Virus record (IMG/VR): IMGVR_UViG_3300036715_004471
Location: 124,001 to 188,000 of that record
Reading direction: 5' to 3' (one strand)
DNA length: 64,000 nucleotides
The notes below the pieces were generated by a model. That model did not search any database and had not been told where the DNA came from. It saw only the letters and a list, made by a program, of their open reading frames with translations. Positions 1-64,000 of the stretch are shown piece by piece. Position 1 is the stretch's first letter, and every line of letters begins with the position of its first letter. The position numbers and the translations under genes are program-made.

Positions 1-423
1 CAACGGGGATGGGTCGCTCTCCGTTAGGGCGCGGTAGCTATCTGCTACCGCCTCGCGGTGTCTTGCGACCCGCTTGACTACGCCAGCCGGGAAGGCTGGA
101 TGGGAAGCGCACCATTGCGCTTCGCCCGGCTAGCTCATCAGGGAGCGTCGCCGGTATCTCACCACAATTAGTGCGATTGATGGGCTCCCCCTATTCTGAT
201 TGATGTGCTCAATCTCCCCTAGCTCGGGGCTCGGCAGCCCTCGGCATCGATCTTGCATCTTGCAATCTTCGTGCCAGTCGTATCAGTCCATTCAATATAT
301 TGGTCCGACCTTTGCATATTGCAATCTCTAGACCATATCGTCAATTCTGTGAAAACAGAATTGGTCTTGGCATATTCAATGCAATATGCAAAGAGAGTGC
401 CAAGGTAAAAAGGAAACGCGAAA

Positions 424-443
424 GGGGAGCCCGAAGGCTCCCC
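424..443 (-). terminator. Intrinsic terminator hairpin (8-bp GC stem, UUCG loop on minus strand)
   Basis: ggggagcc-cgaa-ggctcccc. On the minus strand it is followed by a T-rich run and lies just downstream of ORF 463..672. Confidence 0.7.
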
Positions 444-462
444 GCGACTGGCACGGATCTTG

Positions 463-672
463 CTAGAGAGAAGCAATCGCTAGCATGGCAACAAGCTCCG
501 CGCGATCATCAGGATCCCAACCGGGGAGATCCAGATCCCAGAACCATGCCGGGGCGAGATCGCACAGATTCGACGTTACCTCGTCGAAAGCCGCATCGTC
601 ATCGGTCGACGTGGCATGGTAAGTGTAGAGCGCGGCGAGGATATGTTCGACGGTGGTGCACATACTCCACAC
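463..672 (-). CDS. Hypothetical small acidic protein
   Basis: 69-aa ORF in the GC-rich segment followed by a terminator hairpin; true start uncertain. Confidence 0.5.
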   Translation of the reverse strand: MWSMCTTVEHILAALYTYHATSTDDDAAFDEVTSNLCDLAPAWFWDLDLPGWDPDDRAELVAMLAIASL

Positions 673-780
673 GCAAAGCGCAGGAAGATGGGCATTGGAT
701 GGGTTTTACAGTCAGAACGGAAGCGCCCGTTCTCCCCCTCGACGGGGAATATTGGGGCGCTTCCTAGTTGTCGCCGCCCC

Positions 781-969
781 TCAGTTGATGGGGTCGATCC
801 CGTCGAAGTTGACTTCCTTCTCGCGCTCCGCGAGGGTCAGCCGCTCGCGCTTGGCACGCCGCTTGTCCTTGCCGCGGATCTCGCCCGTGAGCTTGGCATC
901 GGCGCGCATGTCGCGCGTCTGCGACTTGATCAGGGAATCCAGCTCCGAACCCGACGAACGCTTCTTCAT
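781..969 (-). CDS. Hypothetical small basic protein (MKKRSSGSELDSL..., 62 aa)
   Basis: Part of ORF 781..1056. The ATG at 969 is preceded by a GAGGGA RBS-like sequence, and codons are GC3-rich. Confidence 0.6.
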   Translation of the reverse strand: MKKRSSGSELDSLIKSQTRDMRADAKLTGEIRGKDKRRAKRERLTLAEREKEVNFDGIDPIN

Positions 970-1122
970 GATGATCCCTCGAATCCTTCGAAAGATTGGT
1001 TGCTTAGAAACGCCTGGGACGGAAAAACCCGTCTTCCAAGCGGGTTGTCCAGGCATCGAACCGAAGCCAGTAATCGAGCAGCTTATCCAGCATACCCGAC
1101 GCCTGGCTCTGGTCTGGATGGG

Positions 1123-1398
1123 TCACAGCATCCCCGCCGCCGAGGCGACGACGAGCACCACGGTCCCGACGATCCACACGATGAGACCCTTCCACTGTCC
1201 GATCCAGATCGACACCACAGCCAGTGCCGTCCCGGCAATGGTGATGGGTACCTCCTGCGGGGCGAGCGACATGCGCCTGGCGCCGAGCAGCACCATGAGC
1301 GCGACCAGCGCCACCGTGCCGAAGAACCACACCGCGATACCCTTGCCCTTGCCGATGAAAAGGGCGACCAGATTGAGAGCGAGAACGAGGAGAGCCAT
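1123..1398 (-). CDS. Hypothetical small membrane protein (about 4 hydrophobic segments)
   Basis: Part of ORF 1123..1545. The ATG at 1398 is preceded by GAAGG, and the product is very hydrophobic. Confidence 0.6.
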   Translation of the reverse strand: MALLVLALNLVALFIGKGKGIAVWFFGTVALVALMVLLGARRMSLAPQEVPITIAGTALAVVSIWIGQWKGLIVWIVGTVVLVVASAAGML

Positions 1399-1557
1399 GA
1401 ACTTGCCTTCGGTCAGTGCAGGATGGGTTGGACCACCAGCGCGGCAGTCGCCGCGGCATAGCCAATGCCACCGAGCCAACGCCAGCGGGCGGTGAAGCCA
1501 TAGAAGCCCACCGCCCAAACCAACATCAGAGTACAGGGGGTCCATCTTGGATCTGGG

Positions 1558-1725
1558 CTACTTGCCCACCACGATGGGCTCCTGCCCCTCCCTCTGCCAG
1601 GTGCCCGACCCACCAGCGATGGTAGTCTGCATCAGGAGGCTCGCGGCGCGACGGCGCGCGATGGGGCTGTCCTCGACCTGGACGGTGGTGGTCTTGCCGG
1701 CGATGGTGGTGGTGAGGGTGATCAT
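1558..1725 (-). CDS. Hypothetical 55-aa protein (MITLTTTIAGKTTTVQVED...), not in the ORF track
   Basis: AGGAGG RBS 7 nt upstream of the ATG, GC3-rich codons, TAG stop. Confidence 0.6.
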   Translation of the reverse strand: MITLTTTIAGKTTTVQVEDSPIARRRAASLLMQTTIAGGSGTWQREGQEPIVVGK

Positions 1726-2443
1726 GGTCCTGCCTCCTACCTCTGGTAGATGGGCTTGGGATAGACGACCGTGATCCCGACCCGCTTGGAATAGCGAACC
1801 AGCTCGCCAAACGTGGCTTGTGCCCGACGTTCACCGTCTTTGGTGTCATGATGGGCACTGATCGCCCAGTAGCTAGGGCTGATCTGAGCCGAAACCACGA
1901 TGATCGCCTTGGGTGACATAAGTATTCTTATTTCCTTACCTTGATGGGATAAAGAAAGAAAAAAGATGTCGATGGGTAGTCGAAGAGTTTTCTTTTCCCT
2001 TTTACTAACACCTTGAGAGATGGGTCGAGGGTTAGGGGCAGCAGTTCGGGTGGTACGGTGGGGCTGTAAAAGGTGGGTGATGGGTCCGCGTTGGCACGAC
2101 TCTTGCCTCCCAAATAGGGGTAATCTAATAACTAATTACATCTAAAAATGTATATGCGACACATTAATACAAATACAAAGCAAATAATCAACATTAAACC
2201 ACCCTATTTGAAATTAAATGGGGTATTTCATCTTTCTATCAATTACATTCACTCAGAATATAATCAAGCATCTTATCGCATTACATAAAGAACAATTCTC
2301 AAGATTGAGCATATAGTTCTTAATGAGCTAAGTGGGGATGGTTATGGGAGGTTGGTGGTTAATCTTGCGTTTAATCGGCATATAATAATTGGGATATGGC
2401 TTGGCGACATTTTTCGCACTAGCTATATAAGGAGATCTTCTCG

Positions 2444-3175
2444 ATGAAATTCTCTTCATTCTTATTCAGGGTCATATGTGGTTTGCTGTTATTGGTAACT
2501 ACGGCAAACTGTTGTTCAGGTTTTAACCATAGAGCGGAGGCGCCGGCGGGCAAACCGGCATATTTATTAGATAGCACGGTAGCGTTGGTGACGGGGAGTC
2601 CTGTTAATGAGTTTCAATATTACACATATTGTGCTGGGGTATGGATTTCTCCCGATCAATTTTTGACGGCGCACCACTGTATTATTCATGAAGAATATGA
2701 AACTAATATGATGGGGAAGATGGTTAGGTTTAAGACTCGTCGTGAAGTGAGTATTAGTAAGAATGAATTAACGGTGAGTGATCCGCATTATGGAGTAGTA
2801 GTAGCGATAGATTCTTTGCATGATTTAGCTTTAGTTAAGTCTGTAGATTTGGGATTGGAGCATTCTGTGGCAAAAATCAAGGAATCTGCTGTAGAGGTTG
2901 GGGAGGGAGTTAAGATAGTGGGGCACACTAGTGGATTAACTTATACTTATATAGTTGGGGTGGTATCAGCTATTAGGGTAGATTTCCCTGAGGATGGGGA
3001 TCATTATTTTCAGGTTTCGACGCCGGGGTATAAGGGGAATTCTGGTGGTGGATTATTTGATAATGATGGTAATTTGATGGGAATCTGTTCTAGTTTATTT
3101 AGAGGGGCGCCGAATGTAATTTTGTTTATTCACAAGGATGAGATGGTTAAGTTTTTGAGAGAGAATCAGATATAA
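2444..3175 (+). CDS. Trypsin-like (S1) serine protease with N-terminal signal/lipoprotein peptide
   Basis: Catalytic motifs TAHH, DLALV and GNSGG; hydrophobic N-terminus with Cys; AAGGAG RBS. Confidence 0.85.
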   Translation: MKFSSFLFRVICGLLLLVTTANCCSGFNHRAEAPAGKPAYLLDSTVALVTGSPVNEFQYYTYCAGVWISPDQFLTAHHCIIHEEYETNMMGKMVRFKTRREVSISKNELTVSDPHYGVVVAIDSLHDLALVKSVDLGLEHSVAKIKESAVEVGEGVKIVGHTSGLTYTYIVGVVSAIRVDFPEDGDHYFQVSTPGYKGNSGGGLFDNDGNLMGICSSLFRGAPNVILFIHKDEMVKFLRENQI

Positions 3176-3498
3176 GCTTTTAGTTTGGATAATCTTACAG
3201 CCACATCTTTCGCATTATTGGGGGAGATGTGGTTTGCATTTGGTAGATTATCCACGATAATTTTATCTTTTAGTTCTAGGGAATAGGTATTAGAGTTTAT
3301 GGCGAGGATTAGGTTATAGCCGGCTTGGGAGTCATCGGTTAATTCGAAATCTTTATTGAAATAGAAAGCCAGGACGAACAATTCATCTTTGAAGAAGCTA
3401 TGGTAGACTTTGCAATGTTCGCAGAAGGCGATATTAGGGATGAATGAGGTATTGAGTCTTTGTTCACAGAAGACGCAGGAGCGATTGAGAGTTTTCAT
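3166..3498 (-). CDS. CxxC zinc-ribbon family protein with C-terminal tag (RLSKLKAYI)
   Basis: CVFC and CEHC motifs; shared C-terminal motif. Confidence 0.75.
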   Translation of the reverse strand: MKTLNRSCVFCEQRLNTSFIPNIAFCEHCKVYHSFFKDELFVLAFYFNKDFELTDDSQAGYNLILAINSNTYSLELKDKIIVDNLPNANHISPNNAKDVAVRLSKLKAYI

Positions 3499-3884
3499 AG
3501 GAAAACCTTTTGATTCATGATACGTTTAACGAAGTCTTTAGCATTTTGCGGATTTATGGATGGGGGATGATCCATTTTAAAAATTGATATGGATTCAGCA
3601 TCAAGATATACTTGGGTTCGTTTAACTTCCAGCATTTCCAAGGTTTTATGAATAAGATCGATATTGATTAGGTATCTTGGGAAAGAATATTGATTTATTA
3701 GGAAACCAATCATTACTAATTTGCCGGGGACTCCATTGGGGGAATTTTCCTGATCGACCACATGGTTAACTTGGATTGGACAGTTATTACAATAGTATAT
3801 TTTATTGAAATCGAAGTATGTATTTCCGCTGCCCATATTATGGTTACAGAAGATGCAATTGAACTGTGTGGGGAAGAGGGTCAT
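3495..3884 (-). CDS. CxxC zinc-ribbon family protein with C-terminal tag (RIMNQKVFL)
   Basis: CIFC and CNNC motifs; 4-bp start/stop overlaps with neighbours. Confidence 0.75.
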   Translation of the reverse strand: MTLFPTQFNCIFCNHNMGSGNTYFDFNKIYYCNNCPIQVNHVVDQENSPNGVPGKLVMIGFLINQYSFPRYLINIDLIHKTLEMLEVKRTQVYLDAESISIFKMDHPPSINPQNAKDFVKRIMNQKVFL

Positions 3885-4207
3885 GAGAAAGCTTTTTGCT
3901 TTAATAAACGCTTTAGATATTGATGTGCTCCTTGTGGGGAGAGGTTAGGAACTTGGGACAATTGCAGAATGCACCGGTCTTTTCCATCTTGTTTATAGAG
4001 GGCGCAGCGATTTAAAATTGTATTTATATTGATGGAATATCGGGATCCTTTTTCATAAAGGAGGAAATCAAAGCTTATGGGGGTTTGATTACGGATATCG
4101 AAATTGTAAGAAACTTGAATGGGGCAATGCAAGCAAGTTAAGGAATAGCAGGGATATTTGGTATATACGCGATTAGATAATTGATTATTACAAAACTGAC
4201 ACTTCAA
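3881..4207 (-). CDS. CxxC zinc-ribbon family protein with C-terminal tag (RLLKQKAFS)
   Basis: CQFC and CLHC motifs. Likely TTG start at 4207 after GAGG; the ORF track extends it to 4321. Confidence 0.7.
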   Translation of the reverse strand: MKCQFCNNQLSNRVYTKYPCYSLTCLHCPIQVSYNFDIRNQTPISFDFLLYEKGSRYSININTILNRCALYKQDGKDRCILQLSQVPNLSPQGAHQYLKRLLKQKAFS

Positions 4208-4230
4208 TGGGCAACCTCTTTGCAGGGTTA

Positions 4231-4551
4231 TTAGGTAAATAGTAAATACAGGGAAAGCTTTTCTTTTAACTTTTCCAATTTGGGGAAATCCAGCTCCATA
4301 ATTTTTGGAATAGCCAGACACATTTTAGGATCTGTGGGCTCATAATAATAGAATGAGCATTGTTTCTCGAAATTAACCTCAAGGGAAGTATAATTATCGA
4401 GATAAACAACAATATGTTCCACTTTTTTATTGGTGGATTTTAATGAGAAAAAGTGGGCGGCGCTTTTGGCGCAGGTGCGATTGACACTTTGGTTAAAGGT
4501 TCTATTTTTTAATTTATTGTAGCAGATGGGACAGTGCGAGAGATCCTGCAT
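4231..4551 (-). CDS. CxxC zinc-ribbon family protein with C-terminal tag (KLSLYLLFT)
   Basis: CPIC motif and later C...H; shared C-terminal motif. Confidence 0.75.
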   Translation of the reverse strand: MQDLSHCPICYNKLKNRTFNQSVNRTCAKSAAHFFSLKSTNKKVEHIVVYLDNYTSLEVNFEKQCSFYYYEPTDPKMCLAIPKIMELDFPKLEKLKEKLSLYLLFT

Positions 4552-4572
4552 ACAGTATATATAACTTGAATT

Positions 4573-4926
4573 TTAGCTGAAGATAATGCACAGCTTTAAT
4601 TTGTTATACAGAGATTTTAAGTTAGAAAAATTTGGTTCAAAAAATGGAAGGATAATGGGATTATTTTCTATCATCTTACCATGCCAACGAGTGATAGAGA
4701 TATATTTCTTGTCTAAATTCCAACTTATCTCGTGTTGGTAATCGCCTCCCACCAGATAGATATCTCTAATGTTATCATCTTCGCCTGGAACAGATTCTAT
4801 ATACAGGCGATGATTTAATCTTCTCTTACAAGATTTGCGCAAGACAGTCTTGTTTGCATTAAGAGATGCCAAGTAATCATTTACCATTGGATCTCTACAT
4901 ACAGGGCACAAAGAGGGCATTTGCAT
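4573..4926 (-). CDS. CxxC zinc-ribbon family protein with C-terminal tag (KLKLCIIFS)
   Basis: CPVC motif and CKRRLNH; shared C-terminal motif. Confidence 0.75.
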   Translation of the reverse strand: MQMPSLCPVCRDPMVNDYLASLNANKTVLRKSCKRRLNHRLYIESVPGEDDNIRDIYLVGGDYQHEISWNLDKKYISITRWHGKMIENNPIILPFFEPNFSNLKSLYNKLKLCIIFS

Positions 4927-5695
4927 GTCTTTTTATAATCGCGTAAATTGTTGGAATAGATACTTCAAATAGCGAAGATAGTTCTTTATTTTTCATACCT
5001 TCATTGTAGTATTTTATCAATTCTATTTCTTTATCAAAAGAAAGTTTAATTTTTGATTTCGACATTTTTTGTCTAGTATCATCTGATTTTGCTTTACCTT
5101 TTTTAGGGATAGACATTTTTTCTTTTGTCTCTTCGCTAAGTTTTGATCCTAGTTTAGCTTCGGACATTGCTTGTCTAGTATCTAATGATCTTTTAACTCC
5201 TAGATTAGACTGAGATATTTTCTTTTTCCATTCTTCAGTTTTGGGGCGTCCTTTATGAGCTTTAGAAGCCTTCTCTCGCCACTCATCTGAATGTGGATTC
5301 AGTTTACCAATATTACTTTCAGAAATCTTCTTTCTTGAATCTTCAGAATGATGCTTTCCGTACATTGGCTGTTGTTCAGCGGGCAATCCAGTATTCCAAG
5401 CGGAATCGCCACCAGGTGCCAGATTATATCCCTTTTCTTTATTACGACTATCATATTGAATGATTAGTTGCTTTTCTGCCTCATTAGCATCTTCTTGTGT
5501 TAATGAGGTACAAATCACTTCATAAGTAAAATTATCAATCCCATACTTATTCATTGCTTTATGAATATATTGGTTAGTTTTGTCAGGATTTCTTCCAAAA
5601 TACTTATGCTGACGCCATCTTTCTTTTTCCTTATTAGACTGACCAATATAAACTTTTCCATTTAGTTGGTTTGTTATTTTATACAGATAAATCAT
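4895..5695 (-). mobile_element. Free-standing GIY-YIG homing endonuclease with NUMOD3 repeats
   Basis: IYLYKITNQLNGKVYIGQS, GYNL motif, and repeated (H)SE(D/E)xxxK(I/M)S units. Confidence 0.9.
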
Positions 5696-5733
5696 AATAT
5701 CTCCTCACAGAGTATATTATACTATGCGTATAA

Positions 5734-6081
5734 TTAAGAAAAAAGTAAATAGGTTTTGATTTTTTGTTTGATCTTATCGAGATTAGACAAATCAGTAGAG
5801 ATGATGCTTGGCACCTTGATGGGACGACGTTCGTTTGCTTTAGTCCACAAACTAGTGGTGTTATCTTGATAATTGAATTGTGCAAAGAACTTGTGGGCGC
5901 CGTCTTTGATTCTCAACTTCATAATTATTAATTCGCCGGCAGCCGATATTCTTTTTGCCAATAGATGATCCTCTTGTCGACAAACTAAATCCACATTCTT
6001 GGATGCAAAGACAGATTCTTCTGTTAATTGAGCGTTACAAATTGGACAAACATTGGACATAAATACCTTTGTATTACACAT
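5734..6081 (-). CDS. CxxC zinc-ribbon family protein with C-terminal tag (KIKTYLLFS)
   Basis: CPIC motif and CRQEDH; shared C-terminal motif. Confidence 0.75.
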   Translation of the reverse strand: MCNTKVFMSNVCPICNAQLTEESVFASKNVDLVCRQEDHLLAKRISAAGELIIMKLRIKDGAHKFFAQFNYQDNTTSLWTKANERRPIKVPSIISTDLSNLDKIKQKIKTYLLFS

Positions 6082-6108
6082 AAAACGCTATATATTTATA
6101 GCAAATGA

Positions 6109-6542
6109 ATGAAAGTCATTATGATAAGATATCACTCCAACAAAACTATTCTTAATTTTAGCGATGGCAAAATCTCTCGCAGTAGACTTAGAAAATCACT
6201 AAGCACTACCAAATTTATTCCATCTATCTATCAAAGCGAAGATTTGCGTTTTTCTTATGTAGAGAATGAAATTATCGTAGGAATGAAATTATCGTAGGAA
6301 TATATAAGATACGCATCCTACTTAATTGGGAAAAGGAAGGGGAATTCCTTCGCAATTACGGCGGATTTCAAATTCGAGTTTATCAAGGCAATGAAGAAAA
6401 AGAGATTGATTTAGAGTCAGACTGTCGATTTAACTTTCAGTCTTGGCTATCATTAAACCATAATTCAAAATTGAAAATCAAACATCTTGCAGAGATTATT
6501 ATCTATTGTCAGCGCCTCAATAAACTAAAAGTTTTCTTATGA
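6109..6542 (+). pseudogene. 138-aa tagged protein (ends RLNKLKVFL) frameshifted by a 17-bp tandem duplication
   Basis: Removing one copy of gaatgaaattatcgtag restores an open frame to TGA at 6540-6542. The C-terminal part resembles ORF 10903..11442. Confidence 0.8.
6264..6297 (+). repeat. Perfect 17-bp tandem duplication (gaatgaaattatcgtag x2)
   Basis: Read directly at 6264-6280 and 6281-6297. Confidence 0.95.
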
Positions 6543-7157
6543 AAATAAGATTAAAGTATTCATTTTGTTAATGAATGTCTGCTTGTTTTTGAACTTGGAC
6601 AAAGGTTGCAATGGCATTTTTAAATCGATAGGTTCTTCGTATTTTATGACTCTATCGGTTGGGACAGAGGTTTTAGCAACCATTAAAATTGACTCCTGAT
6701 TATCCCAATTTGATGTAAGAGAATACATCTTATCTGGCTCTTCAATCAGCAGAAATTCTTTACGTATTGACAATGGTTTTAATATCTTTTTATCAAGATC
6801 AAAAAGCATACTATGAGACCGTATGTAAGAACCACAACGAGTACATTTACTAGTGGCATACATTATATGCTCGGATAGATAATCTGTCAAGGCATTAATA
6901 TCTGAAATAATTTTGTTGCTTTTGTGTAAAATTCTCAAGTTAAGAGTGCCGTCAGAATAATTAACTTTCAAATCCATATCCACCATTTGGGGCGTAACTA
7001 CTGGATGAAGAATAATACCTTTTCCAGCCTTTGTTATAGGATGTTCCGCCATTGGATCATCAAGTTTCCTAGTAATAACCCTAAAAAATGTATTCTCTTG
7101 ACAAGAAAAACAAGGATTATTATAGGTGATAAAATCTTTAAGCGTTAGAAGTTTCAT
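6537..7157 (-). CDS. Long-form CxxC family protein with C-terminal tag (KMNTLILFS)
   Basis: CFSC and CTRC motifs; shared C-terminal motif. Confidence 0.75.
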   Translation of the reverse strand: MKLLTLKDFITYNNPCFSCQENTFFRVITRKLDDPMAEHPITKAGKGIILHPVVTPQMVDMDLKVNYSDGTLNLRILHKSNKIISDINALTDYLSEHIMYATSKCTRCGSYIRSHSMLFDLDKKILKPLSIRKEFLLIEEPDKMYSLTSNWDNQESILMVAKTSVPTDRVIKYEEPIDLKMPLQPLSKFKNKQTFINKMNTLILFS

Positions 7158-8242
7158 TATTCTTTATTGTGCAAATAAGCCATGATGAATTGTTCAATAT
7201 CTCCATCTAAAACCTTATCAGCATTTCTCACTTCGCAATCTGTACGATGATCTTTAACCATTTGGGATGGAAACAAAACATAAGATCTAATCTGATGACC
7301 GAATGAATTATCCTGCATGCTGGTGAAATACTTTTCTTTATCAGCGTTTTTCTTTTTCATTTCTACTTCATAAAGTTTAGCTTTCAACACTTTCATAGCT
7401 ATTTTGCGATTAGTGTGTTGATCTCTTTCTGATCTAGAATTGATTACGATACCAGTGGGAAGATGCTTTAATCTAACGGCGCTTTCTACCTTATTAACAT
7501 TTTGACCACCTGCACCGGATGCGCGCATAGTAGTAATTTCAATATCTTTGTCATTGATTTGAACATCAATAGTATCTTCGATATCTGGGAGTACAGCTAC
7601 CGCAGCAAAAGAGGTATGACGAGCATCGCCAGCATTGAAAGGAGAATTTCTTACTAACCTATGAACTCCAGCTTCTCCTTTCAGATAACCATAAGCATAA
7701 GGTCCATTAATGCGAATAGAGACTGAATCGGTACAAATTCCACCGTGCTCTTCTGATGGTTTCATATCCAGAAGCTCTATTTTGAAATTGGACATATCGG
7801 CATATCGAGAATACATTCTTAAAAGCATAGTAGTCCAATTTGCAGCTTCTAATCCGCCTGCACCAGCATTGATAGTTAAAATGGCTGGACTATCATCCAC
7901 AGGATTATTGAGCATTTGTTTGAATTCAAAATCACATAAGTCTTTATGGAAATCTTGAATTTGATTTGCTAATCCATCCAATTCTTCGGGAATAGATTGT
8001 TGACATTCTATATAAAAATCAGTTTGATCTTTGAAGAAGGAAAGTTTGCTTAACAATTCTGATACTTTTTGACGCTCTTTTAATGTAGCGGCGGCTTCTT
8101 TAGGATTATTCCAGATATTAGAATTATTAATAGCATTATCCAATTCCATTAATTTGTTTTTGTTAATGGAAACGGGTATCATCTGATGCAAATAGTCAAT
8201 TTTCTCTTTACATGATTCAATTAGTTGGGTTGTTGTTTTCAT
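7157..8242 (-). CDS. prfB: Peptide chain release factor 2
   Basis: SPF recognition tripeptide (VRNSPF), GAGGQNVNK and [10 protein letters not shown]. Likely ATG at 8242 after AAAGGA; no internal frameshift. Confidence 0.95.
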
Positions 8243-8301
8243 AATGGGCGTCCTTTCAAGGCACACAACGCAGGTAATATTTGTAGGGCGCCGATGGGAC
8301 G

Positions 8302-9021
8302 TCAAGACATAATGACCCAGGAGTCAAGCCTGTTGAATAATCTTTCTTTATCTTCAAAGTTAATTCGATTATTAAGCAGTGGCATTTCTCTTTCTAAGAG
8401 TTTGGGCTCAAAATCTTCTTTTGAAGCTTCCTCATCGGTAACAGTATAATGATGAAAAACAGTTTTCTTCTCTTCATTATCCAATACGATTACGTAAACT
8501 TTTTCCAAATTCCCAGTTTTATTCTTGACCACATAATATTCATCTCTGTTAATAATTCCATTGTCTTGAATATACTTTACTAATAGTTGTTGTTTTGATT
8601 CATATTCATCAAGTTTAATTAATGGGGTGGATCGATAATAACATCCATAATAAATATCAATTTGATGATCATATCCCAAATCACTTATCGCTCGTGGATT
8701 ACACAGATAATAAAAGTACAGACTTTTCTGATCTTTTGCCATTTTCTGTGCAGATAAAGTATTGAAATTAGCTACATAGTTATCTCCATCTTTTTTAAGA
8801 AGCATAACTATTTCTTGAGATTTTTTAGTATTTCCAAAACCAGAATTAGGCTTATTCTTAGAGTATTCATGCTCTTCAAACCTGATAGTATCATCATTTG
8901 ATTGAGACGCTTTAAAAAGCTTTTTAACATAATCTAATTCGGAACCTCCCCATTGCATATACAATGTAAGCGGTTCTTGACAAATGGGGCAAAGTTTATT
9001 GAAATTCAGGAAGTCTTTCAT
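8302..9021 (-). CDS. Long-form CxxC family protein with C-terminal tag (RLDSWVIMS)
   Basis: N-terminus [14 protein letters not shown]; variant of the tag. Confidence 0.75.
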
Positions 9022-9023
9022 AT

Positions 9024-9638
9024 TTATCCAAAATTAACGATTGTTTTGATTCTATTGAATACTTTATCTTTATTCTCTTGATCTATCTCTATCAAAGGCA
9101 AACTAATAGGTTTAGCATATTGCTTATTGGTCGTGTAAATATTAGTGGATAGTCTTATCATATCATTTTGAACCCAAAATTGGGAAACATTATAACACTC
9201 CCAATCAATCATAATAGGTTCGATTAAAGCACTAGCATGATCATTTACATTAAGTTTAAGATTGGTTGTTGTAATATAATATTTGCTGTAACATTTTTTA
9301 TTACAGCAATGTAACTCAACATTAACTTGAGCGTTTGTAATAACTCTTAATATCCCTATTAACTCAATATTAGCATCTATTAAATCATCTGCCTCATTGG
9401 CTTTTTCCATGTGAAAAAGATTAGAATTAACATCTATATGACAATTCTTATCAATGGATAAACTGGGAGAAGTGTATTTTACTCTAAATGAGAAAACATT
9501 GTTGATTAATCTAGAATTAATTAGCGGAAGGTTAATATTCCAGTAAGAACGTCCCTTCAAATAAGGAATTAAAGAATCTCCACAGATCGCGCAATGCGAC
9601 TTGATATCTAATAAATCTTTAATCTTACTATAAATCAT
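9024..9638 (-). CDS. Long-form CxxC family protein with C-terminal tag (RIKTIVNFG)
   Basis: CAIC and CCNKKC motifs; shared C-terminal motif. Confidence 0.75.
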   Translation of the reverse strand: MIYSKIKDLLDIKSHCAICGDSLIPYLKGRSYWNINLPLINSRLINNVFSFRVKYTSPSLSIDKNCHIDVNSNLFHMEKANEADDLIDANIELIGILRVITNAQVNVELHCCNKKCYSKYYITTTNLKLNVNDHASALIEPIMIDWECYNVSQFWVQNDMIRLSTNIYTTNKQYAKPISLPLIEIDQENKDKVFNRIKTIVNFG

Positions 9639-10205
9639 TTAGGAAAATGTGATAAGAGTTTTAATTTTGCGTAGCGTTTTTTCTTTATCTATCTTTCCAA
9701 AATTAATTAGCGGAAGTTCCGCTAATCCGCCCTTAGTAAGAGTATTATAAGGCGGCTCAATTATAATGTCAAGGACAATGGTTTTTTTATATTTGTAATC
9801 ATTAACAACTTTAAGATAAGATTTTTCATCTTTATGAAGTTTGAACGCTAATATTTCTAATTCTAGCGGACTAATGTATCCATCTTCGTTAAAAATCAAT
9901 GAAGAAGTTTTTATTAACAACCCGCACTCGCATGTCTTGTATATCTTGATTTTTTTAGAATTGAGGGCAACAGCAAGTTTTGATGATTCTTTAGTCCAAG
10001 AGGGAACTTGATAAGAATTATCTAATAAACCTATAGTAACATTTCTAAATAAAGACTGAGTAACCTGCAAGTTAATTTCATTATTTTGATATTCATAATT
10101 GAGCGACTCATTATGTTCACATCTAAAATCTTTGAAAGATAAGATTACAGGATCTTCGCACAGCATACATTGAGTATGAGATGTCATAAACTCAATCAAT
10201 TTCAT
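9639..10205 (-). CDS. Long-form CxxC family protein with C-terminal tag (KIKTLITFS)
   Basis: CMLC and CEC motifs; shared C-terminal motif. Confidence 0.75.
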   Translation of the reverse strand: MKLIEFMTSHTQCMLCEDPVILSFKDFRCEHNESLNYEYQNNEINLQVTQSLFRNVTIGLLDNSYQVPSWTKESSKLAVALNSKKIKIYKTCECGLLIKTSSLIFNEDGYISPLELEILAFKLHKDEKSYLKVVNDYKYKKTIVLDIIIEPPYNTLTKGGLAELPLINFGKIDKEKTLRKIKTLITFS

Positions 10206-10206
10206 A

Positions 10207-10857
10207 TTAATCTTCGTAAAACTTTTCGAAAACTTCTTTGGTTAAACCGGCATCAATCAAGATTGGACGATCATCTTTGGTTCCCCAAGAAGATATTCTT
10301 GCAATATCTCCGGGCATCAATTTGAACTTTTCTCCAACACTTTTCATTTCCTTATAGATGTCTGATTTGGAAATCTCTTCGAAGTGCTTAGGTTTACTTT
10401 TGGAGGATTCAGAGACATCTTTAAGACCATATCTGATAGCATCTCCAAAGTCATTGAAATCTATATCAGTCATTTTCTCAAAATCCTTTTCTGTAATCTT
10501 TTCTAAATAATGAGTTTCAAGCCAAGAAAAATTTTTGGCTTGACTAATAATCTCATTAAGATACTTAGATTTCATCTTAGGATTTGATTCCGCTTTATTT
10601 TGAGCGATTCCTTTATCATTCTTAGCCATCTTGATAATAGTTTTATCAGGAGTCTCATACACTATTCTAGAAGAACCGGAAGAAAGATGTTTTAAATTTT
10701 TCTCAGCATATTTAGTTCTAGCTTGATAGGTTTCTAATTTCTCGAGATTCTTTAATACAGTTTTGAGATTAGATGAATCTGCTGGCAACTCTTCCGATTC
10801 TTGAGTGGCAAGAGAGTAAAATATATCAACCAATCTAATAACTCTGTTTATTCCCAT
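10207..10857 (-). CDS. Protein-kinase-like fold protein
   Basis: SSGSSRIVY glycine loop, IIKMA lysine, QNKAE helix-C glutamate, GDIARISSWG catalytic-loop-like segment, LIDAG (DFG-like). Confidence 0.65.
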   Translation of the reverse strand: MGINRVIRLVDIFYSLATQESEELPADSSNLKTVLKNLEKLETYQARTKYAEKNLKHLSSGSSRIVYETPDKTIIKMAKNDKGIAQNKAESNPKMKSKYLNEIISQAKNFSWLETHYLEKITEKDFEKMTDIDFNDFGDAIRYGLKDVSESSKSKPKHFEEISKSDIYKEMKSVGEKFKLMPGDIARISSWGTKDDRPILIDAGLTKEVFEKFYED

Positions 10858-10902
10858 GCAGTAAATACCAACTTATTAATACCGGGTTATATTTTAAGTA
10901 AT

Positions 10903-11442
10903 ATGACAAATAGATTGAGCACTCAAGAATATTACGATCTCATTAAAAAATTGATTGAACAGCAGTATACTGATGATTCAGAACCGGAATCAACCACATC
11001 TTATTCTGATGGGTGGATTCCTGCTTCACCTGAAATTAAACAAAAAATGAAGCTACTGGCGGATGAAGGAACTGTTGATTTAACTAATGTAAAAAGCAAC
11101 AAAATTAAAGAACTTATTATTCAATCCAAAAATAAGAGCGTTAAGAGTGGAATCAAAATTGGCGATTTTCTAATAAAAATTACACGTTCTGAATGTTACA
11201 ATCCTGATATGTCAGACTTAATTGTTGACATTTGCGTTTATGAAGAACAACATAAAACCAAATCAGGGGCACCGGCTAAATTATTATTCAAAATAGATAC
11301 TATTAAAGATAGTAGATTCACACAATGTTCTTGGAACAGTTATTTTAATCAATTCAAATCTGCTAAAAATGTACCGATTAACATATTGGTAGAAATTGTT
11401 AGGTGGCTCCGGGCGGTTAAAAAATTAACTGCATTTCTTTGA
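10903..11442 (+). CDS. Hypothetical protein with C-terminal tag (AVKKLTAFL), paralog of 6109..6542
   Basis: Likely ATG at 10903; shares an ID...D.RF....W...L.EI...KL..FL pattern with the frameshifted gene. Confidence 0.75.
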   Translation: MTNRLSTQEYYDLIKKLIEQQYTDDSEPESTTSYSDGWIPASPEIKQKMKLLADEGTVDLTNVKSNKIKELIIQSKNKSVKSGIKIGDFLIKITRSECYNPDMSDLIVDICVYEEQHKTKSGAPAKLLFKIDTIKDSRFTQCSWNSYFNQFKSAKNVPINILVEIVRWLRAVKKLTAFL

Positions 11443-11588
11443 TGATCGTACATACGGATCATGCGCACGGGCGAGCAGTATGTCAAGGTCTCTTATCTTA
11501 AAAGATATTAAAAGGTACGCCCCCACTATATGGTCTCATTCCCCCTATAAGATCCCCCAAGTTTTTGTCGAGAGACAGCTCACAAAAA

Positions 11589-11620
11589 GAAAAAGAATCA
11601 GAGCGCTCTGATTCTTTTTC
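11589..11620. repeat. Perfect 32-bp palindrome with no loop, between convergent genes
   Basis: gaaaaagaatcagagc|gctctgattctttttc. Confidence 0.9.
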
Positions 11621-11701
11621 GGTAATTACCAACCGTCATATATTGTTGTATATTCTATCGAACTTACTAACCTGATAGTGCCCTTACTTAACTGCCTTTT
11701 A

Positions 11702-12178
11702 TTAAATCAACTGGTTTCCTGACAATATTTGTGCTAATCCTGATGATGTTATGATATCTTTTTGTAATGTAGGATCTGCATGTGCTCTATTATCTTGATG
11801 TTCTGCTCTCCATCTATTCATTGCTGATTGAGTTCTTGGTCCGAAAACACCATCTGCTTTACTGCCGCTCATACTATCTGGATATAATTTGATTAAAGCT
11901 TTTTGTAATTCTGGATTAATGCGTGATCCATGAGAAATTGGTTTATATACTTGTTCTGAATGTTTCTCTTTAGCTTCTTGAGCTGGATATGGAAGTGGTT
12001 TATTACCTTTTATTTGAGTAGAAGGTAGCTCTACTCCAAAACCAGGATTAAATGAATTTAGTTCATATCCACCATGATCCATTTGTGCTAAGTTTTCAAG
12101 AAAAGCTCTTCTACCACCGTAGACAGCTAATCTTTCAAACAATTCTGCTTTTTTGAGGAGAGCCTTTGTGTCAACCAT
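11702..12178 (-). CDS. Protein with shared N-terminal leader and C-terminal peptidoglycan-binding-like domain
   Basis: LQKALIKL...ADGVFGPRTQSAMNRW resembles the PG_binding_1 signature DGxFGxxT. Confidence 0.65.
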   Translation of the reverse strand: MVDTKALLKKAELFERLAVYGGRRAFLENLAQMDHGGYELNSFNPGFGVELPSTQIKGNKPLPYPAQEAKEKHSEQVYKPISHGSRINPELQKALIKLYPDSMSGSKADGVFGPRTQSAMNRWRAEHQDNRAHADPTLQKDIITSSGLAQILSGNQLI

Positions 12179-12211
12179 TTTAGTTTAATCCTTCTTTAAT
12201 ACACTACTTTT

Positions 12212-12385
12212 TTATACACTATTATGCATGTTTAGTAAATGTTCAGTCGCTCTTTTGATTTGTTTATCTTGCTCCGATTGTTCATCTGCCTGGGCTAATG
12301 CATACAAGAATCCCTTGCGAATACCATATGTAGCTAATTTTTCAAATAAATTTGCTTTTATTAGAATAAGTTTTGTGTCAACCAT
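12212..12385 (-). CDS. 57-aa protein sharing the 32-aa leader of 11702..12178; not in the ORF track
   Basis: MVDTKLILIKANLFEKLATYGIRKGFLYALAQ...; GAAGG RBS. Confidence 0.75.
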   Translation of the reverse strand: MVDTKLILIKANLFEKLATYGIRKGFLYALAQADEQSEQDKQIKRATEHLLNMHNSV

Positions 12386-12429
12386 TTGTACCTTCTTTAA
12401 TTATTATGCCGTATAAGTCAGACATTTAA

Positions 12430-12951
12430 TCAACTTCTATTAATCCAATCCGGATTATTATACTCATTATCACAATTAGCATCATGAACACCACTGAGAT
12501 CAAATGGGTTGATTAACATTTGTTGTAGCTGTATTGGCAAATGCTTGAAACAATTACACTCACAACCACAATGACATTTTCTACATGTAATTGTTTTGCA
12601 AGAAATGTTTTTAATATCCGCCAGCAAATTCCATATATTAAGCCTCTCCACAGGTAAGGAGAGGGTAGGGGGACCGTAATTATTTTGTAAAACGGTAACC
12701 ATCCCCTGCTTGACAAACATTACAACGTCCGCAAGTTGGCGGTTGGTAAAATCTTGCAAAGTTTGACGCAGGACCAAAATCCTCTGATTATTCAAGTGGA
12801 CTAATACTGGATAATTTGGATCCACTGATACACGTAGATCAAATTCTGCATCGCTCATAACTTCATTGAATTCCAATTGTGTTTTCAAATTGTTTAAAGT
12901 TATTGCCGAGATGTCGGCGTTAATAAAAATGATTGCAGAGGGTAATTCCAT
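12430..12951 (-). CDS. Hypothetical protein with Cys-rich segment
   Basis: Likely start at MELPSAIIF; contains CKTITCRKCHCGCECNC. Confidence 0.6.
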   Translation of the reverse strand: MELPSAIIFINADISAITLNNLKTQLEFNEVMSDAEFDLRVSVDPNYPVLVHLNNQRILVLRQTLQDFTNRQLADVVMFVKQGMVTVLQNNYGPPTLSLPVERLNIWNLLADIKNISCKTITCRKCHCGCECNCFKHLPIQLQQMLINPFDLSGVHDANCDNEYNNPDWINRS

Positions 12952-12973
12952 AATTATATGGAATTTTATCCAC

Positions 12974-13001
12974 TTGACGATAAATTGTATGTAATTATGA
13001 T
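12974..13001 (+). promoter_or_regulatory. Sigma70-like promoter TTGACG-N16-TATGAT upstream of dUTPase
   Basis: Consensus match in an intergenic position at an operon head. Confidence 0.65.
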
Positions 13002-13025
13002 AGTTGGATAAATTCGGAGGAAATA

Positions 13026-13622
13026 ATGCTAAATGCACCATGGAATCAACCAGAAGGAATTATGGGATTACAAACCCCAACCTTTAGGTTTGCTGTTAGA
13101 GAAGATTTGAAAGATACCGGAGATTTATTTGTTCCTTCAAGGGGAACTCCTAAATCAACGGGTTGGGATGTAAAAGCTGCTTGGGATGATAGAAAGTCTA
13201 AAGTCATTGCCTTCGGAGAATATGTAAAAATTCCTTTAGGATTTAGAACATTTGCTCCCGCCGGTTGGTGGTATGAACTAAAACCTCGTTCTTCTACTTT
13301 TGGCAAAAAGAAGTTACATTCTCTTTATGGAACTATTGATGAAGATTATGAGGGGCAATTAATATTCGCTTGCCAGTGGTTACCAGATTTTGAATTACAA
13401 GGTCACGGTAATGCTTGGGATGATGGTACAATATCTTTTGTTGTTACAAACGATTATAATCCCAAATTAACAATAGATTTTGGCGAAGCCATTGGGCAAA
13501 TCATTCCAGTTAAACGCCAAGAAATGCAAATTGAAAGTATTAGCAACGAAGAATTTGATCGCTTGTGTAAAGAAAGAGCTGCAATTAGAGGAGCGGGCGG
13601 ATTTGGTTCCACCGGAAAATAA
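13026..13622 (+). CDS. dut: Trimeric dUTPase
   Basis: Motifs STGWD, PRSS, GTIDEDYEG, IGQ and RGAGGFGSTG. Confidence 0.93.
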   Translation: MLNAPWNQPEGIMGLQTPTFRFAVREDLKDTGDLFVPSRGTPKSTGWDVKAAWDDRKSKVIAFGEYVKIPLGFRTFAPAGWWYELKPRSSTFGKKKLHSLYGTIDEDYEGQLIFACQWLPDFELQGHGNAWDDGTISFVVTNDYNPKLTIDFGEAIGQIIPVKRQEMQIESISNEEFDRLCKERAAIRGAGGFGSTGK

Positions 13623-14455
13623 TGAATAAGAACTATGATTTTGATCCAGTAAAAGATACGAAACAAGTGTTCTCCGAATACGAAGATTATGATTTTGATA
13701 TGTTAAAAGACCTTAGAATGATAAGAGCAAACCATAGACCTGAGCCCAAGTTCATAAAAACTAATGCGCCTATTATATCAGAAGAAGATAAGATAGCGTT
13801 AGAGAAGTTTTTTAATGATCATCCAGAATTGAAGAGCAAAGAATCTCCACATGATTTGGCGAAATCGAATGCGTCACGCGGCTTCAAACTACGCTATGAT
13901 GTAGGCTCTGATGAGTTTTATCCCAACGAAGCTTGGATTCAAACTTTTACAGGAAAGAGATTTACTCCAACCAATCCAAATCCAGAGTCTATTGTCATTT
14001 TAGACATTGCTCATGCATTATCTATGCAATGTAGATTTAGTGGTCATGTAAAGAAATTCTATTCAGTAGCCCAGCATAGTGTTCTTGTAAGTTATCTATG
14101 CAACCAAGAGGATTCTCTTTGGGGATTGCTTCATGATGCTACTGAGGCATATCTAGTAGATGTTCCTAGTCCTTTGAAGAGATCCGGCAAGTTTGATGCT
14201 TATTTAGAATTCGAAAAGAATATGCAAACAGCAATTTGCAAGAGATTTGGATTAGAAGATAAAGAGCCGCCCTCTGTTAAAAAAGCCGATTCATTGCTTT
14301 TAGCTACTGAGGCTAGAGATTTAATGTCTCCATTAAGAGAAGATTGGGTTTATCCGGTTAGACCACTTCCTATGAAAATAGATCCTTTGCTTCCAGAAGA
14401 GGCAGAACTATTGTTCCTTAATAGGTTTTACGATCTGATTGATGAATTAAAGTGA
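13622..14455 (+). CDS. HD-domain nucleotide phosphohydrolase (YfbR/YfdR-like) with N-terminal extension
   Basis: RFSGH, YSVAQHSV and LLHDATEAY motifs. Confidence 0.85.
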   Translation: MNKNYDFDPVKDTKQVFSEYEDYDFDMLKDLRMIRANHRPEPKFIKTNAPIISEEDKIALEKFFNDHPELKSKESPHDLAKSNASRGFKLRYDVGSDEFYPNEAWIQTFTGKRFTPTNPNPESIVILDIAHALSMQCRFSGHVKKFYSVAQHSVLVSYLCNQEDSLWGLLHDATEAYLVDVPSPLKRSGKFDAYLEFEKNMQTAICKRFGLEDKEPPSVKKADSLLLATEARDLMSPLREDWVYPVRPLPMKIDPLLPEEAELLFLNRFYDLIDELK

Positions 14456-14467
14456 TATAAATACTCT

Positions 14468-14722
14468 ATGGATCAAAAAGAATTAAAAAAGTTGGCTGAG
14501 CCAAAACCAAAGTATTATTATGATGTTAAAATAGAATGCATGCTTCCGGCTACTCTTCTCTATAGAGTTTTAGCGGAAGATCCTCAACAAGCATCAATGA
14601 TGATTAAAGGGCTAAGTCCAACGGGAGTAAAATATCGTTTGCCAGGTCGCAAAGAAATTAAAATGATGATTTATGATGCGGGTAGCACCATGATTAGGTT
14701 AGTAAAAAACCTACTAGGATAA
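14468..14722 (+). CDS. Hypothetical protein
   Basis: 84-aa ORF within a plus-strand operon. Confidence 0.65.
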   Translation: MDQKELKKLAEPKPKYYYDVKIECMLPATLLYRVLAEDPQQASMMIKGLSPTGVKYRLPGRKEIKMMIYDAGSTMIRLVKNLLG

Positions 14723-14724
14723 CA

Positions 14725-15207
14725 ATGATAGATAGAAAATATCTAAAAGTAAAGCCTAGCAATTTAGATGGTAGTGGATTGTTTACTACTGTCAAAATAA
14801 ATGCCAGATATCCTATTATAGAAGTAACTGGCGATATTTTTGATTTATCTACTGTGCCTGATCATCCAGCTGTAATACAGGTTACTCCTAAGTTATTTAT
14901 AGGACCATCTGGAGGACCTGATGATTATATTAATCATAGTTGTAATCCTAATTGTTTTATCTCTATTATAGGAAATAGGGCAATTTTATATTCGTTGTAT
15001 GTAATTTCTCCAGACACAGAATTAACATTTGATTATTCTAGCGGCTCATCTGAATCATTAGATAGTTGGAAAATGAATTGTTCTTGTGGCGCAGTAACTT
15101 GTCGTAAAATCATCAGTGGATTTCAATATTTGACAGATGAGCAAAAGAAAGTTTTGCTGGATTTAAAGGCGGTTCCTCCATTTATCACGGATGGAATATT
15201 TAGATGA
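14725..15207 (+). CDS. SET-domain lysine methyltransferase with post-SET motif
   Basis: GSGLF, INHSCNPN, ELTFDY and CSCGAVTCR motifs. Confidence 0.9.
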   Translation: MIDRKYLKVKPSNLDGSGLFTTVKINARYPIIEVTGDIFDLSTVPDHPAVIQVTPKLFIGPSGGPDDYINHSCNPNCFISIIGNRAILYSLYVISPDTELTFDYSSGSSESLDSWKMNCSCGAVTCRKIISGFQYLTDEQKKVLLDLKAVPPFITDGIFR

Positions 15208-15482
15208 TCAAAACTCCTCATACTAAGATCTTAAGAATAATTGAAGGATTTCGTAGACTAGTGGATAATGTTTGTTCTTATGATCCATCATCTATTAATG
15301 AAATCATAGGAGATTTTAATATCTTCAATGAAGCGTGCGATGAATTAAGAGATGAATTAACAGCTAAAAAAAACTCTCTTGATGAAGTTGAAGAATTAGA
15401 AAGCAAGCAAAAGATTATTCAGCACGTTGATGAAATGAAGCCTATTATAGAGAAAATGATGAGTTTGAAAGCGTTTTGGTAA
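15204..15482 (+). CDS. Helical hypothetical protein with C-terminal tag (KMMSLKAFW)
   Basis: Operon position; shared C-terminal motif. Confidence 0.7.
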   Translation: MIKTPHTKILRIIEGFRRLVDNVCSYDPSSINEIIGDFNIFNEACDELRDELTAKKNSLDEVEELESKQKIIQHVDEMKPIIEKMMSLKAFW

Positions 15483-15483
15483 A

Positions 15484-15765
15484 ATGAGACCATTTGAACC
15501 TATGAGCGGAAAAAGTAAATACGAAGCAATAGTTGATATTATAGATGATTTTTATGCCGATTTCAAAGATCAGGGGTATTTAGATCGAAGCTGTATCAAC
15601 GAATACAAGATGATTATTCAAATCTATAACTCATACAAAAAGAAAGTTGAATCAGAAAAAGATATACCAAAAGATGAATTAGACGGAATGATGAGTTTAA
15701 TTGAAAAAGTAGAAAAAATTAAACCTGAAGCGGACAGGTTACTTGCAATGAAATGTTTTTGGTAA
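15484..15765 (+). CDS. Helical hypothetical protein with C-terminal tag (RLLAMKCFW)
   Basis: Operon position; shared C-terminal motif. Confidence 0.7.
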   Translation: MRPFEPMSGKSKYEAIVDIIDDFYADFKDQGYLDRSCINEYKMIIQIYNSYKKKVESEKDIPKDELDGMMSLIEKVEKIKPEADRLLAMKCFW

Positions 15766-16022
15766 TAAGTGATAGATTTTTAGAAGATAATATAATAGTT
15801 GCTTTAAATCAGTTGGGCTTTGAAATAAAACAAAGCCCAACTGGACCAAGTGTTTATACATTTTATAAGAATGGTGTCTATGCAGGTGTGAGCTATTGTA
15901 ACACTAATGATTGTGAAGATAGAAAATTCATTCTACATGATCTATTTAATTCTCATTATAATGGAGCAATTATACCGAAAGAGGATTTAAAAAGAATGTT
16001 AAAAATGAAAGCTTTTTGGTGA
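15753..16022 (+). CDS. Hypothetical protein with C-terminal tag (RMLKMKAFW)
   Basis: Operon position; shared C-terminal motif. Confidence 0.7.
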   Translation: MFLVISDRFLEDNIIVALNQLGFEIKQSPTGPSVYTFYKNGVYAGVSYCNTNDCEDRKFILHDLFNSHYNGAIIPKEDLKRMLKMKAFW

Positions 16023-16025
16023 ATT

Positions 16026-16661
16026 ATGTCAGGACTTCAATATTATATTGTAGATACGGAAACTACAGGGTTAAAAGCCAACTTCCATGAAGTTACAGAG
16101 GTAGGCATTATCCGCGCCAAAGATCGTGTTCAAATTCATAGATGCGTTAAATGCGTGTATCCAGAACGCGCCAATTTTGATGCGTTAGCTATTACTAAGA
16201 AAACTATGGCAGATCTTGAAAGAGGGCATGAAAAATCTGATGTAATAGCAGAATGTAATAAGTTTTTTGAAGAAGATGGCACTTCACCTGCACATAGAGT
16301 TATTGTGGCTCACAATGCTCCTTTTGATAGAAGATTTCTTCATGCTATGTGGGAGAGCGAAGGTCTAGAATTTCCTGCCCATTTATGGTTGGATACTATA
16401 TCTTTAACTAAAGAGTATGCCAAGAAAATTGGTTTAATCAAGCCCAAGGTAGGTTTACACGCCGCTTGTGATATAGTAGGAATAAAGAAACTATCAGATG
16501 CTCACAATGCAAAAGTAGATAGTAGAAACTGTTATTTATTACATCGTAGTTTGACGGAAGAGAAAAAGATAGACTATTTACCTTTCATAAAAACAGCTGT
16601 CCATACAATAGCAACCAATCAAGATTATGAAGGATTAGATTTATCATTACTTGATGATTAA
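16026..16661 (+). CDS. DEDDh 3'-5' exonuclease (DnaQ-like)
   Basis: VDTETTG, AHNAPFD and AHNAKVD motifs. Confidence 0.9.
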   Translation: MSGLQYYIVDTETTGLKANFHEVTEVGIIRAKDRVQIHRCVKCVYPERANFDALAITKKTMADLERGHEKSDVIAECNKFFEEDGTSPAHRVIVAHNAPFDRRFLHAMWESEGLEFPAHLWLDTISLTKEYAKKIGLIKPKVGLHAACDIVGIKKLSDAHNAKVDSRNCYLLHRSLTEEKKIDYLPFIKTAVHTIATNQDYEGLDLSLLDD

Positions 16662-17317
16662 TGAAAACGCCAAGCCTAGAAAGATTTCATTTTAATATAG
16701 ATAGGTCTATGCGCCTAGCGGAATCCTATGCCGAAATAAAAGAACTGTCGTTCATATTAAAAAGCTGTAGGATGAAACCATATTCTATTTTCTACGATAA
16801 AGAATTACCAAGACTTAAATTGTATAGGCATTGGTTTGATGAGTTTGGTAATTCTTTATATATTACAAAACGCAAAAGAATTAAGTTAATCTATAATGAT
16901 CTTCTCTTGAGAAAAAAAGATATTATTTGCACTGATTTATATTATGGTTTATCTCTTGACAAATTAGTCAAGATAAGTAAACTACTACATATAGTGATAG
17001 GTAAGAATGAAGATAATCAAGATCATTATTTGATGATTACTTTTTATGGTATAGATGGTTACCTTAAATCTTATTTATACGATGGAGAATGGAAACAAGT
17101 GTCTCCGTTCATGTTAGGGATGAAAAGATTAAAGAACATACATAAGTATGTCGACATTAAGTATTTTCATCAATTGAAGAATTTAGAAAATTTCATGACC
17201 CCTTGCCTCTCGACCGACGAGTGGATAGGATCATTGACACAAGCTTCGGCAGGAGAATTCGTCAAAATTCTCAAAAAGAAATACGAAATAGACTTTTCGT
17301 TTTTGATATCAAATTGA
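16661..17317 (+). CDS. Hypothetical protein
   Basis: 218-aa ORF whose start overlaps the previous stop codon. Confidence 0.65.
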   Translation: MKTPSLERFHFNIDRSMRLAESYAEIKELSFILKSCRMKPYSIFYDKELPRLKLYRHWFDEFGNSLYITKRKRIKLIYNDLLLRKKDIICTDLYYGLSLDKLVKISKLLHIVIGKNEDNQDHYLMITFYGIDGYLKSYLYDGEWKQVSPFMLGMKRLKNIHKYVDIKYFHQLKNLENFMTPCLSTDEWIGSLTQASAGEFVKILKKKYEIDFSFLISN

Positions 17318-17334
17318 GGTAAGATACAATAATC

Positions 17335-17550
17335 ATGACTAATAGAGATAGATTAGAGTTACAGGGTGAAGTTGTTGATGCAAACAAAGGTAAATTCAAA
17401 GTTAAGGTTAATGATGCATTAATCGTTCTTTGTACCTTAAGTGGTAAGATTAGAGTAAATTCTGTCAAAATCCTAATAGGAGATAAGGTGACGGTGGAAG
17501 TATCAGAGTATGATACTTCTCAAGGTCGTATTATCTACAGGCACAAATAA
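17335..17550 (+). CDS. infA: Translation initiation factor IF-1
   Basis: 71 aa; LSGKIRVNSVKILIGDKVTVEVSEYDTSQGRIIYR matches the IF-1 pattern. Confidence 0.92.
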   Translation: MTNRDRLELQGEVVDANKGKFKVKVNDALIVLCTLSGKIRVNSVKILIGDKVTVEVSEYDTSQGRIIYRHK

Positions 17551-17554
17551 GTCT

Positions 17555-18466
17555 TCAGGCTTCTTTACCAAATTGATCGAGTAAGCTATCTATTCTTTGT
17601 AGCAAGGCTACTCTGCCTGATTGTGGTTTTTGTGGAGCGTATGGTTGTGGAGAAGGCGGTTGTTTAATGGCTGCCATTTGAACCGGTGCTTGGTGATCAG
17701 GCACCGGCTTTTTATCTTTTCCATATTGTCTCATTTGTGTAGAATCAGCAATAGCACCTGCCAAATTAGGATTTTCCCTCAGTTTTTTCATAGTAGAGGG
17801 TATTTTCTTACCATTAGGTAAAGTTACGATAATATCATCATCTACAAAACGAGCATTCAAAGCATATTCTGTATGAGCAGCTGCTTGCCCCTTATGAGCA
17901 TAAGTATATGGCTGTAAAGGATCCCCACTAGCACCTTGCCATCCGCCAAAACTTACATCATCTGTGCTGGCGTTTGCTCCTGGTTCAGTAATTTCTTTAC
18001 CATGACCACTAATTAATCCAGGATTTTTATGTTTAGCCAGTTCTTGATCTGTTAAGCTGCTATAGTAGACGGCGGCATCAGATTGACTAATTCTATTCTT
18101 AACTACATCTTTAGCTGAATAATGTTTACCATCTAATGGGCTGGTGTAACCTGTTCCTGATAATGGGGCAGCTCTGACTTTAGTTTTGGCGGCATCATAA
18201 ATCTGTTTAGACATTTTAGGAGTAGGTATTACCATACCAAAATGATTGGCAATTCTCTGGGCTGTTACCGGAGTTACAGTTACCCTAAAACCATCAACAG
18301 TTAAATAATCTGCCATAGTTTTATAGGTTATCTTAGTTCCACCAGGACCATCAACAGTGACAGGGACCAAATTTTTAGGTGGACCTTGTTTGATGGTGGC
18401 TTGATAAACTAATTCCTCCCTGGCAGGACCCGGAGGTAGTTTCATGAATTCATCTTTGAAGCTCAT
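17555..18466 (-). CDS. Hypothetical protein, paralog of 18473..19192
   Basis: Shares R...V..A, AQ..A, GK.I, GW/GF and Q...H...HT(E/D)Y with its neighbour. Confidence 0.7.
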   Translation of the reverse strand: MSFKDEFMKLPPGPAREELVYQATIKQGPPKNLVPVTVDGPGGTKITYKTMADYLTVDGFRVTVTPVTAQRIANHFGMVIPTPKMSKQIYDAAKTKVRAAPLSGTGYTSPLDGKHYSAKDVVKNRISQSDAAVYYSSLTDQELAKHKNPGLISGHGKEITEPGANASTDDVSFGGWQGASGDPLQPYTYAHKGQAAAHTEYALNARFVDDDIIVTLPNGKKIPSTMKKLRENPNLAGAIADSTQMRQYGKDKKPVPDHQAPVQMAAIKQPPSPQPYAPQKPQSGRVALLQRIDSLLDQFGKEA

Positions 18467-18472
18467 TTGAGA

Positions 18473-19192
18473 TTAAACCCCTGGCTGGCGTGTAAAGTGT
18501 AATACTCCTTCATAACTTAGGAGTGGTGCTAAAGTTGAATTTGTCATAACATCTATAACATTCATAGATTGACCATCTACTTCACAAGTGTTACTCATAA
18601 GAATAAGTGTTTGGCTATAATCGGTATGTGATCTGTCATGTCTTGTACCAATAGTTTGCCACATTTTTAATCCGCCTGGTCCAATATATGGGGCAGATTT
18701 ATCGTAAAAACCATAGTTAATAGCGCTAGTAGAAGTAGTTAAACGATTACTCAAAATCCAAGCTTTACCACAATCACGAAATAATCCAGTCTTTCCAGCA
18801 CGTTTACTTTCAACTGAATTATTCCATTGTTTTGATTTAGAAGTTGTTACCATATCCGGACCGGCTGGCAATGTAGTTGCTCTTACAACAACTTCGGCGG
18901 CTTTATATGCAAGATCACTTACCTTAGAAGTAATAAAAGAAGCACTCATTAAATCTGCACATTTTTGCGCCAAAGTAGCAGAAACTTGAAATCTGAATCT
19001 TGTTCCATCATCTAATTCAACACGCGCAGCATCATCACAAACTTGAAAAGTAGCCGTGTGACCATTGATAGTTGAAACAATTGGTAACCAATTACATACT
19101 ACTAATCCATTACTAACAGCATCCAAAACTGCTTGATCTCTTGCGGGAGACGGATTTTCTGGCAATGAATTTATCCAAGATTGTGCGTCCAT
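18473..19192 (-). CDS. Hypothetical protein, paralog of 17555..18466
   Basis: WQTIGTRHDRSHTDYSQ motif; aligns by eye with its neighbour. Confidence 0.7.
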   Translation of the reverse strand: MDAQSWINSLPENPSPARDQAVLDAVSNGLVVCNWLPIVSTINGHTATFQVCDDAARVELDDGTRFRFQVSATLAQKCADLMSASFITSKVSDLAYKAAEVVVRATTLPAGPDMVTTSKSKQWNNSVESKRAGKTGLFRDCGKAWILSNRLTTSTSAINYGFYDKSAPYIGPGGLKMWQTIGTRHDRSHTDYSQTLILMSNTCEVDGQSMNVIDVMTNSTLAPLLSYEGVLHFTRQPGV

Positions 19193-19223
19193 GATTTCCT
19201 CATATCATTTTTAATATGCGGTC

Positions 19224-19251
19224 TTGACATTTATTTCCGCACATTTATACT
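19224..19251 (+). promoter_or_regulatory. Sigma70-like promoter TTGACA-N16-TATACT upstream of IMPDH/GMPR
   Basis: Near-consensus match in a divergent intergenic region. Confidence 0.75.
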
Positions 19252-19289
19252 ATGTAAGCTATAAGTATGCTCAAATATGGAGAAGATAA

Positions 19290-20336
19290 ATGCTGATTAA
19301 AGAAGGATTAACATTTGATGATGTATTGTTGGTTCCAAATCATTCAGAAATAACAACTAGAGCTGACGTATCAACAAGCGTCAAGCTTCCCAAAATAGAT
19401 AAAGAAATAAGTCATCCGATTATTCCTGCCAATATGAAAACCATTATAGATTATCCAATGGCAGAAGCTATTTATATTTCTGGAGGATTAGCTATTCTAC
19501 ATCGATTTATGCCATTAGAAGAGCAAATATCAATTCTAACCAGATTAGAAAATAAATTTGGCAAAGATGTTTGGAAAAGTATAGGATTTTCTATTGGAGT
19601 TAAGAAAGAAGATTTTTTGAGCGTCGAGAAGTTAGTAAGCGCCGGTGCCAGAATTCTATGTATAGATATAGCTCACGGACATTCTCGGCTTTGTATTGAT
19701 ATGTGTGAACATATCTCTGATATTTATCCTAATGTTCTATTAATTGCTGGAAATGTAGCAACTAATAATGGGGCTTTTGATTTATGGGCAGCTGGCGCTG
19801 ACATTGTAAAAGTGGGTGTAGGTCCAGGATCTCTTTGTACTACAAGAATAGAAACTGGAAATGGTGTGCCACAATTAACTGCGTTAATAGATGCGATTGA
19901 GGCAAAAAAAGCGATATGTTCTCGTCACCAAGGCGGAACAGATGACAAACAAAGATTGATAATCTCTGATGGTGGTATTAAAAATACTGGAGATATAGTC
20001 AAAGCATTATGCTTTGCTGATTTAGTGATGATTGGTAATATGTTTGCTGGTTGTGAGGAAACTCCTGGAGAGACGCTAACTATTGATGGCAGAAAATACA
20101 AAGAATATGTTGGTTCATCTACTCATAAAACCAATCACATAGAAGGTGTAGCGGCTATTGTTCCAGCCAAAGGAAGTTTGAAAATTATTCTAACCAAAAT
20201 GCTAGAAGGGATTCAATCAGGATGTTCTTACCAAGGTGTAATGAGCATTGATAAATTGAAGGATAATCCTACATTTATTAGGATAACCGGCGCAGGATTA
20301 AAAGAGTCTCATGCGCATGATGTAATTGTAAGGTAA
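19290..20336 (+). CDS. IMP dehydrogenase / GMP reductase family protein (no CBS domain)
   Basis: [29 protein letters not shown] and ISDGGI motifs. Confidence 0.92.
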
Positions 20337-20338
20337 TT

Positions 20339-20518
20339 ATGAATAAATCTAAATGGTTTCAATGTACGGCTTGGGTATTTTTTATTACAGTATGTGCCCA
20401 TGCCGTGTATCGCGCCCATACATACCATCATTGGTGGGGTTTAGTTATTCTAATTGTAGGATTCGCAATGGGCACTCTATATGATAAAGTTTTAAGGAAA
20501 TTCAAAAATGACAAATGA
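20339..20518 (+). CDS. 59-aa protein with two predicted transmembrane segments; not in the ORF track
   Basis: MNKSKWFQCTAWVFFITVCAHAVYRAHTYHHWWGLVILIVGFAMGTLYDKVLRKFKNDK; fills the gap between IMPDH and ThyX. Confidence 0.6.
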   Translation: MNKSKWFQCTAWVFFITVCAHAVYRAHTYHHWWGLVILIVGFAMGTLYDKVLRKFKNDK

Positions 20519-21152
20519 TAACAAAATAGAATTAATTGGTTTTTACGGCTCTGACGAAACACATGCCATGTCTGCTTGGACATCTACTGCTAGAGACATT
20601 ACTCCAGAAAAAAAACAGAGAATGGACAAGCTACTAGGGATGTTAGGCTCAGAAGGTCATCATACACCATTTGAAAAGTCGAGCCTTCATTTCTTAATCA
20701 CCACGGACATTGCTACACACATTCATTTCTTAAAACATAGGGTAGGAACTTCTTTGAATGCCGAGTCGGCTAGATACAAAGAATTAAAAGATGATAAATT
20801 CTATGTGCCCACCGATTGGGTTTCTTCCGAACAAAGATTATTAATTGAGCATTGTGAAGATTCAATCAAGAAGTATCATGCTTGTTTGGAAAGATTGGTT
20901 AAGGGAGGTATGAGCAAGAAAAGAGCCAAAGAAAGCGCTCGTTTCTATTTGCCATATGCTAATCAAATTACTTCTGATGTTATGTTTAATTTCAGATCTT
21001 TTATGCATTTTCAAGGATTGAGAAACTCAGAACATGCTCAATTAGAAGTTCGTGAATGCGCCCAAAAGATGCTCAAAGAAGTATCCAAGACCGGTCAGTT
21101 TGATTTGTCTTTGAATGCCTTCGGCTGGACTAAGGATAAGATTAATGGATAA
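20508..21152 (+). CDS. thyX: Flavin-dependent thymidylate synthase
   Basis: GHHTPFE, KHRVGTSLNAESARY, ESARFYLP and HAQLEVR motifs. Confidence 0.92.
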   Translation: MTNDNKIELIGFYGSDETHAMSAWTSTARDITPEKKQRMDKLLGMLGSEGHHTPFEKSSLHFLITTDIATHIHFLKHRVGTSLNAESARYKELKDDKFYVPTDWVSSEQRLLIEHCEDSIKKYHACLERLVKGGMSKKRAKESARFYLPYANQITSDVMFNFRSFMHFQGLRNSEHAQLEVRECAQKMLKEVSKTGQFDLSLNAFGWTKDKING

Positions 21153-21339
21153 TCGCGTCACATATGAAATGCTAAGTTACTATGGTGTTAGTGTTGGTAA
21201 TTATATGATAAAATTGTATAATCCAGACTATTATGAAATAATTACTGATAGCAATGCTTCTGAATTTTCAGTATCAGGAAATAAAAAACTTGCTGCTTTA
21301 GCAATCGTAAAATATGTAGAAAAACAATGTCTGAACTAG
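21145..21339 (+). CDS. Hypothetical protein
   Basis: Likely ATG overlapping the end of thyX. Confidence 0.55.
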   Translation: MDNRVTYEMLSYYGVSVGNYMIKLYNPDYYEIITDSNASEFSVSGNKKLAALAIVKYVEKQCLN

Positions 21340-21491
21340 ATTATAGTACAATGGGAATTGGACCATTAGTATTCTATAAAAAACAAAACAGATTAGTAGT
21401 TGAAAGTAACTATAAAAATAACGAATTGGAAAGTTTACCAGAAATGTTGGATATAATCAACAACATTTTAAAGTTCAAAGCATTTTTCTAA
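21327..21491 (+). CDS. 54-aa protein with C-terminal tag (NILKFKAFF); not in the ORF track
   Basis: MSELDYSTMGIGPLVFYKKQNRLVVESNYKNNELESLPEMLDIINNILKFKAFF-stop. Confidence 0.65.
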   Translation: MSELDYSTMGIGPLVFYKKQNRLVVESNYKNNELESLPEMLDIINNILKFKAFF

Positions 21492-22163
21492 GTAGATTTT
21501 AACCAATCCCTCTACTTTTCTTACAGATGCTCTCTTAGAGTTATCTGGAATGTAATCAGATAAAATTCCCACCCCCAGAAAATTAGAATCGCTGATGCTG
21601 TGACTATTGACAACTACAGCATCAGAACGCGGTCCTGAATTACCTTCAACAGAAGTAAATCTATTACGACCATCAAATGATTCTAATACTCCTATATGTC
21701 CCTTCCAAGAATCAGTTCCTCCACGACTCCAAACTACAATATTACCTGGCGTCATAGCCTGGGGAGTAATCTTCTCCCTGGACACCCATTTTCCTATTTG
21801 ACCAAATTGTCCGGCGATATTTCTAGCGCCCACTGCACCCGGAATTGGTCCGCCTCCAGCTTCTTTCATCCAAGCTGAGACCGCCGCCGCACACCAATCT
21901 TGTCCCCCGCCCATATTGAAGTATTTGAAATACTCTCTGATTCTTTTACCATCATTCTTCCCCAAATCCTCACGTACACCTAAATCAGCTTTAGCATTAG
22001 CTAATACTTGGCTTCCGAAAGAGCCGGTAGGTTGGCGCATAGTCTCAGGAGCTTCCTCAAGCAATTTATAGGGATCTTCCTCCTCAACAGTGCCACCGCC
22101 ACGTAAGCTCTGGAGAACGCCATTTAATAGATTATCAAGGTCATCATAGGCAAAAGATTTCAT
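21468..22163 (-). CDS. CHAP-domain peptidoglycan hydrolase
   Basis: WCAAAVSAW, GHIGV and EGNS motifs. Confidence 0.85.
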   Translation of the reverse strand: MKSFAYDDLDNLLNGVLQSLRGGGTVEEEDPYKLLEEAPETMRQPTGSFGSQVLANAKADLGVREDLGKNDGKRIREYFKYFNMGGGQDWCAAAVSAWMKEAGGGPIPGAVGARNIAGQFGQIGKWVSREKITPQAMTPGNIVVWSRGGTDSWKGHIGVLESFDGRNRFTSVEGNSGPRSDAVVVNSHSISDSNFLGVGILSDYIPDNSKRASVRKVEGLVKIYLEKCFEL

Positions 22164-22178
22164 AACATGAATATCAAA

Positions 22179-22565
22179 TTAACGATAGGGGTCGGCACGA
22201 CAAGACCAACAAAGAAATCCATCATTGTCTTGATTTGGGGCAGCTTGGTGAAAAAAGTCTTTGCACCTATCACAAGTGCATCCGTCTACTTCTGACTTGA
22301 CTTTATAAACAAATCCCTCACGAATGTATAGAATCTCATCGCCTAGGTATTTTTTATTTAGCGATAGTTGTTTAAGCAAAAAAGAATCCGCCCTGACACT
22401 TCCTTTAATAAAAGTGTAGGGCGGAATATAGAGATAATATCCTAGATTATCAGAGGCTATAATATCAAACGAAGCTTCTTGATCGTAATCTGAAGTATAA
22501 GGATTGATAACAGTTTTTTCTCTAAGACGGCAGATGATACAAGTACCAATTTTTAGTCTAGGCAT
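22179..22565 (-). CDS. Hypothetical protein with C-terminal zinc finger
   Basis: CDRC...CWSC motifs. Confidence 0.65.
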   Translation of the reverse strand: MPRLKIGTCIICRLREKTVINPYTSDYDQEASFDIIASDNLGYYLYIPPYTFIKGSVRADSFLLKQLSLNKKYLGDEILYIREGFVYKVKSEVDGCTCDRCKDFFHQAAPNQDNDGFLCWSCRADPYR

Positions 22566-22580
22566 GCCTAGAATACTTAA

Positions 22581-23045
22581 TTATGCCGGTTCTTCGTAGA
22601 AGTAAACGCTAACGCCATTGTCTACAAGATGTTTAGAAAGCATTTCAGTCATTTCTGGTACAGCCTCGGTGACTGCGCTCGGTACATGAACCGTTGCTTT
22701 TTCATATTTTGCCATTGAGCAGACCTTTTTTAAACATTCTTCTAGCCCTTTGACATCCGTGACTAGCTTATCATCTTGGCACAACATATGAATAACCCAA
22801 GTGTCGCTTTGCACGGCGGTAGTATTCACGGCACCCAATTTGTAGGCTCCGGTCCTAGTATTGAACCAACCTTTGGCATCTTCCTTAACTCTTCTCCATC
22901 TCTTATCAAAAACTTTGTACCAATCGCCATCTACTTTTCCAAGTACATTGTTGACTGACAATACAAATCTTAATCCGGCATTCTCAGGAGCTAGAATCGT
23001 GCCTTTGATTATTTTCATCTTGCCTTGTGGTTGAAATTTGTTCAT
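22581..23045 (-). CDS. Macro-domain-like protein (degenerate)
   Basis: MKIIKGTIL, YKLGAV, WVIHMLCQ, GLEECL and TVHVP follow the macro-fold pattern, but canonical glycine loops are not evident. Confidence 0.55.
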   Translation of the reverse strand: MNKFQPQGKMKIIKGTILAPENAGLRFVLSVNNVLGKVDGDWYKVFDKRWRRVKEDAKGWFNTRTGAYKLGAVNTTAVQSDTWVIHMLCQDDKLVTDVKGLEECLKKVCSMAKYEKATVHVPSAVTEAVPEMTEMLSKHLVDNGVSVYFYEEPA

Positions 23046-23084
23046 GTTATTCCTTTTATTAACTCCTACGAAATAGATATATCG

Positions 23085-24080
23085 TCAAGAGTAAATTTCT
23101 TCCAGGTACTCATGTAAGAATTTAACTTTATCATTCACTATTCCTGAAATACTCAGCCCAAGATGATCATTCAAATCTATTTGAGTTTCTTCATACGCCG
23201 AGAAACTCAGTCCCCTTTTTTCTGAAAAAAGAGAGTTTGTGATGCATTCAATATCTTTCAAATTAGGCATTACGATAGAATATTTATGATTGTAAAAGGC
23301 ATCAGCCAAGAAACTAGCCTGACCTTCACAAATGAATAATTCACAATTCGCCAGATTACAAAAGTATTCTTCTTGATTGAAATAAGATTTCAGAGATACT
23401 TTTGCGTATGATTCTTGATCAAATTCGCTAAAAGTAATACAGTCCGGATATTTACTGAGAAGTGAAAAGATTTTTTTATTATTGGATAACATGCCCGCCA
23501 CGATATTGTGTTGACATGGAATAGATAATTTTCCCACCTTATGATAAGGTCTTACCCATTCAAAATTATCTTTTATCTGGGGAATATCTAAGGTGTCGCC
23601 AAAATGGGAATAAACAAAATTCCTGGCAGAATTATCTACTATATTGATTATTCGTTGAGATGTTTGGGGATTTTTGTTAGTGAGGTAGGAGTAATTTTTG
23701 AATAGACCAAGATTATATTTCTCTTCTTGAGTCAACGCCATGTTTAACAATGATGAGCTACATTGCCACAATTCAATGTTAAGAATTGTGGCAATATAAG
23801 ATGTGAAGTATTCCAAATCACTGATAATCAAATCAGGTTTGAAATACTTCACTTGCTCAAAATAAGTTAATAGGTTATCGTTATTTTCAATAGAGATATG
23901 TTCTGGGTTGAACATATTGAGAAGGGCATCAAGCGTCCAATCTATGTTAATAGTTGGACTGGATTTTTTATATGCTGCCACTTTGATAAAATACGGTTTG
24001 CCCTCAAGTGATTGAATAAATCTTGAAAGCTGTATTTTAGCATTTTCGTTATTACCGGCAGCATATAGAATTTTAAGCAT
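23085..24080 (-). CDS. GT-B glycosyltransferase-like protein
   Basis: KILYAAG, PDLIISDLEY and FICEGQASFLADAFY...IVMP motifs. Confidence 0.6.
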   Translation of the reverse strand: MLKILYAAGNNENAKIQLSRFIQSLEGKPYFIKVAAYKKSSPTINIDWTLDALLNMFNPEHISIENNDNLLTYFEQVKYFKPDLIISDLEYFTSYIATILNIELWQCSSSLLNMALTQEEKYNLGLFKNYSYLTNKNPQTSQRIINIVDNSARNFVYSHFGDTLDIPQIKDNFEWVRPYHKVGKLSIPCQHNIVAGMLSNNKKIFSLLSKYPDCITFSEFDQESYAKVSLKSYFNQEEYFCNLANCELFICEGQASFLADAFYNHKYSIVMPNLKDIECITNSLFSEKRGLSFSAYEETQIDLNDHLGLSISGIVNDKVKFLHEYLEEIYS

Positions 24081-24660
24081 TCAGTATCTTTTTGAAAGAT
24101 TCTACTTGTTTTTCAAAAACTTCTTTAGTAGCCTTGGTGTCAGCTGTAGAAGAATGAGCTTTTTCATTTTTTATACCGTATTTTTTAACTAGAGCAGATA
24201 AGCTATAACTATCTGCCATGGAGCCCTTGCACCAATCTAGAAAGAACTCAATGATCATAGTGTCCATGGTACGTCTGCCAAAAGGAAAAGAATCTTTAGA
24301 ATTACATTTGATCCAAAGTTGTTCCAACATAGCTTTATCAAAGCTTACATTCTGACCACATAAAACACGATTTTCTACAGGAACACCATCATCAGCAATC
24401 CAATTTTCTATGTCGACTATGTTTTTTACAGGATCAACATATAAGTCGCGACCAACTTTAGTTTCTAATTTCAAGTCTTCTATCTTGTGCCCATTAACTC
24501 TCAAGGCTCCCATATCAATTGTTTCATAATTGATTGGTTTAAACCACCAAGTTTTTTGAACATTGTCATTTAATCTATACAATGATAACTCGATAACATC
24601 ATGACTATGGCTATCTAATCCGGTTGTCTCTGTATCAGCCACGTATATTACATATTCCAT
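24073..24660 (-). CDS. DEDDh 3'-5' exonuclease (second copy)
   Basis: ADTETTG, GQNVSFD and AHSSTAD motifs. Confidence 0.9.
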   Translation of the reverse strand: MEYVIYVADTETTGLDSHSHDVIELSLYRLNDNVQKTWWFKPINYETIDMGALRVNGHKIEDLKLETKVGRDLYVDPVKNIVDIENWIADDGVPVENRVLCGQNVSFDKAMLEQLWIKCNSKDSFPFGRRTMDTMIIEFFLDWCKGSMADSYSLSALVKKYGIKNEKAHSSTADTKATKEVFEKQVESFKKILNA

Positions 24661-24692
24661 TAAATTACACCTCTCTGCGTAGTAATGAGCAT

Positions 24693-24720
24693 AGTATAAT
24701 CACGCGAATTTACCTGTCAA
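24693..24720 (-). promoter_or_regulatory. Sigma70-like promoter TTGACA-N16-TATACT
   Basis: Intergenic, upstream of the exonuclease and its GAGGTG RBS. Confidence 0.75.
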
Positions 24721-24726
24721 TGGGCG

Positions 24727-25146
24727 TTATTTTATTCTTTTCTTCATTTCAGTTTTAATAAAATTTATAGACTTTAGACCTTGTTTATACTGAGATATCA
24801 AAAAGTTTACGCCATCTACAGTCCTGAGAAACTCTTTTTCTTTATTGGTGAGTTTAGCACCTTCTACAGTAAAAATGAGTTTACTATCTTCAAAGATTTT
24901 CCATTTTTCACCCTTATTGGGCATTGAAACTCTTTTGACTCTAATAACTTTTTCTACCACATCATCTTCTTCATGATAAAGATCATATTCGAATTTACTC
25001 AAATTATATTTAAGATTCTGATCTTTGAATTCTTCACCCGCTGCCATGATAGTGGGATCTGTTGGATTACTTTTATTTGACATGTATTTCTCTATCAATT
25101 TAGGATCTACTCTAGGCGTGGTATCTTCTAATAAGACAAAACTCAT
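24727..25146 (-). CDS. Hypothetical protein
   Basis: 139-aa ORF in a minus-strand operon. Confidence 0.65.
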   Translation of the reverse strand: MSFVLLEDTTPRVDPKLIEKYMSNKSNPTDPTIMAAGEEFKDQNLKYNLSKFEYDLYHEEDDVVEKVIRVKRVSMPNKGEKWKIFEDSKLIFTVEGAKLTNKEKEFLRTVDGVNFLISQYKQGLKSINFIKTEMKKRIK

Positions 25147-26354
25147 TTACAAGCCTGATCTGCTGCAATAATTCCCATAGTAGCTGCTGATAATATACCA
25201 TGCACTCCTGCACTTTCGCCAGCGACAAACATTCCATCTATTTCTGTTTCCAAATTGGAGCCAAGATTTATCTTAGGAGCCATTGGAAGAATGGTTGGAA
25301 CATGAAAATAACCTTTGCTATTTATCTCCGGAAGAACTGCACATAACTCAGCAACCGAATCTTTTAACCAGTCATACTCTGGAATAATAGAAATTTTACT
25401 TTTACCACTTAAAATAGTAGATACTTTCTCTTTAATAATTCTGTCATTTGATAAAACGAAAGTTAATTTTCCTAATCTATCTGTTTGCTCAAATCCATTT
25501 TCCGGAAACTTTCTATTACCAATCATAGAAAAAGAAACTTTATCAGTTTTCCACCTATTCTCATTTGATCTAAAAGCTGAAATTGCCAAATCAACATGAT
25601 CCTCTGGAATTACTGTTCCAAACCAATTCAAAGGACCAATTTCTAAATCATCTCCCTTCAAAAGAGTGCAATTAGATTTATTGAAATCTTTCATATGAGA
25701 AGCGTTAAGTTCTATTCTAATACCATATTTGGCAATATCATTGTTGTCAATGATTCCTAAATTAGCATACAGTTCTTTAGACCAACGCCAACCACTTCTG
25801 CCCACAGCTAAAATGATTTTCTTACATTTATATTCTTCTTGTTCTGTAGTAATAACAAATAGGTTCTTTTGTTTTGAGATTTTCTTTACTTCATTATCAA
25901 AACTAAAAGTTATATTTCCACAACTTTCAATTGTTTCTGCCATATATTTGGAAAGAGCATGAATGTCTTTAGGATATATTTGAATGTAATCATTCAAAAT
26001 TACATCATATCCCGCCTTCTTCAATTTTTTATCCAAAGATACTAATGGAGATTTGTCTTTTGTTATTTTGAAATGTCCAACATTGGACATAACATTAGAA
26101 AACCAAGTGTTGGCAGATTTGGCTTTTCTCAAACCAACAAGATCGGCAACCTTGTCAATATTATTCATGTATAATTTGCCATCACTATTTGGAAAGCATC
26201 CTAGCCAACCTTCTAGTTGTCTACGACGTTTCATAGGCGGGCGCCCCAAATCAAAAACAATAGCTTTTGAATCTTTATAGTCTTTTGCTATCTTTAAGGT
26301 GGCAAAAGCGCCAGCTACGCCAGCGCCAATTATACCAATATCAAAATTACTCAT
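25143..26354 (-). CDS. FAD-dependent oxidoreductase
   Basis: IIGAGVAG dinucleotide-binding motif, NSDGKL, LAVGRSG and GMFVAGESAG...GILSAA. Likely start at MSNFD. Confidence 0.85.
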   Translation of the reverse strand: MSNFDIGIIGAGVAGAFATLKIAKDYKDSKAIVFDLGRPPMKRRRQLEGWLGCFPNSDGKLYMNNIDKVADLVGLRKAKSANTWFSNVMSNVGHFKITKDKSPLVSLDKKLKKAGYDVILNDYIQIYPKDIHALSKYMAETIESCGNITFSFDNEVKKISKQKNLFVITTEQEEYKCKKIILAVGRSGWRWSKELYANLGIIDNNDIAKYGIRIELNASHMKDFNKSNCTLLKGDDLEIGPLNWFGTVIPEDHVDLAISAFRSNENRWKTDKVSFSMIGNRKFPENGFEQTDRLGKLTFVLSNDRIIKEKVSTILSGKSKISIIPEYDWLKDSVAELCAVLPEINSKGYFHVPTILPMAPKINLGSNLETEIDGMFVAGESAGVHGILSAATMGIIAADQACK

Positions 26355-26417
26355 GCAAGTCCTACGATAAATTGTGGTGATTACACCCGTATTATATCGC
26401 AAGACTAATAGAATTAT

Positions 26418-26894
26418 TCAAATCTCAAAATTACTTCCACTTATATCAGTTTCATGATTGGTAATAGTTGTTCCCGCCCAACCTTCTTTGTCCATTTGAG
26501 ATAATCTATTGAACTCTTTTTCCAAAGCTGCAATTAACTTAGCGTTCAATGCAGCCAATGCACTTTTAACAATGCTACTAGCAGTTTTATCATTAACTAA
26601 TGATCCTGTAATTTTTAGACCGCTGGTTTGAGGATTTATTTTCCATTTACCACCAACCAAATTGGCGTTAGTAATAAAACTATTAATTGCCAAGCCGCCT
26701 CTTATATTAGCTGCTGCTATTTTGTTAGCCGCAGCTTGTAAAACAGTTGCTAAGCCAGGATTTTGTCCAAGTATAGTGTTAGCTGTAGGTCTAACAGCCA
26801 AAGTTACACCAGTACTATCTACTTCTTTAGCTGCTTGAGCTTCTTTTCTAAGTTTATATTCAAAATGATTTGCTAAAATATCTATTTGTCTCAT
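26418..26894 (-). CDS. Hypothetical protein with a leader ending KEAQ (possible virion protein)
   Basis: N-terminus MRQIDILANHFEYKLRKEAQ. Confidence 0.6.
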   Translation of the reverse strand: MRQIDILANHFEYKLRKEAQAAKEVDSTGVTLAVRPTANTILGQNPGLATVLQAAANKIAAANIRGGLAINSFITNANLVGGKWKINPQTSGLKITGSLVNDKTASSIVKSALAALNAKLIAALEKEFNRLSQMDKEGWAGTTITNHETDISGSNFEI

Positions 26895-26947
26895 TGTTAT
26901 CCTAAAATATTAAGTAGTAATATGATTGGTAGTCAATCCAGTAATAA

Positions 26948-28294
26948 TTACGGTGGTGAAGCAATAATCCAATAAACTTGTCCATTATCTGAAGTCTCTA
27001 TAGTACCATCAGATTTTAAAGAGTTTATAATAAAACTAGCTAATCCACTTGCTGGATTTGATGTCACACTTACTACACTTGGAACACCAACATTTCCAAG
27101 ATTTAATCCGTGTCCAACTATAATTGGAGTAAATGCGCTAGTAATTGTAATTCCTGTAATTGATATTACTCCGGAAACAAAATTGTCTACTCCTGATTGC
27201 CAAGCCGGTCCAGTAGGACCTGTTGCTCCAGTAGGACCTGTCGCTCCGGTGGAACCCGCTGCTCCAGTAGCTCCCACATCTCCTATAATACCTATATTCC
27301 AAGAAGAATAACTGGCAACAGCGCCGGCTTTACGATCAGAATTTATACCTAAATTAGTTCCAGAATATGATATTACAATACCTTCCATATAAATAGATGA
27401 ATTTATAGAATAAGTTACTCTGACTCTATTACCTGGCACATATGCTAATCCTGATTGTACAGTAAATGAAACTACGCCCAATTGAAGAAGAACATTTGAT
27501 GTTGATGTTGCGCTATATCCAGGTCCTGTAGGTCCTGTAGGACCTGCGGGTCCAATAGCCGTTATCCACGTTTGTGTTTTAGTGTCCCACATATAGATAA
27601 AAGAATTAATAATACTTCTATGTGCTTGTGCTGGTACTAATTCAGAAAAACTGGCTCCATATCCAAATGTTCTTATTCCAGGATCAGTTGATGGAAGTAA
27701 TATTTCATCTCCATCATTGTAGTCACCACCATTTCTAGTATATTGTAGAATTTTCATCGTACTAACAGTACCAAAAATACGGTCTGTAGTAGTGCTAGAT
27801 GGATTTGTTTTTCTACCAATAATTCCTACATAATCAGGATGTTCAATAAAAAAAGTTATATTACCACTAACAGGGGTGGCTATACTCATATAATAATTAC
27901 TATAGCCATCTATTGCATCAGATAAATTTTGCATTGTAATATAACGATCTGAATCAATTAAAACTTCAAATGGTGCTGGAGAAGAATTAACAAAAGTCCA
28001 AGTTTCTGTGGCGCTTTCATTTTTTATGGTGAAAGTATCATTAACGTTAGGATTGATAGTTAATAAAAATGCAACAATTGGCACCACAAATCCATCATCA
28101 CTGCTACTAGACGTACTATTTTGTAATTGGAAATTATCAATTAATGTTACTTTCCAAGAATTGGCGGGACCAACTGGACCAGTTGGACCTGAAGCACCTT
28201 GCGGTCCAACTGGTCCAACTATCTCTATATCTGGATCGGTAACATACTTGGTGCCATCCCACCTAAGATACCCTGGTTGCAATATATTAGCCAT
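26948..28294 (-). CDS. Collagen-repeat fibre/structural protein
   Basis: Three G-X-Y tracts (GPVGPQGASGPTGP; GPAGPTGPTGP; GATGAAGSTGATGPTG). Confidence 0.8.
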   Translation of the reverse strand: MANILQPGYLRWDGTKYVTDPDIEIVGPVGPQGASGPTGPVGPANSWKVTLIDNFQLQNSTSSSSDDGFVVPIVAFLLTINPNVNDTFTIKNESATETWTFVNSSPAPFEVLIDSDRYITMQNLSDAIDGYSNYYMSIATPVSGNITFFIEHPDYVGIIGRKTNPSSTTTDRIFGTVSTMKILQYTRNGGDYNDGDEILLPSTDPGIRTFGYGASFSELVPAQAHRSIINSFIYMWDTKTQTWITAIGPAGPTGPTGPGYSATSTSNVLLQLGVVSFTVQSGLAYVPGNRVRVTYSINSSIYMEGIVISYSGTNLGINSDRKAGAVASYSSWNIGIIGDVGATGAAGSTGATGPTGATGPTGPAWQSGVDNFVSGVISITGITITSAFTPIIVGHGLNLGNVGVPSVVSVTSNPASGLASFIINSLKSDGTIETSDNGQVYWIIASPP

Positions 28295-28349
28295 TTTGTT
28301 CCTCTTGAATTACTTAAGAGAATATCAAAAATTTAGTATATAAGTCTAG

Positions 28350-28898
28350 TTAGATGCGCAGAGACAAAATAGAATCTATTAATCTAACTCTTTCTTGCAT
28401 ACTATCAGTATTGATTTGAAAATATCTTAATTGAAACATTTCACACAGAAATTTAACCTGCGCATCAATTGAAATAATTCCATCCCAGGAAATAGCTTCT
28501 CTTATTCCGTCTTCTTTCAAAGTAGCTTTAGAAGGTCTGACAAAGAAAATATATGAATCGGGAGATTTTAATTCATCGATATACAATTGTAATTCTTTAG
28601 ATTTCAATAGTTTAGGAAGTATTCTACTATGTTGAGCGGCATAAGCCAAACAATCAAAACTTCTATCAGACACAAAGCTATCGAATTTACTTTCTTGCTC
28701 AATTTGCCTGCTGAATATCTTAGATTGATATTCATCAACTATATCCAAATTGGTTCTTAAAGAATCTAAATGTAATTCTTTTTCTGATAGAATCATTCTG
28801 GCTACTTCTGTAATCATAGGAATATTATATGTTTCTGAGACATATCTAGCACAAGTGGTTTTGCCAGTTGAATGAGATCCAATAAAGTATACTTTCAT
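28350..28898 (-). CDS. P-loop nucleoside/nucleotide kinase (AAA_28/NadR-like)
   Basis: GSHSTGKTT, ITEVAR and SDRSFD motifs. Confidence 0.8.
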   Translation of the reverse strand: MKVYFIGSHSTGKTTCARYVSETYNIPMITEVARMILSEKELHLDSLRTNLDIVDEYQSKIFSRQIEQESKFDSFVSDRSFDCLAYAAQHSRILPKLLKSKELQLYIDELKSPDSYIFFVRPSKATLKEDGIREAISWDGIISIDAQVKFLCEMFQLRYFQINTDSMQERVRLIDSILSLRI

Positions 28899-29377
28899 AC
28901 GAATGCCTTTAACTTTTCAAATTTTTCTAAAATGTGGAGAGTTTCATTTTCACTTAATGTGAACATCATTAAGTAAACGTCTTTATAATCATCACCATGA
29001 GGACAATCATAATCATGCGCGAATTGATAATCGACATAGTATATGGGTATTTTATCCCTACAATACTTTTCATAAATAGATCCTGACCAGCCTCTTTTAT
29101 TCAAGCATTGTAATATATATTTGCCAGCATTTACTTTATCTTGAGTCTTATGAATAGCTGTAATACAGAAATTTTCGTCAAATTTCTTATGAAAATCTAC
29201 GAATCCTTTTAGATATCCATAAGTAATAGGCTTTTTATTCTTTAAGAAATCGGTAATAGACAAAGATTCTGTCAATAAATACTTAGATGTTAACTCTTGC
29301 CATAAATCTTTGGCTTTGTCTTCAGCTTTTTGATTTATGAATTCGTCATTATGTTTTAATGATTTACGTCTGGACAT
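28895..29377 (-). CDS. Hypothetical protein with C-terminal tag (KFEKLKAFV)
   Basis: Shared C-terminal motif. Confidence 0.7.
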   Translation of the reverse strand: MSRRKSLKHNDEFINQKAEDKAKDLWQELTSKYLLTESLSITDFLKNKKPITYGYLKGFVDFHKKFDENFCITAIHKTQDKVNAGKYILQCLNKRGWSGSIYEKYCRDKIPIYYVDYQFAHDYDCPHGDDYKDVYLMMFTLSENETLHILEKFEKLKAFV

Positions 29378-30038
29378 CCGAAATCAACTTACTACCTTTT
29401 TTCATATTCATAGTTTTTTCTAAAGGTCTTAGATTATTTAATGACCAACACTTTTTGAAATTCTCATCATTCATACTTGTATATAGTAATTTACTTTGAG
29501 GGATGATATGATCAATGTGCCAGTAAGAGCCATAATTATTCCATGACATATTTTGATCAAATTGTTTTTCTAAATGCTCTTTTAATTCAACAATAGAATA
29601 AGGAATATACTTCAAAAATGTTAGATTTTTCTTATTATTTTTCAATATGTGATGAATCAATCTAGAACAATTTTGTTTTAACTTATACGCAGGATCATTT
29701 TTTCTTCTGTTTTTAACATATTCATTTTGATAATTACGTATTTTACTTTTATTAACCTTGCGATATTCTTTTTGTTGTGACAAAATATCATTTATATTGT
29801 CTTTATAATATTCTTTTTGTTCTACCAATAACTCTTCTCTATGAATTTCATAATATCTTTTCTTATTCAATAAGATATGTTCAATATTATTCTCATAATA
29901 TTTTTGTCTTTTTACTGAAAGTTCTTTGTTATGATCATTTCTATATATTTTTTGATATTCACAATTGCAATCTTTGCATTTTTTAGTTCCTTTAACAAAA
30001 TCCTCCTTTTCTAGATTACAAAATTTACATATTTTCAT
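29364..30038 (-). mobile_element. HNH-like homing endonuclease
   Basis: N-terminal CxxC...CxxC, K/Y-rich repeats, and WHIDHIIP...CWSLNNLRPL...N. Confidence 0.8.
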
Positions 30039-30039
30039 A

Positions 30040-30222
30040 TTATTCCTTATATTTTAAATCTGATATCAAGTCTTTGAATTCCAAAATTGATACCTCACAT
30101 GTATTAACTATTTTCTTTAAAGGATTATCATAATCCTTGGCAGAAATGGTCAAGATAATTTTACTGTTATCATCAGACATATAAAAATATACATAGCTTT
30201 TATCATCAAATTGAATTTTCAT
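30040..30222 (-). CDS. Hypothetical protein
   Basis: 60-aa ORF with coupled start/stop. Confidence 0.6.
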   Translation of the reverse strand: MKIQFDDKSYVYFYMSDDNSKIILTISAKDYDNPLKKIVNTCEVSILEFKDLISDLKYKE

Positions 30223-30428
30223 GGTGCCCTTCTAAATATTGGTTTGGGTGGAATAAAAAATATCAAATCGGTAAATAATATTTTGCCAGCCGTTAATAAC
30301 AAATGTATATCGTCACCCGACCACCCTTCATTTAAGTAGTCAGTAATAATATCTTGTTCACTCATACCATTAGATAGTGCTTGAAAGATTATTTTTATGT
30401 GTTTATCGGCTAAATCAATATTTTTCAT
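30219..30428 (-). CDS. Hypothetical protein
   Basis: 69-aa ORF with coupled start/stop. Confidence 0.6.
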   Translation of the reverse strand: MKNIDLADKHIKIIFQALSNGMSEQDIITDYLNEGWSGDDIHLLLTAGKILFTDLIFFIPPKPIFRRAP

Positions 30429-30775
30429 AAGAATAACTTAAGTTTCTTAAATCTATTCCATCTGTACCAAAAATCTTTTACATCAGTACAGATCCCATAC
30501 TTTTTCTTATTGTTAGATAATTCGAAGACCCAAGGGTATATATTTTGCCAACTATGCCAAGTTGGACCAACTTGTCTGCCCTTAACAATTATTGTGCTAG
30601 AACTTTTGAAAATCTTTTTAGGAATAGGTAAGAAGAAGTTTTTTCTTTCACATGGGAACAGTTTCATAAACTCTACCAATAATTCATGTGAATGTTTTTC
30701 TATTTCTTGTTTGATTTCATTCCATTGATTCATACAAAAGACCTCACTCTTGAAAACTTCTTCCATCTTTTCCAA
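30425..30775 (-). CDS. Hypothetical protein with C-terminal tag (RFKKLKLFL)
   Basis: Shared C-terminal motif. Confidence 0.65.
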   Translation of the reverse strand: MEKMEEVFKSEVFCMNQWNEIKQEIEKHSHELLVEFMKLFPCERKNFFLPIPKKIFKSSSTIIVKGRQVGPTWHSWQNIYPWVFELSNNKKKYGICTDVKDFWYRWNRFKKLKLFL

Positions 30776-30846
30776 AATTCTTCTGGGTTTTCATACTTAA
30801 TATGCTCAGTGGTATATGCTTCATTTATTGCTTTTGGCTCAACCCC

Positions 30847-31089
30847 TTAATTTCTAGCAACCTTCATTTTAACAGCAATTATATTCTGCTCAGCCACATA
30901 TTCTTTGTTTCTTACCTCTACAGTATGAACTGGATTCTTACATGGAAAAAGTTCCTCAAATTTTCTTATAGTTTTCCAGGAGAATTTAGACAATTCTTCG
31001 TCAATTAATCTATTCGCCCTACGAGTCTCGCGGTGCTCGTCGCCATATTTTTCGTCATCTTCAGTATAAATTACAACATCATCAACCAT
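30847..31089 (-). CDS. Hypothetical protein
   Basis: Likely start MVDDV after AAGGTG. Confidence 0.55.
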   Translation of the reverse strand: MVDDVVIYTEDDEKYGDEHRETRRANRLIDEELSKFSWKTIRKFEELFPCKNPVHTVEVRNKEYVAEQNIIAVKMKVARN

Positions 31090-31445
31090 GTCAGCACCTT
31101 GTTTCTTATATTTGTTGGAGATATTGCCAAACACTCATCATAGGAATATATAATTCTACCACAAATCAAATTGGTTTTGTTTTTCATCAAATCTAATTGA
31201 ACAGTATAAGATTTTTCATTAATTTCTGTATCAATTTCTAATTTGATCAGAATATCATCTTTACCAATATACTGACATTTACAATTTTTGTAGTAATAAT
31301 AGCATTTGGTTTCGGATAAAAGATGAGCCTTAATGTCTTCTTTGCAATACAAACAATTAAAAAACTTCTCCCTTTTCTCATGTAAAAAAGATCTATTTAA
31401 TTGTCCTTGACTAGAAATGAATACTAAGTCAGATTTTTCCGACAT
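31071..31445 (-). CDS. CxxC family protein with C-terminal tag variant (KVLTWLMML)
   Basis: CLYC and CKC motifs; ISPTN before the tag matches ISPNN/INPQN in 3166..4207. Confidence 0.7.
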   Translation of the reverse strand: MSEKSDLVFISSQGQLNRSFLHEKREKFFNCLYCKEDIKAHLLSETKCYYYYKNCKCQYIGKDDILIKLEIDTEINEKSYTVQLDLMKNKTNLICGRIIYSYDECLAISPTNIRNKVLTWLMML

Positions 31446-32238
31446 TATCTCTCCTAGTAATTATCTCAACTTTATCTTCATGTACAAAAACAGAATGTTC
31501 AAAGTGGGCACTAATATTTTGTCCCCACACAGTCCATCCATCTTTATCCACATAAGTATAAGTATCACCAATAACCAACATTGGTTCAATAGCAATAGCT
31601 AGACCTGGCTGAATTCTAATACCGTCTCCTGGATCTGCTTTATTCTCTACAAATGGGGCGGCATGAGGATGATTCCAATCTAATCCGTGACCGCCGTATT
31701 TAGTAATCAAACCAAATCCATATTTCTTATTAGTTTTATGGATGGCATTTCCAATACATCCTAATTTCTTACCCACTTGAATAGCATTTATTCCTGCCAT
31801 TAAGGCTTCCTCTGTAGCTTGAAGAAGAGAGGTATGAACAGATGATTTGGGCTCACCAAAAATACATGTGATAGCAGAATCAGCTATTGCGCCTTTATAA
31901 GTAGCACCCAAATCAAAACTTATCACATCGCCTTCTTGCAAATGATAATCAATAGGAATACCGTGTACTAATTGTTTGTTTACAGAAATACAAACTCCCG
32001 CGGGAAATCCTTTATAACCTTTGAAAGTTAATTCACAGTCTTGGTCAAGAATGAATTCTTCCGCCAATTCATTCATTTTTATTAATGAAAGATCACTTTT
32101 AGATTCAACAAAGCCTTGTAATAACAAAAGGGCGCCAGCTACTACTCTGCCGGCTACCCTTTGTTTTTCAAGCCAATCTAGATCTTTGAGTGTTACAAAA
32201 CTATCTGAGGCAAATGCCCCTTGTGATGAGATTCTCAT
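31429..32238 (-). CDS. map: Methionine aminopeptidase type I
   Basis: CISVNKQLVHGIP, DLG...DSA, GHGL, IEPM and SAHFEHSV motifs. Confidence 0.95.
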   Translation of the reverse strand: MRISSQGAFASDSFVTLKDLDWLEKQRVAGRVVAGALLLLQGFVESKSDLSLIKMNELAEEFILDQDCELTFKGYKGFPAGVCISVNKQLVHGIPIDYHLQEGDVISFDLGATYKGAIADSAITCIFGEPKSSVHTSLLQATEEALMAGINAIQVGKKLGCIGNAIHKTNKKYGFGLITKYGGHGLDWNHPHAAPFVENKADPGDGIRIQPGLAIAIEPMLVIGDTYTYVDKDGWTVWGQNISAHFEHSVFVHEDKVEIITRRDNVGKI

Positions 32239-32262
32239 TTCAACTTACCTTAAATGAAACCC

Positions 32263-32508
32263 TTACTTTTTGAGACCAGATTTGATATTTGTGATACGAA
32301 CTACATCTTCGATGGCTTGCTTAACGCCCTCATAACCAATGTAATCCTTAAACTCAGTACCCTTCAAGATTCCAACAATTTTCTTATCTAAAAGAATGAG
32401 TATTCCATTCAACTCATTAACTGTTGGTCTGTCCAGACTCATATTGCCAGTGGAATTTACTACGTATTGTCTGATGGTTATCAGATCACTTAATTCTTTG
32501 AGGTCCAT
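32263..32508 (-). CDS. Hypothetical protein
   Basis: 81-aa ORF in an operon. Confidence 0.65.
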   Translation of the reverse strand: MDLKELSDLITIRQYVVNSTGNMSLDRPTVNELNGILILLDKKIVGILKGTEFKDYIGYEGVKQAIEDVVRITNIKSGLKK

Positions 32509-32510
32509 TG

Positions 32511-32783
32511 TTAAGCCTTTTGAACTGCTCCGCCTCTAAGAATCTCGCCAGCTTCAGAAATAGCATCTACTTCCGTAAGACCATACTTCATGTATAGCTG
32601 AAGAACTACATACTTATATGCTAATTCGGAAGTTTCATTTTGAGCTAATGCCTTTTCAGCATTAGCTAAAGTCACCTTACGATTAGCTTTAGCTAATTCC
32701 AAAGCCATTCTATCTATTTCTTGTAGTTTAGGTGTTACAGCTTGTTCAACTACTGCTGCCGCATCTTTTTCTTCTGAAACCAT
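32511..32783 (-). CDS. Hypothetical coiled-coil protein
   Basis: 90-aa ORF with GAGG RBS. Confidence 0.65.
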   Translation of the reverse strand: MVSEEKDAAAVVEQAVTPKLQEIDRMALELAKANRKVTLANAEKALAQNETSELAYKYVVLQLYMKYGLTEVDAISEAGEILRGGAVQKA

Positions 32784-32792
32784 TTTAACCTC

Positions 32793-34124
32793 TTACAAAA
32801 TTTCTGCTGCCTTAGATGCTAGCTTGCTTCTCTCACCTTGAACGAAAGTTACATGTCCAGCCAACTCAGAATCTTTAAACTTTTCAATTATATGAGTTAA
32901 GCCGTTGCTCGTAGCATCCAGTGATGAATTATCAATTTGCTCTATATCGCCAGTCAAAATTATTTTTGTACCCTCACCGGCACGTGTCAAGATAGTCTTG
33001 ACTTCATCCTTCGTCAAGTTCTGGCATTCATCAATCAAAATTATTGAATTTGGAATGCTTCTTCCACGAATATAAGTAATTGCTTCCATTTCAATGGCGC
33101 CCTTTTTCTGGAACATTTCTAGGTCTCTTTTCCATTCATAGGTATTACTATTACTCTTAGATGATTTATTGGCAAATAAGAATTCAAAGTTATCCATGAT
33201 AGCTTGAAACCAAGGAGCCAGCTTTTCTTCCATTGTACCAGGCAAATATCCAATATCATTTCCGACAGGTTGAATTGGTCTATAGATAACAAACTTCTCG
33301 TATTCTTTTCTATTCAAAACTAGTTCAAGAGCGGCTGCCAAAGCTACTAAACTTTTGCCAGTACCAGCCTTACCAATTAAAGTTACCAAATCAATGCTTT
33401 TATCCATTATCAAATCAACAGCAAATGACTGCTCTTTGTTTCTGCATGAAACGCCCCAGGGAAAATGCTTCTTCAAAAGCTTAACTTTGTCCCCTGCTAT
33501 CTTACGTCCCATGGCAATTCCATCTCCCTGTTCATTTTGAAATAGAATACATTCATGTGGGTGCAATTCTGCTAATCCAAAATCTCTTGGATTAATAGAG
33601 CCAAATTGTTGAATAGCATAACCAGCTTCTTCATTAACTATTGTTTGAATACCAGCATACAATTCACTGAAAGAATACTTAACATCTTCATGTGATTGTG
33701 CGTCCATACTTCTAGATTTAGCTTTGATTCTTAGATTGATGTCATTACTTACTAAGGTTACATCACGAAATGGATGTTCTTTCCAAGTAATATATAAGCA
33801 AGCCAAGATCTGCGTATCTCCATAATCTGGATCTCCAAACCCAGCAAAAGCAGGATTATTCAAATCATAATAAGTCGCGTCTATTTTTAACAAAATATCA
33901 TTATCTAACAATATTCCAGTGCTAATATCTCCCAAGTTAGAAATTTCATCTATCATACGGGAAGCAACTCTTGCATTTTTGCCGGCTTCATTAAGTTGTT
34001 TCTTCAACTTATCTAATTCGGTCAAAACAGCGATAGGAATAACGACATCGCTGTGTGAGAAATGCTTGTAAGCGCCCGGGTCTTGAATCAATGCGGATGT
34101 ATCTAAGACGTATGTTTTTCTCAT
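32793..34124 (-). CDS. phoH: PhoH-family ATPase with N-terminal PIN domain
   Basis: YVLDTS PIN motif, GKAGTGKS, GYLPG, RGRS, DECQN and TGDIEQID. Likely start at MRKTY. Confidence 0.92.
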   Translation of the reverse strand: MRKTYVLDTSALIQDPGAYKHFSHSDVVIPIAVLTELDKLKKQLNEAGKNARVASRMIDEISNLGDISTGILLDNDILLKIDATYYDLNNPAFAGFGDPDYGDTQILACLYITWKEHPFRDVTLVSNDINLRIKAKSRSMDAQSHEDVKYSFSELYAGIQTIVNEEAGYAIQQFGSINPRDFGLAELHPHECILFQNEQGDGIAMGRKIAGDKVKLLKKHFPWGVSCRNKEQSFAVDLIMDKSIDLVTLIGKAGTGKSLVALAAALELVLNRKEYEKFVIYRPIQPVGNDIGYLPGTMEEKLAPWFQAIMDNFEFLFANKSSKSNSNTYEWKRDLEMFQKKGAIEMEAITYIRGRSIPNSIILIDECQNLTKDEVKTILTRAGEGTKIILTGDIEQIDNSSLDATSNGLTHIIEKFKDSELAGHVTFVQGERSKLASKAAEIL

Positions 34125-34132
34125 TAGTTCTC

Positions 34133-34510
34133 TTATGTGGGTTCTTCTTGCTCTTCGAATAGTGACCAACAATTAATTTCCATTTCTAGATATAATTGTT
34201 TTTTGGGATCAATTTGACCAAGATCCCTTTTTAATTTGTAGTTGCATCTGCGCCATTCTCCAACTAATTCTTTTTCAACGTACACTGCTAAGTATCCGTC
34301 CGAATCATCTATAACCTGAATAGCATAGTTGGAGAGCGTGTTTCTCAATTTCATTTTTTGTTCAATAGATAATGTTAATTCATCTGCTTTCCAAAATTCT
34401 TGAATTGGAAGACCTATTTCCTCCAGCAGATATCGAAGAAATCTGTTTTTCTCTTCTTTCTCAATCTGCTGGAGATTTTCATTGTATTTAAGTTGGATGA
34501 TAGCTTGCAT
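34133..34510 (-). CDS. Hypothetical protein
   Basis: 125-aa ORF in an operon. Confidence 0.65.
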   Translation of the reverse strand: MQAIIQLKYNENLQQIEKEEKNRFLRYLLEEIGLPIQEFWKADELTLSIEQKMKLRNTLSNYAIQVIDDSDGYLAVYVEKELVGEWRRCNYKLKRDLGQIDPKKQLYLEMEINCWSLFEEQEEPT

Positions 34511-34554
34511 TTACGTAGAGAATATCTTTTAATTAGTAACAACTTGCAAAACTT

Positions 34555-37077
34555 TTATCCACACTTGCTTGCTTTACAAGAAGTGCAAGTTATACATCCT
34601 TCTTGATATACCAAAGTTCCTTCTGCTCCGCAAGAAACACAAGCTTTTTCAGCCGTAGCTTTGCTTCCATCTTTAATGTAAGATTTTAGAACCCTGGCGA
34701 CAACTTTAGAAAACGATGTCATTTCCGCATACTTGTCTTTCGTTAATTGTTCTACTACATATTGAATTGGAGTGCCATGTCTAAGATTAAGAGAAATCAT
34801 TCTAGTAAAAGCTTCGTGAGTTTTATTCTCAAAGATTTTGGCAATATCCTTAATGACCATCTTATCATCTGGTGTAGGCTCTCCTATTACCAAATTGTAA
34901 GTAGTTAATCCATCAGCGTTTTTACCATTCTTAAGAATTTTTCCAGTCTTATATTTATTGGGGATATCAACAAACTTGGAAAGACCCCCGAATATTTCAT
35001 ATGGTTTTCCACCTAACAATCCTACAAATATAGTCCAAGCCTCTCCACTTACCTTAGCTTTCCTGATGTCACAAGTTAATTCTATAGGTCTTTTAGGAGC
35101 CATAACACAATCTATATCGGCGGGTCTTTCTCCTGGAGCTTTTAACTTCTTAGCATCTTCTTCGCTAACCAACACGCCGGTACGACAACCATCACGATAT
35201 ACTGTGAAACCTTTGCAACCAGATTCCCAAGCGCGCATATATACTTGAGAAACAATTTCTCTTGTAGCATCACTTGGTAAATTACAGGTTTTACTAATAC
35301 TATGGTCAACAGATTGTTGAGCAGCCGCTTGTAAATCTACAGAAGCGATCCAATCAATATCATTAGAAGTTGCTTTCCAATAAGGTGATTTAACAATATC
35401 AGATTCTCCAGTAATATCCATCCATTTCTTAACACCATGATGGTAAATGGTAAATTCTTGCCACCTATCGCCCAAAGTATCAACAAAATCTACTCTAGCA
35501 TTCTTATCTGATGGATTTATCTTCTTACGTCTCACATAAGAAAGAAGATAAGCTGGCTCAATACCAGAAGTTGTCTGAGTCAATGTAGAGACAGAACCAG
35601 TTGGCGCTGTAGTAGTCAAAGCAATATTACGACGACCATATTTCTTCCACATTGTACTAACTGACTTACCAGCATTAGTCATGATACCTTTTAAGTAAGC
35701 ATGATCTTTTTCTTTGGCATAATTAAATGTAGGAAAAGCTCCTCTTTCTTTTGCCATAATACAAGATGAAGTGTGAGCACCAATTGCCAGCGCACGATAA
35801 ATCTTACGAGTTAATTCGATAGATTCTGGAGAGCCGTATTTGACGCCTAACATAGCAATGCAATCGCCTAAAGCGGTAATACCTAAACCTGTTCTACGAC
35901 CACCAATATTAGCGGTGCGAATCTTTTTCCAAAGATTTAATTCGGTTTGTTTCGCTTCTTCCGGTTCGGGATCTGATTTTATTTTCTCAATGATACGATC
36001 AATACACTCTATTTCTAGATCAATAATATCATCCATCAATCTTTGTGCAATAATCGTATGTTCATGAAACAAATTATAATCGAATTCGGCGGCACTTGTA
36101 AATGGATTTTTTACATAGCTGGACAAATTCAAAACCAACAAACGGCAAGCGTCATAAGCTGATAATACGATTTCTCCACATGGATTAGTAGAGATAGATC
36201 CGTAACCTTCTTCTTCATAGATATCTGCCGGAGTAGTTGATTTAACATTATCCCAAAACAAAACACCTGGTTCAGCAGATGTCCAAGCGGCATCAACTAA
36301 TTGATCCCAAATGCTTTTGGCATCTACTACTTTAGTAATCTTGGCATTTTCAGGTGTTGCATCAACTGGCCAACGTAGAGTGTACTTTTCATTATTCTTA
36401 ACAGCGTTCATAAATTGATCATTGAAACGAATAGAAATATTCGCCCCAGTGACTTTCTTTAAGTTTCTTTTGATATTAATGAATGTTTCAATTTCAGGAT
36501 GATTAACCGAAATGGTAATCATTTCGGCACCACGTCTACCATTTTGGGCAACTTCGCGGCAAGTATTGCTAAATCTTTCCATGAAAACACCAATACCATC
36601 AGTAGTTTTTGCGGCATTGGCAGTTAATGTATCTTTAGGTCTAATACCTGAAATATCAAGACCTACTCCACCACGACGTTTCATGATTTGAGCTAGCTCT
36701 TGATCAGCTAACATAATTCCACCATAGGAATCTAGCTTATTAGAATATACTCCTTGAATTACAAAACAATTCGATAAGCTTTGTAATTGATATGGATTTC
36801 CAATAGCAGACATAGGGCTGCCTTGAGGAACGATGTATTGAAAACGATCAATTAAATTGAAAATTTGTTCTTCTGATAAAGAATTAGGATACTTTTTTTC
36901 AATTCTAGCAAATTCTTTTGCTAAACGATGATGCATATCAACAGGGGTTAACTCTAAATATTCTCCATCTGTAGTTTGTAATGCATATTTATCTACGAAT
37001 ACTTTGGCAGCAAATTCATCTCCATTAAAATAATCCGTGGACTTTTCCAAAACCTGAGCATAAGTGTGTCCCTGCAT
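34555..37077 (-). CDS. nrdJ: Class II (B12-dependent) ribonucleotide reductase
   Basis: SNCFV, TNPCGEI, TTAPTGSVS, SISKTCN and C-terminal CxxC...CxxC; no small subunit gene nearby. Confidence 0.88.
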   Translation of the reverse strand: MQGHTYAQVLEKSTDYFNGDEFAAKVFVDKYALQTTDGEYLELTPVDMHHRLAKEFARIEKKYPNSLSEEQIFNLIDRFQYIVPQGSPMSAIGNPYQLQSLSNCFVIQGVYSNKLDSYGGIMLADQELAQIMKRRGGVGLDISGIRPKDTLTANAAKTTDGIGVFMERFSNTCREVAQNGRRGAEMITISVNHPEIETFINIKRNLKKVTGANISIRFNDQFMNAVKNNEKYTLRWPVDATPENAKITKVVDAKSIWDQLVDAAWTSAEPGVLFWDNVKSTTPADIYEEEGYGSISTNPCGEIVLSAYDACRLLVLNLSSYVKNPFTSAAEFDYNLFHEHTIIAQRLMDDIIDLEIECIDRIIEKIKSDPEPEEAKQTELNLWKKIRTANIGGRRTGLGITALGDCIAMLGVKYGSPESIELTRKIYRALAIGAHTSSCIMAKERGAFPTFNYAKEKDHAYLKGIMTNAGKSVSTMWKKYGRRNIALTTTAPTGSVSTLTQTTSGIEPAYLLSYVRRKKINPSDKNARVDFVDTLGDRWQEFTIYHHGVKKWMDITGESDIVKSPYWKATSNDIDWIASVDLQAAAQQSVDHSISKTCNLPSDATREIVSQVYMRAWESGCKGFTVYRDGCRTGVLVSEEDAKKLKAPGERPADIDCVMAPKRPIELTCDIRKAKVSGEAWTIFVGLLGGKPYEIFGGLSKFVDIPNKYKTGKILKNGKNADGLTTYNLVIGEPTPDDKMVIKDIAKIFENKTHEAFTRMISLNLRHGTPIQYVVEQLTKDKYAEMTSFSKVVARVLKSYIKDGSKATAEKACVSCGAEGTLVYQEGCITCTSCKASKCG

Positions 37078-37126
37078 AATTCACCTTGTGAGAATTAATT
37101 CCTTGAAATTCATGTTATGTAATTGC

Positions 37127-37750
37127 TTATACTGCAATATTGTTCTTCATAAGGGCAAGCGCACTATTAATCGTTTTAATGCAACTCAGCCTAGATATGC
37201 TTAGTTTTTTACATATCTTATTAATAGACATTGGTTTGTCTCCATCAAACCCATATGCCAAATTGATAATATCTTTTTGCTCATTTGTTAATACAGCAAA
37301 AGCATTTTGAATAGCATTATTCAATTGAGATTCTTCCAGTTCCTTATCAGGACAATGTCTTTCTTCAATCAAAGTAGGCATGATAGCCTCTTTGTGTGGA
37401 GTATTCATCTTAGCAACCTTCAAAGGATATCTAATAGTGGTGTGTAAATTAGCACTTCTAGAAATACGAGTGTCAATATACTTATGTGCCCACCAGAAAA
37501 AAGATCCTTTCTTAGGATTATAGTTATTCATGGCTTTAATCAAAGCCTCGAAACCTTCTTGATTCAAATCATCATAATTACTGAATGCTTTGTAGCGACC
37601 AGTTTTCATAGTAACTAAATACTTGAAATTTTGAATACAAATCTTCTCATGTTTTTTCAATTCTATATCAATTTGAGGATCTGTTTTAGATTTGGATCTA
37701 AGATCTATCAATTTGATCATTAAGTCTTGTGCTTCTTGTTCTGTTAACAT
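37127..37750 (-). CDS. RNA polymerase sigma70-family factor
   Basis: Region 2 (DDLNQEGFEALIKAMNNYNPKKGSFFWWA) and region-4 HTH (LTNEQKDII...SINKICKKLSISR). Confidence 0.88.
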   Translation of the reverse strand: MLTEQEAQDLMIKLIDLRSKSKTDPQIDIELKKHEKICIQNFKYLVTMKTGRYKAFSNYDDLNQEGFEALIKAMNNYNPKKGSFFWWAHKYIDTRISRSANLHTTIRYPLKVAKMNTPHKEAIMPTLIEERHCPDKELEESQLNNAIQNAFAVLTNEQKDIINLAYGFDGDKPMSINKICKKLSISRLSCIKTINSALALMKNNIAV

Positions 37751-37813
37751 TTATATTCTCGCTCTATTCAGCCAATGGAAGTATCTGTTATACTCAATTA
37801 TTGATACACATTA

Positions 37814-37960
37814 TTACTTGTTACTTATGTCTTCCAAACTTTCAATAACAGATTCAATAGTTGATTTGATTAGCTCTTCATCGTCTAATGTTAGAACGAA
37901 TTTAAGCAGATCAATGATCTGTTTCATTTTAGTCTTTCGACTTACTTTGTTGGTTGCCAT
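37814..37960 (-). CDS. 48-aa hypothetical protein; not in the ORF track
   Basis: MATNKVSRKTKMKQIIDLLKFVLTLDDEELIKSTIESVIESLEDISNK; starts immediately after the stop of the upstream gene. Confidence 0.55.
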   Translation of the reverse strand: MATNKVSRKTKMKQIIDLLKFVLTLDDEELIKSTIESVIESLEDISNK

Positions 37961-37961
37961 G

Positions 37962-38153
37962 TCAACTATAATTGTCGCGCGCCCAACCAGAGCCGTTTAA
38001 GATAAATCCAGTACCTGTACAGATTAATCTAGTTACTGTATGAGGCTCCTCCCCTTCTTCTTCACATTTAGGGCAAGTTTCTAGTTTATCTTTGATGGAG
38101 TGTTCATACTCGAATTCTCCATGTTTTTCACATTTGTACAAATACGTGGGCAT
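37962..38153 (-). CDS. FmdB-family zinc-ribbon protein
   Basis: MPTYLYKC...CPKC...GFILNGSGW. Confidence 0.85.
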   Translation of the reverse strand: MPTYLYKCEKHGEFEYEHSIKDKLETCPKCEEEGEEPHTVTRLICTGTGFILNGSGWARDNYS

Positions 38154-38181
38154 CGTCTACAGTCTCCCGGTTTCACAGCAT

Positions 38182-38209
38182 AATGTAAATTGTTTTTTTA
38201 TGCTGTCAA
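38182..38209 (-). promoter_or_regulatory. Sigma70-like promoter TTGACA-N16-TACATT
   Basis: Intergenic, upstream of the FmdB/sigma-factor operon. Confidence 0.6.
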
Positions 38210-38249
38210 TTCAGAACAATCTTTTTTTATTCTTCAATGATTTTTAATA

Positions 38250-38561
38250 TTAGCCGCGCTTTCTATCATCCATTCGCGATTGCATAGATTGATATCTATC
38301 TTCTCCCAAAAGATTAGCATACACCTTTTCGCTTTTAGCTGCATCCTTTTGCAGAGCTTTAGCGTCACCTTTTAACTTGGCTACTAATTCATTGACACCA
38401 AGTTCTACTATTCCTCTACCGCCACCGCCGCTAACTAATCTCTTAGCAGTTTCTTTTTGGCATTTCGGACATACTTTGGGAGGATCTTTTTTAATTGAAT
38501 ATTCATCTTCCCATTCGTGACCGCATTCTATTGATTGACATTTGTGTTCGTAAGTAGGCAT
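38250..38561 (-). CDS. FmdB-family zinc-ribbon protein (second copy)
   Basis: MPTYEHKC...CGHEWE...CPKC. Confidence 0.8.
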   Translation of the reverse strand: MPTYEHKCQSIECGHEWEDEYSIKKDPPKVCPKCQKETAKRLVSGGGGRGIVELGVNELVAKLKGDAKALQKDAAKSEKVYANLLGEDRYQSMQSRMDDRKRG

Positions 38562-38562
38562 A

Positions 38563-38817
38563 TTATTCTCCAACATCCTTATTGTTTATGAAATCGAAAT
38601 CGTGTATATTCTCTCCAGATAACTCTGTTTTAACATCTTTTGTATTTTTCACTTTCAAACCAAGTGTTTGTAAAACGAAATAACATGCGGCAGCTCCACT
38701 CAGCTCAGAATAACCTGGATCACTAGAACCACCATACAGGAGATCACTTATGGTATCATTCATCTTTTTCTGAATTTGCTTCAAATTCTTTGCATCTATC
38801 TCCATATTATTCCTCAT
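38563..38817 (-). CDS. Hypothetical protein
   Basis: ORF in an operon. Confidence 0.6.
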   Translation of the reverse strand: MRNNMEIDAKNLKQIQKKMNDTISDLLYGGSSDPGYSELSGAAACYFVLQTLGLKVKNTKDVKTELSGENIHDFDFINNKDVGE

Positions 38818-38989
38818 TTATGACCAAATGTTTATCTACAATCTTATATTCAATATCTTTAGTCCAATTCTTCTTTATATCTTGTTTTAGCTTTTCGTTT
38901 GTTACTTCAAACACAATAAATAACTTGCCTGTTTTTTCTTCGTATTCTATGCGGATTGCTTCTGCTATTGTTTCTTGATCAGGCTTCAT
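38807..38989 (-). CDS. Hypothetical protein
   Basis: GGAGG RBS; 60 aa. Confidence 0.65.
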   Translation of the reverse strand: MKPDQETIAEAIRIEYEEKTGKLFIVFEVTNEKLKQDIKKNWTKDIEYKIVDKHLVINEE

Positions 38990-39001
38990 GTGCCTCCATT
39001 T

Positions 39002-40411
39002 TTACAAATCCAATAAATCCAATTTCTCAGAAATATCATCTGGATCTCTATCGTAAAACTCTGTATCATCTTCATCAATTTTATCATCTAGCAAGGTGCC
39101 ACAAGCTAAATTCTTGATAAGTTTACCTTTACCCAATTCGCCATCTCTGTTCTTAATCAAATGGTAATACATATCTGGGTATTGTTTTTCATTTGGACGG
39201 GTTTCAATTTGAATAGCAATATTGGCATTTTGCATAATCAAAGCAGAACGACCAATTCTATGTAAACCAATTTTATCTTCTATCTCTTTACCACCTTTGG
39301 CTCTATTCAACTGAACGGCACTTAATACAATAAGGTTATGAACTCTGGCGAATTCGTGAATCTTTTCAGCAATTTTTCCTAATTTCAACCAGTCATCCAA
39401 ATCAGCACTTTCATAATCCATTAAACCCAGATAATCAATAACTACAATCTTAGGATCATAATGAACTTTTGCTTCCTCATATATTAATTCCAAACTTTCC
39501 ATAGTAGCCCCTCTGGGAATATCTACTATTTCAAATTGATGAGGATACTTAGTAATAAACTTAAGTGATCTCTTAAGCTTACTAGCCTCTTCCGGGTTCA
39601 GCTTGGCATTTCTAATCAATTTTGAGGGAGCACTTGACATTCTGGCTAGTACGCGATTCAAACATGGTTTAAAAGGCATTTCCAGCGAAAAATACAATAC
39701 ACTATTTCCTCCAGTGAAATTAGCCTCATCTGTATAAATAGTATTATCTTGCATCCACAGTTGGACTGCCATATTCATAAGCAACATGGACTTACCACCA
39801 CCTGATTCACCACCAATTAAAACTAACTCTCCAGATCTTAATCCATCTGTTGCATGATCGAAATAAGAATAACCTGTTTTAATACCACGATCGAAATGAG
39901 GATCATCCATCTTGGCATTATACTCTTCTCTAAAGATAGGTACGGCTTCTTTTAGAGTTTTTCTTTCATAAGCCCTAGTTTGACTAAGGCTTTTGATAGA
40001 TTGTACTGTTTTTTGTAATTCCCCAAGCGTACGACTAATATCCATCGAACCAGGTTCAATAGATGCTAATTTTTCTTTGACAGCTATAATTTGCTTCTCG
40101 GCAAAACGCTTTTTGATTTTCTCTAGATCATGCTTGTATTCCTTGTCATTATATTCGACAGTATCTAAAGAGGTCCAAACTTTTTTGACGCTTTCAATTA
40201 GCTTGTCATTGGATCCTTTTTCAAGCTTTTCTACAATTACTCTTAATGTAGGCAAATCTTTGTAGGTTTTAACGTAACCCACAACAAGATTGGCAAAGTT
40301 CCACACATCTGGAGAGAACAGTTTAGGATCACACTCATTGGCAAAGTCTAAAGCATGTTTTTTGTTAGTGATAAGAGTTTTTAAGATAACTAAATCTAAA
40401 TTGTAATTCAT
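39002..40411 (-). CDS. dnaB: Replicative DNA helicase (DnaB-like)
   Basis: GESGGGKS, FSLEM, VIDYLGL, AVQLNR and KNRDG motifs. Confidence 0.92.
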   Translation of the reverse strand: MNYNLDLVILKTLITNKKHALDFANECDPKLFSPDVWNFANLVVGYVKTYKDLPTLRVIVEKLEKGSNDKLIESVKKVWTSLDTVEYNDKEYKHDLEKIKKRFAEKQIIAVKEKLASIEPGSMDISRTLGELQKTVQSIKSLSQTRAYERKTLKEAVPIFREEYNAKMDDPHFDRGIKTGYSYFDHATDGLRSGELVLIGGESGGGKSMLLMNMAVQLWMQDNTIYTDEANFTGGNSVLYFSLEMPFKPCLNRVLARMSSAPSKLIRNAKLNPEEASKLKRSLKFITKYPHQFEIVDIPRGATMESLELIYEEAKVHYDPKIVVIDYLGLMDYESADLDDWLKLGKIAEKIHEFARVHNLIVLSAVQLNRAKGGKEIEDKIGLHRIGRSALIMQNANIAIQIETRPNEKQYPDMYYHLIKNRDGELGKGKLIKNLACGTLLDDKIDEDDTEFYDRDPDDISEKLDLLDL

Positions 40412-41112
40412 GCTCTCTTCTTTCTAAAATCTTCGCCCAAGACTGGAAACATTTTTGTATAACCCTTCATCAAACTATCTATACTTTGCTTTAATGGTCC
40501 ATTAAAAGATTCAACAATATTAGGACTATTTGTGCACATTAGTGTAGGCAGCTTATTTTGACTGCGTGTTCTAAATACGCCCTCTAAACTTCTGGCGTAT
40601 AAGTCCGACGCATTTTCTGATGGCATAAATCTAGAATCAAATTCATCAATCACCAAGAAATCTACTAATGCTAATTCTCTTCTAGAAAGATATTTGTCTT
40701 CTCCTGAAGATTGTGTTAATACATTTACAATATCACTAAGTGTAGTATACAAACAAGTATAGTTTTTACTACAAGCCCTTTTTAAGATACAACAAACCGT
40801 CATGGTTTTTCCTAATCCATGACCGCCAGCGAAACAAATGGAACTTCCATTAATGTACGAGCTTTTCAAATCACTAATGTATTCATTATACTTTGTTAAC
40901 AATCCGGGATAGCCATGGAAATCTCTTTCCATTTTCAATCCCCAATATTCTATTGGGATGTTGCTCTCTGCATATCTATTAACAGCAATTAACTTTACAT
41001 TCTTAGAAGATAAATCCAATTCTGAATTATTAATTTCATTCAGTTTTTCTTGTAATTTCTTTTGTGGAACATTATTGAGGGCGCGGCTTCTAGAAAAATC
41101 TAAATTATCCAT
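40408..41112 (-). CDS. DnaC/IstB-like AAA+ helicase loader
   Basis: GGHGLGKT, LVIDE and CTN motifs; adjacent to DnaB. Confidence 0.85.
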   Translation of the reverse strand: MDNLDFSRSRALNNVPQKKLQEKLNEINNSELDLSSKNVKLIAVNRYAESNIPIEYWGLKMERDFHGYPGLLTKYNEYISDLKSSYINGSSICFAGGHGLGKTMTVCCILKRACSKNYTCLYTTLSDIVNVLTQSSGEDKYLSRRELALVDFLVIDEFDSRFMPSENASDLYARSLEGVFRTRSQNKLPTLMCTNSPNIVESFNGPLKQSIDSLMKGYTKMFPVLGEDFRKKRA

Positions 41113-41665
41113 TTATAACTCCATGTCTAATTCTATGAATACCATCTAAAAAATTCTGTTTAGCAGATAATGGTCTAAGATTTTCTAAAGCCCAACATTT
41201 ACGAAAATTATCTTCTTCCATTGACTTATAGGACAAATCAGATTGAGGAATAATATGATCTACATTCCAAGTCCAAGTTGAACGGTTATTATCATTCCAT
41301 ATTTTAGGATCATAGACCCCATGATTTTCCCAATTCATCCAAGATTCGAATTGAAATTCTAAATGATTTCTCAATTCATCAAATGAATAAGGTAAGTATT
41401 TGGTAACAGAAAGGTTATGTTTTTTGATAGCATATCCAATCGCCCTTGTCACTAAACTTCGCAATTTGTATGTTGGATTATTTTCGTATTGTTCTTTTTT
41501 ATATTCTCGATGAGATTCAAGTATGGCTTTTTTATTCTCTAGATAGTATTTCTTTCTCTTTTTTGATATCTCAATTTTTTTGTTTTGATAATTATTTCTG
41601 TTGTAATCAGAAACATATTTTTTCTCTTTACTTGGCGGTTTTCTTAAAGAATCCTGGTGTTCCAT
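41105..41665 (-). mobile_element. HNH-like homing endonuclease (paralog of 29364..30038)
   Basis: WNVDHIIPQS...CWALENLRPL...N. Confidence 0.8.
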
Positions 41666-42029
41666 AGGTCACTTTCTTTACATCGTCATTAACATGATGC
41701 TCTTTGAGCTTCTCTGCAATGATTTTCTTTTCTTGCTCATTCAAAAGTGTTTTCAATTCCGCCATGTTTTTGAGTCTAAGTTGATCATTACTTGGCTTGG
41801 CATATTCTTCCTCAAATTGAGAAGATAAATCACTTTTTAATTTTTCAGGCTCTTTCAGTATGATTTTGATCACAACTATATCCTGCGATGAATGTTGGAT
41901 AATAGAAACAGATGAGTTATCTAAAGATCGTAATACTGATTTGGCATCTGACCAAGATTCCACAATACCATCGATTATCAAATTGTTGCGTAACAAGCAT
42001 CTAATATGTTGTCCTATTTGTGGAATCAT
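41628..42029 (-). CDS. Hypothetical protein
   Basis: 133-aa ORF. Confidence 0.65.
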   Translation of the reverse strand: MIPQIGQHIRCLLRNNLIIDGIVESWSDAKSVLRSLDNSSVSIIQHSSQDIVVIKIILKEPEKLKSDLSSQFEEEYAKPSNDQLRLKNMAELKTLLNEQEKKIIAEKLKEHHVNDDVKKVTYGTPGFFKKTAK

Positions 42030-42277
42030 AAAAATGCCCTTATGTTTACTATTCTTTCCATTTTTTCAATCAATTCCTCAAGAGTGTCTTCGGTGTATAG
42101 AAAACAACAAATAGCATCATCTGATATTCTAGAATCACTAATATGAAAACAGATAATTTTATCAATATTTTGATCTAAATCATCGGGGAAATTCAAAAAG
42201 GATATTAAGAATTTCATACTATTTTTTATGTAGCTTGTAACATCTTCTTCTATTGTTTCTATTTTAGCAATCGTCAT
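42026..42277 (-). CDS. Hypothetical protein with C-terminal tag (RIVNIRAFL)
   Basis: Shared C-terminal motif. Confidence 0.65.
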   Translation of the reverse strand: MTIAKIETIEEDVTSYIKNSMKFLISFLNFPDDLDQNIDKIICFHISDSRISDDAICCFLYTEDTLEELIEKMERIVNIRAFL

Positions 42278-42411
42278 GCCCACTTAATATTCAATGAAGG
42301 TAATATGTGATGAGGAGACATCCCATTGAATCTTTTTGCATATTTGCCATATGATTCTAGTATCATACAATAACACTCATAATTTCTTTATTGGAGAATA
42401 TTTTAATGAAA

Positions 42412-42798
42412 TCATAAAAATGCTTTCAACTTATTAATTTTTAATACCTTCTTAAGATCATCAACACTAGAACTAGAAATAGCAATAATGTTGTAATAAC
42501 AAAAATTAGGGTGAAATTTATTTAATTTAGAATACATAACTACATAATTTTTGTTAGATAATTGTTTTTCAAGTTGATTTTTCATTAATTCTAACTGATT
42601 ATCATGCGGATTACCATGCTGATGATTTAGTAATATGATTTTATCTTTTTCTGGTTGGTATTTTTGGAATAACATGGTTCCTCCGCCAATATATGGAATT
42701 GATAAAATTTTACATCCCTCTTTAATTAAAGACAAAGAAACATTATAATCAGTATCTAAAAAATGTTTGACATCTTGCGCATCAACATAGGTAATCAT
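42412..42798 (-). CDS. Hypothetical protein with C-terminal tag (KINKLKAFL)
   Basis: Shared C-terminal motif. Confidence 0.7.
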   Translation of the reverse strand: MITYVDAQDVKHFLDTDYNVSLSLIKEGCKILSIPYIGGGTMLFQKYQPEKDKIILLNHQHGNPHDNQLELMKNQLEKQLSNKNYVVMYSKLNKFHPNFCYYNIIAISSSSVDDLKKVLKINKLKAFL

Positions 42799-43403
42799 TA
42801 TACAATTCTACCCAAAACTTCTTTATCAAATCCCATTTTTTCTATGGAAGAAAAAGCTGCTTTAAGTTCATTGGACATATCGTTCATCTGAGAGACAAAA
42901 GCCAAATCACCATAAGTGTTAATTGAAACGCCGGCTCCTGAAAAAACGGTCTTATACTTGTCAGGAAGGGGCGTTGATCTATCAACATTGAGATTTCTCT
43001 TGCCTGCAAGGAGTACATTGAATTTATATTCATTTACAATTCCTTCGTTAGTCATAAAAGAAATAGAAGTCAATCTTCTTTTAGCTTTTACAACTTTGTT
43101 TTCATACACCCAATCTATATATTCTTTCAATAAAGTTGGATTAGAAGTCAAATGCATTGCCAGTTTCTTTATTTGAAAGACCTCAAAACATTTCATTGGC
43201 GATGGACTATTAAACTTGAATTGATACTTTTTGTCATAAGCTTCTTGATACTTTTTACAGAAGTATCCTAATACATGAACTGGTTTCCAACTCTCGGCGC
43301 TCAATGTATCTACTTCGGAAAACTTATCGAAGAACTTTTTATATTGTTCATTGGGCACATCGGTTAATTCACCGCCCGTCAAATCGTCTTTTTTATTAAC
43401 CAT
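42798..43403 (-). CDS. Hypothetical protein in the replication module
   Basis: 201-aa ORF between the SF2 helicase and DnaC/DnaB. Confidence 0.65.
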   Translation of the reverse strand: MVNKKDDLTGGELTDVPNEQYKKFFDKFSEVDTLSAESWKPVHVLGYFCKKYQEAYDKKYQFKFNSPSPMKCFEVFQIKKLAMHLTSNPTLLKEYIDWVYENKVVKAKRRLTSISFMTNEGIVNEYKFNVLLAGKRNLNVDRSTPLPDKYKTVFSGAGVSINTYGDLAFVSQMNDMSNELKAAFSSIEKMGFDKEVLGRIV

Positions 43404-43416
43404 ACTTCACCAATCA

Positions 43417-44934
43417 TTATTCGTTAGATAATTTACCTTTTCTCCATTTAACAGAGCTAGGTAGTTGAACATCAAATCCATCTTCTGATGAATAGATTTT
43501 GTATCTAATCTTAGAGTGCTCTTGTAAGAAATGAGCCTGATCAACAAAATCTATAATTATAGAAAACTTCTTACCTGGATACTTTCTAATAACTCTACCC
43601 ACTCTTTGTAAAGCTTTGACTGTAGATTTACCGCCACAAGCTATAACTAAACCTGATAAGCTGGGTATGTCAACACCAATATCAAATATCTTAGATGCTA
43701 AAACACAATCTATTTTGTGTTCCATCAAATCTTTTTTAACTTTATCTCTTTCTTCTTGATCATTATTGCCATCAAGAAGCGCGCACTTCATATGCTCTTG
43801 AAATAGTTCATGTAAAATTTTACCATGTTTCAAACTATTGAAAAGAACTAATGTTTGATATCCCTTTTCAACCATAGTCTTGGCAGCATCTAAAACCAAA
43901 CCATTTCTAACTTCATTTTCAACAACATATTTCTTATAAACAGATGGATAAACCTTATCTAAAAACAATGGATATGGAGGTACAACTCTAAATCTGATTA
44001 AAGGTTGCGCCAAAAATCCTTGCTTAATCAATTCCGACGCAGAAATATTAACAATGTACTTACCGAGCACTGATTCAATTAATAAATCGGCGCCGTCATC
44101 TCTCCATGGCGAACCACTTAATCCATAAATATGTTCTGCTTTAGATGAGTTCTTGAAGATTTGTTGAATAGTATCGCAAGCAGACATATGACATTCATCA
44201 ATAATGTGAACTCTGGTTTCTTTCATCATCTTATTGATTTCAATATATTTGCTTTTAACAACTTCTTTCTCATCTCCATTTTCATCTAATAAGATATCTT
44301 TTTTGTCTAAACCAATAGCTTGACCAACAGACCAAATACTAGCTATATTGATATCTTTGATTACACACTTGCCATCACCAATGATTCCAATTTCTTCATC
44401 AAATACTTCAGAGAAAAAATCGTAAAATTGATAAAGCAAATCTTTACCAATTACATAAATTATGGATTTCTTGCCCAATTTTGCGGCAATAAGGGCGGCG
44501 ATGAGACTTTTACCTCCACCTGTAGCTACCTTAATAATTCCTCGATCATTGTTGTCAATGACCTTAAGAATTTCCATTTGATAGGGGCGCGGATCCTTCT
44601 CTAATTTTTTCAAATTCTCTAATATATGTTTCTCAACACCAATGGATTTAGCAGGGCGCTTATCAACAATTTCATAAGTCTTGCCCGCTTCGTCATAAAA
44701 TGCTTTGACTCTTTCCAATAGTCCAGATGGAAAAAGCAAAGTGGGAGTCAGCAGTTTTTTCATGCCGTCCCACTTTACGAAATCGCCACCTTTGTTAAAG
44801 AATCCTCTGTAGGCAGCAGTATGCTCTGCTCCCTGGACCTTGAATGATAAATGCTTATCTAGCGCAAGAATGTGATTTACATCAGATTCTTCGGTAATTT
44901 GCGAGTTGTTGCCTTTGATGATTATCTTAGTCAT
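43417..44934 (-). CDS. SF2 DNA helicase (UvsW-like)
   Basis: ATGGGKS, IIDECH, GLSGSP, GVDIP and QRVGRVIR motifs. Confidence 0.9.
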   Translation of the reverse strand: MTKIIIKGNNSQITEESDVNHILALDKHLSFKVQGAEHTAAYRGFFNKGGDFVKWDGMKKLLTPTLLFPSGLLERVKAFYDEAGKTYEIVDKRPAKSIGVEKHILENLKKLEKDPRPYQMEILKVIDNNDRGIIKVATGGGKSLIAALIAAKLGKKSIIYVIGKDLLYQFYDFFSEVFDEEIGIIGDGKCVIKDINIASIWSVGQAIGLDKKDILLDENGDEKEVVKSKYIEINKMMKETRVHIIDECHMSACDTIQQIFKNSSKAEHIYGLSGSPWRDDGADLLIESVLGKYIVNISASELIKQGFLAQPLIRFRVVPPYPLFLDKVYPSVYKKYVVENEVRNGLVLDAAKTMVEKGYQTLVLFNSLKHGKILHELFQEHMKCALLDGNNDQEERDKVKKDLMEHKIDCVLASKIFDIGVDIPSLSGLVIACGGKSTVKALQRVGRVIRKYPGKKFSIIIDFVDQAHFLQEHSKIRYKIYSSEDGFDVQLPSSVKWRKGKLSNE

Positions 44935-45004
44935 ATGGGTACTATAGTCAATATATAACTAGTACCCACCTCTCGACAAAATATCAATTATTATACGGCA
45001 AATA

Positions 45005-46414
45005 TTACTTTCTTCTATCTACTACGCCACCCATAAGCTTACCAAATGCGGAGGATTTAGCAGCGATCTTTTCCTTGATTTTTTGTGCAGCAGATACGGT
45101 ATCATTAGTGCCAGTATCTAAGTGTAAAGTCAAGTTTCTAGATTCATCCTTGGTCTTGACCTTAGATTGTAATTCTTTTGTTTCACTCTTAAGTTGCTCA
45201 ACTCTAACAGAAGGCAAGCCTAATCCAGAGAACATTGAATATACTTTCACAGTATCTTCTGGCGCATCAACAACATACATACCTTTGAATACACCCTTTG
45301 GGTTTCCGCATAAATCATTAATCATACTGCTGGCATAATTGACGCTTGAAGCTGGAATTTTAGACCAAACATTTTTGTTTGCAGCAATAATAAATCCAAC
45401 ATATTTTGATTGTTTAAGATCAAAGCCTTCAGCTAGAAGATTACCTGACAAGTTATTGATAACAGCTTCTGCAATGGCGGTATCCTCTTGATAGTTATCA
45501 ACTGAGAATTCTCCATAGACGCTTAATCCTTCACCATCAATGAAAAGTTTAGACCATTCCATTGGATCTAGTGCTTTAGTTGAAGAGGGCATAGAAGAAA
45601 GAGTATTAAACATATCAATTGGATCTACAATGGCTCTATTGGCTACGCCATAGAAATCCATTTGACCAACATGATGATAGATAGTTTCTATCTTAGCATT
45701 ATCTACAACAATCAAATTGTTTACTTTTTTGGATTGTGCTAGCTTAGATAATTTGGACAAAGTTTCTAAAGCATTACTTTTGGTTTGAGAGTCCTCCGTA
45801 TCCATTGGTAGTACAGTAATGACAATTAGTGGTTTGCCCAAATCTGACAATAAATCCACTAATGTTTCGCATGAGCCGGCGCCAGAACCACCGCCAAGAC
45901 TCAGGCACAAAAGATTTACTTGAGAATTACTTAGTTTATCATTCACTAATTCTAGTATTTCTGCACGATGTGCTTCGGCAGCAGCTTTTCCAATTTCAAT
46001 TTCTTTAGCCGCCCCACCCAAACCATATTCTAGCAACAATTTGTTGGAATCTGGAACATCAATAAACTTAAGATCTTGCATAGCAGTATTGACCACTATA
46101 GAGTCATATCCTAATTTATAGAATGCTTCTGCAATTCTGGAACCAGCTTGACCTGAGCCTAATACTCCTAATGCTAGGCTTCTTTCTTTTTTAGCTACTA
46201 TTTTTGATGCCACTTTTGCCTCTTGTTGTTTTGCTTGGTTTTTAGCTTTTAAGACAGCTAGTTTATCTGTACTAACCTGCGCTGTTTCTAAATTTTCTGC
46301 TTCTTTTACTTGGGCTATTTCTGATCTTAATTTCTGAATTTCAGCTTCTTTATCAGTCATATCGTCAACTATCTCCTCTGGCTTATCATAATTCATGAAA
46401 TGTCTTATTGACAT
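45005..46414 (-). CDS. Tubulin/FtsZ-family GTPase with N-terminal coiled-coil extension
   Basis: GSGQAGSRI, VNTAMQD, GGAAK, SLGGGSGAG tubulin signature, VVDN. Confidence 0.9.
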   Translation of the reverse strand: MSIRHFMNYDKPEEIVDDMTDKEAEIQKLRSEIAQVKEAENLETAQVSTDKLAVLKAKNQAKQQEAKVASKIVAKKERSLALGVLGSGQAGSRIAEAFYKLGYDSIVVNTAMQDLKFIDVPDSNKLLLEYGLGGAAKEIEIGKAAAEAHRAEILELVNDKLSNSQVNLLCLSLGGGSGAGSCETLVDLLSDLGKPLIVITVLPMDTEDSQTKSNALETLSKLSKLAQSKKVNNLIVVDNAKIETIYHHVGQMDFYGVANRAIVDPIDMFNTLSSMPSSTKALDPMEWSKLFIDGEGLSVYGEFSVDNYQEDTAIAEAVINNLSGNLLAEGFDLKQSKYVGFIIAANKNVWSKIPASSVNYASSMINDLCGNPKGVFKGMYVVDAPEDTVKVYSMFSGLGLPSVRVEQLKSETKELQSKVKTKDESRNLTLHLDTGTNDTVSAAQKIKEKIAAKSSAFGKLMGGVVDRRK

Positions 46415-46459
46415 AATACCTTCTCCTTTATATAACGGTCTCGTTGAATATTTGGTTTA

Positions 46460-46768
46460 TTAAACAGTAGCATTAATCAATAAATAATGGCTTTTACCTG
46501 TTGAATCTTCTATTGATATTTTGTATCCGTTTTTCACAAAATTATGCATTGTTTTATGAAATAGAATAATAGCTAATATCGCTCCTGTTACTATCTGATG
46601 ATTAATTTTTGCAAGGTCCTTAATGTAAATCATAAAATCTTGTGGTAAAGAGAGATTTAATCTCACTTTACAGGCAGACATTAATGCCGTCGCCAACGGT
46701 ATACACAATTCTTCTTTTTCAGATTGTGTATCAAGTGCATGTTCTATATTTATTCGTGTGTTCTCCAT
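46460..46768 (-). CDS. Hypothetical protein
   Basis: Likely start MENTR after AGGAG. Confidence 0.55.
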   Translation of the reverse strand: MENTRINIEHALDTQSEKEELCIPLATALMSACKVRLNLSLPQDFMIYIKDLAKINHQIVTGAILAIILFHKTMHNFVKNGYKISIEDSTGKSHYLLINATV

Positions 46769-46913
46769 CTGTTCTCCTAACATATTTAGTGTGCAAAAAA
46801 TGCACAATGCATAAATAATGATAGATTTTATCAAAAAAATGCTCAGTATACTACATATCCTTATATTATCATAGAAGCGAAAGATAAATAATTCCAACAA
46901 AGGATATAATCAA

Positions 46914-47684
46914 ATGATTGAAATAATTCCAGCCGGCGCAAGCGCCGTAGTTTCCGAAAGACACGATCACGATCATGGAAGCAGACACCCAGATAACTGG
47001 GACCTCAGTACTGAAATGCAAAGAGATCTCAATCAAATGAGAAGTCGTGCAGAATCAGAATTCATTGAAGTAACTAATCAAGCAGAGCGTAACAGTGCTG
47101 CTGTTGCTCTAGCATCAGCTCATACAGATGAAGAAAACAAAGAAGATTTTGGTGCTGCTTCTCGTCAAGTAGCCGAAATAGAAGGTAGAGGTCTATTAGA
47201 GGCTGCTAAAAATGCTGCTGCAATAGGTGTTCAAGCTGAAAAGCTTGCCGCAGCCGGTGTAGCTCAAGTTGAAAGAGCTTATAATGGTGTACAAATTCAA
47301 GCAAATTCCAATACAAGTCAACTTGGTATTCAAGCTACATCTAACTTCAATTTAGCATCTGTTCAAGCTACCGGCAATTTTAATGCATTGACTGTTCAAA
47401 GTAACTTAATGCAATATACAATTTTTTTGGATTCCCAAAAAAATGCTGCTGCTGCATATCTACAAGCTGCTCAATTAGCCGCTCAAGCTTCTAAAGAAGC
47501 AGCAGAATGTTGCTGTGAGCTTAAAGAGAGAATTCACGCAGAAGGTGAAAGAACTCGTGATCTTATTAATGCTCAAGAAGTTGCTGATCTTAGAGAAAAA
47601 TTAGCTGATGCAAAAGCTCGTGGTCATCGCCGTACCTTTGCTCCAGTTCCTGCTGGAACATTAACTGCTACAGATGATTGTTAA
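46914..47684 (+). CDS. Ala/Gln-rich coiled-coil protein with CCC motif
   Basis: AAECCCELKERIHAEGERTRDLINAQEVADLREKL; stands alone on the opposite strand to its neighbours. Confidence 0.75.
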   Translation: MIEIIPAGASAVVSERHDHDHGSRHPDNWDLSTEMQRDLNQMRSRAESEFIEVTNQAERNSAAVALASAHTDEENKEDFGAASRQVAEIEGRGLLEAAKNAAAIGVQAEKLAAAGVAQVERAYNGVQIQANSNTSQLGIQATSNFNLASVQATGNFNALTVQSNLMQYTIFLDSQKNAAAAYLQAAQLAAQASKEAAECCCELKERIHAEGERTRDLINAQEVADLREKLADAKARGHRRTFAPVPAGTLTATDDC

Positions 47685-47722
47685 TTCATTATCTAAGTAA
47701 GTTGTAGTTACAAAATTAAAAA

Positions 47723-47753
47723 AGTTGAACTGATTCGTTAGTTCAACTCTTTT
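47723..47753. terminator. Bidirectional intrinsic terminator
   Basis: agttgaactga-ttcg-ttagttcaact, flanked by A and T runs, between convergent genes. Confidence 0.7.
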
Positions 47754-47989
47754 AATTTGTCTGTTCTCAGAAATTTTTCTATCTCCACCATTAAAACTTG
47801 AGGCTCTCTTTGCAAATCTTCTTCATCCAAAAGGAAATTCTTAAACTCATGACCTGTATTTATCGTTAACACTAACTGGTCTTTTTCTATAGTTAATGCA
47901 TGCTTCCCTTTGCCAAATAGACCACTTTGATCTATTTTGATAGCGTCACTTGCTATTTGTAATAATTCTACAGCAGATTTTAATGACAT
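47738..47989 (-). CDS. Hypothetical protein
   Basis: 83-aa ORF. Confidence 0.6.
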   Translation of the reverse strand: MSLKSAVELLQIASDAIKIDQSGLFGKGKHALTIEKDQLVLTINTGHEFKNFLLDEEDLQREPQVLMVEIEKFLRTDKLKELN

Positions 47990-47996
47990 ATCTTTC

Positions 47997-48956
47997 TCAT
48001 TTCAAAAACCATTGATTATTCATGTACCAGGTGGCAGTATCTATAACACCATCCTTAAATTTGTATTTTGGTTCCCAGCCCAAAGACCTTATTTTGGAGG
48101 AATCCATGCTATATCTAAAATCGTGCCCGCTGCGAGAATCTTTTACAAAAGAAATTAATTCATGACCCTTGCCAACAGAATTGCAAATTTTTTGAACCAC
48201 TTCCACATTAGGAAATTCTTGATTGGCAGAAATATTGTAGATTTGATTTGACTCACCCTTATTTAAGACAGTCAAAATTGCCGCACAATTATCAAAAACA
48301 TGGGTCCAGTCCCTTGTCTGCAAACCTCTCCCATAAATAGGAATCTTCTCACCATGAAGAATGCACTTAATCGCTTTAGGAATCAATTTCTCTGGTGTTT
48401 GACGTGGACCATAATTATTGGAACTCCTGGTAATATTATAAATTAGTCCGTGCGATTGATAGGCGGCTTTAACCAACATCTCTCCGGCAGCTTTAGTGAC
48501 AGAATAGGGGTTACTTGGATTTAAGATTGCCTCTTCATTCCAAGCCGGATCTTGTTCATTAGTTAATTGACCATAAACACTATCGGTAGAAATGTAAATT
48601 AGCCTTTCTATTTTATGTTTTATACAAGCATTAATAATCACTTGTGTGCCTAATACATTAGAGGTCACAAAAGAATTAGGGTCACTTAAAGATAAATCTA
48701 CGGCAGTTTCTGCTGCCCCATGAATAACAATATCAGGCTTTTCAAATTGAAAAATGACATCTATAATATGTTGATCTCGCACATCGGCAACATGGAAAGT
48801 ATGATTCTTGTTCCAATACATTGAGTTAATTGCATTTGCGCTAACCCTATCTAAACTGACAAACTGATAAGGGTGTTTTTCATAAATGGCTTTTCTAACA
48901 AAATTGCCAAAAATGAAACCACAAGAACCAGTTATTAAGACTTTTTTCTTACTCAT
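47997..48956 (-). CDS. dTDP-glucose 4,6-dehydratase-like NAD-dependent epimerase/dehydratase
   Basis: ITGSCGFI, HGAAETAVD, ISTDSVYG, PYSVTK, NNYGPRQTPEKLIP and GHDFRY motifs. Confidence 0.88.
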   Translation of the reverse strand: MSKKKVLITGSCGFIFGNFVRKAIYEKHPYQFVSLDRVSANAINSMYWNKNHTFHVADVRDQHIIDVIFQFEKPDIVIHGAAETAVDLSLSDPNSFVTSNVLGTQVIINACIKHKIERLIYISTDSVYGQLTNEQDPAWNEEAILNPSNPYSVTKAAGEMLVKAAYQSHGLIYNITRSSNNYGPRQTPEKLIPKAIKCILHGEKIPIYGRGLQTRDWTHVFDNCAAILTVLNKGESNQIYNISANQEFPNVEVVQKICNSVGKGHELISFVKDSRSGHDFRYSMDSSKIRSLGWEPKYKFKDGVIDTATWYMNNQWFLK

Positions 48957-49150
48957 ATAGCCTTTTCAAATCTTGAAACCCAAGAACCTTCAATTTGCAC
49001 TTGTTCTAAAAACATTGATAAGGGACGAGCCCAATATTGATCTTTGAGATCTCTATAGATCACCATATCTTCCAAAGTTTCAGTATGTTTAGCAATTGAA
49101 ACCACTTCGTATAATTTGCCTTTATAGTGCCTGTAAATTCCAAGTTCCAT
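48953..49150 (-). CDS. DUF1653-family protein
   Basis: GIYRHYKG...HTET...YWARPLSMF. Confidence 0.85.
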   Translation of the reverse strand: MELGIYRHYKGKLYEVVSIAKHTETLEDMVIYRDLKDQYWARPLSMFLEQVQIEGSWVSRFEKAI

Positions 49151-49155
49151 ATTTA

Positions 49156-50121
49156 TTATAGTCCTACTCTTAATCCTGCCATAATTGAAATACTGCCGTC
49201 TATGCCAACTTGCAAAGATGGTGCAATATAAGTATTATTCATTAATGGAATATGCTTTCCAATATTATAAGCTCCCGGAGTTAATATGAATTGCGGTTTT
49301 TGCGACACAACTCCTATACCAACGCCTACTTGTAGTACAGAAAAATCTGGAGAAGTTTTATACTGACCATAAGACATAATTCCCAAATTAATACTAGGGG
49401 CAAACTCTCCCTTTACTTTATTAGCATTAATGCCACCATCAGCCCCAATAAACAATCGAGGATTCCACCAACTCCATTTGGCTGTAGGATATTCTTGTTT
49501 AGTTTCTGCTTTAGCTATCTTAACTTCATAATCTTTGTTATCAACAGTTACAACAAACTTATTATACACATAAGTTCTTTGATTATCATCTGTTCCAATA
49601 ACATTGGTTACTTTGTATTGTCTTGGCAAAACATTAATATTCCAAGGGCTAGGTTGCCATGCAGAAAAACCGACCTGACCAATTGGAACAGGAGTTCCGG
49701 AAAAGTCTTCATGAAGATTTAATATTTGAGCATTTTTCAAATATCCATATGTATCTATAGACGTAGGAGTTGGATTAACTGCGCCGGTTGAACTGCTTGA
49801 CAAGTTACCCATTACCTGTCCCGAACTAGTTACAACTATTGTATTGGCTGCACTAATAGAAGCGTGTAGTTTATTTAGATCATCTTGAATGGCTCGCAGA
49901 TTTACACCACTATCTTTTATAAACTTTTCAATATCGTCTTTGGTAGCATAACCATTTTGTGAACGCATGATATTGCCAGCCAATTCTTTTTGCTGAACAA
50001 TTTGTGTTTCAATAGCTTGTTGACGATTTGAAATTTCGTTTTGTTTATAAATAATGAATCCTAGTCCCAAAATGACTATGATTGCTCCGAGGAAAATTAA
50101 TATCTTAGTTAGTAGCGACAT
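49156..50121 (-). CDS. Membrane-anchored coiled-coil/beta-rich protein (spanin-like candidate)
   Basis: N-terminal TM helix, coiled coil, and amphipathic beta strands ending GLRVGL. Confidence 0.55.
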   Translation of the reverse strand: MSLLTKILIFLGAIIVILGLGFIIYKQNEISNRQQAIETQIVQQKELAGNIMRSQNGYATKDDIEKFIKDSGVNLRAIQDDLNKLHASISAANTIVVTSSGQVMGNLSSSSTGAVNPTPTSIDTYGYLKNAQILNLHEDFSGTPVPIGQVGFSAWQPSPWNINVLPRQYKVTNVIGTDDNQRTYVYNKFVVTVDNKDYEVKIAKAETKQEYPTAKWSWWNPRLFIGADGGINANKVKGEFAPSINLGIMSYGQYKTSPDFSVLQVGVGIGVVSQKPQFILTPGAYNIGKHIPLMNNTYIAPSLQVGIDGSISIMAGLRVGL

Positions 50122-50164
50122 ACTTCATCTCTTTATGAAAGTTCGCTATGTCTATATCTTGTAG

Positions 50165-50404
50165 TTAAGGATTATTTTTGAATTGTAGGGCACCAATAAT
50201 AACAGATTTATTAACTTTTGTGATGCCACTGGTATTAATAATTGCAATACCTATTGTTTCTTTGACAGTAAATCCTATTTTACCTATGTTTCTTTTAACG
50301 CGTAATTTACCACCAGATGTAATTACAAGACGGCGATGTGCCTCTAAATGAACCATACCTGGATCGGCGGATAAAATAGTTAATTCTTGTCTAATAGGTT
50401 CCAT
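50165..50404 (-). CDS. Hypothetical protein
   Basis: 79-aa ORF. Confidence 0.55.
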   Translation of the reverse strand: MEPIRQELTILSADPGMVHLEAHRRLVITSGGKLRVKRNIGKIGFTVKETIGIAIINTSGITKVNKSVIIGALQFKNNP

Positions 50405-50407
50405 TAT

Positions 50408-51544
50408 TCACTCGCACAAAGAAATGATTCTTTCAGTTACATTCTTCCAAGTATAATGAGGTAATATTTCCTGCATCTTGGGTGAGAATTTGGCTAAGTA
50501 ATCATCATAATTAGCAATAACATCTTTCAATTTCTTCGCACATTCATCAATATCTGGAGCAAACACTTTTGCATAAGGAGATGGTTCCCAATACTGCATC
50601 TTAATATCGGCACGAATTTCTTTTCCACCAATTAGAATAGAGTTATCATCATTCATATAATCAAGTTGTCCACCATAACGCGGAGCAACAACAATCTTAT
50701 TGGCGGCGAATCCTTCTAACCCGGGCATCCAAAAACATTCGCTATTTGCCATGGTAATTACCATGTCACAAGCATTATAAAGACATTCAATATCTACAAT
50801 GAATTTGTCCAGAATTTCTATGTCTCCATGATTTTTGAATTTAGTTTTGAATTCTTTAAGAATCTCATCAAAATTCACTTCGAAAGAAGATTTATTACTA
50901 CGTTTTGAAATTTTCAGAACCAAACATACATCATCATTTTTAGTGAATGCTTTGCCGTATGTTTTTAACAAATTAGGAATATTCTTTCTTAAATGGGGCT
51001 GAGCAATATTGGCAAGTATCTTATATTTCTTTTTTGTTTTAAGAGGATATTTGGACAAATTCTGAAATCTATCTAAATGAATACCGTGATGTATCGTCAC
51101 TTGATTCTCATCAGGTATTCCATTGTCTACAAATATCTTCTTTGAAAAGGATGAAGATGGCAATACCTTATCAACAGCTTTGTAACATTTGGCAAATGCT
51201 GTCGGTAAGACAGTTGTTTCATAATTCCAAATACCAAATCTATTTTTGTTTCCTCTTACAAAGTAATGAGGGAAATTCTTCAAAGCAGTATATGATAGCT
51301 GCATATCATATTTGGTATCCAATTTGGAACCAATTAAAGATTGGTAATTGTTCGATGTAATTTGTGTATGCTCTTCTATAGCGCCCTTTAGATTTGATTT
51401 AAGATCATCTGGAAAATACTCTAAACCATTGGTAGAGAATAAATCTACTTCATGACCCAATCTGATTAGTTCTCTTGAAATATTTTGAGCTACAATGGAC
51501 CAACTATGGTTTTTGCCCAAAAACCCAAACCAACATACTTTCAT
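50408..51544 (-). CDS. GT4-family glycosyltransferase
   Basis: GHEVDLF, HHGI, RKN and ECFWMPGLEGFA (EX7E) motifs. Confidence 0.88.
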   Translation of the reverse strand: MKVCWFGFLGKNHSWSIVAQNISRELIRLGHEVDLFSTNGLEYFPDDLKSNLKGAIEEHTQITSNNYQSLIGSKLDTKYDMQLSYTALKNFPHYFVRGNKNRFGIWNYETTVLPTAFAKCYKAVDKVLPSSSFSKKIFVDNGIPDENQVTIHHGIHLDRFQNLSKYPLKTKKKYKILANIAQPHLRKNIPNLLKTYGKAFTKNDDVCLVLKISKRSNKSSFEVNFDEILKEFKTKFKNHGDIEILDKFIVDIECLYNACDMVITMANSECFWMPGLEGFAANKIVVAPRYGGQLDYMNDDNSILIGGKEIRADIKMQYWEPSPYAKVFAPDIDECAKKLKDVIANYDDYLAKFSPKMQEILPHYTWKNVTERIISLCE

Positions 51545-51560
51545 GTCAAGCCTTATATCA

Positions 51561-51797
51561 TCAGGTAAAAACTAATAGGTCGAGCAGCCTGCAAAACTCA
51601 TCTTCAGAGTAAACTTGCTGTTCATACTCGAAAGTATTATTTACTGCATTTTGTACGAAAAATGGTTTAATATTCGGAGTTATTTTGCTAAAACTCTCCG
51701 TGTAAACCATAATCAGTTTTTTGTCGTTTGGGTTAAACGCAAACAAAAAATATGGCAATACTTTTTCCATCTTTTCTCTGACTTTTCCATAAATCAT
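51561..51797 (-). CDS. Hypothetical protein with C-terminal tag (RLLDLLVFT)
   Basis: Shared C-terminal motif; has its own promoter upstream. Confidence 0.65.
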   Translation of the reverse strand: MIYGKVREKMEKVLPYFLFAFNPNDKKLIMVYTESFSKITPNIKPFFVQNAVNNTFEYEQQVYSEDEFCRLLDLLVFT

Positions 51798-51815
51798 AAG
51801 TTTGCCTGCCCCACC

Positions 51816-51843
51816 AAGGTAATTCTGGTAAATTATGTGTCAA
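51816..51843 (-). promoter_or_regulatory. Sigma70-like promoter TTGACA-N16-TACCTT
   Basis: Intergenic, with the same spacing as four other promoters in the window. Confidence 0.55.
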
Positions 51844-51858
51844 GTGGGCGGAATTAAA

Positions 51859-54800
51859 TTATATTGGAGTTGGAGATGGTAGATAAGGAACAAAGTTGGA
51901 GCTATGAGCTGTTGGAGGTGCAGCACCAACTGGATTGTTATACGTCATAACCAAACGAGACATATAACAAGTTGCTTCTGTACTTACTGTTTCTCCACTT
52001 AAATACATCGCATAAATATAATCATCAGCGCCTGATAAGAATTGCTCTTTTAAATCATCAGAAACTACATAAGTAATGGTATCATTAGTAGTAGATAGAT
52101 ATGTTGATACGCCAACAAGGGGCAAATAACCACTATTAGAAACATTTAACAATCTTACTTGTGCTTTTTCACCCGCAGTACTACTTTTTAAAATTGCTTC
52201 AAAAGTAATAGACTCTAACCCTTCTAATATATATTTATCAAATCTAAAAGTACAAGCTCCAAAATTTATTTCAGTACTACCAACAGTTGCATCTCTACCG
52301 GAAGATGTATAAATGTACATTGGGTTTTTGTACATAAAACTAGGATCTAATAATCCATATCCATCTGTTTTTGGAACTCTATCTGCGTCTGGGATACCAG
52401 TAGAGAATGGAATGACACCTACCATATCAAAAATGAATTGATAACTTAAACCGCTTCCATTACTAGTCAACACTGTTCCGAAAGCGCCCACATCATTTAA
52501 TCCGGTACCGCCATGAATAATTGGTAAGACACCTGTTATGTCATTTTGCAAGTCTACTAAAGCAGATGGTCCACCATCTACAGCTCCGCTGAATACGCTG
52601 ATAAGTTTCAACATATTCTGCATTTTACCAGAATCTATAAATAATGTTTGATTGTTGAATCCGCCTTTTTTCAAGAAAACATTTATTTGTATTTTAGTAC
52701 TTAAGGTTTGCAAAACGGCGTCTTGATATAAGTTTGTGAAATTAAGTGTTAACAATCCAGTATTATAATCAATCGAAACACCAATTTTTCCATCTACGAT
52801 GGCTCCATCATATCCATCTACACTTAATCCATTTGTATTTGGAGAGAAAGATTGTACCGCTACAGAAAATCTTAATTGATCATTTGTTAAAGCATCATTA
52901 GTAACTAATGAACAATCAGCAAATTTCATGGCAGGGAAGCCTAAACGAGTTCTTCCGTCGCCAGTATAATCAGAAATGAAATCATCCAAAATATTGATGG
53001 TGCGTTCTGAGCCAAATAAACCATCAGGAATTTCTAAAACTATAGTACCAACTTCAAAATCTACTTTATAGAAATTACCATCTGGTCTATGTAGTTCGCC
53101 GCCGCGACCAATAATAAGATTGTTTGGTACAAATATATCAACACGACCTTGATCAAAATCAGGTCCCGATTCATACACGCTAATACTTACTCCATCTATA
53201 TGACAACTATTGTTTTGAAATCCAGAAAGACTGGTGAAAACAGTAGGAACACCTCTTGGTTTACTGTTAGTAACTATTAAAGATTCATCCCAAGTCAATT
53301 GTTTTTGGATTGACCAAACAACGGGGCTCAAATAGAAATCATGATCTGCAAAATATCCATCAGATAAGAAAATATCTGGAGCCAAATGAACAACTGTTGT
53401 TCTATCAACAGTAACAGATGAATAATCATCCGCCCTATCTATAAACTCTTCTAATTTGAATCTAATAACATTGAATCTAGTACCGATTTTTGTAAATGGA
53501 TTAGTTGAAGGACCTGGGTAAGTGCTAGTTGGAGAGTTGGTTAATACATTTCTATCTATATAGTTCTGTAATAGATATCCATCTGTGTAAGTAATATGAA
53601 AATCTCCATCAATATCTGCCCTCAACATTTGCATTAACACATCGCCAGTCAAAAAGACTTTTCTAAGAGTTAAAACATCTGTCAAAGAATCTACAGAAAT
53701 GATATCAAATCCTCCATAATTTTCTTGATTTGAAGGCAACAAAAGAATAAGTTTGAAAGAACCTAATCCAATAATAGTATTAAAAGAAACGCTAGCGCTA
53801 GTAAATTGAGCTAGCCTATTATCATTTGGATTAGCTACTAAAACGCCATCATTAGCACTTTCTAATACTGCACCAGTATCAGGATCTACTAACTGGAAAT
53901 TGATGCCGAAAGCACTACTAAATGGTTTAGTATAAGTATTGTAACCATTAGTAAAAGTAGTAGTAATGCCGTCGGTAACTAATATAGTATCAGTTGGTAA
54001 ACCAGTATTTAAATCGTAATTTAGATATGTATTTAAGATATTCAAATCATTGACATCTATAATTCCATTACCATCAACATCGCCTAAAATGCATGAAGCT
54101 AATTTGGCTGATGCTATTCTAAAGTAATTATTGGTATTACTTGCATGTGGAAAAATTTGAGCCCCAACAAAATCTCCATTCAATAAATTAGTTACTAATC
54201 CACTGACTGAAGAATCAAACCTAACAACATCTGTTGAATCATCTACAATTTTGATAATCAATTCGTCATGCACCATAGTAGCGGAATACAAATTGGAATT
54301 GATTATAGACGAAATAGAATCGAAGAATTTGATATTTTTATCTGAAATTGCCCCAATGATCAATGGCTCAGAAGCTTTTTCCAAATTAGTAATATCAATG
54401 GTATTTAACAGTTTGATACTTGGAACAAATTCTTGTCTAGACAAAACAGGATTACCTGTACGCTGATCTGGTATTGGGGTATTTTCTTCTATAGATGCCG
54501 CAACAACTGCTCTAAACACACCGTTACCAGTAAACTGTAAATCTTCCAAAGAATAGTCTATTGTAGTTAAAGTATTTGGATCTTGAGATGTTTTAGGAAG
54601 AACAACTCCATGACCTGTTTCATATATTTGACCATCTGATATTTTTGCAGCATCAGTCCAAACTCTGAACCATAAATCTTGATCCGGAATATCTACCCAT
54701 AGAGTACCAGTGAAAGTTGTAATTCTAGAATCTGGTACCCTATCAGACCCAACAGCTATCAAAATATCACATTTGTTTGCTGAGCCCGATCTTTTAATAG

Positions 54801-55854
54801 TAACAGCATAATAACTACCAACAGTTAAAACATTACCAGAAGCAACAGAGCTGTTACTAAATATAAAATCAACAGGCTGAGGAACTGTATTTAAAATTGT
54901 TCCTGAAGACTGTAATGTATTATAATTAACACTAAGCTGAGCAACTGGAATATTAGATGGTGAAAAATCTATTGGAAGGTTGGGTGCGATATCAGATGCG
55001 CATTCAATAGTAGATTGCAATGGATAAATACTTATTACTAAGTCGCCATTCCAAACTAAATCATCTTCATTTCCAACCTCTGTATTTCTAACAGAAAGTA
55101 ATAGATTGATTTTTTGAATGTTATTGGTAGAAGCAATGAATTTTTGTCCAATTTGTGTAGTTACATCTCCATTTAATAAAACATGATTATCTAATGGAGT
55201 AGTAAAAATACCCAAAGTATCTATGTTGTAAAATGGTAGAGCAGCACTTAATAATGCTTGTAAAGATAAATATCCTTCCAAAAAGAAATCTCTAAAGAAT
55301 AAATTTGGCTCAACGTCTTGGGCAATCATTAGAGGACTTCTGGAAAGTGAAAATGGATTGGCTTCACGAATTACAACTTGACCGCCCAGATTCAATGACA
55401 AAGTAGGGTCGCCTATGAAATCATTAAAAAGAATTAATAAGATATTGGTAAAATGTTTATGGCTAACTTGTATTTCATTAGTTCTGAAATAAAAAGTTTC
55501 ATATTGTAAATTACTTTCAAAATCTAAACCAATAATACAGATTTTGATAGCTTTTTTTCCAGCAACCTGAGATTTGTTTAATTCAATTTCTAATTGATTT
55601 CCAAAATTGCTATCTGTAGGCTGATATTGTGCTCGAACGATTGTACCATCTAAAAAGCCGACAGACAATGCAGAATCAAAAATGATATTTTGTTCCAATA
55701 CTTCGGGCAATACACCAGAACCTACATGGTTATTGATTATCCCAGAAGTTATAGTATTATTGTAGTTTTGTTCCAGTGTTAAATCGGTATCGTCAACTTG
55801 TTGAGCATCGAACCAGATATTTTGTGGAGCAGAAATAGGGCTTCTTTTTGTCAT
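51859..55854 (-). CDS. Large virion structural protein (baseplate/tail) with dockerin-like Ca-binding repeats
   Basis: 1331 aa, beta-rich. Contains GDVDGNGIIDVNDL, ADIDGDFHITYTDG and a fibre-like GVLPIIHGGTG motif. Confidence 0.7.
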   Translation of the reverse strand: MTKRSPISAPQNIWFDAQQVDDTDLTLEQNYNNTITSGIINNHVGSGVLPEVLEQNIIFDSALSVGFLDGTIVRAQYQPTDSNFGNQLEIELNKSQVAGKKAIKICIIGLDFESNLQYETFYFRTNEIQVSHKHFTNILLILFNDFIGDPTLSLNLGGQVVIREANPFSLSRSPLMIAQDVEPNLFFRDFFLEGYLSLQALLSAALPFYNIDTLGIFTTPLDNHVLLNGDVTTQIGQKFIASTNNIQKINLLLSVRNTEVGNEDDLVWNGDLVISIYPLQSTIECASDIAPNLPIDFSPSNIPVAQLSVNYNTLQSSGTILNTVPQPVDFIFSNSSVASGNVLTVGSYYAVTIKRSGSANKCDILIAVGSDRVPDSRITTFTGTLWVDIPDQDLWFRVWTDAAKISDGQIYETGHGVVLPKTSQDPNTLTTIDYSLEDLQFTGNGVFRAVVAASIEENTPIPDQRTGNPVLSRQEFVPSIKLLNTIDITNLEKASEPLIIGAISDKNIKFFDSISSIINSNLYSATMVHDELIIKIVDDSTDVVRFDSSVSGLVTNLLNGDFVGAQIFPHASNTNNYFRIASAKLASCILGDVDGNGIIDVNDLNILNTYLNYDLNTGLPTDTILVTDGITTTFTNGYNTYTKPFSSAFGINFQLVDPDTGAVLESANDGVLVANPNDNRLAQFTSASVSFNTIIGLGSFKLILLLPSNQENYGGFDIISVDSLTDVLTLRKVFLTGDVLMQMLRADIDGDFHITYTDGYLLQNYIDRNVLTNSPTSTYPGPSTNPFTKIGTRFNVIRFKLEEFIDRADDYSSVTVDRTTVVHLAPDIFLSDGYFADHDFYLSPVVWSIQKQLTWDESLIVTNSKPRGVPTVFTSLSGFQNNSCHIDGVSISVYESGPDFDQGRVDIFVPNNLIIGRGGELHRPDGNFYKVDFEVGTIVLEIPDGLFGSERTINILDDFISDYTGDGRTRLGFPAMKFADCSLVTNDALTNDQLRFSVAVQSFSPNTNGLSVDGYDGAIVDGKIGVSIDYNTGLLTLNFTNLYQDAVLQTLSTKIQINVFLKKGGFNNQTLFIDSGKMQNMLKLISVFSGAVDGGPSALVDLQNDITGVLPIIHGGTGLNDVGAFGTVLTSNGSGLSYQFIFDMVGVIPFSTGIPDADRVPKTDGYGLLDPSFMYKNPMYIYTSSGRDATVGSTEINFGACTFRFDKYILEGLESITFEAILKSSTAGEKAQVRLLNVSNSGYLPLVGVSTYLSTTNDTITYVVSDDLKEQFLSGADDYIYAMYLSGETVSTEATCYMSRLVMTYNNPVGAAPPTAHSSNFVPYLPSPTPI

Positions 55855-55861
55855 CGTTTTC

Positions 55862-58800
55862 TCATTTAGTATACTGGATAAACACCCTAGAGTTGGCTGG
55901 TTTCAAGACTCGTATTAACTTCTCCAAGGCTTCTTTGGACTTTATACTACTACTAACTATACCTAAAGAATCTATTATATTTACTGAAAAATCAAACAAA
56001 CCTGTTTCTCTATTCTTTAATATAGCAAAATCGGTGTTGATCGATGACACTATGTCAGAATTTAATAAGTATGTCGTAAACAGATCCATTGTTACAGGGA
56101 ATACTGTGCTCAAATTGGAAGAATAGTTAACATCTATAGCCTCACCATAAGGAGCATAAATCGGTCTTGACATGTCACTTATTCTTAGGTTATCAATTAA
56201 ACTAAAAGTTGGGAATTGATTATCAAATTGGGTTCCTATAAACAATTGATTAATGGAATCTTTGAACTTGATATTTCCTAAAATGGTATAACCATCTCCT
56301 ACTATAACGGATCCCATAACAGTAGGTGAGATGCCACTAATAAGACCAGTTCCAAATAGAACATCACTATATTGATATCCATCTAAAAACAATCTCATTT
56401 CATCAGTAGATGGTCCACTATTTACACGATAACTAGCTTTGATTCTATGCCAAGTATTTCTGGACCAGAATGTGGGCGCCTTAATTACATAGTCTTTATT
56501 AGAAGCAGTAATAGCAAAATTGATATATCCAGTTTCATCTTTGAAAATGGCTATACGATCACCTTGTAATCCTTTAGGAACATACTTAACAGTAATATGT
56601 GATTTGTGGTATGGTAATCTTCTATTAAGCCTCACAACTTGTGTATTAATATTTTGATTATTGTTTTCTGTAGATTGATATGTTACAATAACTAGTACAT
56701 TATTTGTTGGTAATAATTTACCTAAATAAATAGTTTTCATATCTGTACTAATACTACCATTAACGAAATAATCTGTATTAGTTGGGTCACCGGCTATTTT
56801 AACAGTAATTACTTGTAAAATAGGATGTGAGACAACTACTGAATTATCACCAATGCTTGTACTGGTTTCCTGCGTAGCATTTTGTGTGTCAATTTCTATC
56901 TTTCCGCCAGCAAAATAATCTATACGGGGGTCGCCACCTTTCAATTGAACACTTAAAATTTGACTGGCGGGAGCAGATAGTTTTAATGAAACATTATTCA
57001 CACTTACCACATCTTCCACAACAGCTCCAAAAGCATCAAAATAAAATCTCTTATGAGGATCATTAGCCGTGTCGAACAATGGACTCATCCAAAACTCTAT
57101 AGTACCTTCTTTTCTAGTATTCAAAATACCTTCATTTGGCAAAACAATGGGCTCATCTAATAAAACCAAACTGTTACCAAAATTCTCGTTTACTACCAAA
57201 GAAGAATAAAAATGATTCTTAGTTGGTGTTGGAGAAATATAAAAATCAGCTTGATTAGTAAATGGAAAACTATTAAAACTAATTAACATCAAAGTATTAG
57301 AATCTTTGGTCAAAGCTTTCAATGAATTAAAATCTTTAGTAATAGAGCGCTGATTAGATGGAATACTCTCACCAATTCTAGTATCAGTTAACATTACTGA
57401 GTATATTTTAACTTGATCCATTAAGCCGTGTAACTGCAATTGACTGTTATAATCACTGCCCAAGAATACCTTAGCACGAGTTGGTTCTAAGTTTATTCTT
57501 GTATAAGTGAAATATTCAAATTCATAAAACCCCTTACTTAAATAATATGGAGTTCCTGGTTCATTCTTAATTTCAAAAGTAAAGAATCCATTTTGCAATC
57601 CACTTCTATAAGCATTAACATTCAAAATTTGATAAGTACCGTTATTGAAAATTGGTACATCGCCACCTAATGTTGGTTCTACAAATAAAGTTTTTCTGTC
57701 TGAAGAAATACCTGTAATCAAATAAAATCCGGCAGCATTTGAAGGAGCAGAGATAACTAAGTAATTATTTATATCCAAGTCACTAAACAATCTATTATCA
57801 TCTGTGACAGAGTTAATGGCACTTTGATACAAGGTATCACCATATCCAATTGAATAGCTAAATCTGATGATTGGTGCATAACCATCATTATTTTCTGCAT
57901 GAATGATAGAGTATTTTTCTTTAACCGTAGCAATACATGCCGCCCTATTAAGTACCAATGGTTGAGCAACTACATTAACAAAATTAACAGAAAGGTATTG
58001 ATTTACGGAATCTAATGTACCATAATCAGTAAAAATAATTATCTCATTAGATGGTCCGCCAATTGTTGTTCCATCAATAGTAACTTGAACGGCAGTGGAA
58101 AAATCTACATTAGTTCCCGCAACAGTGGCGCTCAATGTTCTGCCAGTTAAAGAAAGAGAAGGTTGATCAACCGTTAAATTAACAGATGAATTAGATGTAT
58201 TAATAGCAGTATTTGGTAAAATTACTTTTATAATATCTACTTCGTCTAAAGAAATTGGTGGCGGTAATTTAGTCATCAAAATATTTTCTACACCACTACT
58301 CCACACATAATAATTTCTCTTTATTTTTCTATGATTTATTCCAAGTGTTCTGATAAGAATTAAATCATTCATAATAACTTTATCAGATATTGTTAATACA
58401 TTATTGAAATTGATATCTTTAGATACACTATATGCTGGACGTAAAGCTCTAACTCCTGGTATTTCTTGTTCAGTATTGGTATTATATATTGTATACGAAG
58501 TATTACTAATATCAATTGGTAAATTATCATTGATTATTAATGAATTCCCTGACACTTGCAAAATGGTGTATATATTTTGCAACGTCATGTTTTCGATTTT
58601 GATTAAATAACCCACTTGTACTTCTACTGATGAAAAATCTAATGAAGAAGAGGTAACTATATTTGAATCGGTAAAGCCATTTATATCTGAACCAACAATA
58701 AATGCGTTAATTGTTGATACTGCAATGTTGGGGGACACATCAATATCAGATACTACAGTAAAATGAGTTCTATTAACAGAAAATCTACCATTAGATAATG

Positions 58801-61800
58801 TTTGAGGCATTGGAGAAGATAACGTCAAACTTTGTCCATTGATTGATAATATGTTGTATCCAGAACTAGAAAAACCAATTTCATCTATGTAAATAGTATT
58901 TCCAATAAATACGTTATACGCACCGAAATCTATACTAGATGTAACAACTGCGCTTCCCGAATTGGTTTGTAAATCAGTTGAAGAAATAATATCTCCATTA
59001 GTTGATCCGATTATTTCTTCTGGGTCAACTGTTCTGAATTTTTCATGTAAGTATGGTCTCAGTTTTTGACCAGATTTTATGATATTTGGAACTTCAAAAC
59101 CATCTACGAATAGATGTATTTCATCTCTACCATTTCTAGTATTTAATTTCCAAGAAGTTGCTACATGATGCGGGTCGCCGGCTTTCCATCCAGATACATC
59201 GGCACTTACTATGTAAGGAGTTTTATCTTTATCAAAAACTCTAAAATTCAAATAACCACTAATATCTTTAAAAATGGAAATTCTATTTCTGCTTTTCTCT
59301 TCTCCCGCATCTAAGATGTAATGATCAACATCTGAAATAAAAGTAATGCCCTCATCAATTGGGGAGCCGCCCATTATACTAAAATTAATTGTACTGGTTC
59401 CAGTAGTAATTTTAATATTTGAAGGTTTTGGAATTACTAAACTCTTAGCATCATAAAACATACCGTTAGAAGTAATTTTGAAACTGTAATTTGAACTTGA
59501 TGATGAAACATATCCATCTATAATTTCGACATACCATCTCAAAAAATTACCCGAAATGTCTTTGTCATAATAAATGAAAACACCGTCTTTATTCTTATTC
59601 GGAGTACCTACCGCATCACTTAATTTAGTAAGTGAAAAAACATCATTGGTTATTTCTGGATGATTTTCTCCTACACCAATAAAGACAAATGCAGGATTGA
59701 TGGTGTAACCATCTTTTTGAATATTAAAAGATAATGATGCATCATTATCTAATCCATTCCAAGAAGGACTAATCCAGGTTTCAAAAGTACCCTCTTCTAA
59801 TCTAATATTAGAATTGAAAGGGAAATTAATTGATTGTTCAGATGAATTTAACAATACTCCATTGTCATATTTGACTGGTAATAATTGAAAACTTCCTGTA
59901 GTATTAATTGATTCGGGATTTAATAAGCTGCTGCCTAAAGACCAATTTTGAAAAACAGATTCGATTATTTCTGGCTCTATATGAGAAATAGTTTTACCTA
60001 TGTTTTTAATGGCAGTTAAAGTTGGTCCTTGAATAAAAGAAGTTAAAGCTGCTGTTAACGCATCACGATATCTCTCACGATTGAAATCTACATCGAAATT
60101 GGATAGTTCCGGAATATTAACCAATGTTCCAAAGTTTCTTAACAATGCATCCCTAAGTGCCCCTACTTTGTAACTGACATAATAAGTGGTATTGGTTGGT
60201 AAGTTTTTGTTTTTTCTAAAATCAATAACATTATCACCGTATTCATAACTAATAATAATTTCATCAGCTACATATGTATAATCAATATAATATTCGCCCT
60301 TATTATAATCTACCACTACTCTAGATGCATCGTCAATTGTAAAGGTAAAAACTACATTAACTAAATCGCCAACCACAGGAGAACCAATGCCTGGTAGAAT
60401 CAATTTAATTGGATTTCCTGGAACCAAGGTTCCTGAATTATCCCACAGAGAAACAGAATCAGAAACTCTGGTGATTTGAAAAGAATAATTTACATTAGTA
60501 GATAAATATGGAATATTCTGATCAATTATTACGTAGTAATTAGATCCGTCAAATTGTACATTTTCAAATGACTGACCAGTTAATGGGTTTACTTGAATAT
60601 TGAATCCATTGCTAGTACTTGAGAAAGCAAAATTCAAAGGTTTTGTACTGTTAATTAAATCTTGATATTCAAATACTGATCTGACAAATTTAATTTGGTT
60701 TGTCACACCAGAAATAAAACTAGAATCAACAAAAGTGCCAATGTCCCCATTGCTTATTTGATAAACGGAATTTAAATCTCCATTCAATGATAATTCATCA
60801 GAATAATCTAAAGTTTGCGGAATAATAAATCCATCTCCAAAAGAAGTATAGGAGAAAGTTTTATTCTTTTGATCTAATACGCTAATCTGATAGTAAATAT
60901 CATCTACGCTAATCAAATGTGGAAATTGTGGAACAATACTATCATTTTTGTAAGATACTGTGCCAATATTAAAATTTTGTGGATTTGTTACTGCACAGTA
61001 TATAATACCATGAGTATAATCAACAAGGTATTCTCCCAAACTAGATAACCTATTTATATTAGTAGCCTCATCTAATTGTCTATTGAACCATTTCTCAGCA
61101 GAAAAAATAGTAGTATCAGAAAATGTTAAACTAGTATTAAAAGAAGAGGCAATGCCATCTTCTGTTCCACCAATAATAGAATTGTTTGCTAAAAATATCT
61201 TGATGATACTTAATAGACTAGAATTAACTAAAGAAGTATTGATGTACAATAATTCATTAATAACATTATTGAAACTAACTCTTTCTCCAATTAATTGCTT
61301 TATAGCTGGCGGGGTATTGTATCTAAAGTAAACTTTATCATTATTCCATCTGTCTAATGTATAGATTTCACCAGATGTTTCATTATATATTCTGAATACA
61401 TTAGTAACCGGCGCGTTTTGTACTCTAATAGCATTAGCTGCAACCAAATTATTTGCAATTCTTTCTGTTAATACTTCTTGATGTAAATCTGCTACATAAT
61501 CTACACCAGGAATTAATACTTTTTCGTAATTGAAATTAATATTTCCTTGGGCAAATCTTAAGTTACCATTAGGTAGTGTGACCAAATCTAATAGATCTGC
61601 ATCATAAACATAATCTTGTTCTAATTTATATGTCAATAAGTAATTATATGTAGCCAATGGAGGATATGGACCTGTACCATCGTTGGTTAAATCTACCCCA
61701 TATACATAAACAGTTCCAGTAGCATAATCAATACTGTACTGTCCTGGACTAAATGGAAGACCATTTAATCTAAATGGTAATTCATATAAAAACGCAGGAT

Positions 61801-62971
61801 GTTTTGTGCTATCAACAACATTAGGATCAATAAAAGAAATGCCGCCCATAGTAATAACATTACCATTCAAATCTGTTATAGGGGCATGTTGCAAATTAAA
61901 AATGTTGATAACTGGTGGAAGAACTTCTCTAAAAGAAGATTTCACCGTAGTAACAGTAACAGTATTTTCATTAACTATTCTGCCTAAATCTTTAGATTCA
62001 TATTGAATTTGAACGTTGAAAATATCAGTTAGAGAAAAATTTGGATCTTCCAAAATTTTATCGCTAATTCTAATTTGATTATCATCCAGCAAAGAATAAT
62101 CAAAAGAAAATTCTTGATCATATCTGGAATTCTTAATCTGATATCCATACTTAGCAATGTCATAAGTATATGACGGGCTTGCGGTGAGTAAGGTAAATAC
62201 AATACTATTAACTTTAGTAATAGGAGATGTTGATAGATTTAGCACCAAACTATTAATATTAAAGTGACCAGCTTGATCAGTTGAGCTTGGTTTCAATTGT
62301 TCTACATTACTTTGTCTCTGTAAAGTAATTGGATAATCGGGGAAATTATCAATAGGAAATACTAAATTAGCATTAGATGTACTAACGCCTCTACCAACTC
62401 TAGTAATTTCGTAAGCACACTCTTGATTAAGTCTATCAGTTGGACCACTGCCCCTAGTTTTTTGTTCATCAGTAACAGTAAAACTTAGATAATTTTCATT
62501 TTTAACTTGATTAATATCATACAAAGCCCTAGACAAAGACACTGATAAAGAGTCAATATATTTAGAGATTAACCCATTACTATCACTTAAATCATAAATG
62601 TTGTTTTGAAAATATGATTTGAAATATTCTCTTACAATATTATCTGAAGGTAATGGACCAGTGATTAGATATTTGTTTTGCACTCCATCTTCAACTACCT
62701 TAGCATCACCATTAACTGAAGTGAATGGGTTAGTTGGTGTAGAAGAGAATTTAATGAAATATGCAGCAAGCGCAGTTAATGGTTGACAAGTAATACTCAA
62801 AATACTTCCAGTAATTTTAAGAATCAGTGGCTCTGAATCTGGAACGCCTGTAGTTTCTGATATGATAGCAACGTTAGATGTAACAAGACCCATTGTCAAG
62901 TTTTCTGTAAAAGTGACATCAATATTTGAGCTGTCATTTATCTGTACGTTAACTATTCTGAGATTTTGCAT
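55862..62971 (-). CDS. Very large baseplate/tail protein with LamG/ConA-like domains
   Basis: 2369 aa; two EGT(F/I)ExW...HH/WH...LF(V/L)DG LamG-like units; directly downstream of the baseplate J-like gene. Confidence 0.7.
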   Translation of the reverse strand: MQNLRIVNVQINDSSNIDVTFTENLTMGLVTSNVAIISETTGVPDSEPLILKITGSILSITCQPLTALAAYFIKFSSTPTNPFTSVNGDAKVVEDGVQNKYLITGPLPSDNIVREYFKSYFQNNIYDLSDSNGLISKYIDSLSVSLSRALYDINQVKNENYLSFTVTDEQKTRGSGPTDRLNQECAYEITRVGRGVSTSNANLVFPIDNFPDYPITLQRQSNVEQLKPSSTDQAGHFNINSLVLNLSTSPITKVNSIVFTLLTASPSYTYDIAKYGYQIKNSRYDQEFSFDYSLLDDNQIRISDKILEDPNFSLTDIFNVQIQYESKDLGRIVNENTVTVTTVKSSFREVLPPVINIFNLQHAPITDLNGNVITMGGISFIDPNVVDSTKHPAFLYELPFRLNGLPFSPGQYSIDYATGTVYVYGVDLTNDGTGPYPPLATYNYLLTYKLEQDYVYDADLLDLVTLPNGNLRFAQGNINFNYEKVLIPGVDYVADLHQEVLTERIANNLVAANAIRVQNAPVTNVFRIYNETSGEIYTLDRWNNDKVYFRYNTPPAIKQLIGERVSFNNVINELLYINTSLVNSSLLSIIKIFLANNSIIGGTEDGIASSFNTSLTFSDTTIFSAEKWFNRQLDEATNINRLSSLGEYLVDYTHGIIYCAVTNPQNFNIGTVSYKNDSIVPQFPHLISVDDIYYQISVLDQKNKTFSYTSFGDGFIIPQTLDYSDELSLNGDLNSVYQISNGDIGTFVDSSFISGVTNQIKFVRSVFEYQDLINSTKPLNFAFSSTSNGFNIQVNPLTGQSFENVQFDGSNYYVIIDQNIPYLSTNVNYSFQITRVSDSVSLWDNSGTLVPGNPIKLILPGIGSPVVGDLVNVVFTFTIDDASRVVVDYNKGEYYIDYTYVADEIIISYEYGDNVIDFRKNKNLPTNTTYYVSYKVGALRDALLRNFGTLVNIPELSNFDVDFNRERYRDALTAALTSFIQGPTLTAIKNIGKTISHIEPEIIESVFQNWSLGSSLLNPESINTTGSFQLLPVKYDNGVLLNSSEQSINFPFNSNIRLEEGTFETWISPSWNGLDNDASLSFNIQKDGYTINPAFVFIGVGENHPEITNDVFSLTKLSDAVGTPNKNKDGVFIYYDKDISGNFLRWYVEIIDGYVSSSSSNYSFKITSNGMFYDAKSLVIPKPSNIKITTGTSTINFSIMGGSPIDEGITFISDVDHYILDAGEEKSRNRISIFKDISGYLNFRVFDKDKTPYIVSADVSGWKAGDPHHVATSWKLNTRNGRDEIHLFVDGFEVPNIIKSGQKLRPYLHEKFRTVDPEEIIGSTNGDIISSTDLQTNSGSAVVTSSIDFGAYNVFIGNTIYIDEIGFSSSGYNILSINGQSLTLSSPMPQTLSNGRFSVNRTHFTVVSDIDVSPNIAVSTINAFIVGSDINGFTDSNIVTSSSLDFSSVEVQVGYLIKIENMTLQNIYTILQVSGNSLIINDNLPIDISNTSYTIYNTNTEQEIPGVRALRPAYSVSKDINFNNVLTISDKVIMNDLILIRTLGINHRKIKRNYYVWSSGVENILMTKLPPPISLDEVDIIKVILPNTAINTSNSSVNLTVDQPSLSLTGRTLSATVAGTNVDFSTAVQVTIDGTTIGGPSNEIIIFTDYGTLDSVNQYLSVNFVNVVAQPLVLNRAACIATVKEKYSIIHAENNDGYAPIIRFSYSIGYGDTLYQSAINSVTDDNRLFSDLDINNYLVISAPSNAAGFYLITGISSDRKTLFVEPTLGGDVPIFNNGTYQILNVNAYRSGLQNGFFTFEIKNEPGTPYYLSKGFYEFEYFTYTRINLEPTRAKVFLGSDYNSQLQLHGLMDQVKIYSVMLTDTRIGESIPSNQRSITKDFNSLKALTKDSNTLMLISFNSFPFTNQADFYISPTPTKNHFYSSLVVNENFGNSLVLLDEPIVLPNEGILNTRKEGTIEFWMSPLFDTANDPHKRFYFDAFGAVVEDVVSVNNVSLKLSAPASQILSVQLKGGDPRIDYFAGGKIEIDTQNATQETSTSIGDNSVVVSHPILQVITVKIAGDPTNTDYFVNGSISTDMKTIYLGKLLPTNNVLVIVTYQSTENNNQNINTQVVRLNRRLPYHKSHITVKYVPKGLQGDRIAIFKDETGYINFAITASNKDYVIKAPTFWSRNTWHRIKASYRVNSGPSTDEMRLFLDGYQYSDVLFGTGLISGISPTVMGSVIVGDGYTILGNIKFKDSINQLFIGTQFDNQFPTFSLIDNLRISDMSRPIYAPYGEAIDVNYSSNLSTVFPVTMDLFTTYLLNSDIVSSINTDFAILKNRETGLFDFSVNIIDSLGIVSSSIKSKEALEKLIRVLKPANSRVFIQYTK

Positions 62972-62972
62972 A

Positions 62973-64000
62973 TTATCTAGTTTCTGTGTTGATAACTACA
63001 TTGTTAGGAATTAGATACTCATCTTGCTGTGCTTGAATACTTTGTACTTGACCTTGATTTCCAGTTTTATTAAAGTACAAAATTCTGGCTCTTGCAATAC
63101 CATTAACAGCTTGAGCTACATTAATCAATGTAGGTGCATCAACAATTTGCCCAAGTTTGGTAGGGGTCATGGCTGAGATTAACTGATCTCTCAAATTCTG
63201 TAACACAGTTGTTGTTGAAGAAAGAAAACTGTCAGCAATTACAACGTTGATAGTTAAATCTGTTAGCACTCTTTTTGATTGACGTACTAAAACATCAGCA
63301 TTAATAGGTCTTGTATTTTCTATACTGAAAGTTACATCAGTGATAATTTTATTGTAGTTGTACTTAACCACAATTCTTTCATTAGGTTTTGGTCCCAAAT
63401 AATTATAGAACACCTTATATCTAGAGCCCAAACTTGGTTGTGTGAAAGAAGCTCCGGTAAATTTCGTAGACTGAGAAGCCTTAAATCCGCTAGAAATATA
63501 GACCTTATTAATATGAGAGAATTTCTTGTTAGTATATAACGTACCGTTTTTGGTATAAGAAAGATTTTCAGAATCACCATCAACTGTATAATAAAAGGTG
63601 ATTCTAATTTTATCTCCTAGAGCTGGTAAATTATGAACACTGGTATTCAATGTATTATTACTGGTATTTGGCAGCACTATATCTAAATTATGAAGTGTCG
63701 GGTCGGCTAGTACTTCATTAGTATACAACAGATTATTTTGAATAGTAGTATTTTTCAAATCATATGTCGTTAATATTTGTAAGACTTCATCATTGCTGGC
63801 GCTAACTGTAATTACTTTTTCTAATTTAGTTATTCTGGCTATTTTTATATTGCTAGGTATTGTTGCTGCGCTAGAAATACCCAAAGCTTTTCTCAAAGCC
63901 TCGGCTATGTTTAATTTCAATCCAGTGTTAGTAGATGTAAAAACAATATCTTGAGCTTTGAATAAAGTGGTTCCAGCAACAGTAATAACACCAGTATTTA
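62973..64000 (-). CDS. Baseplate J/wedge-like protein, 5' end outside the window
   Basis: The frame stays open towards the window edge. The C-terminus RPINADVLV...LGQIVD...AVNGIARARI resembles baseplate J. Confidence 0.6.
   Translation of the reverse strand, partial: NTGVITVAGTTLFKAQDIVFTSTNTGLKLNIAEALRKALGISSAATIPSNIKIARITKLEKVITVSASNDEVLQILTTYDLKNTTIQNNLLYTNEVLADPTLHNLDIVLPNTSNNTLNTSVHNLPALGDKIRITFYYTVDGDSENLSYTKNGTLYTNKKFSHINKVYISSGFKASQSTKFTGASFTQPSLGSRYKVFYNYLGPKPNERIVVKYNYNKIITDVTFSIENTRPINADVLVRQSKRVLTDLTINVVIADSFLSSTTTVLQNLRDQLISAMTPTKLGQIVDAPTLINVAQAVNGIARARILYFNKTGNQGQVQSIQAQQDEYLIPNNVVINTETR

What the first reader, a model, noticed from the sequence alone, without database searches (positions are those of the whole stretch)
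11702..12385. Shared N-terminal leader ending in (L/E)AQ: possible cleavable virion-targeting propeptide
Seen: two adjacent genes share MVDTKALLKKAELFERLAVYGGRRAFLENLAQ and MVDTKLILIKANLFEKLATYGIRKGFLYALAQ, then diverge completely (a PG-binding-like domain versus a short tail). Both have attaaagaagg upstream. Looser helical leaders begin 26418..26894 (MRQIDILANHFEYKLRKEAQ) and the kinase-like protein (MGINRVIRLVDIFYSLATQ). Established: T4 internal proteins and phiKZ head proteins carry N-terminal propeptides removed by the prohead protease. Inference: this is a second, N-terminal address code for packaging proteins into the head.
Basis: partly seen in the sequence, partly recalled or inferred. 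Interest (0 to 1): 0.6.

Follow-up and report, generated by a model that had tools for sequence, protein, structure and literature searches.

The report
Conserved N-terminal handle on huge-phage proteins
Two neighbouring small genes of a 446-kb uncultivated phage begin with the same 32-residue two-helix module, which turns out to be a widespread but undescribed N-terminal "handle" carrying exchangeable tails in related huge phages; it is not a genome-wide head-targeting code, and nothing shows that it is cut off.

Summary
ORFs A (11702..12178, minus strand, 158 aa) and B (12212..12385, minus strand, 57 aa) share residues 1-34 at 65% identity and then diverge. A ends in a PG_binding_1-like domain and B in a short acidic tail.

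The leader is a helix-turn-helix hairpin (helices 4-20 and 23-32). A profile of it finds 338 protein clusters in metagenomes. It always starts at residue 1 and is followed by a Pro/Ser/Ala-rich linker and variable cargo: PG-binding-like domains in about half, helical domains, or almost nothing (45-64 aa "handle-only" proteins like B). No Pfam or PHROG family matched any of these proteins outside the PG-binding domain.

Each phage genome checked has only one or two such genes, always at one syntenic locus. In this genome only A and B carry the module. The nearby kinase-fold protein (10207..10857) shares helix 1 only. The other proposed leader (26418..26894) does not match, and LAQ-type motifs near N-termini occur at chance level.

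No Glu-type cleavage motif is conserved at the module's end, and no T4- or HK97-type prohead protease family was found.

My best reading (0.42) is a retained docking/assembly handle that tethers variable cargo to one conserved partner. A T4 CTS-like packaging signal remains a live rival (0.22). Neither cleavage nor virion location can be tested with these tools.

The parts
11702..12178 (-). Gene A, 158 aa: N-terminal handle, disordered linker, PG_binding_1-like domain
   Evidence: ORF. AF2 model gives H4-20 and H23-32, residues 34-56 below pLDDT 50, and a confident C-terminal domain. Orthologues at 42-72% identity.
12083..12178 (-). Coding region of the A handle (residues 1-32)
   Evidence: Nearly invariant positions are M1 K9 F14 E15 L17 A18 G21 R23 F26 L27 Q32.
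11984..12082 (-). Linker of A (residues 33-65), predicted disordered
   Evidence: pLDDT 39-50. The 30 residues after the module are Pro/Ser/Ala-rich across the family.
11717..11983 (-). PG_binding_1-like domain of A (residues about 66-154)
   Evidence: It is the only PG_binding_1-like match in the genome.
12212..12385 (-). Gene B, 57 aa: handle plus a 25-residue, mildly acidic tail ('handle-only' paralogue)
   Evidence: A 54-aa counterpart exists in L006. Leader dN/dS is about 0.12 between the two. Contigs of three other samples cover parts of B and the A-B junction.
12290..12385 (-). Coding region of the B handle (residues 1-32)
12200..12227 (-). Conserved upstream DNA element before gene A (GCATAATAnTGTATAAA..GTAGT); it overlaps the last codons and the stop of B
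   Evidence: Present before the leader gene in L003, L005, L006, L012, L015, L017 and L018. It is not a reused motif in this genome: 7 hits against 6-11 in shuffles.
12190..12200 (-). ATTAAAGAAGG upstream of A (ribosome-binding-site-like)
12391..12410 (-). ATTAAAGAAGG plus a truncated copy (GGCATAATAAT) of the upstream element before B
10207..10857 (-). 216-aa protein-kinase-fold core protein whose N-terminal helix is homologous to helix 1 of the handle
   Evidence: phrog_4301. 654 homologues, the listed ones at about 70% identity. AF2 pLDDT 81.9. Foldseek hits are kinases and APH enzymes at prob 0.97-1.0.
10801..10854 (-). Helix 1-like N-terminal helix of the kinase-fold protein (residues 2-19)
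   Evidence: hhalign and shuffles. Helix-1 HMM gives 18.9 bits, third and last hit in the genome. An independent leader HMM detects it in L019.
11589..11620 (.). 14-bp-stem terminator-like hairpin (called on the minus strand) closing the B-A unit, between A and the convergent gene at about 10903..11442
12430..12951 (-). Cys-rich 173-aa protein, immediately upstream of the leader gene in every locus that reaches that far
   Evidence: No Pfam family.

Best explanation
The shared N-terminus is an autonomous helix-turn-helix hairpin of about 32 residues. It defines a family of small, fast-evolving proteins encoded at one fixed locus in a clade of roughly 350-500-kb uncultivated phages. That locus follows a Cys-rich protein gene and lies two or three genes from a kinase-fold core gene.

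The hairpin is the constant part. Behind a flexible Pro/Ser/Ala-rich linker it carries exchangeable cargo:
- a peptidoglycan-binding-like domain (A, and about half of the family);
- long helical domains;
- only a short, often acidic tail (B).

I infer that the hairpin is a docking/assembly handle that stays on the mature protein. It would bind one conserved phage partner, or bundle with the homologous helix on the kinase-fold protein. The variable cargo would thereby be tethered to a single site.

Shown: A and B come from an old tandem duplication, and B is a maintained handle-only version. Also shown are the module itself, its modularity, its restriction to one locus, the helix-1 homology and purifying selection. 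Inferred: retention of the handle, docking as its function, and the identity of the partner.
For: - The module is real and modular. There are 338 clusters at E <= 1e-3, 40 at E <= 1e-10, always starting at residue 1, with lengths of 45-469 aa.
- The nearly invariant columns of the family lie only in the handle, and include charged and polar positions K9, E15, R23 and Q32. This suggests a specific interface.
- The hairpin is predicted with heptad-like hydrophobic spacing, and it does not pack on the cargo domain.
- The Pro/Ser/Ala-rich linker has a median of 86 residues between Q32 and the PG-binding motif. That fits an anchor-linker-binding-domain tether.
- At least six clusters of handle-only proteins exist, and in L018 one is the only family member seen on the 12.8-kb contig.
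- The B leader is under purifying selection (dN 0.19, dS 1.54).
- There are one or two copies per genome, and the locus is syntenic in about a dozen contigs.
- Helix 1 is shared with a highly conserved kinase-fold neighbour.
Against: - No partner has been identified.
- The one co-folding test (kinase-fold protein with B) gave no verdict.
- The handle has only modest model confidence (pLDDT 57-60).
- Retention of the handle in the mature protein is not shown.
- The same anatomy is what a capsid-targeting sequence would look like.
- A PG-binding domain on a protein with no export signal still needs a route to the cell wall, and this model does not explain one.
Confidence: 0.42

Rival explanations
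1. Capsid-targeting leader. The handle docks A-type, B-type and possibly the kinase-fold protein onto the prohead core, so that they are packaged and later ejected. It may then be removed by a maturation protease near Q32. This would be a functional analogue of the T4 CTS and internal-protein locus.
For: - The layout of tandem genes with a constant leader and hypervariable cargo matches the description of T4 internal proteins, where only the CTS is conserved (PMC3012670).
- Acidic handle-only peptides exist.
- A PG-binding domain and a kinase-fold enzyme are both plausible ejected proteins.
- Q32 is nearly invariant.
- [SAG]-x-E is about twofold enriched just after the module (48 of 157 vs 22.9 expected), and both A (GYE) and B (ADE) have one.
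Against: - Only 1-2 genes per genome carry the module, and no recognisable head protein does.
- 69% of the family lack a Glu-type motif at the boundary, and position 33 is Glu in only 19%.
- The long flexible linkers after the module are unnecessary for a cleaved signal.
- No T4- or HK97-type prohead protease family was detected (weak evidence, since the PF03420 control rang nowhere).
- The locus sits among dUTPase, HD, SET, exonuclease and release-factor genes rather than structural genes.
Confidence: 0.22
2. Lysis or cell-wall accessory. A is a separately encoded cell-wall-binding subunit, and the handle is the helix that assembles it with a catalytic or membrane partner at lysis. B modulates that assembly.
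For: - The C-terminal domain of A matches the cell-wall-binding parts of endolysin PHROGs (phrog_2649, phrog_1493).
- It is the only PG_binding_1-like domain in the genome.
- No catalytic domain is fused to the module in any of 140 relatives.
Against: - About half of the family has no PG-binding domain. In several long contigs (L019-L021) the only member found in the 12.7-kb locus is a helical type.
- No endolysin catalytic domain was found with SLT, Phage_lysozyme, Amidase_2 or phrog_2649.
- No protein other than A, B and the kinase-fold protein carries the helix.
- No holin or spanin was found next door.
Confidence: 0.1
3. Plain paralogy with no address or docking role. The N-terminus is simply the conserved core of a small protein family, and B is a decaying remnant of a partial duplication.
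For: - The motif is confined to a duplicated pair in this genome.
- The B tail is unalignable even with its counterpart in a close relative whose neighbouring gene shows dN of only 0.05.
- A complete relative lacks B altogether.
Against: - The B leader is under purifying selection (dN/dS about 0.12).
- Handle-only proteins recur in at least six clusters and can be the sole member seen on a contig.
- The handle is the most conserved part of the family while everything behind it is swapped.
- Helix 1 is shared with a non-paralogous kinase-fold protein.
Confidence: 0.1
4. Export signal (Sec or Tat) that takes the PG-binding domain to the periplasm. The RRAFL stretch in A resembles the twin-arginine motif, and AQA in B resembles an AxA signal-peptidase site.
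For: A reads G-R-R-A-F-L, and B reads A-Q-A followed by D. A PG-binding domain needs access to the wall.
Against: - There is no hydrophobic core. The maximum 19-residue Kyte-Doolittle mean is 0.33 for A and 0.70 for B.
- Charged residues are spread throughout the module.
- The second Arg is not conserved (position 24 is K, Q, H or S in relatives).
- The residues after the motif are polar.
Confidence: 0.02

Closest known systems
T4 capsid targeting sequence (CTS) and the hypervariable internal-protein (IP) locus
   Same: A short conserved N-terminal leader precedes unrelated, fast-evolving cargo in adjacent small genes. The leader is the only part conserved between phages (PMC3012670).
   Different: The T4 CTS is far shorter than this module (about 10 residues, from my own knowledge) and is followed by a Glu-type cleavage site (also from my own knowledge). 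Here the module is a 32-residue hairpin with a long flexible linker, and no conserved Glu site. No T4-type protease was detected, and no evidence of packaging exists.
N-terminal propeptides of phiKZ/SPN3US-type giant-phage head proteins
   Same: They are N-terminal extensions on proteins of very large phages. Two SPN3US propeptides are of similar size, 20 and 24 residues (PMC10052503).
   Different: Those are cut after A-X-E. Most are much longer (111-254 residues). They occur on eight different head proteins per genome. Here there are one or two proteins per genome, and the motif is absent in 69% of the family.
Anchor-linker-binding-domain tethers (a modular endolysin with its cell-wall-binding domain, or a TonB-like anchor with a Pro-rich spacer)
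   Same: A small anchor module, a Pro-rich flexible spacer and a PG_binding_1-like domain.
   Different: No catalytic domain and no transmembrane anchor. The order is reversed relative to most endolysins. Half of the family carries no wall-binding domain.
Small N-terminal two-helix dimerisation/docking motifs (LisH, or the RIIa docking domain of protein kinase A)
   Same: About 30-40 residues, two helices joined at a Gly-containing turn, located at the extreme N-terminus, and here associated with a kinase-fold protein. This resemblance is recalled from general knowledge.
   Different: No sequence match: Pfam gives no hit on the module. The oligomeric state is untested.

Membership tests
T4-type capsid targeting sequence / internal proteins | Leader followed by a prohead-protease site with Glu at P1 (L/I-x-E) | tested here: not met
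   [LI]-x-E within 13 residues after the module in 13 of 157 members, against 16.9 expected. Position 33 is Glu in 30 of 157.
T4-type capsid targeting sequence / internal proteins | A gp21-type (Peptidase_S77) prohead protease in the genome | tested here: inconclusive
   PF03420 finds nothing, but the control set also rang nowhere. PF04586 finds nothing with working controls.
T4-type capsid targeting sequence / internal proteins | Conserved leader on diverse cargo in adjacent, rapidly evolving genes | tested here: met
T4-type capsid targeting sequence / internal proteins | Proteins are packaged in the head and processed | not testable with these tools
   No cultured relative and no proteome.
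phiKZ/SPN3US-type head-protein propeptides | Cleavage after [S/A/G]-X-E at the propeptide boundary | tested here: not met
   Present within 13 residues in 48 of 157 (31%) and exactly at positions 31-33 in 30 of 157. It is twofold enriched but absent in 69%. The motif is taken from PMC10052503.
phiKZ/SPN3US-type head-protein propeptides | Many different head proteins per genome carry propeptides | tested here: not met
   Only A and B (plus helix 1 of one protein) in 446 kb, and one copy in a complete 452-kb relative.
PG_binding_1 (PF01471) domain, C-terminal part of A | Profile match over Pfam's gathering score | tested here: inconclusive
   Window protein scores 19.3 bits (cut-off 23), and PG_binding_3 scores 23.5 (cut-off 24.6). 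Relatives reach 2e-12 in 26 of 140. D109, G113, P114 and T116 are invariant in the 12-sequence alignment.
PG_binding_1 (PF01471) domain, C-terminal part of A | Helical fold like solved PG-binding domains | tested here: met
   Foldseek top hits are SleB N-domain (prob 0.92, TM by target 0.61), TtsA, Zn DD-peptidase 1lbu, CtpB and SleC. The profile against PDB sequences finds 1lbu residues 26-74 at E = 0.035.
PG_binding_1 (PF01471) domain, C-terminal part of A | Binds peptidoglycan | not testable with these tools
   Needs a binding assay.
Sec / Tat signal peptides | Hydrophobic h-region after the n-region or twin-arginine motif | tested here: not met
   Maximum 19-residue hydropathy is 0.33 (A) and 0.70 (B).
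Protein-kinase-like fold (the 216-aa neighbour) | Bilobal kinase fold | tested here: met
   AF2 pLDDT 81.9. All top Foldseek hits are protein kinases, MTR kinase or APH(2''), with E from 5e-4 and prob 0.97-1.0.
Protein-kinase-like fold (the 216-aa neighbour) | Sequence-profile membership of a kinase family | tested here: not met
   No kinase Pfam family at E <= 0.1. Only phrog_4301, of unknown function.

The most novel reading that the evidence does not exclude
The hairpin is a new, clade-wide protein address tag of huge phages. It would recruit a kinase-fold enzyme and a changing set of cargo (wall-binding, helical and acidic mini-proteins) to one site, most excitingly the prohead, so that they are co-injected with the DNA. 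That would be the first CTS-like packaging signal recognised in uncultivated 350-500-kb phages, and a ready-made tag for loading proteins into such capsids.
Probability: 0.2. Interest if true: 0.7.

Novelty: new variant of a known kind. Interest (0 to 1): 0.45.

Why it matters
Huge phages are known almost only from metagenomes, and most of their genes have no function assigned. This module gives a compact, sharply conserved sequence handle with these properties:
- 11 nearly invariant positions;
- 338 clusters, with no Pfam or PHROG entry found for the module;
- one fixed locus per genome;
- exchangeable cargo;
- a link to a core kinase-fold protein that is about 70% identical among the contigs listed (654 homologues in all).

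Whether it is a docking handle or a packaging signal, it marks a place where these phages swap effectors quickly. That is the behaviour expected of host-interaction or counter-defence genes. The handle is short enough to test directly by pull-down, fusion or structure.

Tried and rejected
- **Co-folding of the kinase-fold protein with B:** no verdict (score 0.01). This is not evidence either way.
- **Cultured phages and genomes:** blastn and tblastn against cultured phages found no relative of the locus or of A. The GTDB genome scan with the leader profile found none. No organism or host can therefore be named.
- **ESM Atlas look-alikes for B and for the A leader:** nothing usable, only generic helical hairpins.
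LAQ, [LE]AQ and K.AQ occur at chance. A..F..LA gave only 3 hits, one of them A.
- **The protein at 26418..26894:** no leader match.
- **Sec/Tat signal idea:** rejected on hydropathy.
- **The upstream element as a general phage promoter:** rejected, with 7 hits at up to 2 mismatches against 6-11 in shuffles. The genome's enriched upstream 7-mer is TGATATA instead.
- **Search for a lysin catalytic domain:** SLT, Phage_lysozyme, Amidase_2 and phrog_2649 found none.
- **Sequencing runs:** only DNA contigs from microbial mat, aquatic, sediment and lake metagenomes, and no RNA. Expression and transcript ends could not be examined.
- **Laying the contigs:** pieces covering parts of B and the A-B junction occur in three other samples, and no form lacking B was seen. 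Coverage is patchy.
- **Cluster name look-up:** no names.

Full report
**Setting.** The window is bases 124,001-188,000 of a 446,541-bp virus record with 38.7% G+C. Near-identical DNA occurs in microbial-mat, aquatic and sediment metagenomes. The window encodes ribonucleotide reductase, helicases, PhoH, a weak tubulin/PhuZ-like protein and a release factor. No cultured phage resembles the locus.

**Observation.** ORF A (11702..12178) and ORF B (12212..12385) both lie on the minus strand, 33 bases apart.
- Their first 34 residues are 65% identical (E = 8e-13), and nothing aligns after that.
- At DNA level the similarity covers only codons 1-32 and is full of synonymous changes. dS between the two leaders is saturated at about 1.46, so the duplication is old.
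- ATTAAAGAAGG precedes both start codons, at different spacing. It occurs only three times in the whole genome.
- A terminator-like hairpin (11589..11620) closes the unit.

**Anatomy of A and B.** AlphaFold2 with 12 homologues gives:
- helix 4-20, a turn at Y-G-G, and helix 23-32 (pLDDT 57-60);
- a disordered stretch at 34-56;
- a confident helical domain from about residue 70 to 150.

That domain weakly matches PG_binding_3 and PG_binding_1 and the wall-binding parts of endolysin PHROGs. Its best structural neighbours are the SleB N-domain, TtsA, the Zn DD-peptidase, CtpB and SleC. The profile finds the PG-binding domain of 1lbu. B is the handle plus 25 mildly acidic residues. Neither protein has a hydrophobic segment.

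**The module is limited to this locus in the genome.**
- HMMs built from 2, 11 or 158 leaders find only A and B among all ORFs of at least 40 aa.
- A helix-1-only profile adds exactly one protein, the 216-aa neighbour at 10207..10857.
- Profile-profile alignment places leader columns 3-20 on residues 2-19 of that family, in register from the N-terminus. The score is 26.6, against 7.6 +/- 2.0 (maximum 15.1) for 200 column shuffles.
- An HMM trained without that family detects the helix in L019.
- That protein folds confidently (pLDDT 81.9), and its structural neighbours are protein kinases, MTR kinase and aminoglycoside phosphotransferases. No sequence profile calls it a kinase.
- It is a core gene, with 654 homologues; those listed are about 70% identical.
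- The candidate at 26418..26894 is not a match.

**The module is widespread in related phages.**
- Orthologues of A are 42-72% identical.
- Pattern scans found leader genes in viral and metagenomic contigs with quite different C-terminal parts.
- A profile search of 1.84 billion representatives found 338 clusters at E <= 1e-3 and 40 at E <= 1e-10. The match always begins at residue 1, and protein lengths run from 45 to 469 aa.
- Nearly invariant positions are M1, K9, F14, E15, L17, A18, G21, R23, F26, L27 and Q32. No column behind the handle is conserved across the family.
- The 30 residues after the module are Pro/Ser/Ala-rich.
- About half of the members carry the D-G-x-x-G-P-x-T signature. 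PG_binding_1 is hit in 26 of 140 (best E = 2e-12), and no enzyme domain occurs.
- No PHROG or Pfam family matched any part of these proteins other than the PG-binding domain.
- Six further clusters are handle-only proteins of 45-64 aa, four of them with acidic tails.
- Variants with a doubled helix 1 or a repeated helix 2 exist.

**Synteny.** In every locus long enough to judge, the order is dUTPase, then a Cys-rich protein, then one or two leader genes, then Zn-ribbon-like and convergent genes, then the kinase-fold protein, then a release factor.
- A complete 452-kb relative has one leader gene. Two fragments have two each.
- The 12.8-kb contig behind L018 shows only a 56-aa handle-only gene.
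- L019-L021 each show only a helical-type member in the 12.7 kb fetched.
- A DNA element (GGCATAATAnTGTATAAA..GTAGTAT) precedes the leader gene in many of these otherwise divergent loci. It is not a general motif of this genome.

**Selection.** The window was compared with the close relative L006.

| Region | dN | dS | codons |
|---|---|---|---|
| Cys-rich neighbour | 0.05 | 0.77 | 174 |
| A leader | 0.02 | 0.30 | 19 |
| B leader | 0.19 | 1.54 | 32 |

The two B tails are unalignable. B is therefore fast-evolving, but its handle is under purifying selection. Contigs from three other samples cover parts of B and the A-B junction.

**Bearing on the propeptide idea.**
- For: the logic of a constant leader with swappable cargo in tandem genes is what is described for T4 internal proteins (PMC3012670). 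Q32 is nearly invariant. [SAG]-x-E is twofold enriched after the module.
- Against: known giant-phage prohead proteases cut after Glu (A-X-E for SPN3US gp245; PMC10052503). Yet position 33 is Glu in only 19% of members, and 69% have no such motif nearby.
- Against: only one or two proteins per genome carry the module.
- Against: long flexible linkers follow it.
- Against: no T4- or HK97-type protease family was detected (the first with an uninformative control).
- Against: the locus sits among nucleotide-metabolism and translation-related genes.

**Conclusion.** The leader is an undescribed N-terminal hairpin module of a huge-phage clade.

The reading that best fits the anatomy is a retained docking/assembly handle that tethers exchangeable cargo to one conserved partner, possibly together with the kinase-fold protein that shares its first helix (confidence 0.42). 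A CTS-like packaging signal is the main rival (0.22). A lysis-accessory role (0.10), plain paralogy (0.10) and an export signal (0.02) follow.

The single co-folding job gave no verdict and is not used as evidence. Cleavage, virion location and the partner remain untested.

Noticed in passing
window 7157..8305 (-): A phage-encoded class-I peptide chain release factor (PCRF 2.7e-46 and RF-1 2.2e-38). It is conserved in the same syntenic block in relatives (L018-L022). Among ORFs of at least 150 aa in the genome, stop codons are TAA 200, TGA 166 and TAG 33.
   Followed up: partly
window 12200..12227, and L003, L005, L006, L012, L015, L017, L018 upstream of the leader genes: A conserved non-coding element (GGCATAATAnTGTATAAA, a few bases, then GTAGTAT) precedes leader genes across phages whose proteins are only 30-70% identical. 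It is not a reused motif in this genome. It may be a gene-specific promoter or operator.
   Followed up: partly
window 12430..12951 (-); L013 1141..2646: A Cys-rich protein (C-x-x-C-x-C-G-C-x-C-N-C cluster) is always immediately upstream of the leader gene and has no Pfam family. In L013 it is 501 aa, with a Pro-rich spacer and a beta-rich C-terminal domain that looks fibre- or adhesin-like.
   Followed up: partly
window 10207..10857 (-): A minimal (216 aa) protein-kinase-fold protein is extremely conserved (about 70% identity among the listed contigs, the longest about 500 kb). It is unannotated apart from phrog_4301.
   Followed up: partly
window 8302..10205 (-); L018 4277..8528: Arrays of small paralogous proteins with N-terminal C-P-x-C zinc-ribbon-like motifs flank the kinase-fold and release-factor genes in the related locus L018. 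The adjacent window ORFs at 8302..10205 were not inspected for the motif and have no Pfam hit.
   Followed up: no
window 14725..15207 (+) and 16026..16661 (+): A SET-domain protein (9e-11) and an RNase T-like exonuclease (8e-15). Both are conserved in the same block in L019-L021.
   Followed up: no
window 45005..46414 (-): A tubulin/PhuZ-like protein (phrog_4733, 2e-7). Its only cultured-phage match is Bacillus phage G gene 138, at 23% identity.
   Followed up: no
window 51859..55854 (-) and 55862..62971 (-): Two giant ORFs of 1331 and 2369 aa with no PHROG match at E <= 1e-5.
   Followed up: no
whole genome G000: Shine-Dalgarno-like motifs are rare upstream of genes (AGGAG before 31 of 669). 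The most enriched upstream 7-mer is TGATATA (32 genes, 6.7-fold), possibly the phage's own promoter element.
   Followed up: partly
P0075, P0087, L020 2797..3630; P0021: Some family members carry a duplicated helix 1 in front of a complete handle. One carries a second copy of helix 2 about 60 residues downstream of the first. The two helices therefore behave as separable units.
   Followed up: partly
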